This document shows, piece after piece, positions 1 to 40,000 of a stretch of DNA of 40,000 nucleotides. Numbering within the stretch: position 1 is the stretch's first letter; every line of letters begins with the position of its first letter. Under the pieces are notes generated by a model. The model was not told the DNA's origin. It did not search any database and saw only the letters and a list, made by a program, of their open reading frames with translations. The stretch covers positions 14,614-54,613 of the forward strand of contig JANQLO010000081.1 in the NCBI GenBank assembly GCA_028280505.1, given 5' to 3'. Made by a program: the position numbers and the translations under genes. This DNA is from Chromatiales bacterium. Its GTDB lineage: Bacteria > Pseudomonadota > Gammaproteobacteria > Chromatiales > Chromatiaceae.

Positions 1-502
1 CCTGCCAGGGTGGCATACCGCCCGTGGCGGGAAACGCATTGAGCAGATGCGGCATGGCCGCACCGATCGTCAGTGCGCCGACCAAAAACCCGATCCAGTA
101 ACCGCGATCCGCCACGCTCCAGGTCGCGACCAGTTTCATGCCCGGTGGGTAGACGCCGGCGATACCGAAGCCGGTGAGAAAGCGCAGAACCAACGCGGTG
201 TCGTAAGAGGTGTTGCCGAAGGTGATCGCCAGGTTCGCGGCCGCGGCGAACAGGGTGCTGATCATGACCAAACGCGTGAGATCGAAGCGGTCGGCGAGGT
301 TGAGAAAGGCGCTGAACAGGGCGCCGGCAACAAAGCCGAGTTGCACGCTCATGGTCAGCCACGCGCGCTGGTCCCCATCCAGATTCCAGTGCAGCGAAAG
401 TTGAGGGACGACGGCGGATGCCGAGAACCATAAGGATTTGGCGAGCAGCACGCCTAGTGCGAGCACGACCAGATTGACGACCTTGCTGTCGGAGCGGTGC
501 AT
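1..502 (-). CDS. MFS-type transporter, N-terminal part (gene runs off the left edge)
   Basis: Absent from the ORF track because it is open at the edge. My reverse-complement translation from ATG (comp. 500-502) reads MHRSDSKVVNLVVLALGVLLAKSLWFSASAVVPQL...LADRFDLTRLVM...RFLTGFGIAGVYPPGMKLVATWS... with no stop down to position 1. It shows serial hydrophobic helices and MFS-like loop motifs. The + ORF 47-433 is its shadow. Confidence 0.7.
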   Translation of the reverse strand, partial: MHRSDSKVVNLVVLALGVLLAKSLWFSASAVVPQLSLHWNLDGDQRAWLTMSVQLGFVAGALFSAFLNLADRFDLTRLVMISTLFAAAANLAITFGNTSYDTALVLRFLTGFGIAGVYPPGMKLVATWSVADRGYWIGFLVGALTIGAAMPHLLNAFPATGGMPPWQ

Positions 503-583
503 CTTTATTTGGTTACTCGGTGGTCGACGGCTTTGATGGAAAAGCCATCGATACGGATAGGCGGTTTGCCGCTTCGTGACCGC

Positions 584-1183
584 TTATCGGATCGCTTTGA
601 TCCCGGCCCAGGTCATGTCCCAGAGTTCATCGGTGCTGTCGGGCAATGCGGTCGGGACCATGCCGTCGAGTCGCAGCGAGATCATTCGTAGCGCGGGGCC
701 GAACGCCAACGACGCGGCAAGCCAGGAATCCATCTGTCTGACCTCGCCATGCTGCATCCCGTTGATAACGATGTCGCGCATTTTCTCGAACGGCTTGGAC
801 GAACAAATGCCCGGTTCGTCGATCAGGAACTCGCGGTGACGTGCGTTGAGAATGAAACGGACCATGTCGGGTTCCGCCTCGGTCAATTCGAACAGTGCGC
901 GGATCATCGCACGCCCTTGCGCGTAGCTGCCCTGGTTCTTCGCAGTGACGTCGTCGACCAAGGCCTCCATTTGCGCGAGTAGATCGTCGTACAGTGCGCG
1001 GGCGATGGCCTCTTTGCCGGCGAAGTAGTTGTAGATCGAGCCCATGGCGACATCCGCCGAACGCTGGATGTCATGGATCGAGGTGTTGAAATACCCCTTG
1101 CTGCTGTAAAGGTGCAGGGCGGCGTCCAGGATCTGGGCACGCAACGGTGTTGCACGTTTCTTCTTGTTCGCTGAAACCGTCAT
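584..1183 (-). CDS. TetR/AcrR-family transcriptional regulator
   Basis: ORF 584-1222. N-terminal HTH signature: TPLRAQILDAALHLYSSKGYFNTSIHDIQRSADVAMGSIYNYFAGKEAI. The track start at 1222 is a TTG; the in-frame ATG at comp. 1181-1183 (MTVSANKKKR) is more plausible. Confidence 0.85.
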   Translation of the reverse strand: MTVSANKKKRATPLRAQILDAALHLYSSKGYFNTSIHDIQRSADVAMGSIYNYFAGKEAIARALYDDLLAQMEALVDDVTAKNQGSYAQGRAMIRALFELTEAEPDMVRFILNARHREFLIDEPGICSSKPFEKMRDIVINGMQHGEVRQMDSWLAASLAFGPALRMISLRLDGMVPTALPDSTDELWDMTWAGIKAIR

Positions 1184-1305
1184 ATGCTGGGGTCGAAAGC
1201 TAATTGATGCATTTTCGCCCAAGTGTCGGGCGATAGCCAGCGGTGGTCTGGCGATTGGGGAACGGAAGGTATTGATGCATTACCTTGCTCCTGATACTGG
1301 ATTCG

Positions 1306-2616
1306 CTAGTGCAGCTTGACCTCGGGATTGACCGAACGCCGTAATATGGACGACAGCGTCAGCAACAGGGTGTTGTAGACGCCATGCACGGTTACCTGGT
1401 GCATCTTGTGTAGCGACAGATAGACCAGACGCGCGATCATGCCGGAGATCCAGATGTTGCCGGTAATGCTGCCCATCAGGCTGCCGACCGTGCTGTAGCG
1501 ACCTAGCGTGACCAAAGAACCATAGTCACGGTATTTGTACCCGGCCGGCATGGGTTTGTCTTTTAGCCGTCGTTCGATCGCCCTGGCGACGAAACTGGCC
1601 TGTTGATGTGCGGCCTGTGCGCGTGGGGGTACAACGCGCCCCTCGTTATCCGGCGGAAAGGCCGCGCAGTCGCCGATCGCGAATATCCGGTCGTCCGATA
1701 GCGACACCAGATTGTGTTTTACGACGATCTGGTTGATTCCGTTGATCTCCAGACCGAGATTGCTCAACACCTCGGGTGCCTTGATGCCGGCCGCCCAAAC
1801 CGTGATCGCCGCCGGTATGAAATCGCCGGATGCGGTTGTCACGCCGCGCTCGCTCACTTCCGTCACGGCCTGTCCGGCGAGCACTTGGATACCCAGTTTG
1901 TCCAGCTCCTCGTGTACCGCCGCGGAAAGGCGCTCCGGCAGTGCAGGCAATATCCTCGGTCCGGCATCCAGTATCTTGATCCCGATATGATGATCGGGAT
2001 CGAGATCATCGAAGCCATAGGCACGCAGGCGCCGTGTCACCTGGTGCAATTGTGCCGCAAGTTCGACACCGGTCGCGCCGGCACCGACGATCGCGACGTC
2101 GAGTTGGCCGGGCGTCAGATTTTCATTGTGTGTGACCGCCTGGATCAGGCGCTCCATGAGCTTCTTCTGGAAGGTCACGGCCTCTTTCTTGCTGTCGAGA
2201 AACCAGCAGTGTTCCTTCACGCCCGGGATGCCGAAGTCGTGACTGATACTGCCGATGGCGAGTACCAGAGTGTCGTAGGGGAAGCTACGGCGGGGGATCA
2301 TTTCCTCGCCGTCGTCATTCAGGGTCGCCGACAGCCAGACTTGTTTGTTGACGCGGTCGAGCGACTCCAATTGACCCATGCGGAAACGAAAATGACCGCG
2401 CTGCGCCTGCGCGAGGTATTCGACCGTATGCAGGCCGGGGTCGAAGGAGCCGGCGGCGACCTGGTGGAGCAAGGGTTTCCAGATGTGGGTACGGCAGACG
2501 TCGATCAGCGTGATCTCGGCCTTGCCGCGTTTGCCGAGGCGGCGCCCGAGCCGGGTGGCGAGTTCCAAACCGCCGGCGCCACCACCGACGACAATGATCT
2601 TATGTGTTTCCGTCAA
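1306..2616 (-). CDS. ndh: Type II NADH dehydrogenase (NDH-2)
   Basis: 436 aa. Two dinucleotide-binding motifs (KIIVVGGGAGGLE and VAIVGAGATGVELA), a GDCA motif and a hydrophobic C-terminal tail, typical of NDH-2. Apparent TTG start 3 nt after the upstream stop. Confidence 0.88.
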   Translation of the reverse strand: MTETHKIIVVGGGAGGLELATRLGRRLGKRGKAEITLIDVCRTHIWKPLLHQVAAGSFDPGLHTVEYLAQAQRGHFRFRMGQLESLDRVNKQVWLSATLNDDGEEMIPRRSFPYDTLVLAIGSISHDFGIPGVKEHCWFLDSKKEAVTFQKKLMERLIQAVTHNENLTPGQLDVAIVGAGATGVELAAQLHQVTRRLRAYGFDDLDPDHHIGIKILDAGPRILPALPERLSAAVHEELDKLGIQVLAGQAVTEVSERGVTTASGDFIPAAITVWAAGIKAPEVLSNLGLEINGINQIVVKHNLVSLSDDRIFAIGDCAAFPPDNEGRVVPPRAQAAHQQASFVARAIERRLKDKPMPAGYKYRDYGSLVTLGRYSTVGSLMGSITGNIWISGMIARLVYLSLHKMHQVTVHGVYNTLLLTLSSILRRSVNPEVKLH

Positions 2617-2619
2617 CAG

Positions 2620-3132
2620 CTACCCACAGTCCTCGGACTTCGATTCGGAAAGATGACTCATGTAACGCTCGCGCGTGCGTTCCAAACGTGCCAGATAGAT
2701 ACCCAACTCGCTGCCGGGATTGTCGCGATCCCGGTTAAAGCGCTCGGCGAGTTGCTCGTCTTCCGTGTTCAGAAACAAGGTCATCGACGTGAGTATCATA
2801 CCCAGTCTGAAATCGAAATTGCGGAACTCGACCGAATCCGGATCCGGTGCCGGCATCTGTCGGCGCATGTCGTCCAAGCTTTCAGCATAGCTGAGCAGGC
2901 GGGCCTTTGCCGACGATGCGGTATCGGGTGCGTCCGCCATATGGCGTAACACTCCGGCCAGTTGCAGACGGGTTTCGTTATAGTCCTGCAATTCTTGCCG
3001 TAGGCCGGCTTTATTGCAGTGTCCGACATGTTTGTGCGACGGGTAGTCGGCGGGTACCGGCGGTATGCCGTTGGCCTGCACCGAGGCGGCACCGAACAGA
3101 CACCCGATGCCGAGCAGTATCGCGATTCGCAC
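2620..3132 (-). CDS. Secreted hypothetical protein
   Basis: 170 aa with a GTG start. Signal-peptide-like N-terminus MRIAILLGIGCLFGAASVQA. No family recognised. Packed 3-4 nt from both neighbours in the fds-ndh operon. Confidence 0.5.
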   Translation of the reverse strand: MRIAILLGIGCLFGAASVQANGIPPVPADYPSHKHVGHCNKAGLRQELQDYNETRLQLAGVLRHMADAPDTASSAKARLLSYAESLDDMRRQMPAPDPDSVEFRNFDFRLGMILTSMTLFLNTEDEQLAERFNRDRDNPGSELGIYLARLERTRERYMSHLSESKSEDCG

Positions 3133-3136
3133 CGGA

Positions 3137-3322
3137 TTACTCCGTCGATACCGTCAGCGCGCCGGAAGGGCAGGCCGCACAAACGTCACGGATCTGTTGT
3201 TCGCTCGCGCCTTGGGGATCGATTACGAACTCGCCGTTTTCCAGCTTGAACACCTGTGGCAGGCTGTTGACGCACACGCCGGCGTGTTGGCATACGGATT
3301 CATCCCAGTTGACTTTCAACAT
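3137..3322 (-). CDS. Small ferredoxin-like protein (divergent 4Fe-4S mono-cluster type)
   Basis: 61 aa. Cys pattern C-x5-C ... C-x2-C-P (CQHAGVC ... CAACPSG). GAGGAGAG Shine-Dalgarno upstream of the ATG. Immediately downstream of fdsA. Confidence 0.6.
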   Translation of the reverse strand: MLKVNWDESVCQHAGVCVNSLPQVFKLENGEFVIDPQGASEQQIRDVCAACPSGALTVSTE

Positions 3323-3345
3323 GTCTCTCTCCTCGTCGTGAATAA

Positions 3346-6090
3346 TCAGGCCGGTTCTACCCGGACCGCGCAGAATTTGAATTCCGGGATCTTGCCGTCA
3401 GGGTCGAGTGCCTCGTTGGTCAGCAGATTGGCGGCCGCCTCGTGATAACAGAACGGCAAGAACACCTGCCCCTTGCGCAGGCCGTTGTCGACCCGTGCGC
3501 GGGCGATGATGTCGCCTCGCCGTGAACGCACTCGAACGGGTTCACCCGGTGCCGCGCCGATGGCGCGGAGCTGGTCCTCGTGCAGTGTTGCCACCGGCGA
3601 CGGCTCTATGGCGTCGAGTACACTCGCGCGCCGCGTCATGCTGCCGGTGTGCCAGTGTTCGAGTTGACGGCCGGTGATCAGGATCAGCGGGTACTCGTCG
3701 TTCGGCAGTTCGTCGGCTTCGCTGAACGTTACCGGTACCAAGAGGGCCTTGCCGTCGGCGCGCGGAAACGCTTCGATGAAGATGACCTCGTCGCCCGGGT
3801 CGCCTTCGTTCTCGCAGGGGTAGGTCACCGCGCTGTCATGTTCCAGGCGCTCCCAGGTGATGCCGGCGATACTGGGCATGGCTTGGCGCATTTCGTCGAA
3901 TACGATGCGTGGTTCGGGATAGTGCCACTCGAGCCCGAGACGACGCGCCATATCGATGATGATATCGAGATCTTGTCGGGCCTCGCCCGGTGGTGTGAGT
4001 GCCTGGCGGCCGAGCTGCACCCGGCGATCGGTATTCGTGAAGGTGCCGGTTTTTTCTGGAAAGGCCGAGGCTGGCAGTATCACGTCGGCGTAGTGTGCGG
4101 TCTCGGTCATGAAGATGTCCTGCACCACCAAATGATCGAGCTTGGCCAACGCGGCGCGCGCATGTTGCAGATTCGGGTCGGACATTGCCGGGTTCTCGCC
4201 CATGATGTACATGCCGTGGATTCGATCGTCGTGGACGGCATGCATGATCTCGACTACGGTTAAACCCGGTTGTGGGTCGAGTGTCTGTCCCCACAGCACT
4301 TCGAACTTTTCGCGAACCTCATCGTTATCGACCCGTTGATAGTCGGGAAAGACCATTGGGATCAAGCCGACATCGGATGCGCCCTGTACGTTGTTCTGGC
4401 CCCGTAGCGGATGCAGACCGGTGCCTGGGCGACCGATCTGCCCGGTGATGAGTGCCAGGTTGATCAGGCAACGAGCATTGTCGGTGCCGTGTATGTGCTG
4501 CGATATGCCCATGCCCCAGAAGATCATCGAGCCCTTCGACGATGCGAACGTGCGTGCGACCTCGTGCAGTGTTTCGGCCGATATGCCACAGATGGCTTCC
4601 ATCGCCTCGGGGGCATAGTCGACCAGATGCGTCTTCAAGGCCGCATAGCCATCGGTACGTTGATCGATGAAGGCTTGATCGACCAGGCCTTGTTCGATGA
4701 CCGAATACATGATCGCGTTCAGCATGGCGACATCGGTGTCGGGCTTGAACTGCAGCACGTAATCCGCGTGGCGCGCGATGTCGGTGAGCCGCGGGTCCAT
4801 GACGATCAAGGTCTTGCCGGCGCGCGCGGCGTTCTTGAAAAAGGTCGCTGCGACCGGATGGTTCTCGGTCGGGTTCGAACCGATGACCACGATGACCTCG
4901 GCCTGGTCGACATCGGCCACCGGGTTGGACACGGCGCCGGAACCGATCATCTGCAACAGCGCGGCGACCGACGAGGCATGACACAGGCGGGTGCAGTGAT
5001 CGACGTTGTTGCTGCCGAATCCGGTGCGCACCAGTTTCTGAAACAAATAGGCCTCTTCGTTCGAGCCCTTGGCCGAACCGAAGCCCGCGAGTGTGCTCGG
5101 GCCTCGTTCGGCGCGGATACGATTCAGCCCGTCGGCGGCACGCGACATGGCCTCTTCCCAGCTGGCCTCGCGGAAGTCGCGCAGTGCATTGTCGCGGTCG
5201 AGATCGAGTTCGGCCCGCTTGGGCGCGTCGTCACGCCGGATCAACGGCTGCAGCAGGCGTTGACGATGACGCACATAGTCGAAGCCATAACGGCCTTTGA
5301 CGCACAGACGGTTGTGATTGGCCGGTCCGTCGCGCCCTTCGACCCAAAGAATCCTGTTGTTACTGACGTGGTAGGTGAGCTGGCAGCCGACACCACAGTA
5401 GGGACAGACCGAATCGATCCGTTTTTCGGCCTCAATCTTCGCGGCATCGCGTGCCGGCATCAATGCCCCGGTCGGGCAGGCCTGCACGCATTCGCCGCAG
5501 GCCACGCAGCTGGATTCACCCATGGGATCGTCGAGATCGAACACGATACGCGCCTTGGCGCCGCGTCCGGCAAATCCGATCACATCGTTCGCCTGGGTCT
5601 CGCGACAGGCACGTAGGCAGCGGGTGCATTGGATGCAGGCGTCCAGGTTCACCGCGATCGCCGGGTGGGATAGATCGGGCCCGGGTTGTCCGCTGGCGGG
5701 AAAACGCGGTGCGCCGACGGCGAGCTTGTCGCTCCAGGCATCGAGTTCGCTGTTCGGCGTATAGTCGGTATCGGCCGCCGTATCGGCGCGTAACAGTTCC
5801 AGCACCAGTCTCTGCGCGTGCCGCGCTCGCTCGTTTTGTGCACTGACCTTCATACCGTCGCCGGGATAGCGGCAGCACGAGGGTGCAAGTACACGCTCGC
5901 CGTCGATTTCGACCATGCAGGCGCGGCAGTTGCCGTCGGCGCGCAGGCCCTCGGTATAGCACAGGTGCGGGATCTCGACGCCATGACGTTGCGCGGCCTG
6001 TAGGATGGTCTCGCCCGGCAGGGCGGCGATTTTGCGGCCGTCGAGTTCGAACGCTATCGGTTGCGGTAGATCTTGCGGTCGTGCAGCCAT
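3346..6090 (-). CDS. fdsA: NAD-dependent formate dehydrogenase, alpha (molybdopterin) subunit
   Basis: 914 aa. N-terminal 2Fe-2S ferredoxin fold (CYTEGLRADGNCRACMVE), 4Fe-4S motifs (CIQCTRCLRAC, CVACGECVQACP, CPYCGVGC), a MopB formate dehydrogenase core with Cys ligand context (VDHCTRLCHASS), and a C-terminal MopB barrel. Uninterrupted ORF, so Cys-type rather than Sec-type. Confidence 0.92.
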   Translation of the reverse strand: MAARPQDLPQPIAFELDGRKIAALPGETILQAAQRHGVEIPHLCYTEGLRADGNCRACMVEIDGERVLAPSCCRYPGDGMKVSAQNERARHAQRLVLELLRADTAADTDYTPNSELDAWSDKLAVGAPRFPASGQPGPDLSHPAIAVNLDACIQCTRCLRACRETQANDVIGFAGRGAKARIVFDLDDPMGESSCVACGECVQACPTGALMPARDAAKIEAEKRIDSVCPYCGVGCQLTYHVSNNRILWVEGRDGPANHNRLCVKGRYGFDYVRHRQRLLQPLIRRDDAPKRAELDLDRDNALRDFREASWEEAMSRAADGLNRIRAERGPSTLAGFGSAKGSNEEAYLFQKLVRTGFGSNNVDHCTRLCHASSVAALLQMIGSGAVSNPVADVDQAEVIVVIGSNPTENHPVAATFFKNAARAGKTLIVMDPRLTDIARHADYVLQFKPDTDVAMLNAIMYSVIEQGLVDQAFIDQRTDGYAALKTHLVDYAPEAMEAICGISAETLHEVARTFASSKGSMIFWGMGISQHIHGTDNARCLINLALITGQIGRPGTGLHPLRGQNNVQGASDVGLIPMVFPDYQRVDNDEVREKFEVLWGQTLDPQPGLTVVEIMHAVHDDRIHGMYIMGENPAMSDPNLQHARAALAKLDHLVVQDIFMTETAHYADVILPASAFPEKTGTFTNTDRRVQLGRQALTPPGEARQDLDIIIDMARRLGLEWHYPEPRIVFDEMRQAMPSIAGITWERLEHDSAVTYPCENEGDPGDEVIFIEAFPRADGKALLVPVTFSEADELPNDEYPLILITGRQLEHWHTGSMTRRASVLDAIEPSPVATLHEDQLRAIGAAPGEPVRVRSRRGDIIARARVDNGLRKGQVFLPFCYHEAAANLLTNEALDPDGKIPEFKFCAVRVEPA

Positions 6091-6093
6091 GGC

Positions 6094-7764
6094 TCAGAAC
6101 TCCTCCGGGAAGTATTTCATGGCGCAGCGCAAAGGGTTGGGCGCGGCCTGGCCCAGGCCGCAGATCGACGCGTCCTCCATGACCTGGCAGAGTTCTTCGA
6201 GCAGTGGCTTGTCCCATGCGTCGTGTGCCATCAGTGTCGCCGCCTTTTCGGTGCCGACCCGGCAGGGCGTGCATTGGCCGCAGGATTCGTGCGCGAAGAA
6301 ACGCATGGCGTTCAGTGCGACGTCACGCACATTGTCACGATCGGACAATACGATCACCGCGGCCGAGCCGATGAAACAGCCGTGGTCGTTCAGGGTATCG
6401 AAGTCGAGCGGCAGATCGGCCAGCGATGCCGGCAGAATGCCGCCCGAGGCACCGCCCGGTAAGTAACCCTTGAGCGTGTGACCGTCGAGTATGCCGCCGC
6501 AGTATTCGTCGATGAGTTCACGCAGGCTGATGCCGGCCGGTGCGATATGCACGCCGGGTTGCTTGACCCGGCCGCTCACCGAGAAGCTGCGCAGCCCCTG
6601 GCGCCCGTTACGTCCGTGCGACAGAAACCAGTCGGCGCCCTTGTCGAGAATCTCGGGTACCCAGTAAAGGGTTTCCATATTGTGTTCGAGTGTCGGTTGG
6701 CCGAACAAACCGCGTTCGGCGATATAAGGCGGTCGCAGGCGGGGCATGCCGCGTTTGCCCTCGATGGATTCGATCATCGCCGACTCTTCGCCGCAGATGT
6801 ACGCGCCGGCGCCGCGTCGCAGTTCGATCGGCGGCAATGCGCAGGGCGGGTTCTGCCGCAGCTTGTCGAGTTCTTCGGTGAGCAGCTCGCGGACGCCGGC
6901 GTACTCGTCACGCAAGTAGATGTAGATGGCGTCGATCCCGACCACGTGTGCCGCGATCAACATGCCCTCGAAAAAGCGGTGCGGATGGCGTTCGAGGAAA
7001 TAACGGTCCTTGAAGGTGCCGGGCTCGCCCTCGTCGATGTTCACCGCCATCAGGCGCGGCCCGGGATAGCCGTGGACGATGCGCCATTTGCGACCGGCCG
7101 GGAAACCGGCGCCGCCGAGTCCGCGCAGGCGGGCGTCTTCGAGTGTCTGGATGACCTCTTCGCGGATCTTGTCTTGATCCTGCGAGAGCAGTTTCCGCAG
7201 CAATTGATATCCGCCGTCGTTGCAATAAGCGTCGAGTCGTTTGGCGTTGCTTGGTGCGTGTGCTTTTCGATCGTCATGCTCGATCGCGTCGCATAGCTTG
7301 CTTGTATTCGCTTTGCCGAGCGCTTGGGTGCCGACGACGCCGACCGGCGCTTGATCACAGCGACCGACACAGGGCACACGCTGAATTCTCACGCCTTCGC
7401 CAAGGGCGTGCTGTAACTCGGCGATCAGGGTTTCCGCGCCGGCCATGGCGCAACTGATGGAGTCGCATACCCGAACAGTCAGGGCGGGTGGCGGGGTTTC
7501 GTCTTCCTTGACGACGTCGAAGTGATGATAAAAGCTGGCAACCTCGTAGACCTCGGTCGGCGCGAGGCGTAGCTCGTGCGCCAGCGCGACCAGCAGATGA
7601 GCGGGCAGATGGCCGAGCGCATCCTGGATGCGATGCAGATATTCGATCAGATGATCACGGCGTGGCTGCTCGTCGAGGTATCGATGCACCTCCTCTAGAT
7701 CGGCATTGAGTGCCGTTCGTCCTTTCTTTTGACCGTTTTTTCGTTTGCGGGCTGTCGCGCTCAA
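6094..7764 (-). CDS. fdsB: NAD-dependent formate dehydrogenase diaphorase subunit: fused NuoE/FdsG-like and NuoF/FdsB-like domains
   Basis: 556 aa. N-terminal thioredoxin-like 2Fe-2S domain (VCDSISCAMAG ... VPCVGRCDQAP), then a NuoF-type NADH/FMN domain (GLGGAGFPAGRKW, ICGEESAMIESIEG) and a 4Fe-4S motif (ESCGQCTPCRVG). Apparent TTG start. Confidence 0.88.
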   Translation of the reverse strand: MSATARKRKNGQKKGRTALNADLEEVHRYLDEQPRRDHLIEYLHRIQDALGHLPAHLLVALAHELRLAPTEVYEVASFYHHFDVVKEDETPPPALTVRVCDSISCAMAGAETLIAELQHALGEGVRIQRVPCVGRCDQAPVGVVGTQALGKANTSKLCDAIEHDDRKAHAPSNAKRLDAYCNDGGYQLLRKLLSQDQDKIREEVIQTLEDARLRGLGGAGFPAGRKWRIVHGYPGPRLMAVNIDEGEPGTFKDRYFLERHPHRFFEGMLIAAHVVGIDAIYIYLRDEYAGVRELLTEELDKLRQNPPCALPPIELRRGAGAYICGEESAMIESIEGKRGMPRLRPPYIAERGLFGQPTLEHNMETLYWVPEILDKGADWFLSHGRNGRQGLRSFSVSGRVKQPGVHIAPAGISLRELIDEYCGGILDGHTLKGYLPGGASGGILPASLADLPLDFDTLNDHGCFIGSAAVIVLSDRDNVRDVALNAMRFFAHESCGQCTPCRVGTEKAATLMAHDAWDKPLLEELCQVMEDASICGLGQAAPNPLRCAMKYFPEEF

Positions 7765-7818
7765 AGGGAAAAACTCCAGTATCTTGGCATCTCGCTTCGT
7801 TGGTATCCGACAATGGGA

Positions 7819-8409
7819 TTATGGACGCCCGGTCTGTCGGGCGGGTATCTTGGCCTTTTGTTCGGCGCGTACCAGTGCCATGCGCAGACTGTCGGCAAGG
7901 GCGTTCGGCGGCAGACCGTGTGGCAGAATCCGCAGCAGCTCGCCCTGGGTGTCGATCAGATACAGGCTGGCGCTGTGATCCATCGTGTAGCGTTCGATCT
8001 CGCCTTTACCGACGAACTGATAGCGCACCCGATAGCGTTCCGCAACGTCGTGCAGTTGCTCCGGCGCGCCGGTCAGTCCGCGTAGGCGAGAATGAAAGAA
8101 GCGCGTGTAGACGCGCAGATGTTCGGGGGTGTCGCGGTCCGGATCGAGCGACACGAACAGCGCATCGACCTTTTCCGCATCTTCGCCAAGGCTGTTGAGG
8201 GCATTACCAATGACCGCCAATGCTGTGGGGCAGACGTCAGGGCAATAGGTGTAGCCAAACGATAACACCACGAGTTGGCCGCGCGAATCGGCGAGGGAGT
8301 AACTCGAACCATCGTCTGCCGTAAGGGTGAAGTCGCCGCCCAGCCCGAATGCTCCGCCGCTTATCGCTGAAACCAACAATGTCATGCCGATTAACTGCCG
8401 ATACTTCAT
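7819..8409 (-). CDS. SCO1/SenC copper chaperone (thioredoxin fold)
   Basis: ORF 7819-8781 trimmed to the internal ATG (comp. 8407-8409, MKYRQLIGMTLLVSAISGGAFG signal/anchor) preceded by GGAGA. Canonical motif FGYTYCPDVCP plus a downstream His (MDHSASLYLID). Confidence 0.85.
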   Translation of the reverse strand: MKYRQLIGMTLLVSAISGGAFGLGGDFTLTADDGSSYSLADSRGQLVVLSFGYTYCPDVCPTALAVIGNALNSLGEDAEKVDALFVSLDPDRDTPEHLRVYTRFFHSRLRGLTGAPEQLHDVAERYRVRYQFVGKGEIERYTMDHSASLYLIDTQGELLRILPHGLPPNALADSLRMALVRAEQKAKIPARQTGRP

Positions 8410-8860
8410 ACCTGATCTCCCATGCTCGGATCGGTGTTGGGTCCGAAACAGCCTGGTGAGTTGATGCAGCTTTGATGCCAGGACCTTTTCCGATGCAGCG
8501 ATGGGGAGGTCATCGCGTTGGGTGTGACACCTGTAACGCAAAACACTGGGCAGTTGTAACTGCGACGACACACCTTTATGGCGAGGTTTTTTACGACAGG
8601 TGGATGGTGATGGCGTCGGGTAGTCCACACGGTTGGTATCGACATTGCATGAATTCTGAAGCTGCTGTGCGAGCGGGTGCGTTGATAGCGTTAGGTTGTT
8701 ATGGTTTACGGTCAATGCCGAGCACAGAGTCTTGCAAGCTAGCCAGGCCGTTTTGGGCTTAGGCTTGAGTCCTTTGGTCAAAGCTTGTCGTCACACAATG
8801 GGGCAGGACCCGATGCATCGATACATGACAGCGCTGCGACAGCGAAGAGTGGACGTTTAG

Positions 8861-9265
8861 ATGCGCTCCTCGCTCATGTATTTCAGTTCTCGCCGACGTG
8901 TGTGGATTCACCTGGCGCTCATCTTCGCGTTGCTTATGCAGGGCGCGATTCCTTTGCAATCGCATACCGTTTTCGCAAAGAACGGTTTCGGCCATCTCGT
9001 TGTCATATGTACCTGGAACGGTGCGCGTGTTGAATGGATCGATCTTCCCGGCTCAGATGATGCATCGTCCGTTGAACGATTGTCACCCGCGTGTCTTTTC
9101 TCGCAGCTTCTGGCATCTGCCGGATTATCCGTTGCACCAATCTCTCCCGCGGCCTTGTTTGTGCCGTTCGGTGCGCTCGACGAGTATCGGGTTGCATATT
9201 TTGCCGTTGCCTCACTCGAGGCCTACCTGATACGCGCGCCTCCTGACAGTATCGACCGTGTCTGA
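8861..9265 (+). CDS. DUF2946-like small secreted/membrane protein (copper-uptake associated family)
   Basis: 134 aa. N-terminal hydrophobic segment WIHLALIFALLMQGAIPL, two spaced Cys contexts (VVICTWNG, SPACLFS) and a C-terminal RAPP motif, as I recall for DUF2946. Sits directly upstream of a PCuAC gene, the usual partner. Family assignment is from memory only. Confidence 0.5.
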   Translation: MRSSLMYFSSRRRVWIHLALIFALLMQGAIPLQSHTVFAKNGFGHLVVICTWNGARVEWIDLPGSDDASSVERLSPACLFSQLLASAGLSVAPISPAALFVPFGALDEYRVAYFAVASLEAYLIRAPPDSIDRV

Positions 9266-9331
9266 TTAATACATGGATCGCACAGCGTCTGTTTCGTGCG
9301 CTGTGCAGACAAATCTGTTTGGAGAGTTTCA

Positions 9332-10189
9332 ATGAGTACTCTGAGTTTTCGTTGCGGCATGGCCTTGCTTGCCATGATGTTTGCCATTCCTGTGTCCGCC
9401 ATTCCGGCAGCCGACGAGATTCTCGTTGCCAATCCGTATGCGCGTGCCGTTCCTCCGATGATGGAGAACAGCGCGATGTTTGTAACGCTGAAGAATACCG
9501 GCGCGAGCGATCGGGCCCTTGTGAGCGCCAGCAGCCGTGCTGCCGAGGTCGTAGAGCTGCATACACACGTCAAAGACGGTGATGTCATGCGGATGCGGCA
9601 GATCGATAAGATCGAGATCAAAACCGGTCAGTCGGCGGTTCTCGAGCCGGGTGGTTTGCACGTGATGCTGATCGGGCTCAAGCGACCCTTGATGCCCGGT
9701 AGTACCGTACAGGTCGATTTGCACTTCGATGATGGCAGCAGCAAAGCGGTCGTTGCGCCGATCAAGTCGATTGCCGGCATGCATGCCGGCAGTGGTCATG
9801 CGATGCAGGGTAGGGGGAAATCCTCGGAGCCCATGTCCCCGGTATTCATCAATCTCACCACCGATGACAATTGGCGTGCAGGGATGGCGCTGCACTGGGC
9901 GCGTATGGCGCTCAAACGGGGCCATGAGGTGACTATCTGGCTGAACGTCGAGGCGGTGCGTATCGCCGTCAAGCGCATCGGCCATCCCATACATGCCATG
10001 CAGAACAAGTCGGCCCAAGAAATGCTGCAAGCCGTTGCGGCAGATGGTGCTACCGTACTGGTCTGCCCCGGTTGCCTGAAGCGTGCGGGATTCAATCGTG
10101 GAGACCTGATTGATGCGGTGTCCACGGGAAGTCCGGACACGGTCATGCCGGCCATGTTCGACTCGAAAACCAAGGTGATCAGCTGGTAA
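9332..10189 (+). CDS. Periplasmic copper chaperone PCu(A)C (DUF461) fused to a C-terminal DsrE/DsrF-like domain
   Basis: ORF 9296-10189 trimmed to ATG 9332 (GGAGAG at 9321-9326). Signal peptide MSTLSFRCGMALLAMMFAIPVSA. PCuAC H(M)x10Mx21HxM-type motif (ELHTHVKDGDVMRMRQ ... GGLHVMLIGL). C-terminal ~120 aa resemble DsrE/TusD/YchN (PVFINLTTDD..., VLVCPGCLKRAGF, KVISW). Confidence 0.8.
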   Translation: MSTLSFRCGMALLAMMFAIPVSAIPAADEILVANPYARAVPPMMENSAMFVTLKNTGASDRALVSASSRAAEVVELHTHVKDGDVMRMRQIDKIEIKTGQSAVLEPGGLHVMLIGLKRPLMPGSTVQVDLHFDDGSSKAVVAPIKSIAGMHAGSGHAMQGRGKSSEPMSPVFINLTTDDNWRAGMALHWARMALKRGHEVTIWLNVEAVRIAVKRIGHPIHAMQNKSAQEMLQAVAADGATVLVCPGCLKRAGFNRGDLIDAVSTGSPDTVMPAMFDSKTKVISW

Positions 10190-10475
10190 GCCCAGCCCGT
10201 CGAGCGGGTAGCCGCGGCTTGCGGTGACCGCTCGTTCGGGCAGCGGTACCTACTTGTCCATAGGGCTGGCTGTCTCTGCAGCTGGCGATGCTGGGCACAT
10301 AATACTGGCTTGAAAACCGGTTTGTGCGTCAGTGTTCTCGTTTGCGCCTATTTCACGGAAGTGTGACATAGGTTGCGCAACACGGATGTCGTCTGTAACC
10401 GGGACGGCACACCGAGGGTTGACGGAGACCCCGAAAGCCCAGCGTTCTTGCGGCCGTACAGGCAATTCAATCGAT

Positions 10476-10491
10476 TGGCACTTTCATTGCA
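10476..10491 (+). promoter_or_regulatory. Sigma54 (-24/-12) promoter upstream of mtoX
   Basis: TGGCAC-TTTCA-TTGCA is an exact match to TGGCAC-N5-TTGCW, 128 nt upstream of the mtoX ATG. An imperfect inverted repeat TTGCGCCTAT...ATAGGTTGCGCAA lies at 10342-10380, at enhancer-site distance. Confidence 0.6.
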
Positions 10492-10618
10492 AAGCAGTGA
10501 TTTAGCTGCTCGCAAAAAAAGCAGCAAAAGTGCGGTTTGCATCAGGCCTGAGCGGTTGAGGCTGCAGTCCAGCACGCCACTATCAGTAACAGAGCCAGAA
10601 ATTTTGGAGGAACACTGA

Positions 10619-12001
10619 ATGCGTTCTGAAACACTCAAGAAATGGCGCCGGACAGTCTTGGCAATCGGTCTTGCCAGCTCCGCTGCGATGGCCGCGATGG
10701 TCACGCCGGCTTTCGCCGACGAGACTTGCATGTCGCCTTACATGGCCAAGATCGTTGGCCAAGAAGACTTCGTGTATGTGTGGACGCTTGGCATCGAGGG
10801 TGTCGGTGATGGCCAGGACAAGCTGGTCACGGTCGACGTCAACCCGAAGTCGAAGAACTATGGCCAAGTCATCCATGCCTTGTCGGTCGGTGGTCGTAAC
10901 GAAGCCCATCATTCGGGTCTGACCGATGATCGCCGTTATCTCTGGGCCGGCGGTTTGGATACCAACAAGCTGTGGATCTTCGATGTGCATACCGATCCGG
11001 CCAAGCCGCGGCTGAAAAAGGTTGTCACCGACTTCGTCGCGAAAAGTGGCGGCGTGGTGGGTCCGCATACAACCTATGCACTGCCCGGCAGAATGATGAT
11101 TACCGGACTGTCCAACAACAAGGATCACGGCGGTCGTACCGCGCTGGTCGAGTACACCAACGAGGGCGAGTATGTCGCCACGTACTGGATGCCGACCGAT
11201 GAGAATCTTCAGGGTGCCGTGAAGAGCGGCAAGTATGCCGATGGGTATGGTTATGACGTCCGCGTACTGCCACGCCGTAACATGATGGTGACTTCGTCAT
11301 TCACCGGCTGGTCGAACTACATGATGGATTTCGGCAAGATGCTGCAGGACAAGGAAGCCATGAAACGCTTCGGCAATACCGTCGTGATCTGGGATTTGCA
11401 CCAGCGCAAGCCGAAGAAGGTGCTGGACGTTCCCGGTGCACCGCTGGAGATTCGTTGTGCATGGCAGCCAACCAATAACTGGTGCCTGACGACGACCGCC
11501 CTGACGTCAAAGGTCTGGTTGATCTACGAAGACGACGCGGGCGAATGGCAGGCCAAAGACGTCGCGGATATCGGTGATCCGTCCAAGGTGCCGCTGCCGG
11601 TCGCGTTCTCGATCGCACAGGACGATTCCGGCTTTCTGCTCAACACCTTCATGGACGGCAAGGTCCGTTATTTCGATCTCAGCGATCCGCACAAGCCGGT
11701 GCAGAAGTACGAGAAAGTGATCGGCAAGCAGGTGAATATGATCTCCGGCAGTTGGGACTGGAAGCGCCAGTACTTCACCAGTTCGCTGCTTGCCAACTGG
11801 GACAAGAAAGGTGGTGACGGCGAGCAGTTCTTCCGCGCCTACGATTGGGATGGCGAGAAGCTGACCAAGCGTTTCGAGATCGACTTCATTGAAGCGAAGC
11901 TCGGACGCGCTCACCAGATGCGGTTCGGTGCCTATGCGCTGTATGCCAAACACAGGCCGGCGCAGCAGCCCGAAGGTTCGGCCCTGGCATCTGCGGAATA
12001 A
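10619..12001 (+). CDS. mtoX: Methanethiol oxidase, selenium-binding-protein (SBP56) family, periplasmic
   Basis: 460 aa, GGAGG at 10606-10610. Export leader MRSETLKKWRRTVLAIGLASSAAMAAMVTPAFA (Tat-like RR). SBP56-type sequence throughout (GYDVRVLP, VVIWDL, FFRAYDWDG...). Followed by SCO1-like/MauG genes, as recalled for described mtoX loci. Confidence 0.82.
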   Translation: MRSETLKKWRRTVLAIGLASSAAMAAMVTPAFADETCMSPYMAKIVGQEDFVYVWTLGIEGVGDGQDKLVTVDVNPKSKNYGQVIHALSVGGRNEAHHSGLTDDRRYLWAGGLDTNKLWIFDVHTDPAKPRLKKVVTDFVAKSGGVVGPHTTYALPGRMMITGLSNNKDHGGRTALVEYTNEGEYVATYWMPTDENLQGAVKSGKYADGYGYDVRVLPRRNMMVTSSFTGWSNYMMDFGKMLQDKEAMKRFGNTVVIWDLHQRKPKKVLDVPGAPLEIRCAWQPTNNWCLTTTALTSKVWLIYEDDAGEWQAKDVADIGDPSKVPLPVAFSIAQDDSGFLLNTFMDGKVRYFDLSDPHKPVQKYEKVIGKQVNMISGSWDWKRQYFTSSLLANWDKKGGDGEQFFRAYDWDGEKLTKRFEIDFIEAKLGRAHQMRFGAYALYAKHRPAQQPEGSALASAE

Positions 12002-12011
12002 CCTCCGTGTA

Positions 12012-12090
12012 CCCCTATGCCGACGTGGTTCGGCGGCATAGGGGCTTCCTCTACGGTGATTTGCCCCCAGCATGGCGGGGGCGCTTTTTT
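12012..12090 (+). terminator. Tandem hairpins after mtoX; the second is a Rho-independent terminator
   Basis: Hairpin 1: CCCCTATGCCG (12012-12022) pairs with CGGCATAGGGG (12034-12044), with no T tract. Hairpin 2: GCCCCC (12063-12068) pairs with GGGGGC (12077-12082), followed by GC TTTTTT (12085-12090). Confidence 0.65.
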
Positions 12091-12114
12091 CCGCATTCTT
12101 GAGGGAGAACGATC

Positions 12115-14067
12115 ATGTTATCGATGATGAGCCGGGGATTTTTGTCGTCGTTGTTGTCGATAGTCGTATTTGCCGGCACGCCGTTTGCCGAGACGAGCGA
12201 CAAGCCGCTCGTACTAGCCCCTTTTTATACCGAAGCAGAGTTTGATCCACCCCCGCCGGGTAGCTATGCGTTGCCAATGCTCGGCTACGCTTCCGACGGC
12301 GCCATACTCAATACACTGGGGCGAAGCGAGAGTCTTCACGAGCACTTTGGCGATGGCAAGGTTGTCCTTCTGAGTTTCATTTTCAGTACCTGTACCGACA
12401 TCAACGGCTGCCCGCTGGCGACCGCCGTGATGTATCGCATTCAACAGAAACTCAAAGATGATCCGGCAATCGGCGAACGTTTTCGCATGATCAGCTTGAG
12501 TTTCGATCCGGCCTACGACACGCCCGAGGTCATGGCGCTCTATGGATCGGACTTCAGCCAACAGGGCGATTGGCGTTTTCTGACCACGGCATCGTGGGAC
12601 GATCTTCAGCCCATTCTCGACAGCTATGGCCAGTCGGTGATCCAGGATATTGATGAAAACGGTAAGCCGCTACCGTCGTTCTCGCACATTCTCCGCGTGT
12701 TTCTGATCGATCCCGATAAACGTATCCGCAACATCTACAGCGTCTCTTTTCTCAATCCCGATCTCATCCTCAACGACGCCAGGACGGTGTTGATGGCGGA
12801 TGAGCCGGGTACCGATAGGCAAGCAGGGTTGCAAAAGGTATCGACCTTGTCCAAACCCGGTGACTATAAGGAAGGCTACGAATCCGATGATTATCGTACA
12901 CGCAGCCATGCCGTGGAGTTGCGCACCGGGCAAAAGGCCGACTTGCTGACCTTTATCGAGAATCCGCCGCTGGGTTTGCCGGCAGTCCCTCAACCCGAAA
13001 ACAATCCGGCGACACCGGCTAAGCTCGAACTGGGGCGCAAACTGTTTTTCGATCGGCGATTGTCACTCAACGACACCTTCTCCTGTGCGATGTGCCATGT
13101 GCCCGAGCAAGGCTTCACCAATAACGAATTGGCGATGGCGGTCGGTTTCGAAGGTCGGAGTGTGCGTCGCAACTCGTCGACGATATATAACACCGCCTAT
13201 TTTACCCGCTTGTTCCACGATGGCCGTGAAGAGTCATTGGAACAACAAGTGTGGGGGCCGTTTCTCGCACCCAATGAGATGGCGAACCCCTCGGTGGGTG
13301 CGGTGATCAGCAAGATTCGGCGTATGCCCGATTATGCGGGTCTGTTCGAGGCGGCCTTCGACGGTCGCGGCGTGAGCATGGAAACCGTCGGTATGGCCTT
13401 GGCCGTTTATCAGCGTGCGCTGGTATCGGGGAATTCGCCATTCGATCGTTGGCATTACGGCGGCGAGCAGGCCGCGCTTTCCGAATCGGCCAAACGCGGT
13501 TTCGAAATTTTTACCGGTAAGGCGAATTGTTCTTCCTGCCATACCGTAGGCAAGGGCTACGCATTGTTCACGGACGACCGATTGCACAATACCGGTATGG
13601 GTTATCGCGAGTCCATGGGTATCAAACCCGAGAAGCAGCGTGTGTTGCTCGCACCCGGCGTGTATGTAGAGGTCGACCGGGAAACCATCGAGTCGGTGGG
13701 CCTTCCTCGTCCACCCGATCTCGGTCTGTATGAAATCACCCAAAATCCGCATGACCGTTGGAAATACCGTACGCCGACACTGCGCAATGTCGCGCTGACC
13801 GCACCCTATATGCACAACGGTTCGCTCAGCACCCTGCGTGACGTGGTCGAGTTCTACAATAACGGTGGTGTGCCAAACGAATTGCTCGATCCACGCGTTC
13901 GGCCTCTGGAACTCAGTGATGAGGAAATCGACGACCTGGTGGTCTTCATGCGAAGCCTCACGGGTGATAATGTCGATACCATCGTCGCCGATGCCTTTGC
14001 TGCACCGGTTGGCGATATCACCATCGACGACCCGAATTGGGCACACGAGGCGACGGCCTATGATTAG
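12115..14067 (+). CDS. Fusion protein: SCO1/SenC-like thioredoxin-fold domain plus di-haem cytochrome c peroxidase/MauG domain
   Basis: 650 aa, GAGGGAG at 12101-12107, signal peptide. N-terminal domain: VVLLSFIFSTCTDINGCPLA (C-x5-C-P rather than CxxxCP), FRMISLSFDP, and His in SFSHILRVFLID. C-terminal domain: two haem-c motifs CAMCH and CSSCH plus TPTLRNVALTAPYMHNGS, typical of CCP/MauG. Confidence 0.85.
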   Translation: MLSMMSRGFLSSLLSIVVFAGTPFAETSDKPLVLAPFYTEAEFDPPPPGSYALPMLGYASDGAILNTLGRSESLHEHFGDGKVVLLSFIFSTCTDINGCPLATAVMYRIQQKLKDDPAIGERFRMISLSFDPAYDTPEVMALYGSDFSQQGDWRFLTTASWDDLQPILDSYGQSVIQDIDENGKPLPSFSHILRVFLIDPDKRIRNIYSVSFLNPDLILNDARTVLMADEPGTDRQAGLQKVSTLSKPGDYKEGYESDDYRTRSHAVELRTGQKADLLTFIENPPLGLPAVPQPENNPATPAKLELGRKLFFDRRLSLNDTFSCAMCHVPEQGFTNNELAMAVGFEGRSVRRNSSTIYNTAYFTRLFHDGREESLEQQVWGPFLAPNEMANPSVGAVISKIRRMPDYAGLFEAAFDGRGVSMETVGMALAVYQRALVSGNSPFDRWHYGGEQAALSESAKRGFEIFTGKANCSSCHTVGKGYALFTDDRLHNTGMGYRESMGIKPEKQRVLLAPGVYVEVDRETIESVGLPRPPDLGLYEITQNPHDRWKYRTPTLRNVALTAPYMHNGSLSTLRDVVEFYNNGGVPNELLDPRVRPLELSDEEIDDLVVFMRSLTGDNVDTIVADAFAAPVGDITIDDPNWAHEATAYD

Positions 14068-14566
14068 AATGCTGCCTGCGTTGTTACTCGGCATGACCTT
14101 GGCTTTTCCCGTTCAGGCGGCGCGCGTGATGAAGGCCTATGAGCAGCCCAGGCAGGCACCGGCATTCGCGCTACCGGCGGTCGATGGCGGTTCGCGGCAA
14201 TTGACGGATTACCGGGGACGTTACCTGTTGGTGAATTTTTGGGCGGTCTGGTGCAGCCCCTGTGTCAAGGAAATGCCGTCGATGCAACAGGCCTACGATA
14301 CCCTCAAGGACGACGGTTTGGCGATGGTCGCGATTCATGTCGGTCCGAGCGTCGAGGGCGCGAAGAAGTTTGCCGATGATCTCGGATTGAGCTTCGATAT
14401 CGTGGTCGACGAACAGATGGCCCTTGCCAAATGGCAGGTACAGGCCTTGCCGACGACCTTCCTGGTCGATCGAGAGGGGCGCATTGTCGCCGAGGCGCTT
14501 GGTGATCGGGATTGGGCGGGCGAGAGCTTGCTCGATCAATTAAAGGGTTTTCTCGAGACACGCTGA
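14060..14566 (+). CDS. TlpA/ResA-like periplasmic thiol:disulfide oxidoreductase
   Basis: ORF 13838-14566 trimmed to ATG 14060, which overlaps the upstream stop by 8 nt. Signal peptide MIRMLPALLLGMTLAFPVQA. Redoxin motif LLVNFWAVWCSPCVKEMP. Confidence 0.85.
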   Translation: MIRMLPALLLGMTLAFPVQAARVMKAYEQPRQAPAFALPAVDGGSRQLTDYRGRYLLVNFWAVWCSPCVKEMPSMQQAYDTLKDDGLAMVAIHVGPSVEGAKKFADDLGLSFDIVVDEQMALAKWQVQALPTTFLVDREGRIVAEALGDRDWAGESLLDQLKGFLETR

Positions 14567-14610
14567 TTCAGGCGGCCATACCCGACGGAAGAATCCCGCT
14601 CACGCATCGA

Positions 14611-14979
14611 TCAGTCGCGCATCGACCTCGGCTCGAGTCGCTGCGCGAAGTGTGCGCCATCGACCTCGCTCAGCCGGAGCAGCCAACCGTCGGCATACGG
14701 CTGATCGTTGACCAGGGTCGGCTCCATGATGCAGGTTTCATTGTGCGCGATTACCGTGGCGCTCAATGGTGCGATGAGGTCGGAGACGGTTTTCAGCGAC
14801 TCGATGCTAGCGCAACGTTCACCACCGACGAGATGTTGGCCCACGGCTGGTAGTCCAGCTTTTCGATGGTGCCCAGTGCTTGCTGTGCGTGTTCGGGTGA
14901 TACCCGAAATCCACTGGCCACCTTCTGGCATGACCCAGACATGATGCGGGCTGTAACGGCGGTCGTCAGGCACCGACAT
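14611..14979 (-). CDS. GcvH-like lipoyl-carrier protein (orphan; internal 14-codon segment appears out of frame)
   Basis: 122 aa. YSPHHVWV...GIT at the N-terminus, lipoyl-lysine context CASIESLKTVSDLIAPLS, and NDQPYADGWLLRL. The conserved EHAQQALGTIEKLD segment is encoded only in the +1 frame between about 14853 and 14897 (see finding). Confidence 0.7.
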   Translation of the reverse strand: MSVPDDRRYSPHHVWVMPEGGQWISGITRTRTASTGHHRKAGLPAVGQHLVGGERCASIESLKTVSDLIAPLSATVIAHNETCIMEPTLVNDQPYADGWLLRLSEVDGAHFAQRLEPRSMRD

Positions 14980-14995
14980 GGGTTTTCCTCAAGTA

Positions 14996-15027
14996 GAAAA
15001 AGGCCATCCGCGAACTGCGGGATGGCG
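14996..15027 (-). terminator. Rho-independent terminator after the FadL-like gene
   Basis: Minus strand reads GCCATCCCGC-AGTTC-GCGGATGGC (9-bp stem with one bulge) followed by CTTTTTCT. Lies between the FadL-like stop (15035) and the gcvH-like start (14979). Confidence 0.65.
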
Positions 15028-15034
15028 AGGTTGT

Positions 15035-16258
15035 TTAATTGAAGCGCCAGGTGAGCGCCGCGCCGACCTGCCAGGCGCCGGCATCCGCTTTTGTCGGTCC
15101 GATGGTCTCATCCCGCTCGAAGGCACGCGCAACGTGTGCGTCGATCTGTAGGCCGGGTTGAACTTCCCAGCCCAGGCCGGCGGTTAACTGGTTTTCCCAG
15201 ATAACCTGAGTATTGGTGGCTTGAACGTATTGCACCAATGTCGGATTGAGCGGCACCGTTGCACCCCCGAGAAAGATCGAAGTGGCATCGCCCAATCTCG
15301 ACCCCAGGTTGCGCTTGATCGGGCTTTCAGCGTGCGAGAACCCAATGCGCCACTTGAATGGTCCCCGGGTGTATTGGGCGCCGACGGCGTATACGGTCTG
15401 GTCGTCGTAGACATCCTCGTAGGTTTCCGCGTCACTCCAGTTCTTCCAAATCATATCGGCGGCCAGCAGCAGTTGACCGTTCATCAGGCTTTCGTTCGCG
15501 ATGCCGAATGCCAGTTCCTGCGGTTGTTCCACCGTCACGTCATGGAAGCCGTTCGCCGCGAATTGCACCACGCGCTCGTATTCGATCGACAGCGGACTTC
15601 GGTAGTAGGCACCGACGGTCGTTGCGCCGAGCGCATAAGTTGCGCCGAGCGTCCCGCGAATGCCGAAGTTGCTGGTCGAACTGGTGATGCTTTGCAGGCC
15701 GAGTTGTCCGAGTCCGTAGGCGATGGTTGCGGCGGCGCCGATCGAGAGATTGTCGTTGATCTTGTGTCCGACACCGGCGTTGGCACCGAACACCAGGATC
15801 TCGGCCAGCGGGTCCAGGCTGCCCGGCGTACCGCGAAAATCCGTGCCGACGCCCGATACGACGGTAAGGCCCAGGCCCAGTGTGGTTGAATCACCCAGCG
15901 ACTGGCTAACCGCGACGTTCGGTACCAGCCAGGGCCCGGCCTCGGAGTCGGCCGACCAGGCGGTGCCGGTCGCTGATCCGTCGTGAGTGTTTTCGACGTC
16001 GACGTTGTAGTAGGTCGCGCCGAACATGAACTGCGTGCCTTTGAACTGGGTCAGCGTGGCCGGATTGCCGAACACCGTCGAGCCGACGTCTTGCGGGCGT
16101 GCGATACCGACACCACCCATACCGCCGGCGGCAGGCATCATGGTCAAGTTGAGGTCGGTGCCATAGTTGGCGGCGTGCGCCTGTGCGAAGACGAGGCCGA
16201 TACCGGCAGCCAGGGCAAGGTAAGTGAACCGTTTATTCGTTTGTTTCATGGCGTTCAT
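15035..16258 (-). CDS. Outer-membrane transport protein, OmpP1/FadL/TodX family
   Basis: 407 aa. Signal peptide ...GLVFAQAHA, the family's N-terminal hatch motif (GGMGGVGIARPQDVGSTVFGNPATL), alternating beta-strand pattern, and a C-terminal aromatic end (LTWRFN). Confidence 0.8.
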   Translation of the reverse strand: MNAMKQTNKRFTYLALAAGIGLVFAQAHAANYGTDLNLTMMPAAGGMGGVGIARPQDVGSTVFGNPATLTQFKGTQFMFGATYYNVDVENTHDGSATGTAWSADSEAGPWLVPNVAVSQSLGDSTTLGLGLTVVSGVGTDFRGTPGSLDPLAEILVFGANAGVGHKINDNLSIGAAATIAYGLGQLGLQSITSSTSNFGIRGTLGATYALGATTVGAYYRSPLSIEYERVVQFAANGFHDVTVEQPQELAFGIANESLMNGQLLLAADMIWKNWSDAETYEDVYDDQTVYAVGAQYTRGPFKWRIGFSHAESPIKRNLGSRLGDATSIFLGGATVPLNPTLVQYVQATNTQVIWENQLTAGLGWEVQPGLQIDAHVARAFERDETIGPTKADAGAWQVGAALTWRFN

Positions 16259-16267
16259 CTCTGCGCT

Positions 16268-16813
16268 CTAGGCGGCATCGGTTGTCAGTCTGTGCAGTTC
16301 GCGTCCTGCGACCCGGGCGGTACCGCTAACGGATTGCGCACGAGTCAGAATGTCCAGTACCGGGCAGTGGTTCTCGACGGTATCGATCAGCTTACGCAGG
16401 CTTTCGTCATCGGCGGGGCTCTCGATTTCGGTTTCGAAGCTGATGCGTTTGTAACCCGGTGGGATCGACGCATCCATGCCGAACAGGCCCTTGAGATCGA
16501 GGTATCCGCGTGCGTTGACTTTGACCGAGGTGAGTTCGATATCCATCACTGCGGCATAGGCGGAGTACATGATCTCCTGACAGGTGCCCAGCGCGACCAG
16601 GACCAGCTCGACGGGATTGGCCGCGCTGTCCTGACCACCCAACTCGGGGGGTTCATCGACGATCATCGGTTCGAAACCACGGACCTTTGCCGAACAGCGT
16701 ACGTCTTCCTCCCATTCGGTTTCGGCACGGAATACGACGTTGGATAGATTGGGGTTGTCTTGAATGCCCCCAATGGTTTTCATCAGAGCCTCTTTGACGC
16801 TGGCTTGCGACAT
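16268..16813 (-). CDS. OsmC/Ohr-family protein (putative peroxiredoxin)
   Basis: 181 aa. PELGGQDSAANPVELVLVALGTCQ and ENHCPV motifs carry the two conserved Cys of OsmC-like proteins. Ends 9 nt before the FadL-like start. Confidence 0.82.
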   Translation of the reverse strand: MSQASVKEALMKTIGGIQDNPNLSNVVFRAETEWEEDVRCSAKVRGFEPMIVDEPPELGGQDSAANPVELVLVALGTCQEIMYSAYAAVMDIELTSVKVNARGYLDLKGLFGMDASIPPGYKRISFETEIESPADDESLRKLIDTVENHCPVLDILTRAQSVSGTARVAGRELHRLTTDAA

Positions 16814-16939
16814 GCTCAGTCCTCCTTTAGAACGAGTTGGTCGTTATGGAAGGCGGTCTCTGCGAACCGCTCTTAGGAGAACCTTAGGGATAGGAATGCG
16901 CGGTTAAAATTCGCGTGAATACGGTGCTGTCACGTAGAA

Positions 16940-17131
16940 CTACGCGGTATCGTCGCGTGAGTCGAGTAAGTGTTTGGTGCTTTCCGTACGATAGTTTTGC
17001 ATCAGGACTGCGAGGGCTGTGACGGATTCGACTTGCATCTTGCGCAGAATATTCGCGCGATGGGTTTCGACTACCATGGTGGCCGCCATCGACGTGATGG
17101 CGGTCGCAAGGCCGGTTAGGGTGATGTCCAT
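16940..17131 (-). CDS. 63-aa ORF resembling the C-terminal two-thirds of a LuxR/GerE HTH domain (possible remnant)
   Basis: LATAITSMAATMVVETHRANILRKMQVESVTALAVLM resembles IAxxLxISxxTVExHRxNIxxKLxVxS. The first helix (LTxRExEVL) and any receiver domain are absent. Starts 8 nt after the fhcC stop. Confidence 0.3.
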   Translation of the reverse strand: MDITLTGLATAITSMAATMVVETHRANILRKMQVESVTALAVLMQNYRTESTKHLLDSRDDTA

Positions 17132-17139
17132 TGTCGGGG

Positions 17140-17958
17140 TCAGTCGAGCACGAGGATTTCACCGCGTCCATCGCAGGCGAGATCGCCGACGTAGCGTTGT
17201 ACCGTGGCCCGGTCGTCGGCGGCGATGACCGGTCCGCCGGTCCGCCGTTGGATGTCGTTCAGCAACAATCGAAGGAAAGGCAGTTGCTGTCGCCCGTTGT
17301 CGACGATGGTACTGCCCAGTGCCGGCGGAAGGCGGTTCAAGAGCAATGTGCCGCGCCGCATGCCGTGGCCGGCGAGTTCGCCTACCCGACCGCGTGCGCA
17401 AAGCGTACCGGCGATCATGCAGTGACCGAGAAGATCGCCGCAGTCGCCGTCGATGACCATCAGGCCTCGGCGCATGCGTTCGCCGGCGCGCTCGCCCGCA
17501 TTGCCCCGGATATGAATGAGCCCACCCTGTTGACCGCGGCGTTCACCGGCGGCTGGCGCGCCGGTCCGGGCCCCGACATTGCCGTCGATCGAGAGACGAC
17601 CGCCGTGCATGCCGCTGCCTGTGCTGTCGCCGGCATTACCGCGGATCTCGATGATGCCACCACGCATGGCACGACCCGTATAGTGGCCGGCGTCACCGTC
17701 GACGATGATGCGGCCGTTTTCGAGTCCGGTACCGATCTGATCGAGTCCGCCGTCTACAGGCAGCAATAAGAGTTCGTCACTAGGACCGTCTTGGATCTCG
17801 ACCTCGAACAATTCCGCCAGGGGTAGCGGGTGATTGCCCAGGTGTAAAGGTATCCGGCGGATGTCGTCCGGGTTCATGGCGGCCAACCGGCCTGGCAGGA
17901 TGCCGCTGAAGTCGATGCGCTGACGTGTCGACCGGACCTGGCGCAAGATTACGCTCAT
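17140..17958 (-). CDS. fhcC: Formyltransferase/hydrolase complex subunit C (FwdC/FmdC homologue)
   Basis: ORF 17140-18447 trimmed to the ATG at comp. 17956-17958, which forms an ATGA overlap with the fhcD stop. Repeated beta-helix G-x-x-G units (GDAGHYTGRAMRGGIIEIRGNAGDSTGSGMHGGRLSIDGNVG...). Confidence 0.88.
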   Translation of the reverse strand: MSVILRQVRSTRQRIDFSGILPGRLAAMNPDDIRRIPLHLGNHPLPLAELFEVEIQDGPSDELLLLPVDGGLDQIGTGLENGRIIVDGDAGHYTGRAMRGGIIEIRGNAGDSTGSGMHGGRLSIDGNVGARTGAPAAGERRGQQGGLIHIRGNAGERAGERMRRGLMVIDGDCGDLLGHCMIAGTLCARGRVGELAGHGMRRGTLLLNRLPPALGSTIVDNGRQQLPFLRLLLNDIQRRTGGPVIAADDRATVQRYVGDLACDGRGEILVLD

Positions 17959-18860
17959 GTTAGCGCTCCCAGCACCTCGTGCAGGCGAAAATGAAACTGG
18001 CCGAGTTTGCCGCCGTAGTTGCCGGCGGAGACGCGCGTGATGCCCTGTTCGGCGCCGCGTGCGCATACTGCCCGAATACCGGCTCGCATGGCCGTGCTCA
18101 CGTCCTGTTCGTCGAGTCCGTTGACCACGATCTCGAGTGCCGCGCCGGTAGCGTCGTCGAGTCGGGAAGCGACCAGGCCGCGCAGTGTCGGGCAGTAGGC
18201 ATCGTTGGTCGAGGCCATGAGGCTTTTGTAGCGCGAGCCGACCTTCGATCCCGAGCGCACGATACCGCCGGGGAAGGGCAATACGACATTGGGCAGGCGG
18301 CGCATGGCGATGACGGCGTCCTCGCACGCGGCCAGGGCCTGCTCCTGGGTCCGTGCCAGTACCAGAAAGTTGCCGCCACCGACGGCCCCACAACGGGCGG
18401 TGGTCTCTTCGGCCAGGAATTCGCCGTCCATGACGGGAACACGCCAATAGCGCCGGCCGGCGATCAGCTTGCTGATCTGATAACCGTCACCGAAGTAACG
18501 CAGATTCTTGCCCAGAGGCAGTTGTTCACCATCCTGCATACCGGCGAACACCGCCGTGGTCGGGCAGGTGAGTACACATTGTCCTGTGCGGCGTTCGAGC
18601 TGTTTCGCCAGATCCTTGCCGGACATCCCGAACAACAGCACGCCGATGCCGGGGCGGCCGTCCGGCGTTTGTGTTTCGGGTATCTCGTTTTCTATCCCGG
18701 CCTCGACGCCGCAACCGATCACCGACGTGGCGAAGCCGGTCATGGTTTCGGCGGCCTGTCGTGCCCAATGCCGATTGACGGCCGTGATGACGATCCGGGT
18801 GGCCTTCATGCCGAAGGCCTCGGCAAAGGTGTCCTCGATCACGACGCCGTTGATCTGCAT
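17955..18860 (-). CDS. fhcD: Formylmethanofuran:tetrahydromethanopterin formyltransferase (Ftr homologue)
   Basis: ORF 17955-19037 trimmed to MQINGVVIEDTFAEAFGMKATRIVITA, which matches the canonical Ftr N-terminus (MEINGVEIEDTFAEAF...). About 301 aa. Confidence 0.9.
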   Translation of the reverse strand: MQINGVVIEDTFAEAFGMKATRIVITAVNRHWARQAAETMTGFATSVIGCGVEAGIENEIPETQTPDGRPGIGVLLFGMSGKDLAKQLERRTGQCVLTCPTTAVFAGMQDGEQLPLGKNLRYFGDGYQISKLIAGRRYWRVPVMDGEFLAEETTARCGAVGGGNFLVLARTQEQALAACEDAVIAMRRLPNVVLPFPGGIVRSGSKVGSRYKSLMASTNDAYCPTLRGLVASRLDDATGAALEIVVNGLDEQDVSTAMRAGIRAVCARGAEQGITRVSAGNYGGKLGQFHFRLHEVLGALT

Positions 18861-19088
18861 GTTCGTCTTGTCCCGGTTCAGTTCAGTACTTACATCCGCC
18901 AGGCAACGCAATTCCTGTGCCGCTGTCCGGATGCCGATGAACGGATCGAAGAATCCGTCGTGATGACCAATCTTTTTTCGAAGGGTTGTCATGGGTGTGC
19001 TTAATCGCGGTGACACAGTGACACGCGACAGGTGCACGCCGCCGTCCCGCGGCGCCGACTATCCCGGCGACACCGCCGTTTGCGAAGC

Positions 19089-19104
19089 AGGCACGGCGTT
19101 TGCA
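19089..19104 (+). promoter_or_regulatory. Second sigma54-like -24/-12 motif, just upstream of mptG (weak call)
   Basis: AGGCAC-GGCGT-TTGCA matches GGCAC-N5-TTGCA. However, the -12 element is only ~13 nt from ATG 19117, which would imply a leaderless mRNA or a downstream start (GTG 19156). Confidence 0.3.
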
Positions 19105-19116
19105 ATCCCCCTTGCC

Positions 19117-20127
19117 ATGAATGCTGCATGGTCTTCCAACCAGTCTGTCACCGCGGTGAACGTCGATACGCCGGCGCGCCTGCATCTCGGGTTTCTCGAC
19201 CTGAGCGGGTCGCTCGGTCGTCGCTTCGGCAGTCTGGGATTGAGCATCGAGGCCTTCCGTACGCAGTTGCGGGTGGTGCGCGCGCGCAAACTCGGCGCCA
19301 CGGGGCCGGGTGCGGAACGGGCGATGGGGTATGCGGAACGGATGCTCGATGCGTTGGGCGTGAAGGACCGGGTGTCGATCCAACTCGATACGGCGATTCC
19401 CGATCATCTGGGATTGGGTTCCGGCACCCAGATGGCGCTGGCGGTCAGCCGTGCGATTGCCGACTTGTTCGTCATCGACCGTTCGACACGGGAACTCGCG
19501 GCGCTGTTACAACGGGGCGCACGCTCGGGTATCGGTATCGGTGCCTTCGACGATGGCGGTTTTCTGCTCGATGGTGGCGTCGGCAAGGACGGTCAGGTCC
19601 CGCCGGTGATCGCACGATTGTCCTTTCCGGAGCAATGGCGAATCCTGTTGATAATGGATGCACGCGGGCAGGGTTTGCACGGCCGGCGCGAGATTGAGGC
19701 CTTCCGGCGCTTGCCGCCGTTCTCTGCCGATCTGGCCGCACATCTCTGCCATCTGACATTGATGAAGATTCTGCCCGGGCTGCAACGGGGCGAGCTGCAA
19801 CCGGTCGCCGAGGGTATCGCCGAACTGCAACGCCGTGTCGGCGATCATTTCGCGCCCGCGCAGGGTGGCCGCTTCACTAGCAAAGCCGTGGCCGATGCAT
19901 TGAGCTGGGTCGATTCGCTGGGCCATTGTGGCATCGGTCAGAGTTCCTGGGGACCGACCGGTTTCGTGTTGCTGCCCGACGACCCATCGGCACAGGCGTT
20001 GTTGTCGCAGGCGCGTCGGCGTTTCGGCGAGTTATCGCCCTTGCGGTTTCTGGTGACGACGGCCTGTAACGAGGGTGGTCGCGTTCGGCTCGAACATACC
20101 GCCGATGCGCTGAAGGAATTTTGTTAA
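19117..20127 (+). CDS. mptG: Beta-ribofuranosylaminobenzene 5'-phosphate synthase (GHMP-kinase fold), H4MPT biosynthesis
   Basis: ORF 18991-20127 trimmed to ATG 19117. N-terminal VDTPARLHLGFLDLSG and GHMP motif HLGLGSGTQMALAV. Located next to mtdB, as in methylotroph H4MPT islands. Confidence 0.82.
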   Translation: MNAAWSSNQSVTAVNVDTPARLHLGFLDLSGSLGRRFGSLGLSIEAFRTQLRVVRARKLGATGPGAERAMGYAERMLDALGVKDRVSIQLDTAIPDHLGLGSGTQMALAVSRAIADLFVIDRSTRELAALLQRGARSGIGIGAFDDGGFLLDGGVGKDGQVPPVIARLSFPEQWRILLIMDARGQGLHGRREIEAFRRLPPFSADLAAHLCHLTLMKILPGLQRGELQPVAEGIAELQRRVGDHFAPAQGGRFTSKAVADALSWVDSLGHCGIGQSSWGPTGFVLLPDDPSAQALLSQARRRFGELSPLRFLVTTACNEGGRVRLEHTADALKEFC

Positions 20128-20130
20128 GGC

Positions 20131-21030
20131 ATGCAACGCGCAACGATTCTTCATATGTTCACCGCGGCGCCAAACCTGAGCCCGTTCGATGTCAATATGG
20201 CGGTCGATGCCGGTTGGCAGCACTGTATCCCCTACACCGGCCTTGTAACCGAACAGATCGCGGATTTCACTCAGGATGCGATTTTCTCGCGCGGCCCCAA
20301 GGGGGTGAAACGCACCGGGATATTCGTCGGCGGGCGTGACATCCATATCGCCAATGGGATGTTGCAGGCGGCGCGATCCGCCATGGTGCCGCCGTTCGAG
20401 GTGTCGGTGTTTGCCGACCCCAGCGGTGCCTTCACGACGGCGGCCGGTATGGTCGCTACGGTCGAACGCCGTTTTCGAGAACTTACGGACCGTTCATTGG
20501 ATGGGGTTACCGCATTGGTGTTCGGCGGCACCGGGCCGGTCGGCACCACCTGTGCGATGTTGGCGCGTCGGGCCGGCGCCAAAACGCTCGTTGTCAGTCA
20601 CGAGAGCAAGCGCAAGGCCGATGAGGTGGTCGCGATGTGCGCCGAGCTTTACGGGGTCGAGTTGGCCGGCGCCGACGGCAGTGAAGACGCCAAGATCATT
20701 GATCTGATCGCGGGTGCCGATGTGGTGTTCAGTGCCGCCAAGGCCGGTGTGCAGGTACTCGATAAGCGGCACCTGGCTGCCGCGGAGCAGGCGAGAGTGT
20801 TGTGCGACGTCAACGCGGTACCGCCAGAAGGTATTGCCGGTGTCGGGGTGATGGACAACGGTGAACCGGTCGGTGCGACGCCACGCGATGCGCTGGGTAT
20901 CGGTGCCCTCGCGGTCGGTAACGTCAAGTACCAGACCCAGCAGACGATGCTGCAACACATGCTCGAAGCCGAACGGCCGGTGTATCTGGATTACCAGCAG
21001 GCATTCGACGTGGCGCGCGCCAAGGTCTGA
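20131..21030 (+). CDS. mtdB: NAD(P)-dependent methylene-tetrahydromethanopterin dehydrogenase
   Basis: 299 aa. MtdA/MtdB-family features (SPFDVNMAVDAG, IFVGGRD, Rossmann LVFGGTGPVGTTCAMLA). The mtdB rather than mtdA call rests on H4MPT-cluster context. Confidence 0.8.
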   Translation: MQRATILHMFTAAPNLSPFDVNMAVDAGWQHCIPYTGLVTEQIADFTQDAIFSRGPKGVKRTGIFVGGRDIHIANGMLQAARSAMVPPFEVSVFADPSGAFTTAAGMVATVERRFRELTDRSLDGVTALVFGGTGPVGTTCAMLARRAGAKTLVVSHESKRKADEVVAMCAELYGVELAGADGSEDAKIIDLIAGADVVFSAAKAGVQVLDKRHLAAAEQARVLCDVNAVPPEGIAGVGVMDNGEPVGATPRDALGIGALAVGNVKYQTQQTMLQHMLEAERPVYLDYQQAFDVARAKV

Positions 21031-21031
21031 T

Positions 21032-22147
21032 ATGCACACCACGGATTCGATTTTGTTGATCGGCAACTCGGTGCGTTATTTGGCGCAGTCGGGACAGCGA
21101 CACGGTTATGCGGTACATGCGGCCGATGCCTTCGGCGACGTGGATATGCGACAGGCGAGCATGTGTCAGCGACGCGCACAACGCGCGACACCGGATGCAC
21201 TCTTGGACGCGACAAAGGGTCTGAAACATATCGGTGATATGCCGTGGATCTACGGTGCAGGCTTCGAGGCAGCGCCCGATACATTGCTGGCATTCAGTCG
21301 GCAGCGTCCCGGGCTGTTGGGTAACGATCCGAAAGTGCTCCAGTTGTTGTCCGATCCCGCGCGTTTTTTCGTCTTGCTCGACACGCTCGACATCGCCTAT
21401 CCGAGGACCTTGCTGAGGCAGCCGCCGGACAGATCCGATGGCTGGTTGTTCAAGGCCAGCGGGCGATTCGGTGGATTGAACGTGCAGCTGGCGAAACACG
21501 GCGGGCACGATGTCGATAACGGCTACTACCAGACGTTCGTCAATGGCCGTTTGTGTTCCTTGTGTTTCGCCGCCGACGGCCGGGAGGCACGGCCGATAGG
21601 ATTCAGCCGTCTGTTGGCGCGTTATCCGTCAGCCGGCGATTTTCGTTTCGCCGGCGCGATCAGCGGTCTGCAGGTGTCGTTGGTTCAGCAGACGCGTATG
21701 CGACAGGTCGCACAACGTTTGACCCGCGCATTGTCGTTGCGCGGCGTGAATGGCCTGGATTTCGTTATCGACGACGGCGAGCCCCTGTTGCTCGAACTCA
21801 ATGCGCGCCCACCGGCGACTCTGGAGCTGTATGAGGGTTGTTTGCCCCGCGGCGGCCTGGCATGTCATCTGGATGCCGCGGGCGGACGTTTGCCGGAAAT
21901 CGCATCGACATCCCGGGTAAGTGGTATGCGCATGCTTTATGCGCGTCGTCGTCTGCAGGTGGGTGCGGTCGACTGGCCGGACTGGGTCAGCGATCGTCCA
22001 TCGGAAGGTACGCGGGTCGAGTGCGACGAACCCTTGTGCACGGTGCATGCGGTTGGAACCGACGCCGGTGCCGTCGAGGCATGCCTGCGCCAACGTGCCG
22101 ATCGGCTCATGGATGGGATCAACAATCTTGCCAGGGATGTTGCCTGA
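21032..22147 (+). CDS. ATP-grasp family protein of the H4MPT/methanofuran island ('orf5'-type, function unassigned)
   Basis: ORF 20861-22147 trimmed to ATG 21032, 1 nt after the mtdB stop. ATP-grasp C-terminal core (RGVNGLDFVIDDGEPLLLELNARPPATLELY). Confidence 0.72.
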   Translation: MHTTDSILLIGNSVRYLAQSGQRHGYAVHAADAFGDVDMRQASMCQRRAQRATPDALLDATKGLKHIGDMPWIYGAGFEAAPDTLLAFSRQRPGLLGNDPKVLQLLSDPARFFVLLDTLDIAYPRTLLRQPPDRSDGWLFKASGRFGGLNVQLAKHGGHDVDNGYYQTFVNGRLCSLCFAADGREARPIGFSRLLARYPSAGDFRFAGAISGLQVSLVQQTRMRQVAQRLTRALSLRGVNGLDFVIDDGEPLLLELNARPPATLELYEGCLPRGGLACHLDAAGGRLPEIASTSRVSGMRMLYARRRLQVGAVDWPDWVSDRPSEGTRVECDEPLCTVHAVGTDAGAVEACLRQRADRLMDGINNLARDVA

Positions 22148-22148
22148 T

Positions 22149-23132
22149 ATGGTGCAGCCGACATCTTCAATATTGCTGAATCGACGTGCCGCAAAGTTGG
22201 TCGATCGCTTGGTCGAGGATAGCGATGTGCTGCGTCTGCGCATCGAGCGGCTTGGCAATGGCGTGCGCATTGTCGACGCCGGTATCGACTGTGTTGGCGG
22301 TATCGAGGCGGGACGGCGGATCGCGGAGATCTGTCTGGGCGGCCTGGGCCGGGTCGGGATCAATGGATGCGGGCCGGTCGATGGTTGGGGTGCAAACCTG
22401 ACCGTGCACAGCACCAGTCCGGTTACCGCCTGTTTGGGCTCCCAGTATGCCGGTTGGCGCCTTTCGCATGGTGAGGGCAAATCGGCGTTTCATGCATTGG
22501 GCTCGGGGCCGGCGCGCGTGTTGGCATCGAAGGAGACGTTGTTTGAAGAACTCGGCCTGAGTGATGACGCCGATTGCGCCACCCTGGTGTTGGAGGTCGA
22601 CGCACTGCCCCCTGAGGGGTTGACGGAAAAGATCGCTACCGACTGTGGTGTCGATCCGTCGCGTCTTACGTTGATTCTTACGCCGACTCGCAGTCTGGCA
22701 GGGACGACACAGGTGGTCGCGCGCGTACTGGAGGTGGCGCTGCATAAGGCCCATGAGCTGGACTTCCCCTTGAATCATTTCCTCGATGGCGTGGGTTCGG
22801 CGCCCCTGCCGCCGCCGGCACCGGATTTTGTGCACGCCATGGGCCGTACCAATGACGCTATCCTGTTCGGCGGCCAGGTGCATCTGTACGTCGATGGTGG
22901 CGACGATGCGGCCGAATCCCTGGCCAAGGCATTGCCGAGCAGCGGTTCGCGCGATTACGGCCGGCCTTTCGCGGATATCTTCAAGGCCTACGAGTACGAT
23001 TTCTTCAAGATAGATCCGATGTTGTTCAGCCCGGCAAAGGTCAGCGTGACCGCCATGCGTTCGGGGAACAGCTTTCATGCCGGAGCGATCGATCATGCGT
23101 TGCTGTCGCGCTCGTTTGGAGAGACGACATGA
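22149..23132 (+). CDS. mch: Methenyl-tetrahydromethanopterin cyclohydrolase
   Basis: ORF 21921-23132 trimmed to ATG 22149, 1 nt after the upstream stop. Mch-like throughout (ACLGSQYAGW, LGSGPARV, GRTNDAILFGG, SPA-V-V). Confidence 0.9.
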   Translation: MVQPTSSILLNRRAAKLVDRLVEDSDVLRLRIERLGNGVRIVDAGIDCVGGIEAGRRIAEICLGGLGRVGINGCGPVDGWGANLTVHSTSPVTACLGSQYAGWRLSHGEGKSAFHALGSGPARVLASKETLFEELGLSDDADCATLVLEVDALPPEGLTEKIATDCGVDPSRLTLILTPTRSLAGTTQVVARVLEVALHKAHELDFPLNHFLDGVGSAPLPPPAPDFVHAMGRTNDAILFGGQVHLYVDGGDDAAESLAKALPSSGSRDYGRPFADIFKAYEYDFFKIDPMLFSPAKVSVTAMRSGNSFHAGAIDHALLSRSFGETT

Positions 23133-24040
23133 GTCTGCGTGTCGCCGTCTTGACCGACAAGCCGGGTTGGCACGGCCGCGCGCTGCGCCGGGCCTTTGCA
23201 TCGCGGGGCGTCGATACCCGCTATGTTTCTCTTGCCGGCGCACGGCTCGATCTGGACGGTGGCGCGCGTATCTGTCTTCCGGGATTCGAACGGGCGCTGC
23301 CGGATGCGGTATTCGTGCGCGGCGTACCGGGCGGCAGTCTGGAGCAGGTTGTTTGTCATCTGAATGTGCTGCATGCGCTGAGCGAACTCGGTGTGCCGGT
23401 ATACAACGACGGCCGTGCGATCGAACGCTCGGTGGACAAAAGTCTGACCAGTCTGAAGTTGCTTCAAGCGGGGTTACCGACACCGCCGACCTGGGTGACT
23501 TCGGATCGAGCACATGCCCTGGCGATCGCTCGTCGTCAAACGGCGGGCGGTGGCGTATTGATCTGCAAGCCACTGTTCGGTTCGCAGGGTGAGGGCATTC
23601 GCCTGCTGCATTCGGTCGATGACCTGCCGGCCGCAGGGGCGGTCGACAATGTTTGGTATCTGCAGCGATTCATCGGTGATCCTGAGGCACCGGCCAGCGA
23701 CTGGCGGGTGTTCGTCATCGGTGGTCGAGCGGTCGCGGCCATGCGTCGCAATGCACGGGGGTGGTTGGCGAATGTCGCGCAGGGAGGCGTTTGCCAGGCC
23801 GTACTGCCCGAAGGCGATATGCGTCGTCTCGCCGAGGATGCGGTGAGCTGTCTCGACATGGCCTATGCCGGCGTCGATCTCATGCGCGACCCCGAAGGTA
23901 ACTGGTGGCTGATCGAGGTCAACAGTATCCCCGCGTGGAAGGGACTGCAGGGTGTTTGTCGGGTCGATATCGCCGCGAGTCTGGCAGACGATTTATTGCG
24001 TCGGTGTGTCGTATGCCAGGATGCCGGGGTGATACCGTGA
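23129..24040 (+). CDS. mptN: RimK-type ATP-grasp ligase, likely tetrahydromethanopterin:alpha-L-glutamate ligase
   Basis: 303 aa. ATGA overlap with mch, GGAGAG at 23118-23123. RimK-like motifs (KPLFGSQGEGI, WRVFVIGG, NVAQGG, GVDLM...IEVNSIPAWKGL). Confidence 0.78.
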   Translation: MSLRVAVLTDKPGWHGRALRRAFASRGVDTRYVSLAGARLDLDGGARICLPGFERALPDAVFVRGVPGGSLEQVVCHLNVLHALSELGVPVYNDGRAIERSVDKSLTSLKLLQAGLPTPPTWVTSDRAHALAIARRQTAGGGVLICKPLFGSQGEGIRLLHSVDDLPAAGAVDNVWYLQRFIGDPEAPASDWRVFVIGGRAVAAMRRNARGWLANVAQGGVCQAVLPEGDMRRLAEDAVSCLDMAYAGVDLMRDPEGNWWLIEVNSIPAWKGLQGVCRVDIAASLADDLLRRCVVCQDAGVIP

Positions 24041-24996
24041 AGGCCTTGAGCGCCGAACGGGTCCGCGCCTGTTACCGTGCTGCATGCGAACTCGATGTGC
24101 AGGCATTCAAGCCGGGCAATGTCTCCGTGCAATCGCCGGGACACGGCATGACGGCGAGCGATTTCCTGCGCAGTGCCCGACACAGTGCGTCGCCGATCGC
24201 ACGCGAGGGCGTCACGCTCGGTCGGCGTATCCTCGACAGCGTTTCGGCGACTCGCGCGGTGGTGGATTGCAATACCAATCTCGGCATCGTGCTGTTGATC
24301 GCCCCTTTGGTGCAGGCACATTACAGTTATCCCGGCATTCCCTTGGCGGTGGCGGTAAGCAAGGTATTGGCCACGACAGACATCGCCGACACCGAGGCGG
24401 TCTATCGTGCCGTTCGATTGGCCGCGCCCGGCGGTTTGGGCGAGGCCGAGCGCCATGACGTTTCCGGGTTGGCCGGGGCTGCCTTGACCGATGTGATGCG
24501 TGAGGCGGAAGCGCATGATTTGATCGCGCGCCAGTACGCCAACGGTTATATCGAGCTGTTACACGATGCCTGCCCGTATCTGGCGCATGCGCTGAAACGC
24601 CAGACGACGGTCGAGTATGCGCTCACCGACTTGTTTCTGTATTTGCTCGCGAACTATCCGGACAGCCATATCGGACGCAAATACGGTGACCGGGTCGCCG
24701 CCGATGTCATGGTGATGGCCGCCGAGACAAGGCGTGTCTTCGACGACGCGGCAAACGACGACCGGCGCTTGGCTGCCCTGTATGTGTTCGACGAAACACT
24801 CAAGCAACGCGACATCAATCCGGGTACCACCGCGGATTTCTGTGTCGCCGCATGTTTTTCCCATCGTCTGCAATCGCAGGCGACCGCAAACCCCGGGACA
24901 GACCCGGACAACCCGCGGAACACAAGGCCCAGCCAGGCCGGACTACCGCGTCTATCGATAAGACAAGCATACGAAGGAGAAATGAAATGGCAGTGA
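24037..24996 (+). CDS. Triphosphoribosyl-dephospho-CoA synthase (CitG/MdcB)-like protein ('orf7'-type, role in the C1 cofactor pathway unassigned)
   Basis: ORF 23905-24996. GTG 24037 forms a GTGA overlap with the mptN stop. CitG-like start ([15 protein letters not shown] ... NTNLGIVLL ... PGTTADF). The 3' end overlaps the fae start by 10 nt. Confidence 0.72.
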
Positions 24997-25499
24997 TCAA
25001 CAAAACTCTGGTGGGCGAATCGCTGGTTGGTGACGGCAACGAGGTTGCACACATCGATCTGATTATGGGGCCGCGCGGTTCCGCGGCCGAGACCGCGTTC
25101 TGCAACGGTCTGGTGAACAATAAAGACGGTTTCACCGCCTTGCTGGCCGTCGTTGCGCCCAACTTACCCTGTAAGCCGAACACCATGATGTTTAACAAGG
25201 TCACCATCAAGGGCGCCAAACAGGCGGTGCAGATGTTCGGACCGGCCCAGCGCGGGGTGGCGATGGCGGTGGCCGATTGTGTCGAGGACGGCACCATCCC
25301 GGCCGACGAGGCGGACGATCTTTTTATCTCGGTCGGCGTGTTCATCCATTGGGAGGCCGAGGACGACGCCAAGATCCAGGACTATAACTACGAGGCCACC
25401 AAGCAGTCGATCAAGCGCGCCATTGCCGGGACGCCGACTGCCGCCGAGGTCGTCGCAGGCAAAGGCAGCAACGAGCATCCGTTTGCGGCACATGCCTGA
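24987..25499 (+). CDS. fae: Formaldehyde-activating enzyme
   Basis: ORF 24852-25499 trimmed to ATG 24987, behind AGGAGA (24974-24979). 170 aa: [38 protein letters not shown]..., matching the size and N-terminus of Fae. Confidence 0.93.
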
Positions 25500-25506
25500 C
25501 GAACCG

Positions 25507-25537
25507 GAGTGGGGTCGATACGACCCCACTCGTTTTG
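25507..25537 (+). terminator. Rho-independent terminator after fae
   Basis: GAGTGGGGTCG-ATA-CGACCCCACTC forms a perfect 11-bp stem, followed by GTTTTG. Confidence 0.7.
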
Positions 25538-25598
25538 CGCCTGACAAGGCACGACAGCAAGGCTTCGGATTGCGTTAGCAGGCCTTAGGGGGCGGACC

Positions 25599-26834
25599 AT
25601 GCAATGCTTGGAATGCGGTACCGAACTGGATCGATTAGACAATGCGCATCTGCTCGACTGCAGCGATATCACGCTGCAGGAGTATGCGATTCGACATCGT
25701 TTGCCGCTCGATCTGATATTGCATGCCGACCAGATCAATCGACAGGATACGGTAGACGGGTATCCGCCCGCCGCACCTTATTTCTCGGAGCGGGCGCGGG
25801 CGACGCTCGAAGGGCTGCGTTGGGCGGGTTTGGTTCAGTCCGACGATGTCTTCGTTGATGTTCCCGGCGAGGTTCGTCGACTCGATTTGTTGTTATGGGA
25901 TCAGCGCCGGCTCGCCGATTATGGTTTCATCTACCGCCAGGATTACGAATACGGCGCCGACACCCATCGAGTCGTCGCGCGTAATCGCTTGCGTGCGCCT
26001 GCGTGTAACCTTCGACCGGGGCGGCGTTGGGCCACCCCCGAGCCGCCTCCGGTGTTTCTCGATTGTCTGGCGGTTTACGTTGCGCACCAGGCCGAGTGGC
26101 ATGCGGGCTATGTGTTCATGCAGTTTCCGGTTGCGGCGCATGGCGACGAGGTACGCGAGACCTTGTTACGTCATCATGGTGTGCGCTGCCGGGTATTGGA
26201 TGCGGCCGATCATCCCGATGGCCTGTTACTGCGCACCCTGAAGATTGCCGACGGGGAGCGGCTGCTGACCCTGTTGGAAGATCGCCTCAAGGCGATGCCG
26301 ACCGCATGGGAACGTTTCGATGCGATGACGCCGGTCGCTACCGTCAGCAAGGAACTGGTGTTCGATGCCGCGCATTTCATTACCGATCACCCGGCCAAGT
26401 GCTCCAATCTGCACGGTGGACGTTATCGACTCAACGTCGAGGTCAGCGGGCGTATCGATCCGGTCACCGGCTGCGTGATCGATTACGGTTATCTCAAGCG
26501 TGTGGTCAATCAGCGCGTGATCGAGCGTTTCGATCATCACAATCTCAACTATGCGGCGACCGAACTCGCTTGGCGTTCGAGCACCGAGATGCTGTGCGTC
26601 TACATCTGGGAATGTCTGATCGATTATCTGCCGGGGCTCAGCGGCCTGCGTCTATTCGAGACCACGCAGTCATGGTGCGATTATCGCGGGCCGTCGCTGG
26701 CCGAGTATCAGGCGGCCGGGTCCGCGCCCGTGTTGCATCCCTTTTCACGGCCGGTCGATACGGTGATGCGTCGGCAGGCGTTTGGGCACAAGCCCTTGGC
26801 GCTGTGCGCTGCGGCCGGTCATGAAGTCAATTGA
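25599..26834 (+). CDS. Multidomain protein: N-terminal Cys/His zinc-finger-like motif, ~200-aa unknown region, C-terminal 6-pyruvoyl-tetrahydropterin synthase/QueD-like domain
   Basis: 411 aa. C-terminal domain VSKELVFDAAHFITDHPAKCSNLHGGRYRLNVEVSGRIDPVTGCVIDYGYLKRVV...FDHHNLNY aligns with QueD/PTPS (FEAAHRL..CGRLHGHSF..DPHTGWIIDF..LDHHYLN). The N-terminus CLECGTELDRLDNAHLLDC...TLQEYAIRHRLP resembles the Ros/MucR finger. Confidence 0.7.
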   Translation: MQCLECGTELDRLDNAHLLDCSDITLQEYAIRHRLPLDLILHADQINRQDTVDGYPPAAPYFSERARATLEGLRWAGLVQSDDVFVDVPGEVRRLDLLLWDQRRLADYGFIYRQDYEYGADTHRVVARNRLRAPACNLRPGRRWATPEPPPVFLDCLAVYVAHQAEWHAGYVFMQFPVAAHGDEVRETLLRHHGVRCRVLDAADHPDGLLLRTLKIADGERLLTLLEDRLKAMPTAWERFDAMTPVATVSKELVFDAAHFITDHPAKCSNLHGGRYRLNVEVSGRIDPVTGCVIDYGYLKRVVNQRVIERFDHHNLNYAATELAWRSSTEMLCVYIWECLIDYLPGLSGLRLFETTQSWCDYRGPSLAEYQAAGSAPVLHPFSRPVDTVMRRQAFGHKPLALCAAAGHEVN

Positions 26835-27510
26835 AGTCCGTCAGGTCGGCGGCGCTTATGCGACCGTCGTGCAAGGCGCTGGCTACCAGCACGCCGGCCG
26901 CGCCCGCTTTTTGCGCGGCCGAGAGATCGGTGTGGTTACGTATGCCGCCGGCGAGGTAATGGCGTTTGTCGGGCCGCTGTGTCGCATTATGCCCGAGCAA
27001 CAGGAGATCCGGACCGAGGTCGGCACCGACGCGGGCGAGGTTCATCAGGATCAGATCGCCGGGTTGGCGCGTCGGGTCGGTCGCGATGCCGGACGGGTCG
27101 CGCAGACCTTCGGCGCCGATGTCGATAGACAGCAGGGTATCGCTGTCTTGCAGCGAACCGTCGTCACGCCAGGTTTCGGAGCCGATGACGGCGCGGAAGC
27201 GCAGCCGGGTGTGCTGGTGTTCGACATCCGCCGGGCTGCGGAAGCCGGCATCCAGCCAGAGTTCGATATCGGGAAAGGCGTTGTTGATATCGGCAAGCAG
27301 TCCTACATGCCCGCCTTGGCCGAGAATGGCGTCGAGGTCGGCGATATAGAGCCGCTTGAATCCGAAGTTTTCGTGCAGCACACGTACCAAGGGCAACACG
27401 GCACCCCGTTGGCACAGGGTACTGTTCACCGGCCCGTAATCGGCACGTCGTCCGCGCCGGGCGAGAACGGCATGGCCTTGCAATAAATCGATGACGGGGA
27501 TGATGATCAA
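26827..27510 (-). CDS. HisA/HisF-family (beta/alpha)8-barrel protein of the C1-cofactor island (function unassigned)
   Basis: 227 aa. Classic HisA N-terminus (M)IIIPVIDLLQGHAV, but on a TTG start codon, and a C-terminal phosphate-binding GGIRN. Antisense to all its neighbours. Confidence 0.78.
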   Translation of the reverse strand: MIIIPVIDLLQGHAVLARRGRRADYGPVNSTLCQRGAVLPLVRVLHENFGFKRLYIADLDAILGQGGHVGLLADINNAFPDIELWLDAGFRSPADVEHQHTRLRFRAVIGSETWRDDGSLQDSDTLLSIDIGAEGLRDPSGIATDPTRQPGDLILMNLARVGADLGPDLLLLGHNATQRPDKRHYLAGGIRNHTDLSAAQKAGAAGVLVASALHDGRISAADLTDFN

Positions 27511-27522
27511 GGAGCAGCCGGT

Positions 27523-28521
27523 ATGCGGGTTTTCGTCTTCGAGTATGTAACCGGCGGGGGATTTGCCGGTCGAGAGATGGTATCAAGCCTGATGGCGGAA
27601 GGCGATTTGATGCTGGCCGCGGTGGTTCGCGATCTGCTCGCGGTCGATGGCGTGGCATTGAGCCTATGCCGGGATCGTCGACTCGACATGCCGTACCTGA
27701 GGGCCGATGTCGAATGGGTGGATCATGATTGGCGAGATGCCTGGTTGCGTTGTATGGATGATGCCGATGCCGTATTGCCGATCGCGCCGGAAACCGATGG
27801 TCTCTTGGAGGCCTTGTGTCGCGAGGTTGAACAGGCCGGCAAGATCCTGCTGAACAGCCGGCCGCGCGCGGTCGCGGTCGCGGCCAGCAAACAGGCGACT
27901 TTCGAATGTCTCGCGGCCGCGGGGGTGCCCGTGGTTACCACATGGCAGGCGGACCGGGCGCCATGCCGTGCGGCATCGACAGTGATCGTCAAACCCGATA
28001 TGGGTGCCGGGTGTCAGGGTATTCGGCTGCTTGCCGGGGAACGCGCGCTCGATGACTTTCTGACACAACAGACCGATTTGTCGAAATGGCTTATACAACC
28101 CTATGTGCATGGTGTGCCGGCCAGCCTGTCGCTGATGGTCGGTGACGACTGTCTGTGTCTGCTCGGTACCAATCGGCAGCGTTTTGCACAGATCGACGAC
28201 GGTTTCGTGTTGCTCGGTTGTGTCGTCAACGGCATGATCGAATCGGCCGAGGCCTTGTTTCCGCTGGCGCAGCGTTTGTGTCGCGCGATGCCCGGGTTAT
28301 GGGGTTATGTGGGTGTGGATTTGATGCTTACCGAGGCCGGTCCCGTGGTGCTGGAGGTGAACCCGCGCCTGACTACCAGCTATGTCGGTCTGAGCCGTTC
28401 GGTCGGGCGCAACGTCGCCGCATTGATGCTGCATCTGGCGGACGATCCGGCGGTACTGCCGACGCGTTATCTGCAAGGCAGTTCGGTGCATGTGGATCTG
28501 GAGCTGGGTCGTGTCGCGTAG
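27523..28521 (+). CDS. ATP-grasp ligase, MfnD-like (tyramine-L-glutamate ligase type, 'orf17')
   Basis: 332 aa, AAGGAG at 27509-27514. MRVFVFEYVTGGG start, ATP-grasp core (VIVKPDMGAGCQGI, GYVGVDLMLTEAGPVVLEVNPRLTTSY). The MfnD equivalence is from memory of methanofuran-pathway literature. Confidence 0.72.
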   Translation: MRVFVFEYVTGGGFAGREMVSSLMAEGDLMLAAVVRDLLAVDGVALSLCRDRRLDMPYLRADVEWVDHDWRDAWLRCMDDADAVLPIAPETDGLLEALCREVEQAGKILLNSRPRAVAVAASKQATFECLAAAGVPVVTTWQADRAPCRAASTVIVKPDMGAGCQGIRLLAGERALDDFLTQQTDLSKWLIQPYVHGVPASLSLMVGDDCLCLLGTNRQRFAQIDDGFVLLGCVVNGMIESAEALFPLAQRLCRAMPGLWGYVGVDLMLTEAGPVVLEVNPRLTTSYVGLSRSVGRNVAALMLHLADDPAVLPTRYLQGSSVHVDLELGRVA

Positions 28522-29584
28522 TGCGACCGTGCGATCCGGCGCCGCCATCGGTTGGGATCTCGGCGGTGCGCACCTGAAGGCGGCGCTGTTCGACCACGGC
28601 GGTGTGCTGATTCGGGTACGGCAGTTGCCGATGCCCCTGTGGCGTGGCGCGGAGCACCTGGATACGGCTATCGGCCTGCTGGCGCGTGAATGGTCCTTGG
28701 CCGAGTACGATCATTACATGACCATGACCGGTGAACTGGTCGATGCTTTCGAAAATCGCGAGCAGGGCGTGTCGCAACTCGTGCGGAGTGCGGCGGCCCT
28801 GCTTCCGGCGGCGCGTCTATGGTTGTATGCCGGGCCGGAGGGATTCGTTAGCGTCGACGAGTCCGTGCGTTTCCATCAGCAGATTGCGTCGGCCAATTGG
28901 CATGCGACGGCGACCTGGTTGGCAGGTCGGCAGTCGTATGGTCTGTTGGTGGATATCGGCAGCACGACCAGCGATATCCTGCCGTTTGCCGATGGCCGAG
29001 TAAAACATCTCGGCTACAGCGATAGAACACGCCTGGCACATGACGAACTGGTTTATACCGGCGTGGTGCGCACACCGGTGATGGCGGTAGTGCAACAGGT
29101 GCCGTTCGCCGGTGATTGGCTGGGTGTCGCCAATGAACACTTCGCGACCATGGCCGATGTCTATCGTGTGCTCGATTGTCTGCCGGCCAGCAGCGATCTG
29201 CACGATACGGCCGATGGACGGGACAAGGGTGAGCGGGCCAGCATGCGTCGCTTGGCGCGCATGCTGGGCACCGATCTCGATGCCGGTGACAGCCGGGACT
29301 GGTTTAATCTGGCGGCATTCATTATGGATCGCCAGATCGATACCCTGTGCATGGCCTGCCATCGGCAGATCAGCAAAGGTCTGCCGTCCGGCGCGCCCCT
29401 GATCGGCGCGGGTGTGGGGCGTTTTCTGGTCAAACGTCTGGCGCAGCGGCTCGATCGGACCTATGTCGATATCGACGATTGTTTCGCTCGGCCGTCCTGG
29501 GGCGGCATGCCGGCCGCCGATTGTGCGCCGGCGGTCGCTGTCGCCTTGTTGGCGCAACGGGAGTCTGTCGCATGTGCCTGTTGA
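28490..29584 (+). CDS. Hydantoinase/oxoprolinase-fold 'H4MPT-linked C1 transfer pathway protein' ('orf9', MfnF-like)
   Basis: IGWDLGGAHLKAAL ... DIGSTTSDI (ASKHA-fold phosphate motifs). Start uncertain: ATG 28490 overlaps the upstream gene by 32 nt, and GTG 28511 or GTG 28529 are alternatives. Confidence 0.7.
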   Translation: MWIWSWVVSRSATVRSGAAIGWDLGGAHLKAALFDHGGVLIRVRQLPMPLWRGAEHLDTAIGLLAREWSLAEYDHYMTMTGELVDAFENREQGVSQLVRSAAALLPAARLWLYAGPEGFVSVDESVRFHQQIASANWHATATWLAGRQSYGLLVDIGSTTSDILPFADGRVKHLGYSDRTRLAHDELVYTGVVRTPVMAVVQQVPFAGDWLGVANEHFATMADVYRVLDCLPASSDLHDTADGRDKGERASMRRLARMLGTDLDAGDSRDWFNLAAFIMDRQIDTLCMACHRQISKGLPSGAPLIGAGVGRFLVKRLAQRLDRTYVDIDDCFARPSWGGMPAADCAPAVAVALLAQRESVACAC

Positions 29585-30957
29585 CCGAGATCCCCTACCG
29601 ACCCGACAGCAGTCGATTGTTTGCCGCGATTGCGCAGCAGCCGTGGGCGGTGTTTCTCGACAGCGGCCGTCCGTCCATCCATTCCGGGCGCTACGATATC
29701 CTCGCCGCCGATCCCTATATGACCTTGGCGACCTTCGGTAAACAGACCGAGATCGTCGACCGGCGCGGCACACGCCATAGCGAATGCGATCCTTTCGAGC
29801 TGCTACGCGAGATGCTGGACCCCTCGATCGAGAACGACACCGGGCTGCCGTTCTGTGGCGGGGCGCTCGGGTGGTTTGCCTATGACCTCGGCAGGCGCAT
29901 CGAGCGTCTGCCGCAGACCGCGCGAGATATCGAACAGCTGCCGGACATGGCCGTCGGCCTGTACGATTGGGCCGTGGTGGTCGATCACCACCGGTGCCGC
30001 AGTCATCTTGTCGGGCAGGGCCGCGATCGGCGTACCAAGCGACGTTGGTGGGCCTTGCTGAAGCTGTTCAGCCGAACGCACGGCACTGCCGGCCAAACGC
30101 CTTTCCACGTGACCGCGCCGGTGCGCTCGAACATGACCCGCGAGGACTATGGGAAGGCGTTCGAGCGGATCAAACGCTATATCCGCGATGGCGATTGTTA
30201 TCAGATCAATCTCGCACAGCGTTTCTCCGCGCCGGCCAGTGGCGACGCCTGGTTCGCCTATTTGCGTCTGCGTGAACTCAATCCGGCGCCGATGTCGGCC
30301 TATATCAACACGCCGTACGCTCAGGCACTCAGCTCGTCGCCCGAGCGTTTGTTGAAACTGCGTGGCCATACGGTCGAGACCAAACCGATCAAAGGTACGC
30401 GCCCACGTGGCGATACGCCGGAAGGCGACTCGGCAATGGCAAAGGAACTCGGCGAGAGCACCAAGGACCGTGCCGAGAACCTGATGATCGTCGATCTGTT
30501 ACGCAACGACATCAGTCGCGTCTGTCGGCCCGGTAGCGTCAAAGTAAGCAAACTGTTCGATATCGAAAGCTATGCGACCGTGCATCATCTGGTCAGCACC
30601 GTAACCGGTGAATTGGACGACGGACGCGATGCCCTGGATCTGTTGCGGGCCTGTTTTCCCGGTGGTTCCATCACCGGTGCGCCCAAGCTGCGCGCGATGG
30701 AGATCATCGAAGAACTCGAGCCTCATCGGCGTGGCCTGTACTGTGGCTCGATCGGTTATATCGGCTTCGACGGCGATGCCGACAGCAATATCACCATCCG
30801 TACTTTGGTGTACAACCGGGGCGAGATACGCTGTTGGGCCGGTGGCGGTATCGTGCATGATTCCGACGTCGATGCCGAGTATCAGGAGACCTTCGACAAA
30901 GCAGCGGCGATGTTGCGGCTTTTGCAGACTGAGACGCTGGCCGATGTGGGTGCTTAA
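29572..30957 (+). CDS. pabB: Aminodeoxychorismate synthase component I (chorismate-binding enzyme)
   Basis: ORF 29347-30957 trimmed to ATG 29572. Chorismate-binding C-terminus (GGSITGAPKLRAMEIIEELEPHRRGLYCGSIGYIGFDG...IRT..., AGGGIVHDSD). The pabB rather than trpE call rests on context, since pABA is the MptG substrate. Confidence 0.82.
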   Translation: MCLLTEIPYRPDSSRLFAAIAQQPWAVFLDSGRPSIHSGRYDILAADPYMTLATFGKQTEIVDRRGTRHSECDPFELLREMLDPSIENDTGLPFCGGALGWFAYDLGRRIERLPQTARDIEQLPDMAVGLYDWAVVVDHHRCRSHLVGQGRDRRTKRRWWALLKLFSRTHGTAGQTPFHVTAPVRSNMTREDYGKAFERIKRYIRDGDCYQINLAQRFSAPASGDAWFAYLRLRELNPAPMSAYINTPYAQALSSSPERLLKLRGHTVETKPIKGTRPRGDTPEGDSAMAKELGESTKDRAENLMIVDLLRNDISRVCRPGSVKVSKLFDIESYATVHHLVSTVTGELDDGRDALDLLRACFPGGSITGAPKLRAMEIIEELEPHRRGLYCGSIGYIGFDGDADSNITIRTLVYNRGEIRCWAGGGIVHDSDVDAEYQETFDKAAAMLRLLQTETLADVGA

Positions 30958-31585
30958 GCTCGGCGGCAGTCTATACGGGTCCAAGCAGCTGGCGGAGTGG
31001 TTGCGGCGTTTGGCAAGACATGCGGGTTCGTTGGTGGTCGTGCCCGGTGGCGGTCCCTTCGCCGATCAGGTGCGCTTGGCGCAACGCCGTTGGCATTTCG
31101 ACGACCGCCATGCGCATGCGATGGCGTTGCGCGCGATGGAGCAGTTCGGCAACCTGCTGTGCGCCATCGATCCCCGCTTCATGCCGGCCGACGGTAACGC
31201 CGGCATACATGAGGTACTGGCCCGAGACCGGGTTCCGGTCTGGTTCCCGGTCCGGCAGATTCTCGCCGAATCCACGGTCGATGCCGGCTGGCACGTGACG
31301 TCTGACAGCCTGGCCTTATGGTTGGCTGCCGAACTGGTCGCCGATGGTGTAGTGTTGGTCAAGTCGGCTGTGTTGCCCCCCGCGTCTGCCACTATCGGGT
31401 CGATGCAAGGGGACGGTGTGTTGGACGAGTCTTTCGAGCAATACGCCGTCAGGTTGGATCGCCCGATCCATGTGATAAATCGCGATTATCCTGGCGAGCT
31501 TGAAGCGATACTGGACGGGCGGGCAGGGCGATGCGTCTGGTCGCCTCGATCTGCGCAGAATCGCCACATGCCGCAGTTTCAATAA
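30944..31585 (+). CDS. Amino-acid-kinase-family protein of the methanofuran/H4MPT island (possibly MfnE-like)
   Basis: ORF 30608-31585 trimmed to ATG 30944, a 14-nt overlap with pabB. MWVLKLGGSL...VVVPGGGPFAD is the AAK-family N-terminal signature. Confidence 0.68.
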   Translation: MWVLKLGGSLYGSKQLAEWLRRLARHAGSLVVVPGGGPFADQVRLAQRRWHFDDRHAHAMALRAMEQFGNLLCAIDPRFMPADGNAGIHEVLARDRVPVWFPVRQILAESTVDAGWHVTSDSLALWLAAELVADGVVLVKSAVLPPASATIGSMQGDGVLDESFEQYAVRLDRPIHVINRDYPGELEAILDGRAGRCVWSPRSAQNRHMPQFQ

Positions 31586-31605
31586 GATACGGGAGAGGTC
31601 TGCAG

Positions 31606-32112
31606 ATGAGGATACGGGTGGTACAACAGTTCTGGTTGCTGGCCGTCATGTATTGCATGACCGGAGCGGCGACTGCCGAGAGAGCCGGGATCAACGATGC
31701 CGCGGCGCTTGCCGGGTTGAAGGTCGGTAAAGGTGTCTTCCTGATCGATTTCACCAATCCCAAGAAGACCGCTTTCTATCTCGACGTGATTCGCGGTACC
31801 CATGCCGGCATGCTCAAACAGGGTGTCGAGCCGGATTTCGTATTGGTGTTCATCGGCAAGACGGTCGCCTTTTTGACGACCGAACCGGGCGAAAAGTTGG
31901 CGCGTAACAATCAGGCGCAACTCGAATCGATAGCGACCAGTGTTGCGGCCTTGTCCGAAGCCGGTGTGCGCATGGAGGTGTGTGCCGTCGCAACCGAGGT
32001 TTTCGGCATCGACAACGACACCATACTGCCGGGCATGGATGTGGTCGGAGACGGCTTCATTTCGCTCATCGGCTGGCAGAATCAGGGGTACAAACTGGTG
32101 CCGATTTTCTGA
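31606..32112 (+). CDS. Secreted DsrE/DsrF-like family protein
   Basis: ORF 31531-32112 trimmed to ATG 31606, behind GGGAGAGG. Signal-like N-terminus FWLLAVMYCMTGAATA. DsrE-like core (GVFLIDFTN..., RMEVCAVATEVFGI, GYKLVPIF). Confidence 0.68.
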   Translation: MRIRVVQQFWLLAVMYCMTGAATAERAGINDAAALAGLKVGKGVFLIDFTNPKKTAFYLDVIRGTHAGMLKQGVEPDFVLVFIGKTVAFLTTEPGEKLARNNQAQLESIATSVAALSEAGVRMEVCAVATEVFGIDNDTILPGMDVVGDGFISLIGWQNQGYKLVPIF

Positions 32113-32167
32113 TTGCCGTGACACGGCGCGAGAGCTTTGGAAGAACGCTTTGGGTTATGATGAAGCC

Positions 32168-32533
32168 ATGGAGTTCTTTCGCGAGTTGGATAGCGGACTT
32201 GACGTTGCGGCGCTGCAACGAAGGCTCACCATCGAGCATCTGCCACGGTATTGCCGTGAAATAGATCGGGTGCTCGGCGTTGCAGGCGATCACGGCGAAA
32301 TCTATTGTCTTTGGGGACAGTTCGAGGTGCGTCGCGAGTGCATCAAGGGTGGGGTGCGTTTTACCTTGCCGGGTTGTCCCAACGCCTTTGCCTGGACGGT
32401 GACCACCGGTCTGCCGCCAACTCCCGGGCTGACGATGATCCATTGCACCATCAATCGTCGCGAACACGAACCGGACTTCGTCGAGTCGATCGAGATGTTT
32501 GTGGATGCTTTGGTCGACGGTCTGAAATCTTGA
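32168..32533 (+). CDS. Hypothetical protein (121 aa)
   Basis: In-frame ATG within ORF 31940-32533, downstream of the DsrE-like stop. High-GC codon usage like its neighbours. No family recognised. Confidence 0.4.
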   Translation: MEFFRELDSGLDVAALQRRLTIEHLPRYCREIDRVLGVAGDHGEIYCLWGQFEVRRECIKGGVRFTLPGCPNAFAWTVTTGLPPTPGLTMIHCTINRREHEPDFVESIEMFVDALVDGLKS

Positions 32534-32553
32534 TTGAACAGTAGCCCGCCCGC

Positions 32554-32979
32554 ATGTTGGATTACGTCTTTTTTCATCAAACGCCGTTCGACGAGTTCGT
32601 CGCCTTTGTGCGTGCCAAGGGGCTGCAGCCGGAGACCGAGGCCGAAGACGGCAACTACGAGGTGCGTCTGCCCGAGGATATCGACGATGCGTTGAGTGAC
32701 GAGATCGAAGAGCGCTACGATGCCTTGATGGACATGAACCGGGCGCTGTTCGAGCGCGGACAGCAGGAGGACGCGGATAACTATCAAGGCGCCGGCGTGG
32801 TGCTGAATCTTAAGGACGGTCAGACGGTTTATGCCGATGTCGATTCGGGTCTGTTGGCAAAGATCATGGGGGTGTTGAGCGCCGAGGAATTCGGCGAGGT
32901 GGTCAACGCCATTGTCGATGCCATCGAAAATCCGGATACCCGGACCTTCTGTGAACGTGCACGCGACAGAGGAACCTGA
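32554..32979 (+). CDS. Hypothetical acidic protein (141 aa)
   Basis: ORF-track entry. Very acidic (runs of D/E), no TM segment or signal peptide, no family recognised. Confidence 0.45.
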   Translation: MLDYVFFHQTPFDEFVAFVRAKGLQPETEAEDGNYEVRLPEDIDDALSDEIEERYDALMDMNRALFERGQQEDADNYQGAGVVLNLKDGQTVYADVDSGLLAKIMGVLSAEEFGEVVNAIVDAIENPDTRTFCERARDRGT

Positions 32980-33066
32980 CTGTCGTCTCCGGCCGATGCG
33001 GGACGAGTTATTCGTTGCTATGGTTGCCGCACTGCATCAGCCGCTTTTATGGCGTAGCATGCACGC

Positions 33067-33441
33067 GTGAAAACGGGGGGTGTCAGTTTGAAGCGATCAA
33101 CATTCACAACACGGGTTTGTCTGCCGGTTCTTCTTGTCATGTCCACAGGCGCTTTTGCAAATTCATGGACATGCCAAAAAGCGGACCTCACCAGACATGT
33201 GCTCGTTTTTTATCCGGATGAGCCGGTGCGGCTGCCGTGTAAAGTCATGTACAGCAAGCCGACGGAAAACGTGATGCCCCATCCGCTGTGGGAGTCCGAG
33301 AACACCCAGGATTATTGTGAGCAGAAGGCGACCGAGTTTGTCGCCAAACTGGCATCAATGGGTTGGCGTTGTACCGAGGACGATCGCCGGCAGGACACAA
33401 TCGAGGAATCCGAAACGACGCCGGCACAAGCATCCGGGTAG
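33067..33441 (+). CDS. Small secreted Cys-containing hypothetical protein
   Basis: GTG start. Signal peptide ...VCLPVLLVMSTGAFA followed by four Cys in the mature part. No family recognised. Confidence 0.45.
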   Translation: MKTGGVSLKRSTFTTRVCLPVLLVMSTGAFANSWTCQKADLTRHVLVFYPDEPVRLPCKVMYSKPTENVMPHPLWESENTQDYCEQKATEFVAKLASMGWRCTEDDRRQDTIEESETTPAQASG

Positions 33442-33469
33442 CGCCTTGTCGGATTCGGGTCGTTGAATA

Positions 33470-33862
33470 TCAATCGCCGTACTTCAGATATTTGAAACGG
33501 GGATCGTCCGGCGTACCTTCGAGTGCGCTGTGGGCTTCCAGGCCCGGTTGCCACATCACTACCTCCTCGATCTTCTTGGCCAGTTCGAAGTCCTTGGCTG
33601 TGACGCCCTTCGCCGAATGGGTGCAAAGCTTCACGATCACGAAGGCATAAGATGCGGTGAGATCGGGATGGTGAAATGCCGCCTCGGACAGATGCCCTAC
33701 GGTGTTGATGACCATCAGCGTGCCTTTCCATCCCGCGGTTTTGTATTTACGTCGTATCCAGCCTTTTTCGAGATACCACTGCGGTAGCTCTTGTTGCAGT
33801 CGTTCCTCGATTTCCGCGTCGGTATAGGTCGCGTCCTTGCCTTTGTTGCGCCATTGGTTCAT
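33470..33862 (-). CDS. Pterin-4a-carbinolamine dehydratase (PCD/DCoH)-like protein
   Basis: ORF 33470-34000 trimmed to the ATG at comp. 33860-33862. GHLSEAAFHHPDLTASYAFVIVKLCTHSAKGVTAKDFELAKKIE matches the PCD core (AE..HHPD....Y..V...L.TH...G.T..D..LA..I). Confidence 0.72.
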   Translation of the reverse strand: MNQWRNKGKDATYTDAEIEERLQQELPQWYLEKGWIRRKYKTAGWKGTLMVINTVGHLSEAAFHHPDLTASYAFVIVKLCTHSAKGVTAKDFELAKKIEEVVMWQPGLEAHSALEGTPDDPRFKYLKYGD

Positions 33863-34238
33863 GTGTTGTCTCGCTGCATGGGATGAGTACGAGTGAGTGT
33901 AAGCGTGCCCCGAAGCGAAATTCCTCGTATTACACGGTCGATTCCGGGTGTCCGGCGTGCGAGCTAGCGCAACAAACAGTGATGACTCGCACGTGACCAT
34001 GGTTTTCCCGGATGTTGCAGACTGGTTTGCAAGCTGCCATGCATGGCAAAAAACTGTCGAATTACTTTACATTTCGGCAATGCGATTAAGGAATTAAATT
34101 CTCTGAAAGTAGTTAAGTCATTGAGAAATATAACTCCTCATAGCGCCTGGCCTGTTATATGCGTGGAATTTCGCACTGCGTCAGGCGTTTTGTAGTCGAA
34201 GGGTTTAGAGATGCCCAATCAGCGGTGGGAGGTGTTGT

Positions 34239-34376
34239 ATGCAAAGACGAACCATATGTGTGCCGATCAATAGTCCGGCGTGGGTACATTACGTACAAGA
34301 GGGTTGGGTCGAGCTTAGGGTCGAAGGGATGTGGGTGACCTTGGCGCAGCCTTCGGAGCTGTCGGCCATGCGTTAA
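34239..34376 (+). CDS. Possible 45-aa small ORF in the AT-rich spacer (speculative)
   Basis: Below the ORF-track size cutoff. GGGAGG at 34227-34232, 6 nt before the ATG. Translates to MQRRTICVPINSPAWVHYVQEGWVELRVEGMWVTLAQPSELSAMR. Its TAA shares a TTAA with the stop of the convergent gene. Confidence 0.2.
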   Translation: MQRRTICVPINSPAWVHYVQEGWVELRVEGMWVTLAQPSELSAMR

Positions 34377-34845
34377 TCAGTCTGGTTAGATGCACGAATA
34401 TTTGTGTGATGCAGACGAGAACGAACCAGGACAGTGCCAGATAAAGCGGTCAAGCATCGAGCGCGGCGACAGGCACGAACTGTAAAAGACAGCCCGAGCA
34501 ATAGCGTAAGGATGGTGGTAGGCCAGTAGATGATACCGATCCTTTGGTCGTGACTCCCGAGGAGCGACCAAATACCGGCGAAAATGAAAACCCATCCGCT
34601 GTTGCTGCGGGTAACACGAGTAATACGCAGCCGGTAAACCCCATTTCCTGTAACGCATAAATGCCTACGGCGATTGCCGAGAAGCAGAGCGAAAACCAAA
34701 AGAGTATCCAGATGCCTCGGCGTTCGGTTTGTAAGCGGTTGCGTTGGGCCGCCTGATTGAGCACGGCCCATACTGTCCCCAACGTAACCGTGAAGACGGC
34801 GAGCACGAATCCGGCCCAAGCTGCGGTTACGATCCCGGATCCCAT
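34373..34845 (-). pseudogene. Small 4-TM membrane protein gene, apparently split by a frameshift
   Basis: ORF 34450-34845 is helix-like only in its first ~80 aa (IVTAAWAGFVLAVFTVTLGTVWAVL, IWILFWFSLCFSAIAVGIYAL, FTGCVLLVLPAA). ORF 34373-34819 is helix-like only in its last ~70 aa (GWVFIFAGIWSLLG, IGIIYWPTTILTLLLGLSFTV). The two frames meet near 34590-34610. Confidence 0.4.
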
Positions 34846-35016
34846 GGTTTTCTCAAACCTTTGTTGTGGTTGATGTATCCGGTAGCGCTGTAAACAGCGT
34901 AGGTTCTCTCACCGGGCGGGTAAAGTCGTCCCGAAAGACTCAGTCCTTAATTACCCACGGTTTCTGTCGCTATAGCCGTAACTACCGTCTGACGAGGGTG
35001 CTCGGGGCGTAAAAGT

Positions 35017-36018
35017 ATGGCGAGGGAGCCTTTAGACACGAGTTGGTTTGAGAATTTCGATGATACGGCGGTCGGTCAGTTGGATGCCGACAGCACGTGT
35101 TTTGGATTTTTAAGGGAGGTTGTCGATTCCGTTACCGATCACATTGCAGTGATCGATCGGGTCGGTAACATTTGCTTTACCAACCGCGCCTGGGTCGTTT
35201 TTGCCGAGCACAACGATTGTGCAGTGACCGAGCAATGGCATGGGATCAATTACCTTGCGGCTTGCGATACCGCCGCTGCTGCCGGAGATGAGTTTGCCGC
35301 TAAAGCAGCGAGCGGTATTCGTCAGGTGATCGGCGGCGCCGGGCATTATTACCTCGAGTATCCCTGCCACAGTCCCGATGAACAGCGATGGTTCATGATG
35401 CGCGTGACCACCTTCGACTTTCATGGCACGCCGTATTTCGTGGTCTCTCACCAGAATATTACCGAACGCAAACTTGCGGAAGAGAAAATGCGGGCGTTGT
35501 CGCGTATCGATGGTTTGACCGGCCTGCCGAACAGACGACGTTTTGATGAGTTCTTTCGAGAAGAATGGCGACGCTGCCGCCGTTTAAGACAACCCGTTTC
35601 ACTTGCCATGATCGATATCGATCATTTCAAACGTGTTAACGATACCTACGGTCACCAGCATGGCGACGATTGCCTTGTAAGCGTTGGCAAGGCGGTTGCG
35701 CAATTTGCGCATCGCCCCACGGACCTGTGTGCCCGCTACGGTGGAGAGGAGTTTGCACTGGTGTTCGGCAACAGCAGGGCGGAGCAATTGCTTGGATTGA
35801 TCGACGAACTCATGGGTGCCGTTCGTCGTCTGCGATTATCGCAAGGCGCGCCGTCAAGCGGTCCTTGTATAACGGTCAGTGTCGGATTGGCGACCATGTA
35901 CCCCGATCGACAGACCGGCGAAAACGAACTGCTGACCGTGGCCGACCGTCACCTACTGGCGGCCAAGACGGGCGGGCGCGATCGTCTTGTCTGGGACGGA
36001 TCCGCTGCACCAACCTGA
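35017..36018 (+). CDS. PAS-domain diguanylate cyclase (GGDEF)
   Basis: 333 aa. PAS core (ITDHIAVIDRVGNICFTNRAW...FVVSHQNITERK), GGDEF domain (DGLTGLPNRR, IDIDHFKRVNDTYGH, active site RYGGEEF) and an I-site RPTD five residues upstream. Confidence 0.9.
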   Translation: MAREPLDTSWFENFDDTAVGQLDADSTCFGFLREVVDSVTDHIAVIDRVGNICFTNRAWVVFAEHNDCAVTEQWHGINYLAACDTAAAAGDEFAAKAASGIRQVIGGAGHYYLEYPCHSPDEQRWFMMRVTTFDFHGTPYFVVSHQNITERKLAEEKMRALSRIDGLTGLPNRRRFDEFFREEWRRCRRLRQPVSLAMIDIDHFKRVNDTYGHQHGDDCLVSVGKAVAQFAHRPTDLCARYGGEEFALVFGNSRAEQLLGLIDELMGAVRRLRLSQGAPSSGPCITVSVGLATMYPDRQTGENELLTVADRHLLAAKTGGRDRLVWDGSAAPT

Positions 36019-36161
36019 ATCCGCGAGGCAAGGATGCCGAATTCCCTTAACGCTCATGAACTTAAAGTTATTCAACCGCAGTCGTTAATACTGAAGACGG
36101 CGGCGTCGTGCGTTATCTGTGCGGTGGCGTCCGTCTTTTCATGTGCCGGTTGGAGAGGGAA

Positions 36162-37253
36162 ATGAAACAAACAGAAAAAACCCTCCTCGAACAAATGCGG
36201 GTTACCGATTTCGAGGTTGTACATCGCAAAGGATTGTTTTCACTAAACGATCAGGATGTTTTGGCCCTGAAAGCGGCCAAACCCATCATCGATGTCCATA
36301 TCGATGCGCTTGTCGATAGCTTTTATGGGCTGCAAACGGCCGTCCCCGAGATTGCGTTATTGATTGGGGATTCGGACACGCTGAGCCGTCTTCGTAATGC
36401 GCAACGCCGCTATGTGCTCGATTTGTTTCGCGGGCTCTATGATCTCGATTACGTCAACAATCGTTTGCGTATCGGTTTGGTGCACAAGCGTATCGGTGTC
36501 GAGCCCAAGTTGTATCTTGCAGCTATCTATACTCTCAAAGGCCTGTTGGAAGACGTGTTGTCGCAAAACCTTCCCCAGGGCGAGGAACGGGATGGTGTGC
36601 TTCAGGCGTTGGAAAAACTCCTGTTTTTCGACGTGACGCTGGTTTTCGATACCTATATCCGCAGTCTGTTGTCGGAAATCGAGATCTCGCGGCAAAAGTC
36701 CGATCAATATGCCCGTGCGCTCGAAGACGAGGTATCCGAACGTACCCGGCAACTCGAATTGCTTTCACGAACCGATCCTTTGACGGGTTTGCTCAATATG
36801 CGGCATCTGCCGGATTTGCTGACCACTGCGCTGCGATCGGCGCAGCGTCGCTCCGAGCCCGTTTCGTTCATCTATATCGATATCGACGATTTCAAAATGA
36901 TCAACGACACCAAAGGGCATCGCCGGGGTGACGAGATACTACGCATCGTGGCGGAGGCGATAAGTTATGTGTCGCGCAAGGAAGACAGTTGTTTTCGTTA
37001 CGGTGGCGACGAATTCTGTGTCATTCTGCCGAATTGTGTCGAACGCAACGCTCGCGATATCTACGTGGATCGATTGAAAGAGGAGATTGTAACCAAGGTC
37101 GCCGGTCTTACATTGAGCGTTGGGGTCGTCCAAACGGGGCCCGACGAGTATGCGGAGCCGGAAAGGCTGATTGAGTTGGCCGATCGGCGCATGTATGCGG
37201 AAAAGCAGGCAAACAAGCCAGAGGAGCGAACGCTCGATAGTGTCGCGCAATGA
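36162..37253 (+). CDS. Globin-coupled-sensor diguanylate cyclase (sensor globin plus GGDEF)
   Basis: ORF 36108-37253 trimmed to ATG 36162, behind GGAGAGGG. N-terminal sensor-globin signature (VDSFYGLQ..., NRLRIGLVHKRIGVEPKLYLAAIY). C-terminal GGDEF (DPLTGLLNMR, IDIDDFKMINDTKGH, RYGGDEF, I-site RKED). Confidence 0.85.
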   Translation: MKQTEKTLLEQMRVTDFEVVHRKGLFSLNDQDVLALKAAKPIIDVHIDALVDSFYGLQTAVPEIALLIGDSDTLSRLRNAQRRYVLDLFRGLYDLDYVNNRLRIGLVHKRIGVEPKLYLAAIYTLKGLLEDVLSQNLPQGEERDGVLQALEKLLFFDVTLVFDTYIRSLLSEIEISRQKSDQYARALEDEVSERTRQLELLSRTDPLTGLLNMRHLPDLLTTALRSAQRRSEPVSFIYIDIDDFKMINDTKGHRRGDEILRIVAEAISYVSRKEDSCFRYGGDEFCVILPNCVERNARDIYVDRLKEEIVTKVAGLTLSVGVVQTGPDEYAEPERLIELADRRMYAEKQANKPEERTLDSVAQ

Positions 37254-37368
37254 CAACCGGCCTGGCGGTTCGTTGATTCGTGGTCTAGATTGATTTCTGC
37301 CCATCCAACTTTGGTATCTGGCCGGTCCGATTCAGCTCGGAACACGGACCGGTTGGCGGAGAACCATC

Positions 37369-37746
37369 ATGGCCACCCAATTTAATCCCGTCGGCTGGTT
37401 CGAAATCCCGGTAATCGATCTCGACCGGGCCAAGGCTTTCTACGAACACGTTTTCGATTACAGGCTCGAACTTCACCAGATGGGTGATGTCATGATGGCT
37501 TGGTTTCCCATGCATGAGACAGCGATCGGGGCGACCGGCAGTCTGGTGAAGGGCGAGGGCCTGCAACCGTCGTCGTCGGGTATCGGCATCTATTTCAGTA
37601 CACCCGATATCGAGCTGGCACTGGCGCGGGTTCGCGAAAAAGGCGGCACCGTCATCACGGAGAAAACCAGCATCGGCGAGCACGGCTTCATCGGCATGGC
37701 CGAGGATACCGAAGGCAACCGCATTGGTTTGCATTCGCATACCTGA
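37369..37746 (+). CDS. VOC-family (glyoxalase/bleomycin-resistance fold) protein
   Basis: 125 aa. WFEIPVIDLDRAKAFYEHVF start and a C-terminal GNRIGLHS, typical of small VOC proteins. Confidence 0.82.
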   Translation: MATQFNPVGWFEIPVIDLDRAKAFYEHVFDYRLELHQMGDVMMAWFPMHETAIGATGSLVKGEGLQPSSSGIGIYFSTPDIELALARVREKGGTVITEKTSIGEHGFIGMAEDTEGNRIGLHSHT

Positions 37747-37798
37747 CGGCGCTACACGCTAACCACCGTTATTTTTTGGACCGATTGTCCGAAATTTG

Positions 37799-37830
37799 AC
37801 GCCTGCCGCTGCGGCGACGGCAGGCGTTTG
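37799..37830 (+). terminator. Strong hairpin after the VOC gene (terminator-like, short T tract)
   Basis: ACGCCTGCCG-CTGCGGCGA-CGGCAGGCGT forms a 10-bp perfect stem, followed by TTG. Confidence 0.45.
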
Positions 37831-38006
37831 AGGGTCTGTCGGTTTGAACTTGTGCGCTGGCCTGCTACACCTAAAGGACGCTCTAGTGTTTCGATGCTTC
37901 CATCGCCTGTCCGGGTACGATCATCGAGAGCGTGTAAACACACAAAACAACCAAGCAAAAAACAAACGCGGTCAACGCGTTGGTCTGCCAATCGAAGGAG
38001 GTTTCC

Positions 38007-38477
38007 ATGCACAGAGCCTTGCATATCGACCCAGGCAAATGCACCGGGTGCTTGCAATGCGAGATGGCGTGCTCGTACGAAAACGAAGGCATCTTCAATC
38101 CGTCCAAGTCGCGCATCAAGGTCTTCACCTTTCACGAGGAAGGGCAGTTCGCGCCATACACCTGCACCCAATGCGCCGAGGCATGGTGTCAGAAGGCCTG
38201 TCCGGTCGATGCCATCCAGATCGATGCCAACACGGGGGCGAAGGTGGTCGTCGAGGCGCGTTGCGTCGGTTGCAAGGTCTGCACCATTGCCTGTCCCTTT
38301 GGCACGGTGAACTACAGCTCGGCGACCGGCAAGGTCATCAAATGCGATCTGTGCGGTGGCGATCCGGCGTGTGCCAAGGCTTGTCCGACGGCGGCGATTA
38401 CCTATATCGATGCCGATTGGACCGGTTTGGACAAGATGCGCGCCTATGCCGGCCAGAGTTTGGCCGGCACTGCCTGA
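38007..38477 (+). CDS. Poly-ferredoxin electron-transfer subunit (four 4Fe-4S motifs), AorA-like
   Basis: ORF 37980-38477 trimmed to ATG 38007, behind AAGGAGG. Motifs: CTGCLQCEMAC, CTQCAEAWCQKACP, CVGCKVCTIACP, CDLCGGDPACAKACP. Confidence 0.85.
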   Translation: MHRALHIDPGKCTGCLQCEMACSYENEGIFNPSKSRIKVFTFHEEGQFAPYTCTQCAEAWCQKACPVDAIQIDANTGAKVVVEARCVGCKVCTIACPFGTVNYSSATGKVIKCDLCGGDPACAKACPTAAITYIDADWTGLDKMRAYAGQSLAGTA

Positions 38478-38495
38478 GCGACGAGGAGAAACACC

Positions 38496-40000
38496 ATGGC
38501 CTGGACCAGAAAGATTCTGCGTGTCGACCTCAGCGCCGGCACCTGTATTCCCGAAGCGCTCAACATGGCTTGGGCGAACGAATACCTCGGCCAGCGCGGG
38601 CTGGCGACCAAATATTTGGCTGAAGAAATCGATCCCACTTGTGATCCGTTGGGACCGGAAAACAAGATGATCATGGCGACCGGGCCATTGACCGGCACCA
38701 TGGCATCGACCGGCGGTCGCTATTCGGTGATCACCAAAAGTCCGTTGACCGGTTTGGTCGCCTGTTCCAATTCCGGCGGTTTTATCGGTGCCGAGATGAA
38801 AAACGCCGGATGGGACATGATCATCTTCGAAGGCAAGGCACCCGAGCCCGTGTATCTCTACGTCGAAAACGACAAGGCGGAATTGCGCTCGGCAGCCGAT
38901 CTGTGGGGAAAATCGGTTTGGGAAGCCGACGAGCTGCTGCATAAAAAACATCAAGATGCACAGCTGCGCATCGCCTGTATCGGCCGATCTGCCGAGGCCG
39001 GTTGCCTTTATGCAGCGGTGATCAACGATTTACACCGTGCCGCCGGTCGATCCGGCGTCGGCACCGTCATGGCGTCGAAAAACCTCAAGGCGGTCGCGGT
39101 ACGCGGCACCCTGGGGGTCGGCAACATCGATGATCCCAAGGCCTTCATGGATGCGGTCAATGCCGGCAAGCAGGTGTTGGCCGAGAATGCGGTGACCGGT
39201 CAGGGGCTGCCCACCTACGGCACCCAGGTGTTGATGAACGTGATCAACGGTATGGGCGCGATGCCGACCCGTAACATGCGCGAGGTGCAGTTCGAAGGGG
39301 CCGAGAACATCTCGGGTGAGGCGATGCATGAACCGCGTGCGAGTGACGGCAAACCGAATCTGACGACCAACGCCGGTTGTTTCGGTTGCACCATCGCCTG
39401 CGGCCGTATCTCGACCGTCGACAAGGGGCATTTCAGCGTCAAGAACAAGCCGGAGTACTGGGGCAACTCGGGTGGCCTGGAATACGAGGCGGCCTGGGCC
39501 TTGGGTTCGGATACCGGCGTCGACGATCTCGATGCGCTGACTTATGTGAACTTTCTCTGTAATGAAGACGGTATCGATCCGATCTCGTTCGGCGCAACGG
39601 TCGCAGCGGCCATGGAGCTGTATCAGGCGGGCGCGATTACCAGGGAAACCACCGGCGGGATCGATCTCTCGTTCGGCGGTGCCGATGCCTTGGTCAAGAT
39701 GGCCGAGTTGACGGCGACTGGTGAGGGCTTCGGCAAGGATCTCGGGCTCGGCTCCAAACGTCTGTGTGAAAAATACGGTATGCCCGAGCTGTCGATGACG
39801 GTGAAGAATCAGGAGTTCCCGGCCTACGATCCGCGCGGGATCCAGGGTATGGGTTTGGCCTATGCGACCTCGAATCGCGGTGCTTGCCATCTGCGTGGCT
39901 ACACGGTCGCGTCCGAGGTATTGGGTATCCCGTTCAAAACCGATCCGTTGGTCACCGACGGCAAGGCCGAGTTGGTCAAGGCCTTTCAGGATGCGACCGC
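38496..40000 (+). CDS. Tungsten-type aldehyde:ferredoxin oxidoreductase catalytic subunit (AOR family, AorB-like), partial; continues past the right edge
   Basis: Absent from the ORF track because it is open at the edge. My translation from ATG 38496 (GAGGAG at 38483-38488) reads MAWTRKILRVDLSAGTCIPEALNMAWANEYLGQRGLATKYLAEEIDP...MATGPLTG...GGRYSVITKSPLTG...RAAGRSGVGTVMASKNLKAV...CFGCTIACGR...EYEAAWALGS...NQEFPAYDPRGIQGMGLAYATSNRGACHLRGY..., i.e. the AOR N-terminal and catalytic domain motifs. Confidence 0.9.
   Translation, partial: MAWTRKILRVDLSAGTCIPEALNMAWANEYLGQRGLATKYLAEEIDPTCDPLGPENKMIMATGPLTGTMASTGGRYSVITKSPLTGLVACSNSGGFIGAEMKNAGWDMIIFEGKAPEPVYLYVENDKAELRSAADLWGKSVWEADELLHKKHQDAQLRIACIGRSAEAGCLYAAVINDLHRAAGRSGVGTVMASKNLKAVAVRGTLGVGNIDDPKAFMDAVNAGKQVLAENAVTGQGLPTYGTQVLMNVINGMGAMPTRNMREVQFEGAENISGEAMHEPRASDGKPNLTTNAGCFGCTIACGRISTVDKGHFSVKNKPEYWGNSGGLEYEAAWALGSDTGVDDLDALTYVNFLCNEDGIDPISFGATVAAAMELYQAGAITRETTGGIDLSFGGADALVKMAELTATGEGFGKDLGLGSKRLCEKYGMPELSMTVKNQEFPAYDPRGIQGMGLAYATSNRGACHLRGYTVASEVLGIPFKTDPLVTDGKAELVKAFQDAT

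Follow-up and report, generated by a model that had tools for sequence, protein, structure and literature searches.

The locus described here is read, with a probability of about 0.6, as a maturation cluster for methanethiol oxidase (MTO) of the kind known from Gammaproteobacteria, together with an adjoining lineage-specific copper-supply cassette, an add-on outside the conserved system. Pfam and NCBIfam profile searches of the 40-kb stretch of DNA analysed (the window) located all the genes and motifs listed in Table 1 at the coordinates shown, and the identities obtained bear out the first-pass annotation in placing mtoX among genes for periplasmic copper and redox maturation. The conserved core (mtoX, the SCO1/di-haem fusion, tlpA and SCO1) is identified by homology and synteny. 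The whole lies between formate dehydrogenase and tetrahydromethanopterin (H4MPT) formaldehyde-oxidation genes. The two-gene copper-chaperone cassette is a modest variation on the described mto cluster, and the locus is not a new six-part system.

Table 1. Features of the mtoX locus (positions in the window)
Feature	Position	Strand	Evidence
Stand-alone SCO1/SenC copper chaperone, divergent	7819..8409	-	PF02630, 147 bits
DUF2946-like, CruR-type leader ORF, 134 aa (probable)	8861..9265	+	PF11162, motifs, homologue alignment
Exported PCuAC copper chaperone with DsrE-fold CxxC domain	9332..10189 (alternative start 9296)	+	PF04314, PF02635
Conserved motifs GTGTGACA..TGCGCAAC..TGTAAC-N5-ACGGCACAC	10367..10412	+	Upstream of mtoX promoter, invariant columns
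Putative sigma-54 type -24/-12 promoter, TGGCACTTTCATTGCA	10476..10491	+	128 nt upstream of mtoX ATG
mtoX, SBP56-family periplasmic Cu-dependent methanethiol oxidase	10619..12001	+	NF052453, conserved His, 2ECE homology
Two hairpins after mtoX	12012..12091	+	Folding, T tract, recurrence in relatives
Exported SCO1-like and MauG/MbnH-like di-haem peroxidase fusion	12115..14067	+	PF02630 and PF03150
TlpA/ResA-like periplasmic thioredoxin, WCSPC	14060..14566	+	PF00578/PF08534

MtoX matches the NCBIfam equivalog NF052453 (methanethiol oxidase) with 764.5 bits (cut-off 650), is homologous to structure 2ECE and possesses four conserved histidines (H97, H98, H150 and H432) as metal ligands. Its cleavable signal peptide (residues 1-33) is predicted to be cut between AFA and DETC, in agreement with the mature N-terminus DETX determined experimentally for Hyphomicrobium MTO (PMC5739008). 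Judged from these sequence features, the enzyme is a true MtoX, exported and of the SBP56 family as had been claimed. The gene has a strong Shine-Dalgarno sequence (GGAGGA) and is predicted to be transcribed from its own sigma-54 promoter. This separate promoter (10476..10491) was overlooked in the first-pass annotation. TGGCACTTTCATTGCA is the sole zero-mismatch sigma-54 match in the window, and eight of 82 mtoX upstream regions have such a match, where the background rate is 0.004 per region; the promoter is kept approximately 140 nt 5' of mtoX in L007-L010, L055, L072 and L073. The motif columns further upstream are invariant in six loci from different genera and are candidate activator-binding sites, a function suggested by their position and conservation. 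No sigma-54 activator gene was identified within the 40-kb window.

The double hairpin and terminator reported earlier behind mtoX are indeed present. The first hairpin has an 11-bp stem (12012-12044), the second is G+C (12062-12083) with a T tract behind it, and the folding z-score of the region is -3.1. Terminator-like hairpins of different sequence were found at the equivalent place in L008 and L009 and, across loci, on the sense strand in 21/68 cases versus 3/68 on the antisense strand. The second hairpin, placed before the maturation genes, is likely an intrinsic terminator or attenuator, in which case only a fraction of transcripts would reach them. These consist of the exported SCO1-like/di-haem fusion and the TlpA-like thioredoxin coupled to it, with the stand-alone SCO1 gene divergent.

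The stand-alone SCO1 is canonical, as first annotated, with a hydrophobic anchor at its N-terminus, CPDVCP and, downstream of that motif, a conserved histidine; its divergent position upstream of mtoX is kept in L007-L010, L013, L015, L028, L055, L072 and L083. The SCO1-like domain of the fusion carries C93-x5-C99 and His191, and the di-haem domain the two expected CxxCH motifs (CAMCH and CSSCH). The TlpA-like protein falls under the NCBIfam cut-offs for both ResA and TlpA. Its ATG lies at 14060 and the stop codon of the fusion gene at 14065-14067, confirming the 8-nt overlap noted previously, which is identical in L007 and L009; by this arrangement the two genes are predicted to be translationally coupled. 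By analogy with homologues, pre-MtoX would be exported with its signal peptide and, once in the periplasm, be supplied with copper by the SCO1 domain or domains, the cysteines of which would be held reduced by TlpA.

MauG acts in TTQ biogenesis. Structural matches of the fusion were to MbnH (6e1c, full length), MacA and MauG, the best full-length match being MbnH (146 bits, versus approximately 98 for MauG), and the protein scores under the NCBIfam cut-offs of both MbnH (244 versus 363) and MauG (211 versus 444). Like these enzymes it has two CxxCH motifs and a tyrosine (Tyr581) aligning with the methionine that ligates haem in peroxidases; this tyrosine is found in 61 of 62 mtoX-linked fusions, the remaining one having a gap there. 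It differs from MbnH and MauG in that a histidine (His368 in FHDGR, invariant in the 62 sequences) replaces the inter-haem tryptophan and in that its di-haem domain is joined to an SCO1-like domain. MbnH, a di-haem MauG-like enzyme, forms kynurenine from a tryptophan in MbnP, a copper-binding protein (review: PMC11951088). The His/Tyr-ligated domain of the fusion may similarly perform a peroxide-driven oxidation of an MtoX residue; a Trp-derived cofactor or ligand in MtoX is proposed, as yet unproven. MTO is not among the entries of a 2025 review on protein-derived cofactors.

The claim that this gene set had not been described as a unit does not hold for the core. The order mtoX–sco1/mauG–tlpA, the same as here, has been published for Methylophaga thiooxydans (Kröber & Schäfer 2019, PMC6548844); Eyice et al. 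(2017, PMC5739008) describe mtoX-SCO1-mauG in numerous bacteria. The claim does hold for the cassette, which no mto cluster examined outside this lineage carries. As in the clusters of M. thiooxydans, Hyphomicrobium sp. VS and Ruegeria pomeroyi, all products are exported, and MtoX shares the histidine ligands and mature N-terminus (DETC) of the known enzymes. Unlike those three clusters, the window has an extra divergent stand-alone SCO1, the sigma-54 promoter and, as an insert, the cassette of CruR-like leader and PCuAC-DsrE gene; pdo, sqr and sulP are absent downstream, with the formate dehydrogenase/H4MPT setting instead.

A survey of 80 species-level mtoX loci, 46 of them with at least 3 kb upstream and at least 4.5 kb downstream of mtoX, separates core from insert. 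Among the 46, the fusion is found in 41, an adjoining stand-alone SCO1 in 27, TlpA in 12 and all three together in 11; co-conservation with mtoX stands across genera for these genes. It fails for the rest: no homologue of PCuAC or DUF2946 was found near mtoX in any of the 80 species-level loci (46 adequately flanked), and no DsrE in the 46. The only relative with the cassette beside mtoX is L007 (92% nucleotide identity to the window). The nearest relatives with shared neighbours, L008-L010 (approximately 82% MtoX identity), have SCO1 followed by mtoX-fusion-tlpA and the same outer neighbours as the window (FDH, GcvH-like, OsmC-like and fhcC/ftr), and in these the cassette is absent. The insert of approximately 1.85 kb, with the leader and then PCuAC-DsrE, is bounded by the SCO1 start on one side and by the ancestral SCO1-mtoX intergenic region on the other; this region aligns in its entirety, sigma-54 promoter included, to the right of the insert.

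These results bear on the proposal of the first-pass annotation that SCO1, DUF2946, PCuAC, SCO1/MauG, TlpA and MtoX form a single copper acquisition, reduction and insertion line dedicated to MTO. All belong to exported copper or thiol-redox families encoded within 6.7 kb around mtoX, an arrangement retained in L007. Such a line is nevertheless very unlikely, given the 0/80 count for PCuAC and DUF2946 near mtoX (46 loci adequately flanked), a lack of conservation that had itself been named as grounds for refutation, and their absence from the nearest syntenic relatives. Moreover, the cassette is found elsewhere without mtoX, mtoX has its own promoter 3' of the cassette, and the documented role of the DUF2946 family is that of a regulatory leader.

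The cassette could instead serve periplasmic copper homeostasis in general (cytochrome oxidase or copper stress, for instance), lie beside mtoX by chance and play no role in MTO maturation. In L001, L005 and L006 it is found apart from mtoX, in unrelated surroundings, and the PCuAC relatives usually pair with SCO1 (within 1 kb in 31 of the 39 adequately flanked loci) and in 0/39 with mtoX. The cassette-mtoX adjacency is one evolutionary event, represented by the window and its close relative L007, and the mtoX promoter is separate; functional linkage is therefore not separable from chance placement. We nonetheless consider chance placement rather unlikely, as the insertion falls exactly between the SCO1 gene and mtoX, giving the canonical PCuAC-SCO1 adjacency, and its position has been retained over 8% nucleotide divergence. 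In addition, a terminator-like hairpin was sought between the PCuAC-DsrE gene and mtoX and none was found, so read-through could still couple the cassette to mtoX.

The first cassette gene encodes a DUF2946-like protein, as had been noted, its PF11162 score (21.9 bits) being narrowly under the gathering score (23.7). Its assignment as a component of the copper line gives way to the hallmarks of a CruR-type regulatory leader. CruR (Bp2923, DUF2946) is a copper-responsive upstream ORF of Bordetella pertussis, requires its CXXC to respond to copper and belongs to a family documented as regulatory leaders, with PCuAC among the listed downstream partners (Roy et al. 2022, PMC9426467). Both are exported small ORFs heading a copper-related operon. 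The window ORF has a hydrophobic export signal at its N-terminus, a semi-conserved upstream cysteine (in VVICT) and a RAPP arrest motif at its C-terminal end (residues 125-128, nt 9233-9244, six residues ahead of the stop), features shared with CruR. CLFS (residues 78-81) stands where CruR has CXXC; the corresponding motif is thus CxxS in the window ORF, and in related leaders it is F/LxxS. The spacing from this position to RAPP is 43 residues (45 +/- 2 in the CruR family), the intergenic region that follows 66 nt (162 nt for CruR), and the gene downstream that of a chaperone fusion, where CruR precedes a TonB-dependent transporter.

It is unlikely that this ORF encodes a stable membrane-anchored or periplasmic protein that binds copper and hands it to PCuAC. 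The export signal and conserved cysteine and histidine would suit such a protein, and the published mechanism cannot apply unchanged without the copper-sensing CXXC. However, the motifs and exact 43-residue spacing hold in all nine homologues despite wide divergence of the sequence between them, the signature of an arrest peptide rather than a folded domain; in some homologues the CXXC position lacks any cysteine, and the ORF always comes first, immediately 5' of a PCuAC-fusion gene. The protein is thus probably a regulator and not a copper carrier, and by analogy with its homologues would control chaperone-gene expression after transcription start while carrying no copper itself. Copper control by this leader is uncertain, because the CXXC that CruR needs for its copper response is CxxS here.

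The PCuAC chaperone annotated earlier is correct (PF04314, 129 bits) as far as it goes; a C-terminal DsrE domain with a CxxC (PF02635, 36 bits) had been overlooked. The PCuAC domain (approximately residues 28-150) has, by regular expression, an intact Cu(I) motif, H77-x10-M88-x21-H110-x-M112. A His/Met-rich linker (residues 150-166) leads to the DsrE-like domain (residues 168-285, nt 9833-10186), which contains VC245PGC248. Invariant residues were found across 12 fusion homologues, and the structure model matches PCuAC structures and those of the YchN/DsrE family. PCuAC fused to a DsrE-fold domain is rare, only about 12 clusters with both domains being found in a 5.8-billion-protein collection.

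The DsrE-like domain could handle sulfur, accepting sulfide or persulfide that MTO sets free in the periplasm and so shielding Cu(I) sites or feeding oxidation pathways. The fold matches the DsrE/YchN sulfur-transfer family, MTO releases H2S, and the window also contains a gene for a GcvH-like protein and another of the DsrE family. This role appears quite improbable, the hallmark of the subfamily being a CxxC pair and not the single active cysteine of DsrE itself, its fusion partners being copper proteins (PCuAC, NosL, DUF305 and Met/His-rich segments), and the fusions occurring also in loci without mtoX. A role in copper handling is favoured here, in which the linker and the DsrE-fold CxxC domain may, by homology, capture, reduce or hold copper.

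In Bradyrhizobium, the PcuC/PCuAC-ScoI-TlpA pathway assembles CuA of cytochrome oxidase, PcuC passing copper to ScoI. The window shares the three protein families, all periplasmic, including the intact H-x10-M-x21-H-x-M with a His/Met-rich C-terminal extension of PCuAC, the SCO1 CxxxC and histidine, and a TlpA-like reductase. It differs in its presumed target (MTO versus CoxB), in having one SCO1 domain with C-x5-C fused to a di-haem enzyme, and in the additional DsrE-fold CxxC domain. By analogy with PcuC and ScoI, PCuAC would hand Cu(I) to the SCO1 proteins encoded next to it. Since the cassette re-creates the usual pairing of PCuAC with SCO1, it plausibly boosts the copper supply to MTO in this lineage.

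The first-pass annotation had read the genes around mtoX as a six-component copper line dedicated to methanethiol oxidase (MTO). Every gene that it named was found again in the ORF list and by Pfam and NCBIfam searches (see the table of features). The mtoX product is a genuine member of the MTO clade, as it exceeds the cut-off of the equivalog model for this enzyme, and the proposed metal ligands are present: 18 homologues share H97, H98, H150 and H432 without exception, and these residues can be aligned with 2ECE. It has been proposed that His89, His90, His140 and His412 are the copper ligands of Hyphomicrobium MtoX (PMC5739008). Family score and conserved histidines allow the protein to be assigned as a putative Cu-dependent methanethiol oxidase. 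It is predicted to be exported to the periplasm via a signal peptide, leaving a mature N-terminus of DETC; sequence comparison showed the cleavage site, between TPAFA and DETCMSPY, to agree with the sequenced mature N-terminus of the Hyphomicrobium enzyme (DETXNSPF).

Features of the methanethiol oxidase cluster and its surroundings (window positions)
Feature	Position	Strand	Remarks
Oxidoreductase/ferredoxin gene trio	1306-3322	-	436-aa pyridine-nucleotide-disulfide oxidoreductase; 170-aa protein without family match; 61-aa Fer4_19 ferredoxin
C1-oxidation island	3346-7764 and 17140-31600		around the mtoX cluster
Stand-alone SCO1	7819-8409	-	PF02630, 147 bits; YCPDVCP
DUF2946-like ORF	8861-9265	+	134 aa; PF11162 21.9 bits, below gathering score 23.7
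PCuAC-DsrE	9332-10189	+	PF04314 129 bits (cut-off 29.4); PF02635 36 bits (cut-off 22.7)
Invariant motifs upstream of mtoX promoter	10367-10412		
Sigma-54 -24/-12 element TGGCACTTTCATTGCA	10476-10491	+	sole zero-mismatch match in window
MtoX	10619-12001	+	NCBIfam NF052453 'methanethiol oxidase' equivalog, 764.5 bits (cut-off 650)
11-bp hairpin	12012-12044		3' of mtoX
G+C hairpin and T tract	12062-12091		3' of mtoX, after the 11-bp hairpin
SCO1-like/di-haem fusion	12115-14067	+	650 aa; CAMCH, CSSCH
TlpA-like thioredoxin	14060-14566	+	PF00578 87.5 bits; PF08534 69 bits; WCSPC
GcvH-like, FadL/TodX-type and OsmC-like gene trio	14611-16813	-	
Second DsrE-family ORF	31531-32112	+	PF02635 50 bits; end of H4MPT gene block
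Two adjacent diguanylate cyclase genes	35017-37253	+	

Conservation of the gene set was surveyed at 80 mtoX loci, one genome per species, where six-frame ORFs were searched with the window proteins and a PCuAC HMM built from 120 homologues was also run. At the 46 loci with enough flank on both sides of mtoX, the fusion of SCO1-like and di-haem (MauG/MbnH-like) domains was found near mtoX in 41 cases, a stand-alone SCO1 in 27 (22 downstream, five upstream and divergent) and a TlpA-like gene in 12, with all three occurring together at 11 loci; a PCuAC, DsrE or DUF2946-like gene was found at none. mtoX, the fusion, SCO1 and TlpA are co-conserved as a set of four, so that the idea of flanking genes conserved along with mtoX stands for the last three and falls for DUF2946 and PCuAC. 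This core has in part been described before. Clusters of mtoX with SCO1/senC and mauG are known, the latter two being one fused gene in Methylophaga, and copper insertion and a Trp cofactor made by MauG have been proposed for MTO (PMC5739008). In Methylophaga thiooxydans, mtoX is followed by the sco1/mauG fusion and then a TlpA-like gene; export is predicted for every product of these clusters, and DMS induces the fusion genes (PMC6548844). Two preprints of 2025 describe mtoX-SCO1-mauG again, in symbionts. The downstream half is therefore in the literature already, and the earlier view that the extended set had not been described as a unit survives for its upstream half: PCuAC, DUF2946 and DsrE are unmentioned in PMC5739008, PMC6548844 and the 2025 symbiont preprints.

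Comparison with close relatives places the DUF2946-like ORF and the PCuAC-DsrE gene as a two-gene insert, or cassette. A TARA scaffold (L007) with 92% nucleotide identity over 16.5 kb carries the same six genes. Three relatives at approximately 82% MtoX identity (L008, L009 and L010) have the same outer neighbours as the window (NAD-formate dehydrogenase, GcvH-like, OsmC-like, fhcC/ftr) and a core of divergent SCO1 beside mtoX-fusion-tlpA; their SCO1-mtoX gap is only 335-380 bp and the DUF2946 and PCuAC genes are absent. The SCO1-mtoX intergenic region of the relatives aligns over its whole length with approximately 10260-10618, to the right of the cassette. For the stretch 8410-8860, no nucleotide match to the relatives or to other loci with the cassette was found. 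Repeats flanking the insert amounted to short, chance-level matches, giving no sign of a mobile element.

The PCuAC-DsrE fusion is rare, with approximately 12 clusters possessing both domains in a collection of 5.8 billion proteins. At three further loci (L001, L005 and L006) it is preceded by a leader-like ORF of approximately 130 aa among unrelated neighbours and with no mtoX. Together with the survey, these loci indicate that the lineage of the window and L007 acquired the two genes as a module of their own, and the six-component line dedicated to one enzyme is not supported: the extended set is a lineage-specific variant of the known core. In the main rival explanation, the cassette serves copper handling in general and came to stand beside mtoX by chance. 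mtoX was absent from 80 metagenome loci encoding the nearest PCuAC relatives, and a SCO1 gene lay within 1 kb of the PCuAC relative at 31 of 39 adequately flanked metagenome loci. We regard this rival as unlikely and prefer to read the locus as a known MTO core joined by a lineage-specific copper cassette that serves it, a reading which, with the mechanism proposed below, is given a probability of roughly 0.6.

The first gene of the cassette, counted among the components of the copper line in the first-pass annotation, probably encodes a regulatory leader and not a copper carrier. The DUF2946 protein Bp2923 (CruR) was shown to be a copper-responsive upstream ORF whose operon stays on while ribosomes are arrested at its C-terminal RAPP motif; a CXXC motif located 45 (+/- 1-2) residues before RAPP senses copper, upon which the arrest is relieved and Rho terminates transcription (PMC9426467). 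Operons headed by CruR homologues encode PCuAC, Sco and other copper proteins (PMC9426467). The DUF2946-like ORF of the window possesses an export signal, a semi-conserved upstream Cys and RAPP at residues 125-128, six from the end, and this motif is kept in nine of nine homologues. The distance from the CXXC position to RAPP is exactly 43 residues in all nine, with divergent intervening sequence. This position reads CLFS in the window and four homologues and FLFS or LLFS in four others, the latter variants belonging to leaders that precede PCuAC-LTXXQ fusions. RAPP, a fixed spacing within the CruR range and the first position before a copper-handling gene are common to CruR and the window ORF, whereas CruR has CXXC in place of CLFS; in every case seen the ORF lies directly 5' of a PCuAC-fusion gene. 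We read it, from these motifs, as a predicted CruR-type arrest leader of a CXXC-less branch. The intergenic region between leader and PCuAC gene is unconserved across homologues, and its RNA fold is no better than that of shuffled sequences (z = -0.5). The nearest PCuAC relatives without DsrE (at loci L091-L093 and L095; proteins P0134 and P0138) have a C-terminal LTXXQ (CpxP/Spy-like) domain together with long His-rich repeats of the HHGK type; they too are preceded by RAPP leaders, without Cys at the CXXC position.

The second gene encodes a PCuAC protein with an intact Cu(I) motif (H77-x10-M88-x21-H110-x-M112), invariant in 12 fusion homologues, followed by a His/Met-rich linker and a C-terminal DsrE-family domain which was identified by Pfam and had been missed in the first-pass annotation. 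The structure model of the DsrE-like domain (residues 170-285, pLDDT approximately 80) matches YchN (1jx7, target-normalised TM-score 0.84), 3mc3 (0.82) and DsrEFH (2hy5), archaeal DsrE-like structures being among the matches; the PCuAC half of the model is of low confidence (pLDDT 40-65), and the model was used for fold assignment only. The relation to PDB structures was seen by fold search alone, a sequence search of the PDB with this domain giving no match. DsrE uses a single active-site Cys for sulfur transfer; this subfamily has a near-invariant CxxC pair, here the invariant VC245PGC248. An exhaustive HMMER search yielded approximately 365 cluster representatives of the domain, most of them proteins of 135-165 aa with an N-terminal signal-like sequence and a near-invariant VCPxC. 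Fusion partners are PCuAC (at least five representatives), NosL, NosL together with PCuAC, DUF305, CHRD and Met/His-rich N-termini; proteins of intermediate length (184-237 aa) had no recognisable extra Pfam domain.

This repeated fusion to copper chaperones points to a copper-related role for the CxxC domain, which may bind Cu(I), reduce Cu(II) or maintain thiols. The neighbourhoods of two stand-alone members held no copper or sulfur genes, the family HMM detected no further members on 170 loci, and a full-text literature search found no report tying DsrE to PCuAC or NosL among the papers listed. One listed paper contained the word 'dsre', but its subject is mitochondrial chaperones and the match is taken as spurious. 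Tentatively, and with the odds against the combined proposal, the domain may define an unrecognised periplasmic DsrE-fold CxxC family in copper trafficking, reducing Cu(II), holding Cu(I) or keeping chaperone thiols reduced, of which the PCuAC fusion here, driven by the CXXC-less CruR branch, would have been recruited to supply MTO copper. The second DsrE-family ORF of the window is unrelated to the CxxC subfamily, whose HMM gives it only 17.6 bits.

Among the core proteins, the stand-alone SCO1, of the thioredoxin fold by its PF02630 match, has, from its translation, the CxxxC and distal His of a Cu site (YCPDVCP and MDHS). A distinct subfamily of mtoX-linked stand-alone SCO1 was considered, but median scores of 154 bits against 132 bits for PCuAC-linked proteins overlap too much to tell. 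The SCO1-like domain of the fusion still matches PF02630 at 55 bits and retains His191; conservation was scored in 62 mtoX-linked fusions (homologues in L007-L090), where C93-x5-C99 (CTDINGCP) is invariant in place of the CxxxC of SCO1. Both CxxCH motifs are invariant or nearly so. In the motif FHDGR, the invariant His368 occupies the position of the Trp that lies between the two haems in peroxidases and MauG (FWDGR). Tyr581 (Tyr in 61 of 62 fusions) aligns with the Met haem ligand of MacA (KIMG vs EFYN) and with the Tyr of MbnH, and is presumably the sixth ligand of the second haem. The two CxxCH motifs and a Tyr for Met are thus common to the fusion and MauG/MbnH-like enzymes, whereas the inter-haem Trp of peroxidases and MauG is replaced by His. 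The protein scores below the cut-offs of both the MauG equivalog TIGR03791 (211.5 vs 443.85 bits) and the MbnH model TIGR04039 (244.4 vs 362.85 bits), and its top full-length PDB match is MbnH (6e1c), not MauG. In MbnP, a kynurenine that serves as copper ligand is formed by MbnH (PMC11951088); by analogy, a Trp at the copper site of MTO might be oxidised in the manner of MbnH, an idea as conjectural as the TTQ proposal. The TlpA-like protein carries a signal sequence, MIRMLPALLLGMTLAFPVQA, and scores below the model cut-offs for ResA (117 vs 170) and TlpA (79 vs 230); the 8-nt overlap of its gene with the fusion gene was confirmed at the ATG of tlpA.

A sigma-54 element lies to the right of the cassette, so that mtoX has a promoter independent of it. 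The element is kept approximately 140 nt 5' of mtoX in the clade with divergent SCO1, and 8 of 82 regions upstream of mtoX contain it (background, 0.004 per region). No gene for a sigma-54 activator was found in the window. The interval from cassette to mtoX contains no terminator-like hairpin, and read-through is therefore possible; an Rfam search of 7500-17500 (E ≤ 1) gave no match, hence no known riboswitch or sRNA in the long intergenic regions. The double hairpin and terminator described directly after mtoX were found (folding z-score -3.1), and the terminator has counterparts of different sequence at the same place in L008 and L009. Such a terminator is present on the sense strand at 21 of 68 loci and on the antisense strand at 3 of 68, a recurrence that lends support to the suggestion that mtoX would be expressed highly and the accessory genes at a low level.

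Gene identities, motifs, synteny, the insertion, and conservation of promoter and terminator are observed; the remaining steps are inferred as follows. Owing to the terminator, MtoX, from its sigma-54-driven gene, would outnumber the maturation proteins. The SCO1 domains, kept reduced by TlpA, would load the exported pre-MtoX with Cu, and the di-haem domain would carry out an oxidative modification. In the window lineage, the PCuAC of the cassette would feed Cu(I) to SCO1, its expression being set by the arrest leader.

The cluster stands within an island of C1-oxidation genes, with the alpha and beta subunits of an NAD-dependent formate dehydrogenase on one side and H4MPT formaldehyde oxidation and cofactor biosynthesis genes (fhcC, ftr, mtdB-like, mch, fae, ATP-grasp genes, CitG-like, PTPS) on the other; it would oxidise the methyl carbon of methanethiol to CO2. 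The minus-strand trio beside the cluster encodes an outer-membrane channel of the FadL/TodX type, an OsmC-like peroxiredoxin and a GcvH-like lipoyl carrier that retains the ESLK lysine. Trio and mtoX cluster are conserved together in L007-L010, in Sedimenticola selenatireducens (L015) and in L028, and we speculate that the trio serves in sulfur transfer, hydrophobic-substrate uptake and removal of the H2O2 produced by MTO. The oxidoreductase/ferredoxin trio recurs beside the mtoX/FDH region in L007, L008 and L009; its products could be candidates for an as yet unassigned step in the metabolism of methanethiol or DMS. In L007-L010, genes for a PAS-HisKA sensor kinase and a LuxR-type response regulator lie between fhcC and the OsmC-like gene. 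Approximately 2.1 kb with the kinase and most of the regulator is missing from the window (16949-17073, against 16333-18539 in L007), either because this conserved two-component system was deleted or because the assemblies differ. A PAS domain is present in one of the two diguanylate cyclases; the other carries at its N-terminus a protoglobin domain of the globin-coupled sensor type.

In the cycling of organosulfur compounds in the sea and in sediments, MTO is a key enzyme; accounts of its copper loading and maturation are still proposals. The conserved maturation set of fusion, SCO1 and TlpA can now be separated from the optional PCuAC-DsrE cassette, and the DsrE-fold CxxC family, if confirmed, would be an added component of bacterial periplasmic copper trafficking.

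Follow-up and report, generated by a model that had tools for sequence, protein, structure and literature searches.

What does a cysteine-bearing DsrE-like domain do when it is tethered to a periplasmic copper chaperone? The acquisition of Cu(I) by such chaperones in an oxidising compartment, and the partners that they need for it, are partly understood; Sco proteins, TlpA, and the His/Met tails and tracks of PcuC and AccA are the known partners. The question is raised by one gene in a 40,000-nt stretch of Chromatiales DNA (hereafter the window; contig JANQLO010000081.1 of assembly GCA_028280505.1), in which a preliminary description had recognised a PCuAC domain and a DsrE-like domain within one exported ORF. 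That description offered two functions for the DsrE-like domain: an extra Cu(I)-binding CxxC module, or a trap for sulfide or persulfide that protects Cu delivery beside the H2S-releasing enzyme encoded downstream, the methanethiol oxidase MtoX. Comparative evidence favours the first of these over the second, and adjacency to mtoX is not conserved.

The locus encodes a genuine fusion protein, predicted to be exported

The fusion gene (9332..10189 including the stop; all coordinates are on the forward strand unless noted) is one uninterrupted frame of 285 aa, defined from its ORF, Pfam matches, homologs, and AF2 models. We place the start at ATG 9332 rather than at GTG 9296, because a GGAGAG Shine-Dalgarno sequence lies 7 nt upstream of the former and homologs share the same initiating Met. 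By inspection, the N-terminus (MSTLSFRCGMALLAMMFAIPVSA, followed by IPAADE) resembles a Sec signal peptide (aa 1-23; 9332..9400) that is predicted to be cut after V-S-A, and this A-x-A cleavage site is also kept in homologs.

The concern that a frameshift at 9750-9850 had joined two genes proved unfounded. Both domains stand within a single ORF in 12 homologous clusters (62-98% identity), which come from separate metagenomes in four data sources (ENA, JGI, Logan, and NCBI assemblies). A Logan contig also carries the window gene itself, and a TARA scaffold of 353 kb has it at >=90% identity. With one ORF in all of these independent contigs and clusters, and with the length and composition of the linker kept among homologs, an assembly or sequencing artefact has practically no chance of being the explanation and was rejected. 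The PCuAC-DsrE/YchN fusion, exported by prediction, is confirmed as genuine, Pfam, structure, and homologs agreeing with what had been claimed for its architecture.

The N-terminal half is a full PCuAC domain (aa 32-139; 9425..9748), as the preliminary description had it. PF04314 matches with E=6e-38 and 129.5 bits against a cutoff of 29.4, covering profile positions 1-108 of 109. The predicted Cu(I) motif is exact (H77-X10-M88-X21-H110-X-M112, encoded inside 9560..9667), and all four ligand residues are invariant among the fusion homologs. When the N-terminal domain of the AF2 model was compared with solved structures using Foldseek, the matches were PCuAC proteins (3zk0, AccA 9yah, 2k6w, and 6p1e; E=5e-11 to 2e-8) with a TM on target of 0.77-0.86, consistent with a predicted cupredoxin-like beta-sandwich fold.

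A His/Met-rich linker (aa 140-169, including GMHAGSGHAMQGRGKSSEPMS; 9749..9838) follows. Its predicted flexibility is reflected in AF2 pLDDT values below 50 across aa 149-166, and the linkers of fusion homologs are of the GMHHGGGHGM type, expanded in one homolog (P0008).

The C-terminal half (aa 170-285; 9839..10186) has a predicted DsrE/YchN fold, and its assignment to the DsrE family stood up to both profile and structure comparison. PF02635 matches aa 179-263 above its cutoff (E=7.9e-9; 36.1 bits against 22.7). Modelled alone with AF2, the domain reached a pLDDT of 94.2 and a pTM of 0.87, and its best PDB match by Foldseek was E. coli YchN (1jx7; TM 0.77/0.83), with DsrE at 0.72 and further matches to DsrEFH (2hy5), 3mc3, and 2qs7. 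The top 11 PDB fold matches were all of the DsrE/YchN fold with a probability of 1.00. Searching the PDB by sequence with the single C-terminal domain returned nothing meaningful (YchN at E=1.6), and the family profile reached 3mc3 at 2e-10 and YchN at 4e-7. No thioredoxin-fold structure was among the significant fold matches of this domain (Foldseek, PDB); only the local strand-CxxC-helix arrangement in the AF2 model is thioredoxin-like. The AF2 model of the full-length protein is of moderate quality (pLDDT 69, pTM 0.43) and shows no confident packing of the two domains against each other.

A cysteine pair occupies the DsrE active-site position

The sole Cys residues of the mature fusion protein are C245 and C248, in a C245-P-G-C248 motif (10064..10075) placed by the model at the N-terminus of the helix following strand 3. 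Profile-profile alignment with hhalign put C245 on Cys78 of TusD/DsrE, at a pairwise E of 0.0014 and a probability of 18%. The PDB profile search agreed in register, matching C245 to the 3mc3 Cys and to the C-K-T-C motif in YchN. Both results bear out the claim that a CxxC sits at the position of the DsrE active-site cysteine. The CPGC form that had been singled out is present in the window protein; as the form of the family it does not hold, since the window protein and its 12 homologs divide into CGGC (10), CPGC (2), and CGNC (1).

CxxC was found at this site in 205 of 213 full-length family domains. In an alignment of 63 exported family members no column apart from these two Cys is invariant, although Asn, Thr, Asp, and Gly residues come close. 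About 34% of exported members have Met as the third motif residue and others have His, and CPxC, CGPC, CPHC, and CPYC variants occur. A second candidate feature is an H218-P-I-H221-A-M223 loop (9983..10000), recognised in alignments, which fold topology would place near the CxxC. This HPxHxM loop is invariant in the fusion family and missing from most stand-alone members; members of the cytoplasmic branch have a second CxxC within the equivalent loop.

The CxxC domain belongs to a wide family with recurrent copper-chaperone fusions

The yield of relatives depended strongly on search method. A word-indexed protein search with the C-terminal domain alone gave 4 matches, and an alignment-based scan of 185,579 species-representative genomes found no relative of the fusion family's C-terminal domain; exhaustive profile searching identified 1,888 representative proteins (clusters at 50% identity) carrying it. 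Most of the best family matches are stand-alone proteins of 135-160 aa with the same CxxC and an N-terminal hydrophobic extension resembling a signal peptide. The statement that DsrE-family proteins are normally cytoplasmic therefore needs amending, as it leaves out a large clade, mostly exported by prediction, among these 1,888 representatives.

Fusion to copper chaperones has recurred within the family. The CxxC domain is joined to PCuAC in three representatives (P0177, P0194, and P0221), to NosL in a fourth (P0149), and to both NosL and PCuAC in a fifth (P0166), all of them less than 50% identical to one another. Nearest-neighbour comparison divides the PCuAC-fused CxxC domains into three or more sequence groups. 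Split versions also exist, at loci that were retrieved through the DsrE-like domain alone: in two (L017 and L018) a CruR-like frame (CPIC...RAPP) is followed by an exported DsrE-like gene and then by PCuAC, and in a third (L020) a PCuAC gene with a His/Met tail precedes an exported DsrE-like gene. At a further locus (L010) a MauG/MbnH-like di-haem peroxidase gene adjoins the DsrE-like gene. The N-terminal linkers of family members are often Met/His-rich (P0141, P0171, P0234, and P0250).

The association with copper is not uniform. No copper gene was found at 6 of the 10 non-fusion loci (L009, L011, L015, L016, L019, and L021), several of which lie on short contigs. The two on long contigs (L009 and L011) encode stand-alone exported members and have neither copper genes nor a common theme nearby. 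The contig carrying the NosL fusions (L014) has SbcCD-like neighbours and no nos genes, but is short.

The conserved neighbour is an upstream DUF2946-like frame, not mtoX

In the window, mtoX (SBP56 family; 10619..12001; NCBIfam NF052453, 764.5 bits, cutoff 650) begins 429 nt downstream of the fusion gene, with no terminator-like site between 10189 and 10619 and one at 12062-12083. This arrangement had suggested a functional tie to an H2S-releasing enzyme. Elsewhere the two genes part company: mtoX is present at 0 of the 4 homolog loci whose contigs continue past the 3' end of the fusion gene. Conversely, among species-representative genomes we surveyed the 80 mtoX loci most similar to that of the window (MtoX 71-83% identical); positive controls worked, and within 6 kb of mtoX 0 of the 80 had PCuAC, the upstream frame, or an exported DsrE-like gene with CxxC. 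MAGs of Chromatiales and lucinid symbionts supplied the nearest MtoX sequences (82-83% identity). Adjacency was seen only in the window lineage and on the near-identical TARA scaffold. The methanethiol oxidase link is lineage-specific, and an accessory or sulfide trap dedicated to MtoX was rejected as the general function of the fusion; the protein may serve MtoX in the window lineage alone.

A divergent gene on the reverse strand (7819..8409) encodes an SCO1/SenC copper chaperone (Pfam SCO1-SenC, E=6.8e-43; 196 aa as called on the homologous contigs L012 and L013). Downstream of mtoX, domain profiles identify a fusion of SCO1 with a MauG/MbnH-like di-haem peroxidase (12115..14067), and SCO1-MauG is a known partner of mtoX (Eyice et al. 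2017, PMC5739008). Its stop is overlapped by 8 nt by the start of a gene for a TlpA-like periplasmic thioredoxin (14060..14566; 168 aa with WCSPC; Pfam AhpC-TSA, Redoxin, and Thioredoxin; called on L013). The annotated ORFs between 584 and 21030 comprise SCO1, DUF2946, MtoX, SCO1-MauG, thioredoxin, GcvH-like, FadL-like, OsmC, GXGXG-domain, GHMP kinase, methylene-H4MPT dehydrogenase-like, FAD oxidoreductase, and TetR regulator proteins; formate dehydrogenase-like subunits (ORFs 3346..6090 and 6094..7764) are annotated only on a homologous scaffold (L013). No TusA, DsrC, or rhodanese is among the annotated ORFs of that interval, and in its predicted export and its neighbourhood the fusion protein differs from the cytoplasmic DsrE/TusD sulfur-relay proteins, which have Tus/Dsr partners encoded nearby.

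The conserved partner of the fusion gene is the reading frame immediately upstream. It encodes 134 aa (8861..9265) with a signal-like N-terminus and an RAPP motif (aa 125-128) that ends six residues short of the stop, and we assign it to the CruR/CutF type (DUF2946-like) on the basis of RAPP and homologs. The Pfam DUF2946 match spans profile positions 3-117 of 117 but falls just under the cutoff (E=3.2e-4; 21.9 bits against 23.7). Homologs of this frame lie directly 5' of the fusion gene at eight further loci (L001, L002, L005, L006, L007, L008, L012, and L013), and in an alignment of five upstream frames HT, C50, PACLFS, and IRAPP are invariant. At the family's CXXC position the window frame reads C78-L-F-S81, and the other four aligned sequences likewise have CLFS in place of the copper-sensing CXXC; the canonical CPIC...RAPP is present in the frames at L017 and L018.

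Studied frames of the CruR/CutF type couple copper availability to expression of the downstream gene. By analogy, the upstream arrest-peptide frame probably controls expression of the fusion gene, and regulation by copper may be proposed, though it is not assured because the frame is without the second Cys of the CXXC. CruR and CutF have been described as DUF2946 copper-responsive leader frames (PMC9426467, PMC9973294), and the DUF2946 RAPP family heads copper-homeostasis operons, often with PCuAC, Sco, MbnPH, and AhpC_TSA genes (PMC9426467).

The 66-nt leader between the frames (9266..9331) contains a predicted GC-rich hairpin and the GGAGAG Shine-Dalgarno sequence, of which GGAG is invariant across an alignment of six loci. 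In the predicted minimum-energy fold, the 3' end of the upstream frame is the pairing partner of the Shine-Dalgarno sequence. A fold hiding it is predicted in 3 of the 6 loci (window, L001, and L007) with z-scores of only -0.8 to -1.5, a weak suggestion of Shine-Dalgarno sequestration. Rfam identified no known RNA family anywhere in the window.

A proposed role in copper handling and its alternatives

Our leading reading, which we hold tentatively, is that the CxxC domain is a thiol-based accessory module for copper handling that would bind Cu(I) and/or reduce Cu(II) on behalf of the PCuAC site. The protein would be a periplasmic copper metallochaperone whose canonical PCuAC Cu(I) site is joined through a flexible His/Met-rich linker to a CxxC domain of the DsrE/YchN fold. 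The cysteine pair would capture copper as a Cu(I)-bis-thiolate and/or give electrons for the conversion of periplasmic Cu(II) to Cu(I); Cu(I) would then be handed along the linker to PCuAC and its His2Met2 site; and from there copper would pass to Sco proteins and cuproenzymes, MtoX probably being among these in the window genome. That the pair binds or reduces copper, that transfer runs in this direction, and that a TlpA/DsbD-type system re-reduces the pair are all inferences.

Several features point to copper handling: the recurrent fusion of the CxxC domain to PCuAC and NosL, the split versions in which PCuAC lies beside an exported DsrE-like gene, and the DUF2946-like RAPP frame as the conserved neighbour. 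Within the protein, the canonical PCuAC half with its PcuC-tail-like linker is in keeping with this role, as are the Met and His residues in the motif, the HPxHxM loop, the second CxxC of the cytoplasmic branch, and the Met/His-rich linkers of other members. A purely structural disulfide is made less likely by the cytoplasmic relatives, YchN (CKTC) among them, in which the Cys pair is also kept. On the other side stand the mixed context of the stand-alone members, the near-invariant Asn, Thr, Asp, and Gly residues, which are not Cu(I) ligands, and the risk that Cys ligands would be oxidised in the periplasm. Likeness to the closest solved relative, YchN, carries over no mechanism.

The CPxC form also counts against copper handling, since redox-active thiol-disulfide oxidoreductases typically have Pro directly behind their first Cys. 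The CxxC domain might be such an enzyme with a DsrE fold, acting on client proteins in the manner of TlpA or COA6 and readying them for PCuAC by holding the copper-binding Cys of Sco, CuA sites, or MtoX reduced until the tethered PCuAC metallates them. We consider this the next most probable explanation, while judging it unlikely. The CPxC, CGPC, CPHC, and CPYC variants resemble oxidoreductase active sites, the pair lies at a helix N-terminus after a strand in the fashion of thioredoxin, and the conserved polar Asn, Thr, and Asp could tune thiol pKa. Assembly of copper sites needs such reductases: TlpA acts as one for ScoI and CoxB (PMC6669012), and COA6 is one in mitochondria (PMC7254062). 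Fusion or adjacency to PCuAC would fit this explanation equally well. Against it, the fold is not thioredoxin-like and we know of no documented DsrE-fold oxidoreductase; a TlpA-like thioredoxin is already encoded in the same cluster; and the Met/His enrichment in and around the motif, together with the second CxxC of the cytoplasmic branch, looks more like a metal site.

The position of the first Cys, exactly that of the persulfide cysteine of DsrE/TusD, keeps sulfur chemistry in play. As a periplasmic carrier or trap of sulfane sulfur (persulfide), the domain would protect Cu(I) in transit by capturing sulfane sulfur or sulfide, MtoX being one conceivable source, much as the preliminary description had suggested; or it would supply or remove sulfide at Cu-S centres. 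Besides membership of the DsrE superfamily and the placement of C245 on Cys78, the short distance to mtoX in the window genome fits such a role, as MtoX enzymes release sulfane sulfur or H2S (PMC10936201, PMC5739008). NosL, to which the CxxC domain is also fused, is a chaperone for the Cu4S CuZ centre (PMC6530538). We nevertheless regard this role as improbable: adjacency to mtoX fails in both directions, characterised DsrE and TusD proteins need one Cys where the pair is invariant in this family, the annotated neighbourhood is devoid of TusA, DsrC, and rhodanese, and conservation extends instead to copper chaperones and an arrest-peptide frame of the copper type. The NosL-fusion contig is likewise without nos genes, with the caveat of its length. 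Slightly more improbable again is the proposal that the exported CxxC domain is a periplasmic sulfane-sulfur/persulfide carrier that partners Cu(I) chaperones (PCuAC, NosL), delivering or removing sulfide at copper sites. It might, for instance, strip sulfide from Cu(I) beside MtoX or act as sulfur donor for Cu-S centres such as CuZ, for which, to our knowledge, no donor has been identified so far.

YchN and DsrEFH form trimers or hexamers, and the domain could in principle be mainly an oligomerisation scaffold that makes PCuAC multivalent, with the Cys pair structural or in an unrelated role. The closest structures are obligate oligomers (YchN 1jx7, DsrEFH 2hy5), and the low pTM of the full-length model, without confident domain packing, is as expected for a tethered module. 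We think this very unlikely, given that the two Cys are the family's only invariant residues, with interface residues not so conserved, and that stand-alone exported members with nothing to scaffold are plentiful.

A literature search found no paper combining DsrE with PCuAC or NosL and no meaningful link between YchN and copper. Neither the fusion architecture nor the exported CxxC DsrE-like family was found described in the searchable literature. The comparisons bring to light a large family, exported by prediction, that is tied to PCuAC and NosL by fusion, adjacency, and a shared leader of the copper arrest-peptide type. Copper binding or reduction by the domain would make it a new component of the copper-delivery pathway and would offer a first clue to the function of the YchN branch within the DsrE superfamily. 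Should the domain carry sulfur, it would be the first DsrE-type carrier in the periplasm with a tie to the assembly of copper sites.

Comparison with known systems

The upstream frame resembles CruR (Bordetella pertussis Bp2923) and CutF (Rhodobacter capsulatus) in being small, with a signal-like N-terminus and an RAPP near the stop, and in its first position ahead of a copper-chaperone gene. The spacing from Cys motif to RAPP is also similar (43 residues, against 45 in CruR). It differs in lying closer to the gene that follows (66 nt; the distance in B. pertussis is 162 nt), in the CLFS that replaces the copper-sensing CXXC, and in its sub-cutoff Pfam score.

For the CxxC domain, TlpA and COA6 offer a functional analogy as CxxC-type thiol modules that work alongside Sco/PCuAC chaperones. 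Their fold is unrelated to that of the fusion's C-terminal domain, and TlpA is not fused to PCuAC; the TlpA-like protein of the window is encoded by a separate gene. A second analogy is with the CopZ/Atx1-type MxCxxC chaperones of Cu(I), which are cytoplasmic and have a ferredoxin-like fold. A CxxC placed where a loop meets a helix could ligate Cu(I) through two thiolates, as we propose for the fusion, and there is no known sequence relationship between these chaperones and its C-terminal domain.

By fold, the C-terminal domain sits with E. coli YchN and with DsrE/DsrF/DsrH and TusB/C/D (PF02635). YchN has CKTC where the fusion has its CxxC, and Cys78 of DsrE/TusD corresponds to C245. Unlike the cytoplasmic DsrE and TusD, the fusion's domain is predicted to be exported; its family has an invariant Cys pair, whereas DsrE and TusD use a single catalytic Cys; and its associates are copper chaperones rather than TusA, DsrC, or Dsr genes.

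In its N-terminal half the fusion belongs fully to the PCuAC/PcuC/AccA family (2k6w of T. thermophilus, ECuC 3zk0 of S. lividans, AccA 9yah of N. gonorrhoeae, and PcuC of B. diazoefficiens). Its linker resembles the His/Met tail of some PCuACs, including that of B. diazoefficiens PcuC, which binds Cu(II) (PMC13006917). What sets the fusion apart from this family is the extra 116-aa DsrE/YchN-fold domain with its CxxC, placed after the tail.

Results

The fusion gene (9332..10189, + strand) is a single unbroken frame of 285 aa, in which Pfam recognizes PCuAC (aa 32-139, E=6e-38) and DsrE (aa 179-263, E=7.9e-9), both above the curated cutoffs. We favored the ATG at 9332 over an upstream GTG at 9296 because a GGAGAG Shine-Dalgarno sequence lies 7 nt upstream and the homologs all start at the equivalent Met. 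The N-terminus, MSTLSFRCGMALLAMMFAIPVSA followed by IPAADE, looks by inspection like a Sec signal peptide, in agreement with the preliminary description of a PCuAC and a DsrE-like domain in one exported ORF. The Cu(I) ligand pattern of PCuAC is matched exactly (H77-X10-M88-X21-H110-X-M112). A His/Met-rich segment (GMHAGSGHAMQG...) follows the PCuAC domain, with aa 149-166 disordered in the AF2 model; homologs have similar or expanded linkers (e.g. GGMHGGHGQHGGHMMHGGG). This linker resembles the His/Met "tail" of B. diazoefficiens PcuC, which binds Cu(II) (PMC13006917). The mature protein contains only two cysteines, C245 and C248.

The two-domain ORF is kept in 12 protein clusters at 62-98% identity, all in metagenome assemblies from four sources. 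The exact window protein is also present on a Logan contig, and a version at ≥90% identity lies in identical gene order on a 353-kb TARA ocean scaffold (L013). A frameshift or assembly artefact is thereby ruled out, and the fusion is real, though rare. A pattern scan of 185,579 species-representative genomes found no instance of the C-terminal domain of the fusion family. CGGC is the usual form of the CxxC in this family, and CPGC is confined to the window protein and its closest relative.

The full-length AF2 model was of moderate quality (pLDDT 69, pTM 0.43), and its N-terminal domain matched the PCuAC structures 3zk0, AccA 9yah, 2k6w and PmoF (TM on target 0.77-0.86). Modeled alone from a 39-sequence alignment, the C-terminal domain gave a very confident structure (pLDDT 94.2, pTM 0.87) whose top PDB matches were DsrE/YchN-fold proteins without exception: E. 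coli YchN was best (TM 0.77/0.83, rmsd 2.4 Å), followed by DsrEFH, SSO1126, 3mc3 and MTH1491. In the models the CxxC sits at a helix start directly after strand 3. Profile-profile alignment placed C245 on the catalytic Cys78 of TusD and DsrE, and a PDB profile search returned the identical register, with C-K-T-C of YchN at the CxxC site. Given these domain, fold and register results, the earlier assignment of the C-terminal half to the DsrE family, with a CxxC at the active-site Cys, was wholly correct.

Searching 1.84 billion representatives with the C-terminal-domain profile matched 1,888 proteins at E≤1e-3, of which 532 reached E≤1e-10. Most top matches are stand-alone proteins, 135-160 aa long, with a clear hydrophobic N-terminal leader; the members of a second branch (about 120 aa) lack one. 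DsrE proteins had been taken as cytoplasmic, which holds for the characterized ones but not for most top matches in this clade. The two Cys are the sole invariant columns among 63 aligned exported members, joined by one Asp when the cytoplasmic branch is added, and 205 of 213 full-length domains have a CxxC at the site. CPMC is commonest among exported members (32), then CPVC, CPHC, CPAC and CPSC, and about one third have Met at the third motif position. Cytoplasmic-branch relatives (e.g. P0132, P0138 and P0147; about 120 aa, no leader) carry two CxxC motifs, with C[DE]GC about 23 residues before CPIC, and the four Cys suggest a metal or cluster site; several such relatives come from Solirubrobacterales-type MAGs. 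Tandem pairs of exported DsrE-like genes (L015:464-1365, one copy with CGVC and the other with a single Cys, VCAIY; L011:7001-8093) are reminiscent of DsrE/DsrF-type hetero-oligomers.

Among the 150 best of the 1,888 representatives, the domain is fused to PCuAC in P0004 (the window family), P0177, P0194 and P0221, to NosL in P0149, to NosL and PCuAC in P0166, to CHRD in P0133, and to Met/His-rich N-terminal regions in P0141 and P0171. P0149 and P0166 are neighboring paralogs on one contig (L014:695-3492), which encodes a 566-aa NosL-PCuAC-DsrE-like protein with a long Ala/Glu/Lys-rich linker and a 338-aa NosL-DsrE-like protein; this short contig shows no nos genes. By nearest-neighbor comparison the PCuAC-fused domains form at least three groups, and stand-alone proteins are the closest relatives of two of them. 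Seven metagenome loci were fetched via the DsrE-like domain only. At L017 and L018 a canonical CruR-like frame (CPIC...RAPP) precedes an exported DsrE-like gene and then a PCuAC gene with a His/Met tail; at L020 a PCuAC gene with a long His/Met/Gly tail precedes an exported DsrE-like gene. At a further locus, L010, a family member precedes a MauG/MbnH-like di-haem peroxidase gene. The remaining six non-fusion loci, several of them short, had no copper genes. Because fusion occurs in both orders, together with adjacency and a shared leader type, a functional link of the domain with periplasmic Cu(I) chaperones is the best-supported statement these sequence comparisons allow. PCuAC itself seems to recruit varied C-terminal partners, since P0014 and P0015, 64-66% identical in their PCuAC part, carry a different module (LTXXQ/Spy-like, PF07813) after a highly repetitive His/Gly/Lys linker (GHGKHHGK...).

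CruR (Bordetella) and CutF (Rhodobacter) are DUF2946 nascent-chain copper sensors that control downstream genes by arresting translation at RAPP or a proline-rich motif, and operons headed by such frames often hold PCuAC, Sco, MbnPH and AhpC_TSA genes (PMC9426467, PMC9973294). The conserved partner of the fusion gene is a putative arrest-peptide reading frame of this copper type: an ORF of 114-135 aa lies directly 5' of it in every homolog locus (L001, L002, L005, L006, L007 and L008). The window frame (8861..9265, +) scores just below the DUF2946 cutoff, and has a hydrophobic N-terminal segment and RAPP six residues before its stop. Whereas RAPP is kept, the family's "invariant" copper-sensing CXXC is replaced by C-L-F-S, 43 residues before RAPP, in five of five aligned frames (those of the window, L001:2665-3063, L005:3463-3852 and L006:1669-2058 among them); the five share an invariant PACLFS, C50 and H-T pair. 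The frame may be a variant sensor acting via C50 and C78 or His, or a leader no longer sensing copper. In a predicted RNA fold (9233..9345) the GGAGAG Shine-Dalgarno of the fusion gene is base-paired with CCUCC in the RAPP codons, at the upstream frame's 3' end, and the pairing encloses a 9-bp GC hairpin. L001 and L007 are predicted to sequester the Shine-Dalgarno in a comparable way, and RNA folding predicted no such structure in L005, L006 or L008; the z-scores are weak, at only -0.3 to -1.8.

The window gene order is SCO1 (7819..8409, -; divergent), the upstream frame, the fusion gene, MtoX (NCBIfam equivalog, 764 bits) after a gap of 429 nt, a 650-aa SCO1-MauG/MbnH-like fusion (from 12115) and, overlapping it by 8 nt, a TlpA-like thioredoxin (14060..14566; WCSPC motif). 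The mtoX/SCO1/mauG arrangement is already published (PMC5739008). All four other homolog loci with downstream sequence lack mtoX; their downstream genes encode two methyltransferases, peptidase S24, a TetR regulator or ZnuA. We also took the 80 closest mtoX loci in representative genomes (Chromatiales, Sedimenticola, Thiodiazotropha and Methylococcales; MtoX 71-83% identical) and searched their six-frame ORFs with three sets of HMMs, covering PCuAC, the DsrE-like domain and the upstream reading frame (positive controls, 1e-32 to 1e-74). Neither PCuAC nor the upstream frame was found within 6 kb in any of the 80, and the one DsrE-like match was of the cytoplasmic type without a CxxC. Adjacency to mtoX is thus unconserved, and the earlier proposal that the domain copes with sulfide from MtoX is therefore unsupported as a general function. 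In the window lineage, the fusion protein may serve MtoX metallation.

Directly downstream of the mtoX cluster (14611..16813, -) lie genes for a GcvH-like lipoyl-carrier, a FadL/TodX-family outer-membrane channel, which might admit volatile hydrophobic sulfur compounds, and an OsmC-like protein, in the same order on L013. Gene content at 1306..7764 and 17140..21030 suggests C1 metabolism. On L013, the products of 3346..6090 and 6094..7764 contain domains of the molybdopterin and NuoF types, as is typical of an NAD-linked formate dehydrogenase. The window also encodes a GXGXG-domain protein and, at 20131..21030, a protein resembling methylene-H4MPT dehydrogenase, and FTR is present on L013. GC content is 59.5%, and Chromatiales and lucinid-symbiont MAGs supply the most similar MtoX sequences.

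Discussion

An invariant Cys pair at a helix N-terminus could serve Cu(I) binding, Cu(II) reduction or reduction of client disulfides. We tentatively favor direct handling of copper by the CxxC domain, because the motif and its immediate flanks are enriched in Met and His, the HPxHxM loop (aa 218-223) is invariant in the fusion family, and the cytoplasmic branch has a second CxxC in the equivalent loop. Judging by fold topology, HPxHxM and CxxC would each be placed at the sheet's C-terminal edge. The Cys pair would bind Cu(I) via two thiolates or reduce Cu(II), two per dithiol, and the His/Met linker could relay copper to the PCuAC site; re-reduction of the pair would depend on a system of the TlpA/DsbD type, and the window cluster includes a TlpA-like gene. 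That the domain instead reduces client disulfides would explain why CPxC, CPHC, CPYC and CGPC variants occur and why polar residues are conserved, but we consider it unlikely. A persulfide carrier, favored by precedent in the family, by the placement of C245 at Cys78 and by the links to NosL/CuZ and MtoX, is more doubtful still, as both Cys appear to be needed, sulfur-relay partners are absent from the ORFs annotated at 584..21030 and mtoX adjacency is unconserved.

Both domain families, and DUF2946 frames heading PCuAC operons, are already known. Three features appear undescribed, as we found no account of any of them in the searchable literature: the PCuAC-DsrE/YchN architecture, a large branch of exported CxxC proteins within the DsrE superfamily, and the repeated coupling of this branch to PCuAC and NosL. 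The mechanism of the CxxC domain is directly testable. In the window two Sco domains and a TlpA-like protein are encoded around the fusion gene, and the mtoX cluster with the divergent SCO1 makes up a complete Sco/PCuAC/TlpA-type copper-site assembly set, the same trio that is used for CuA assembly (PMC6669012).
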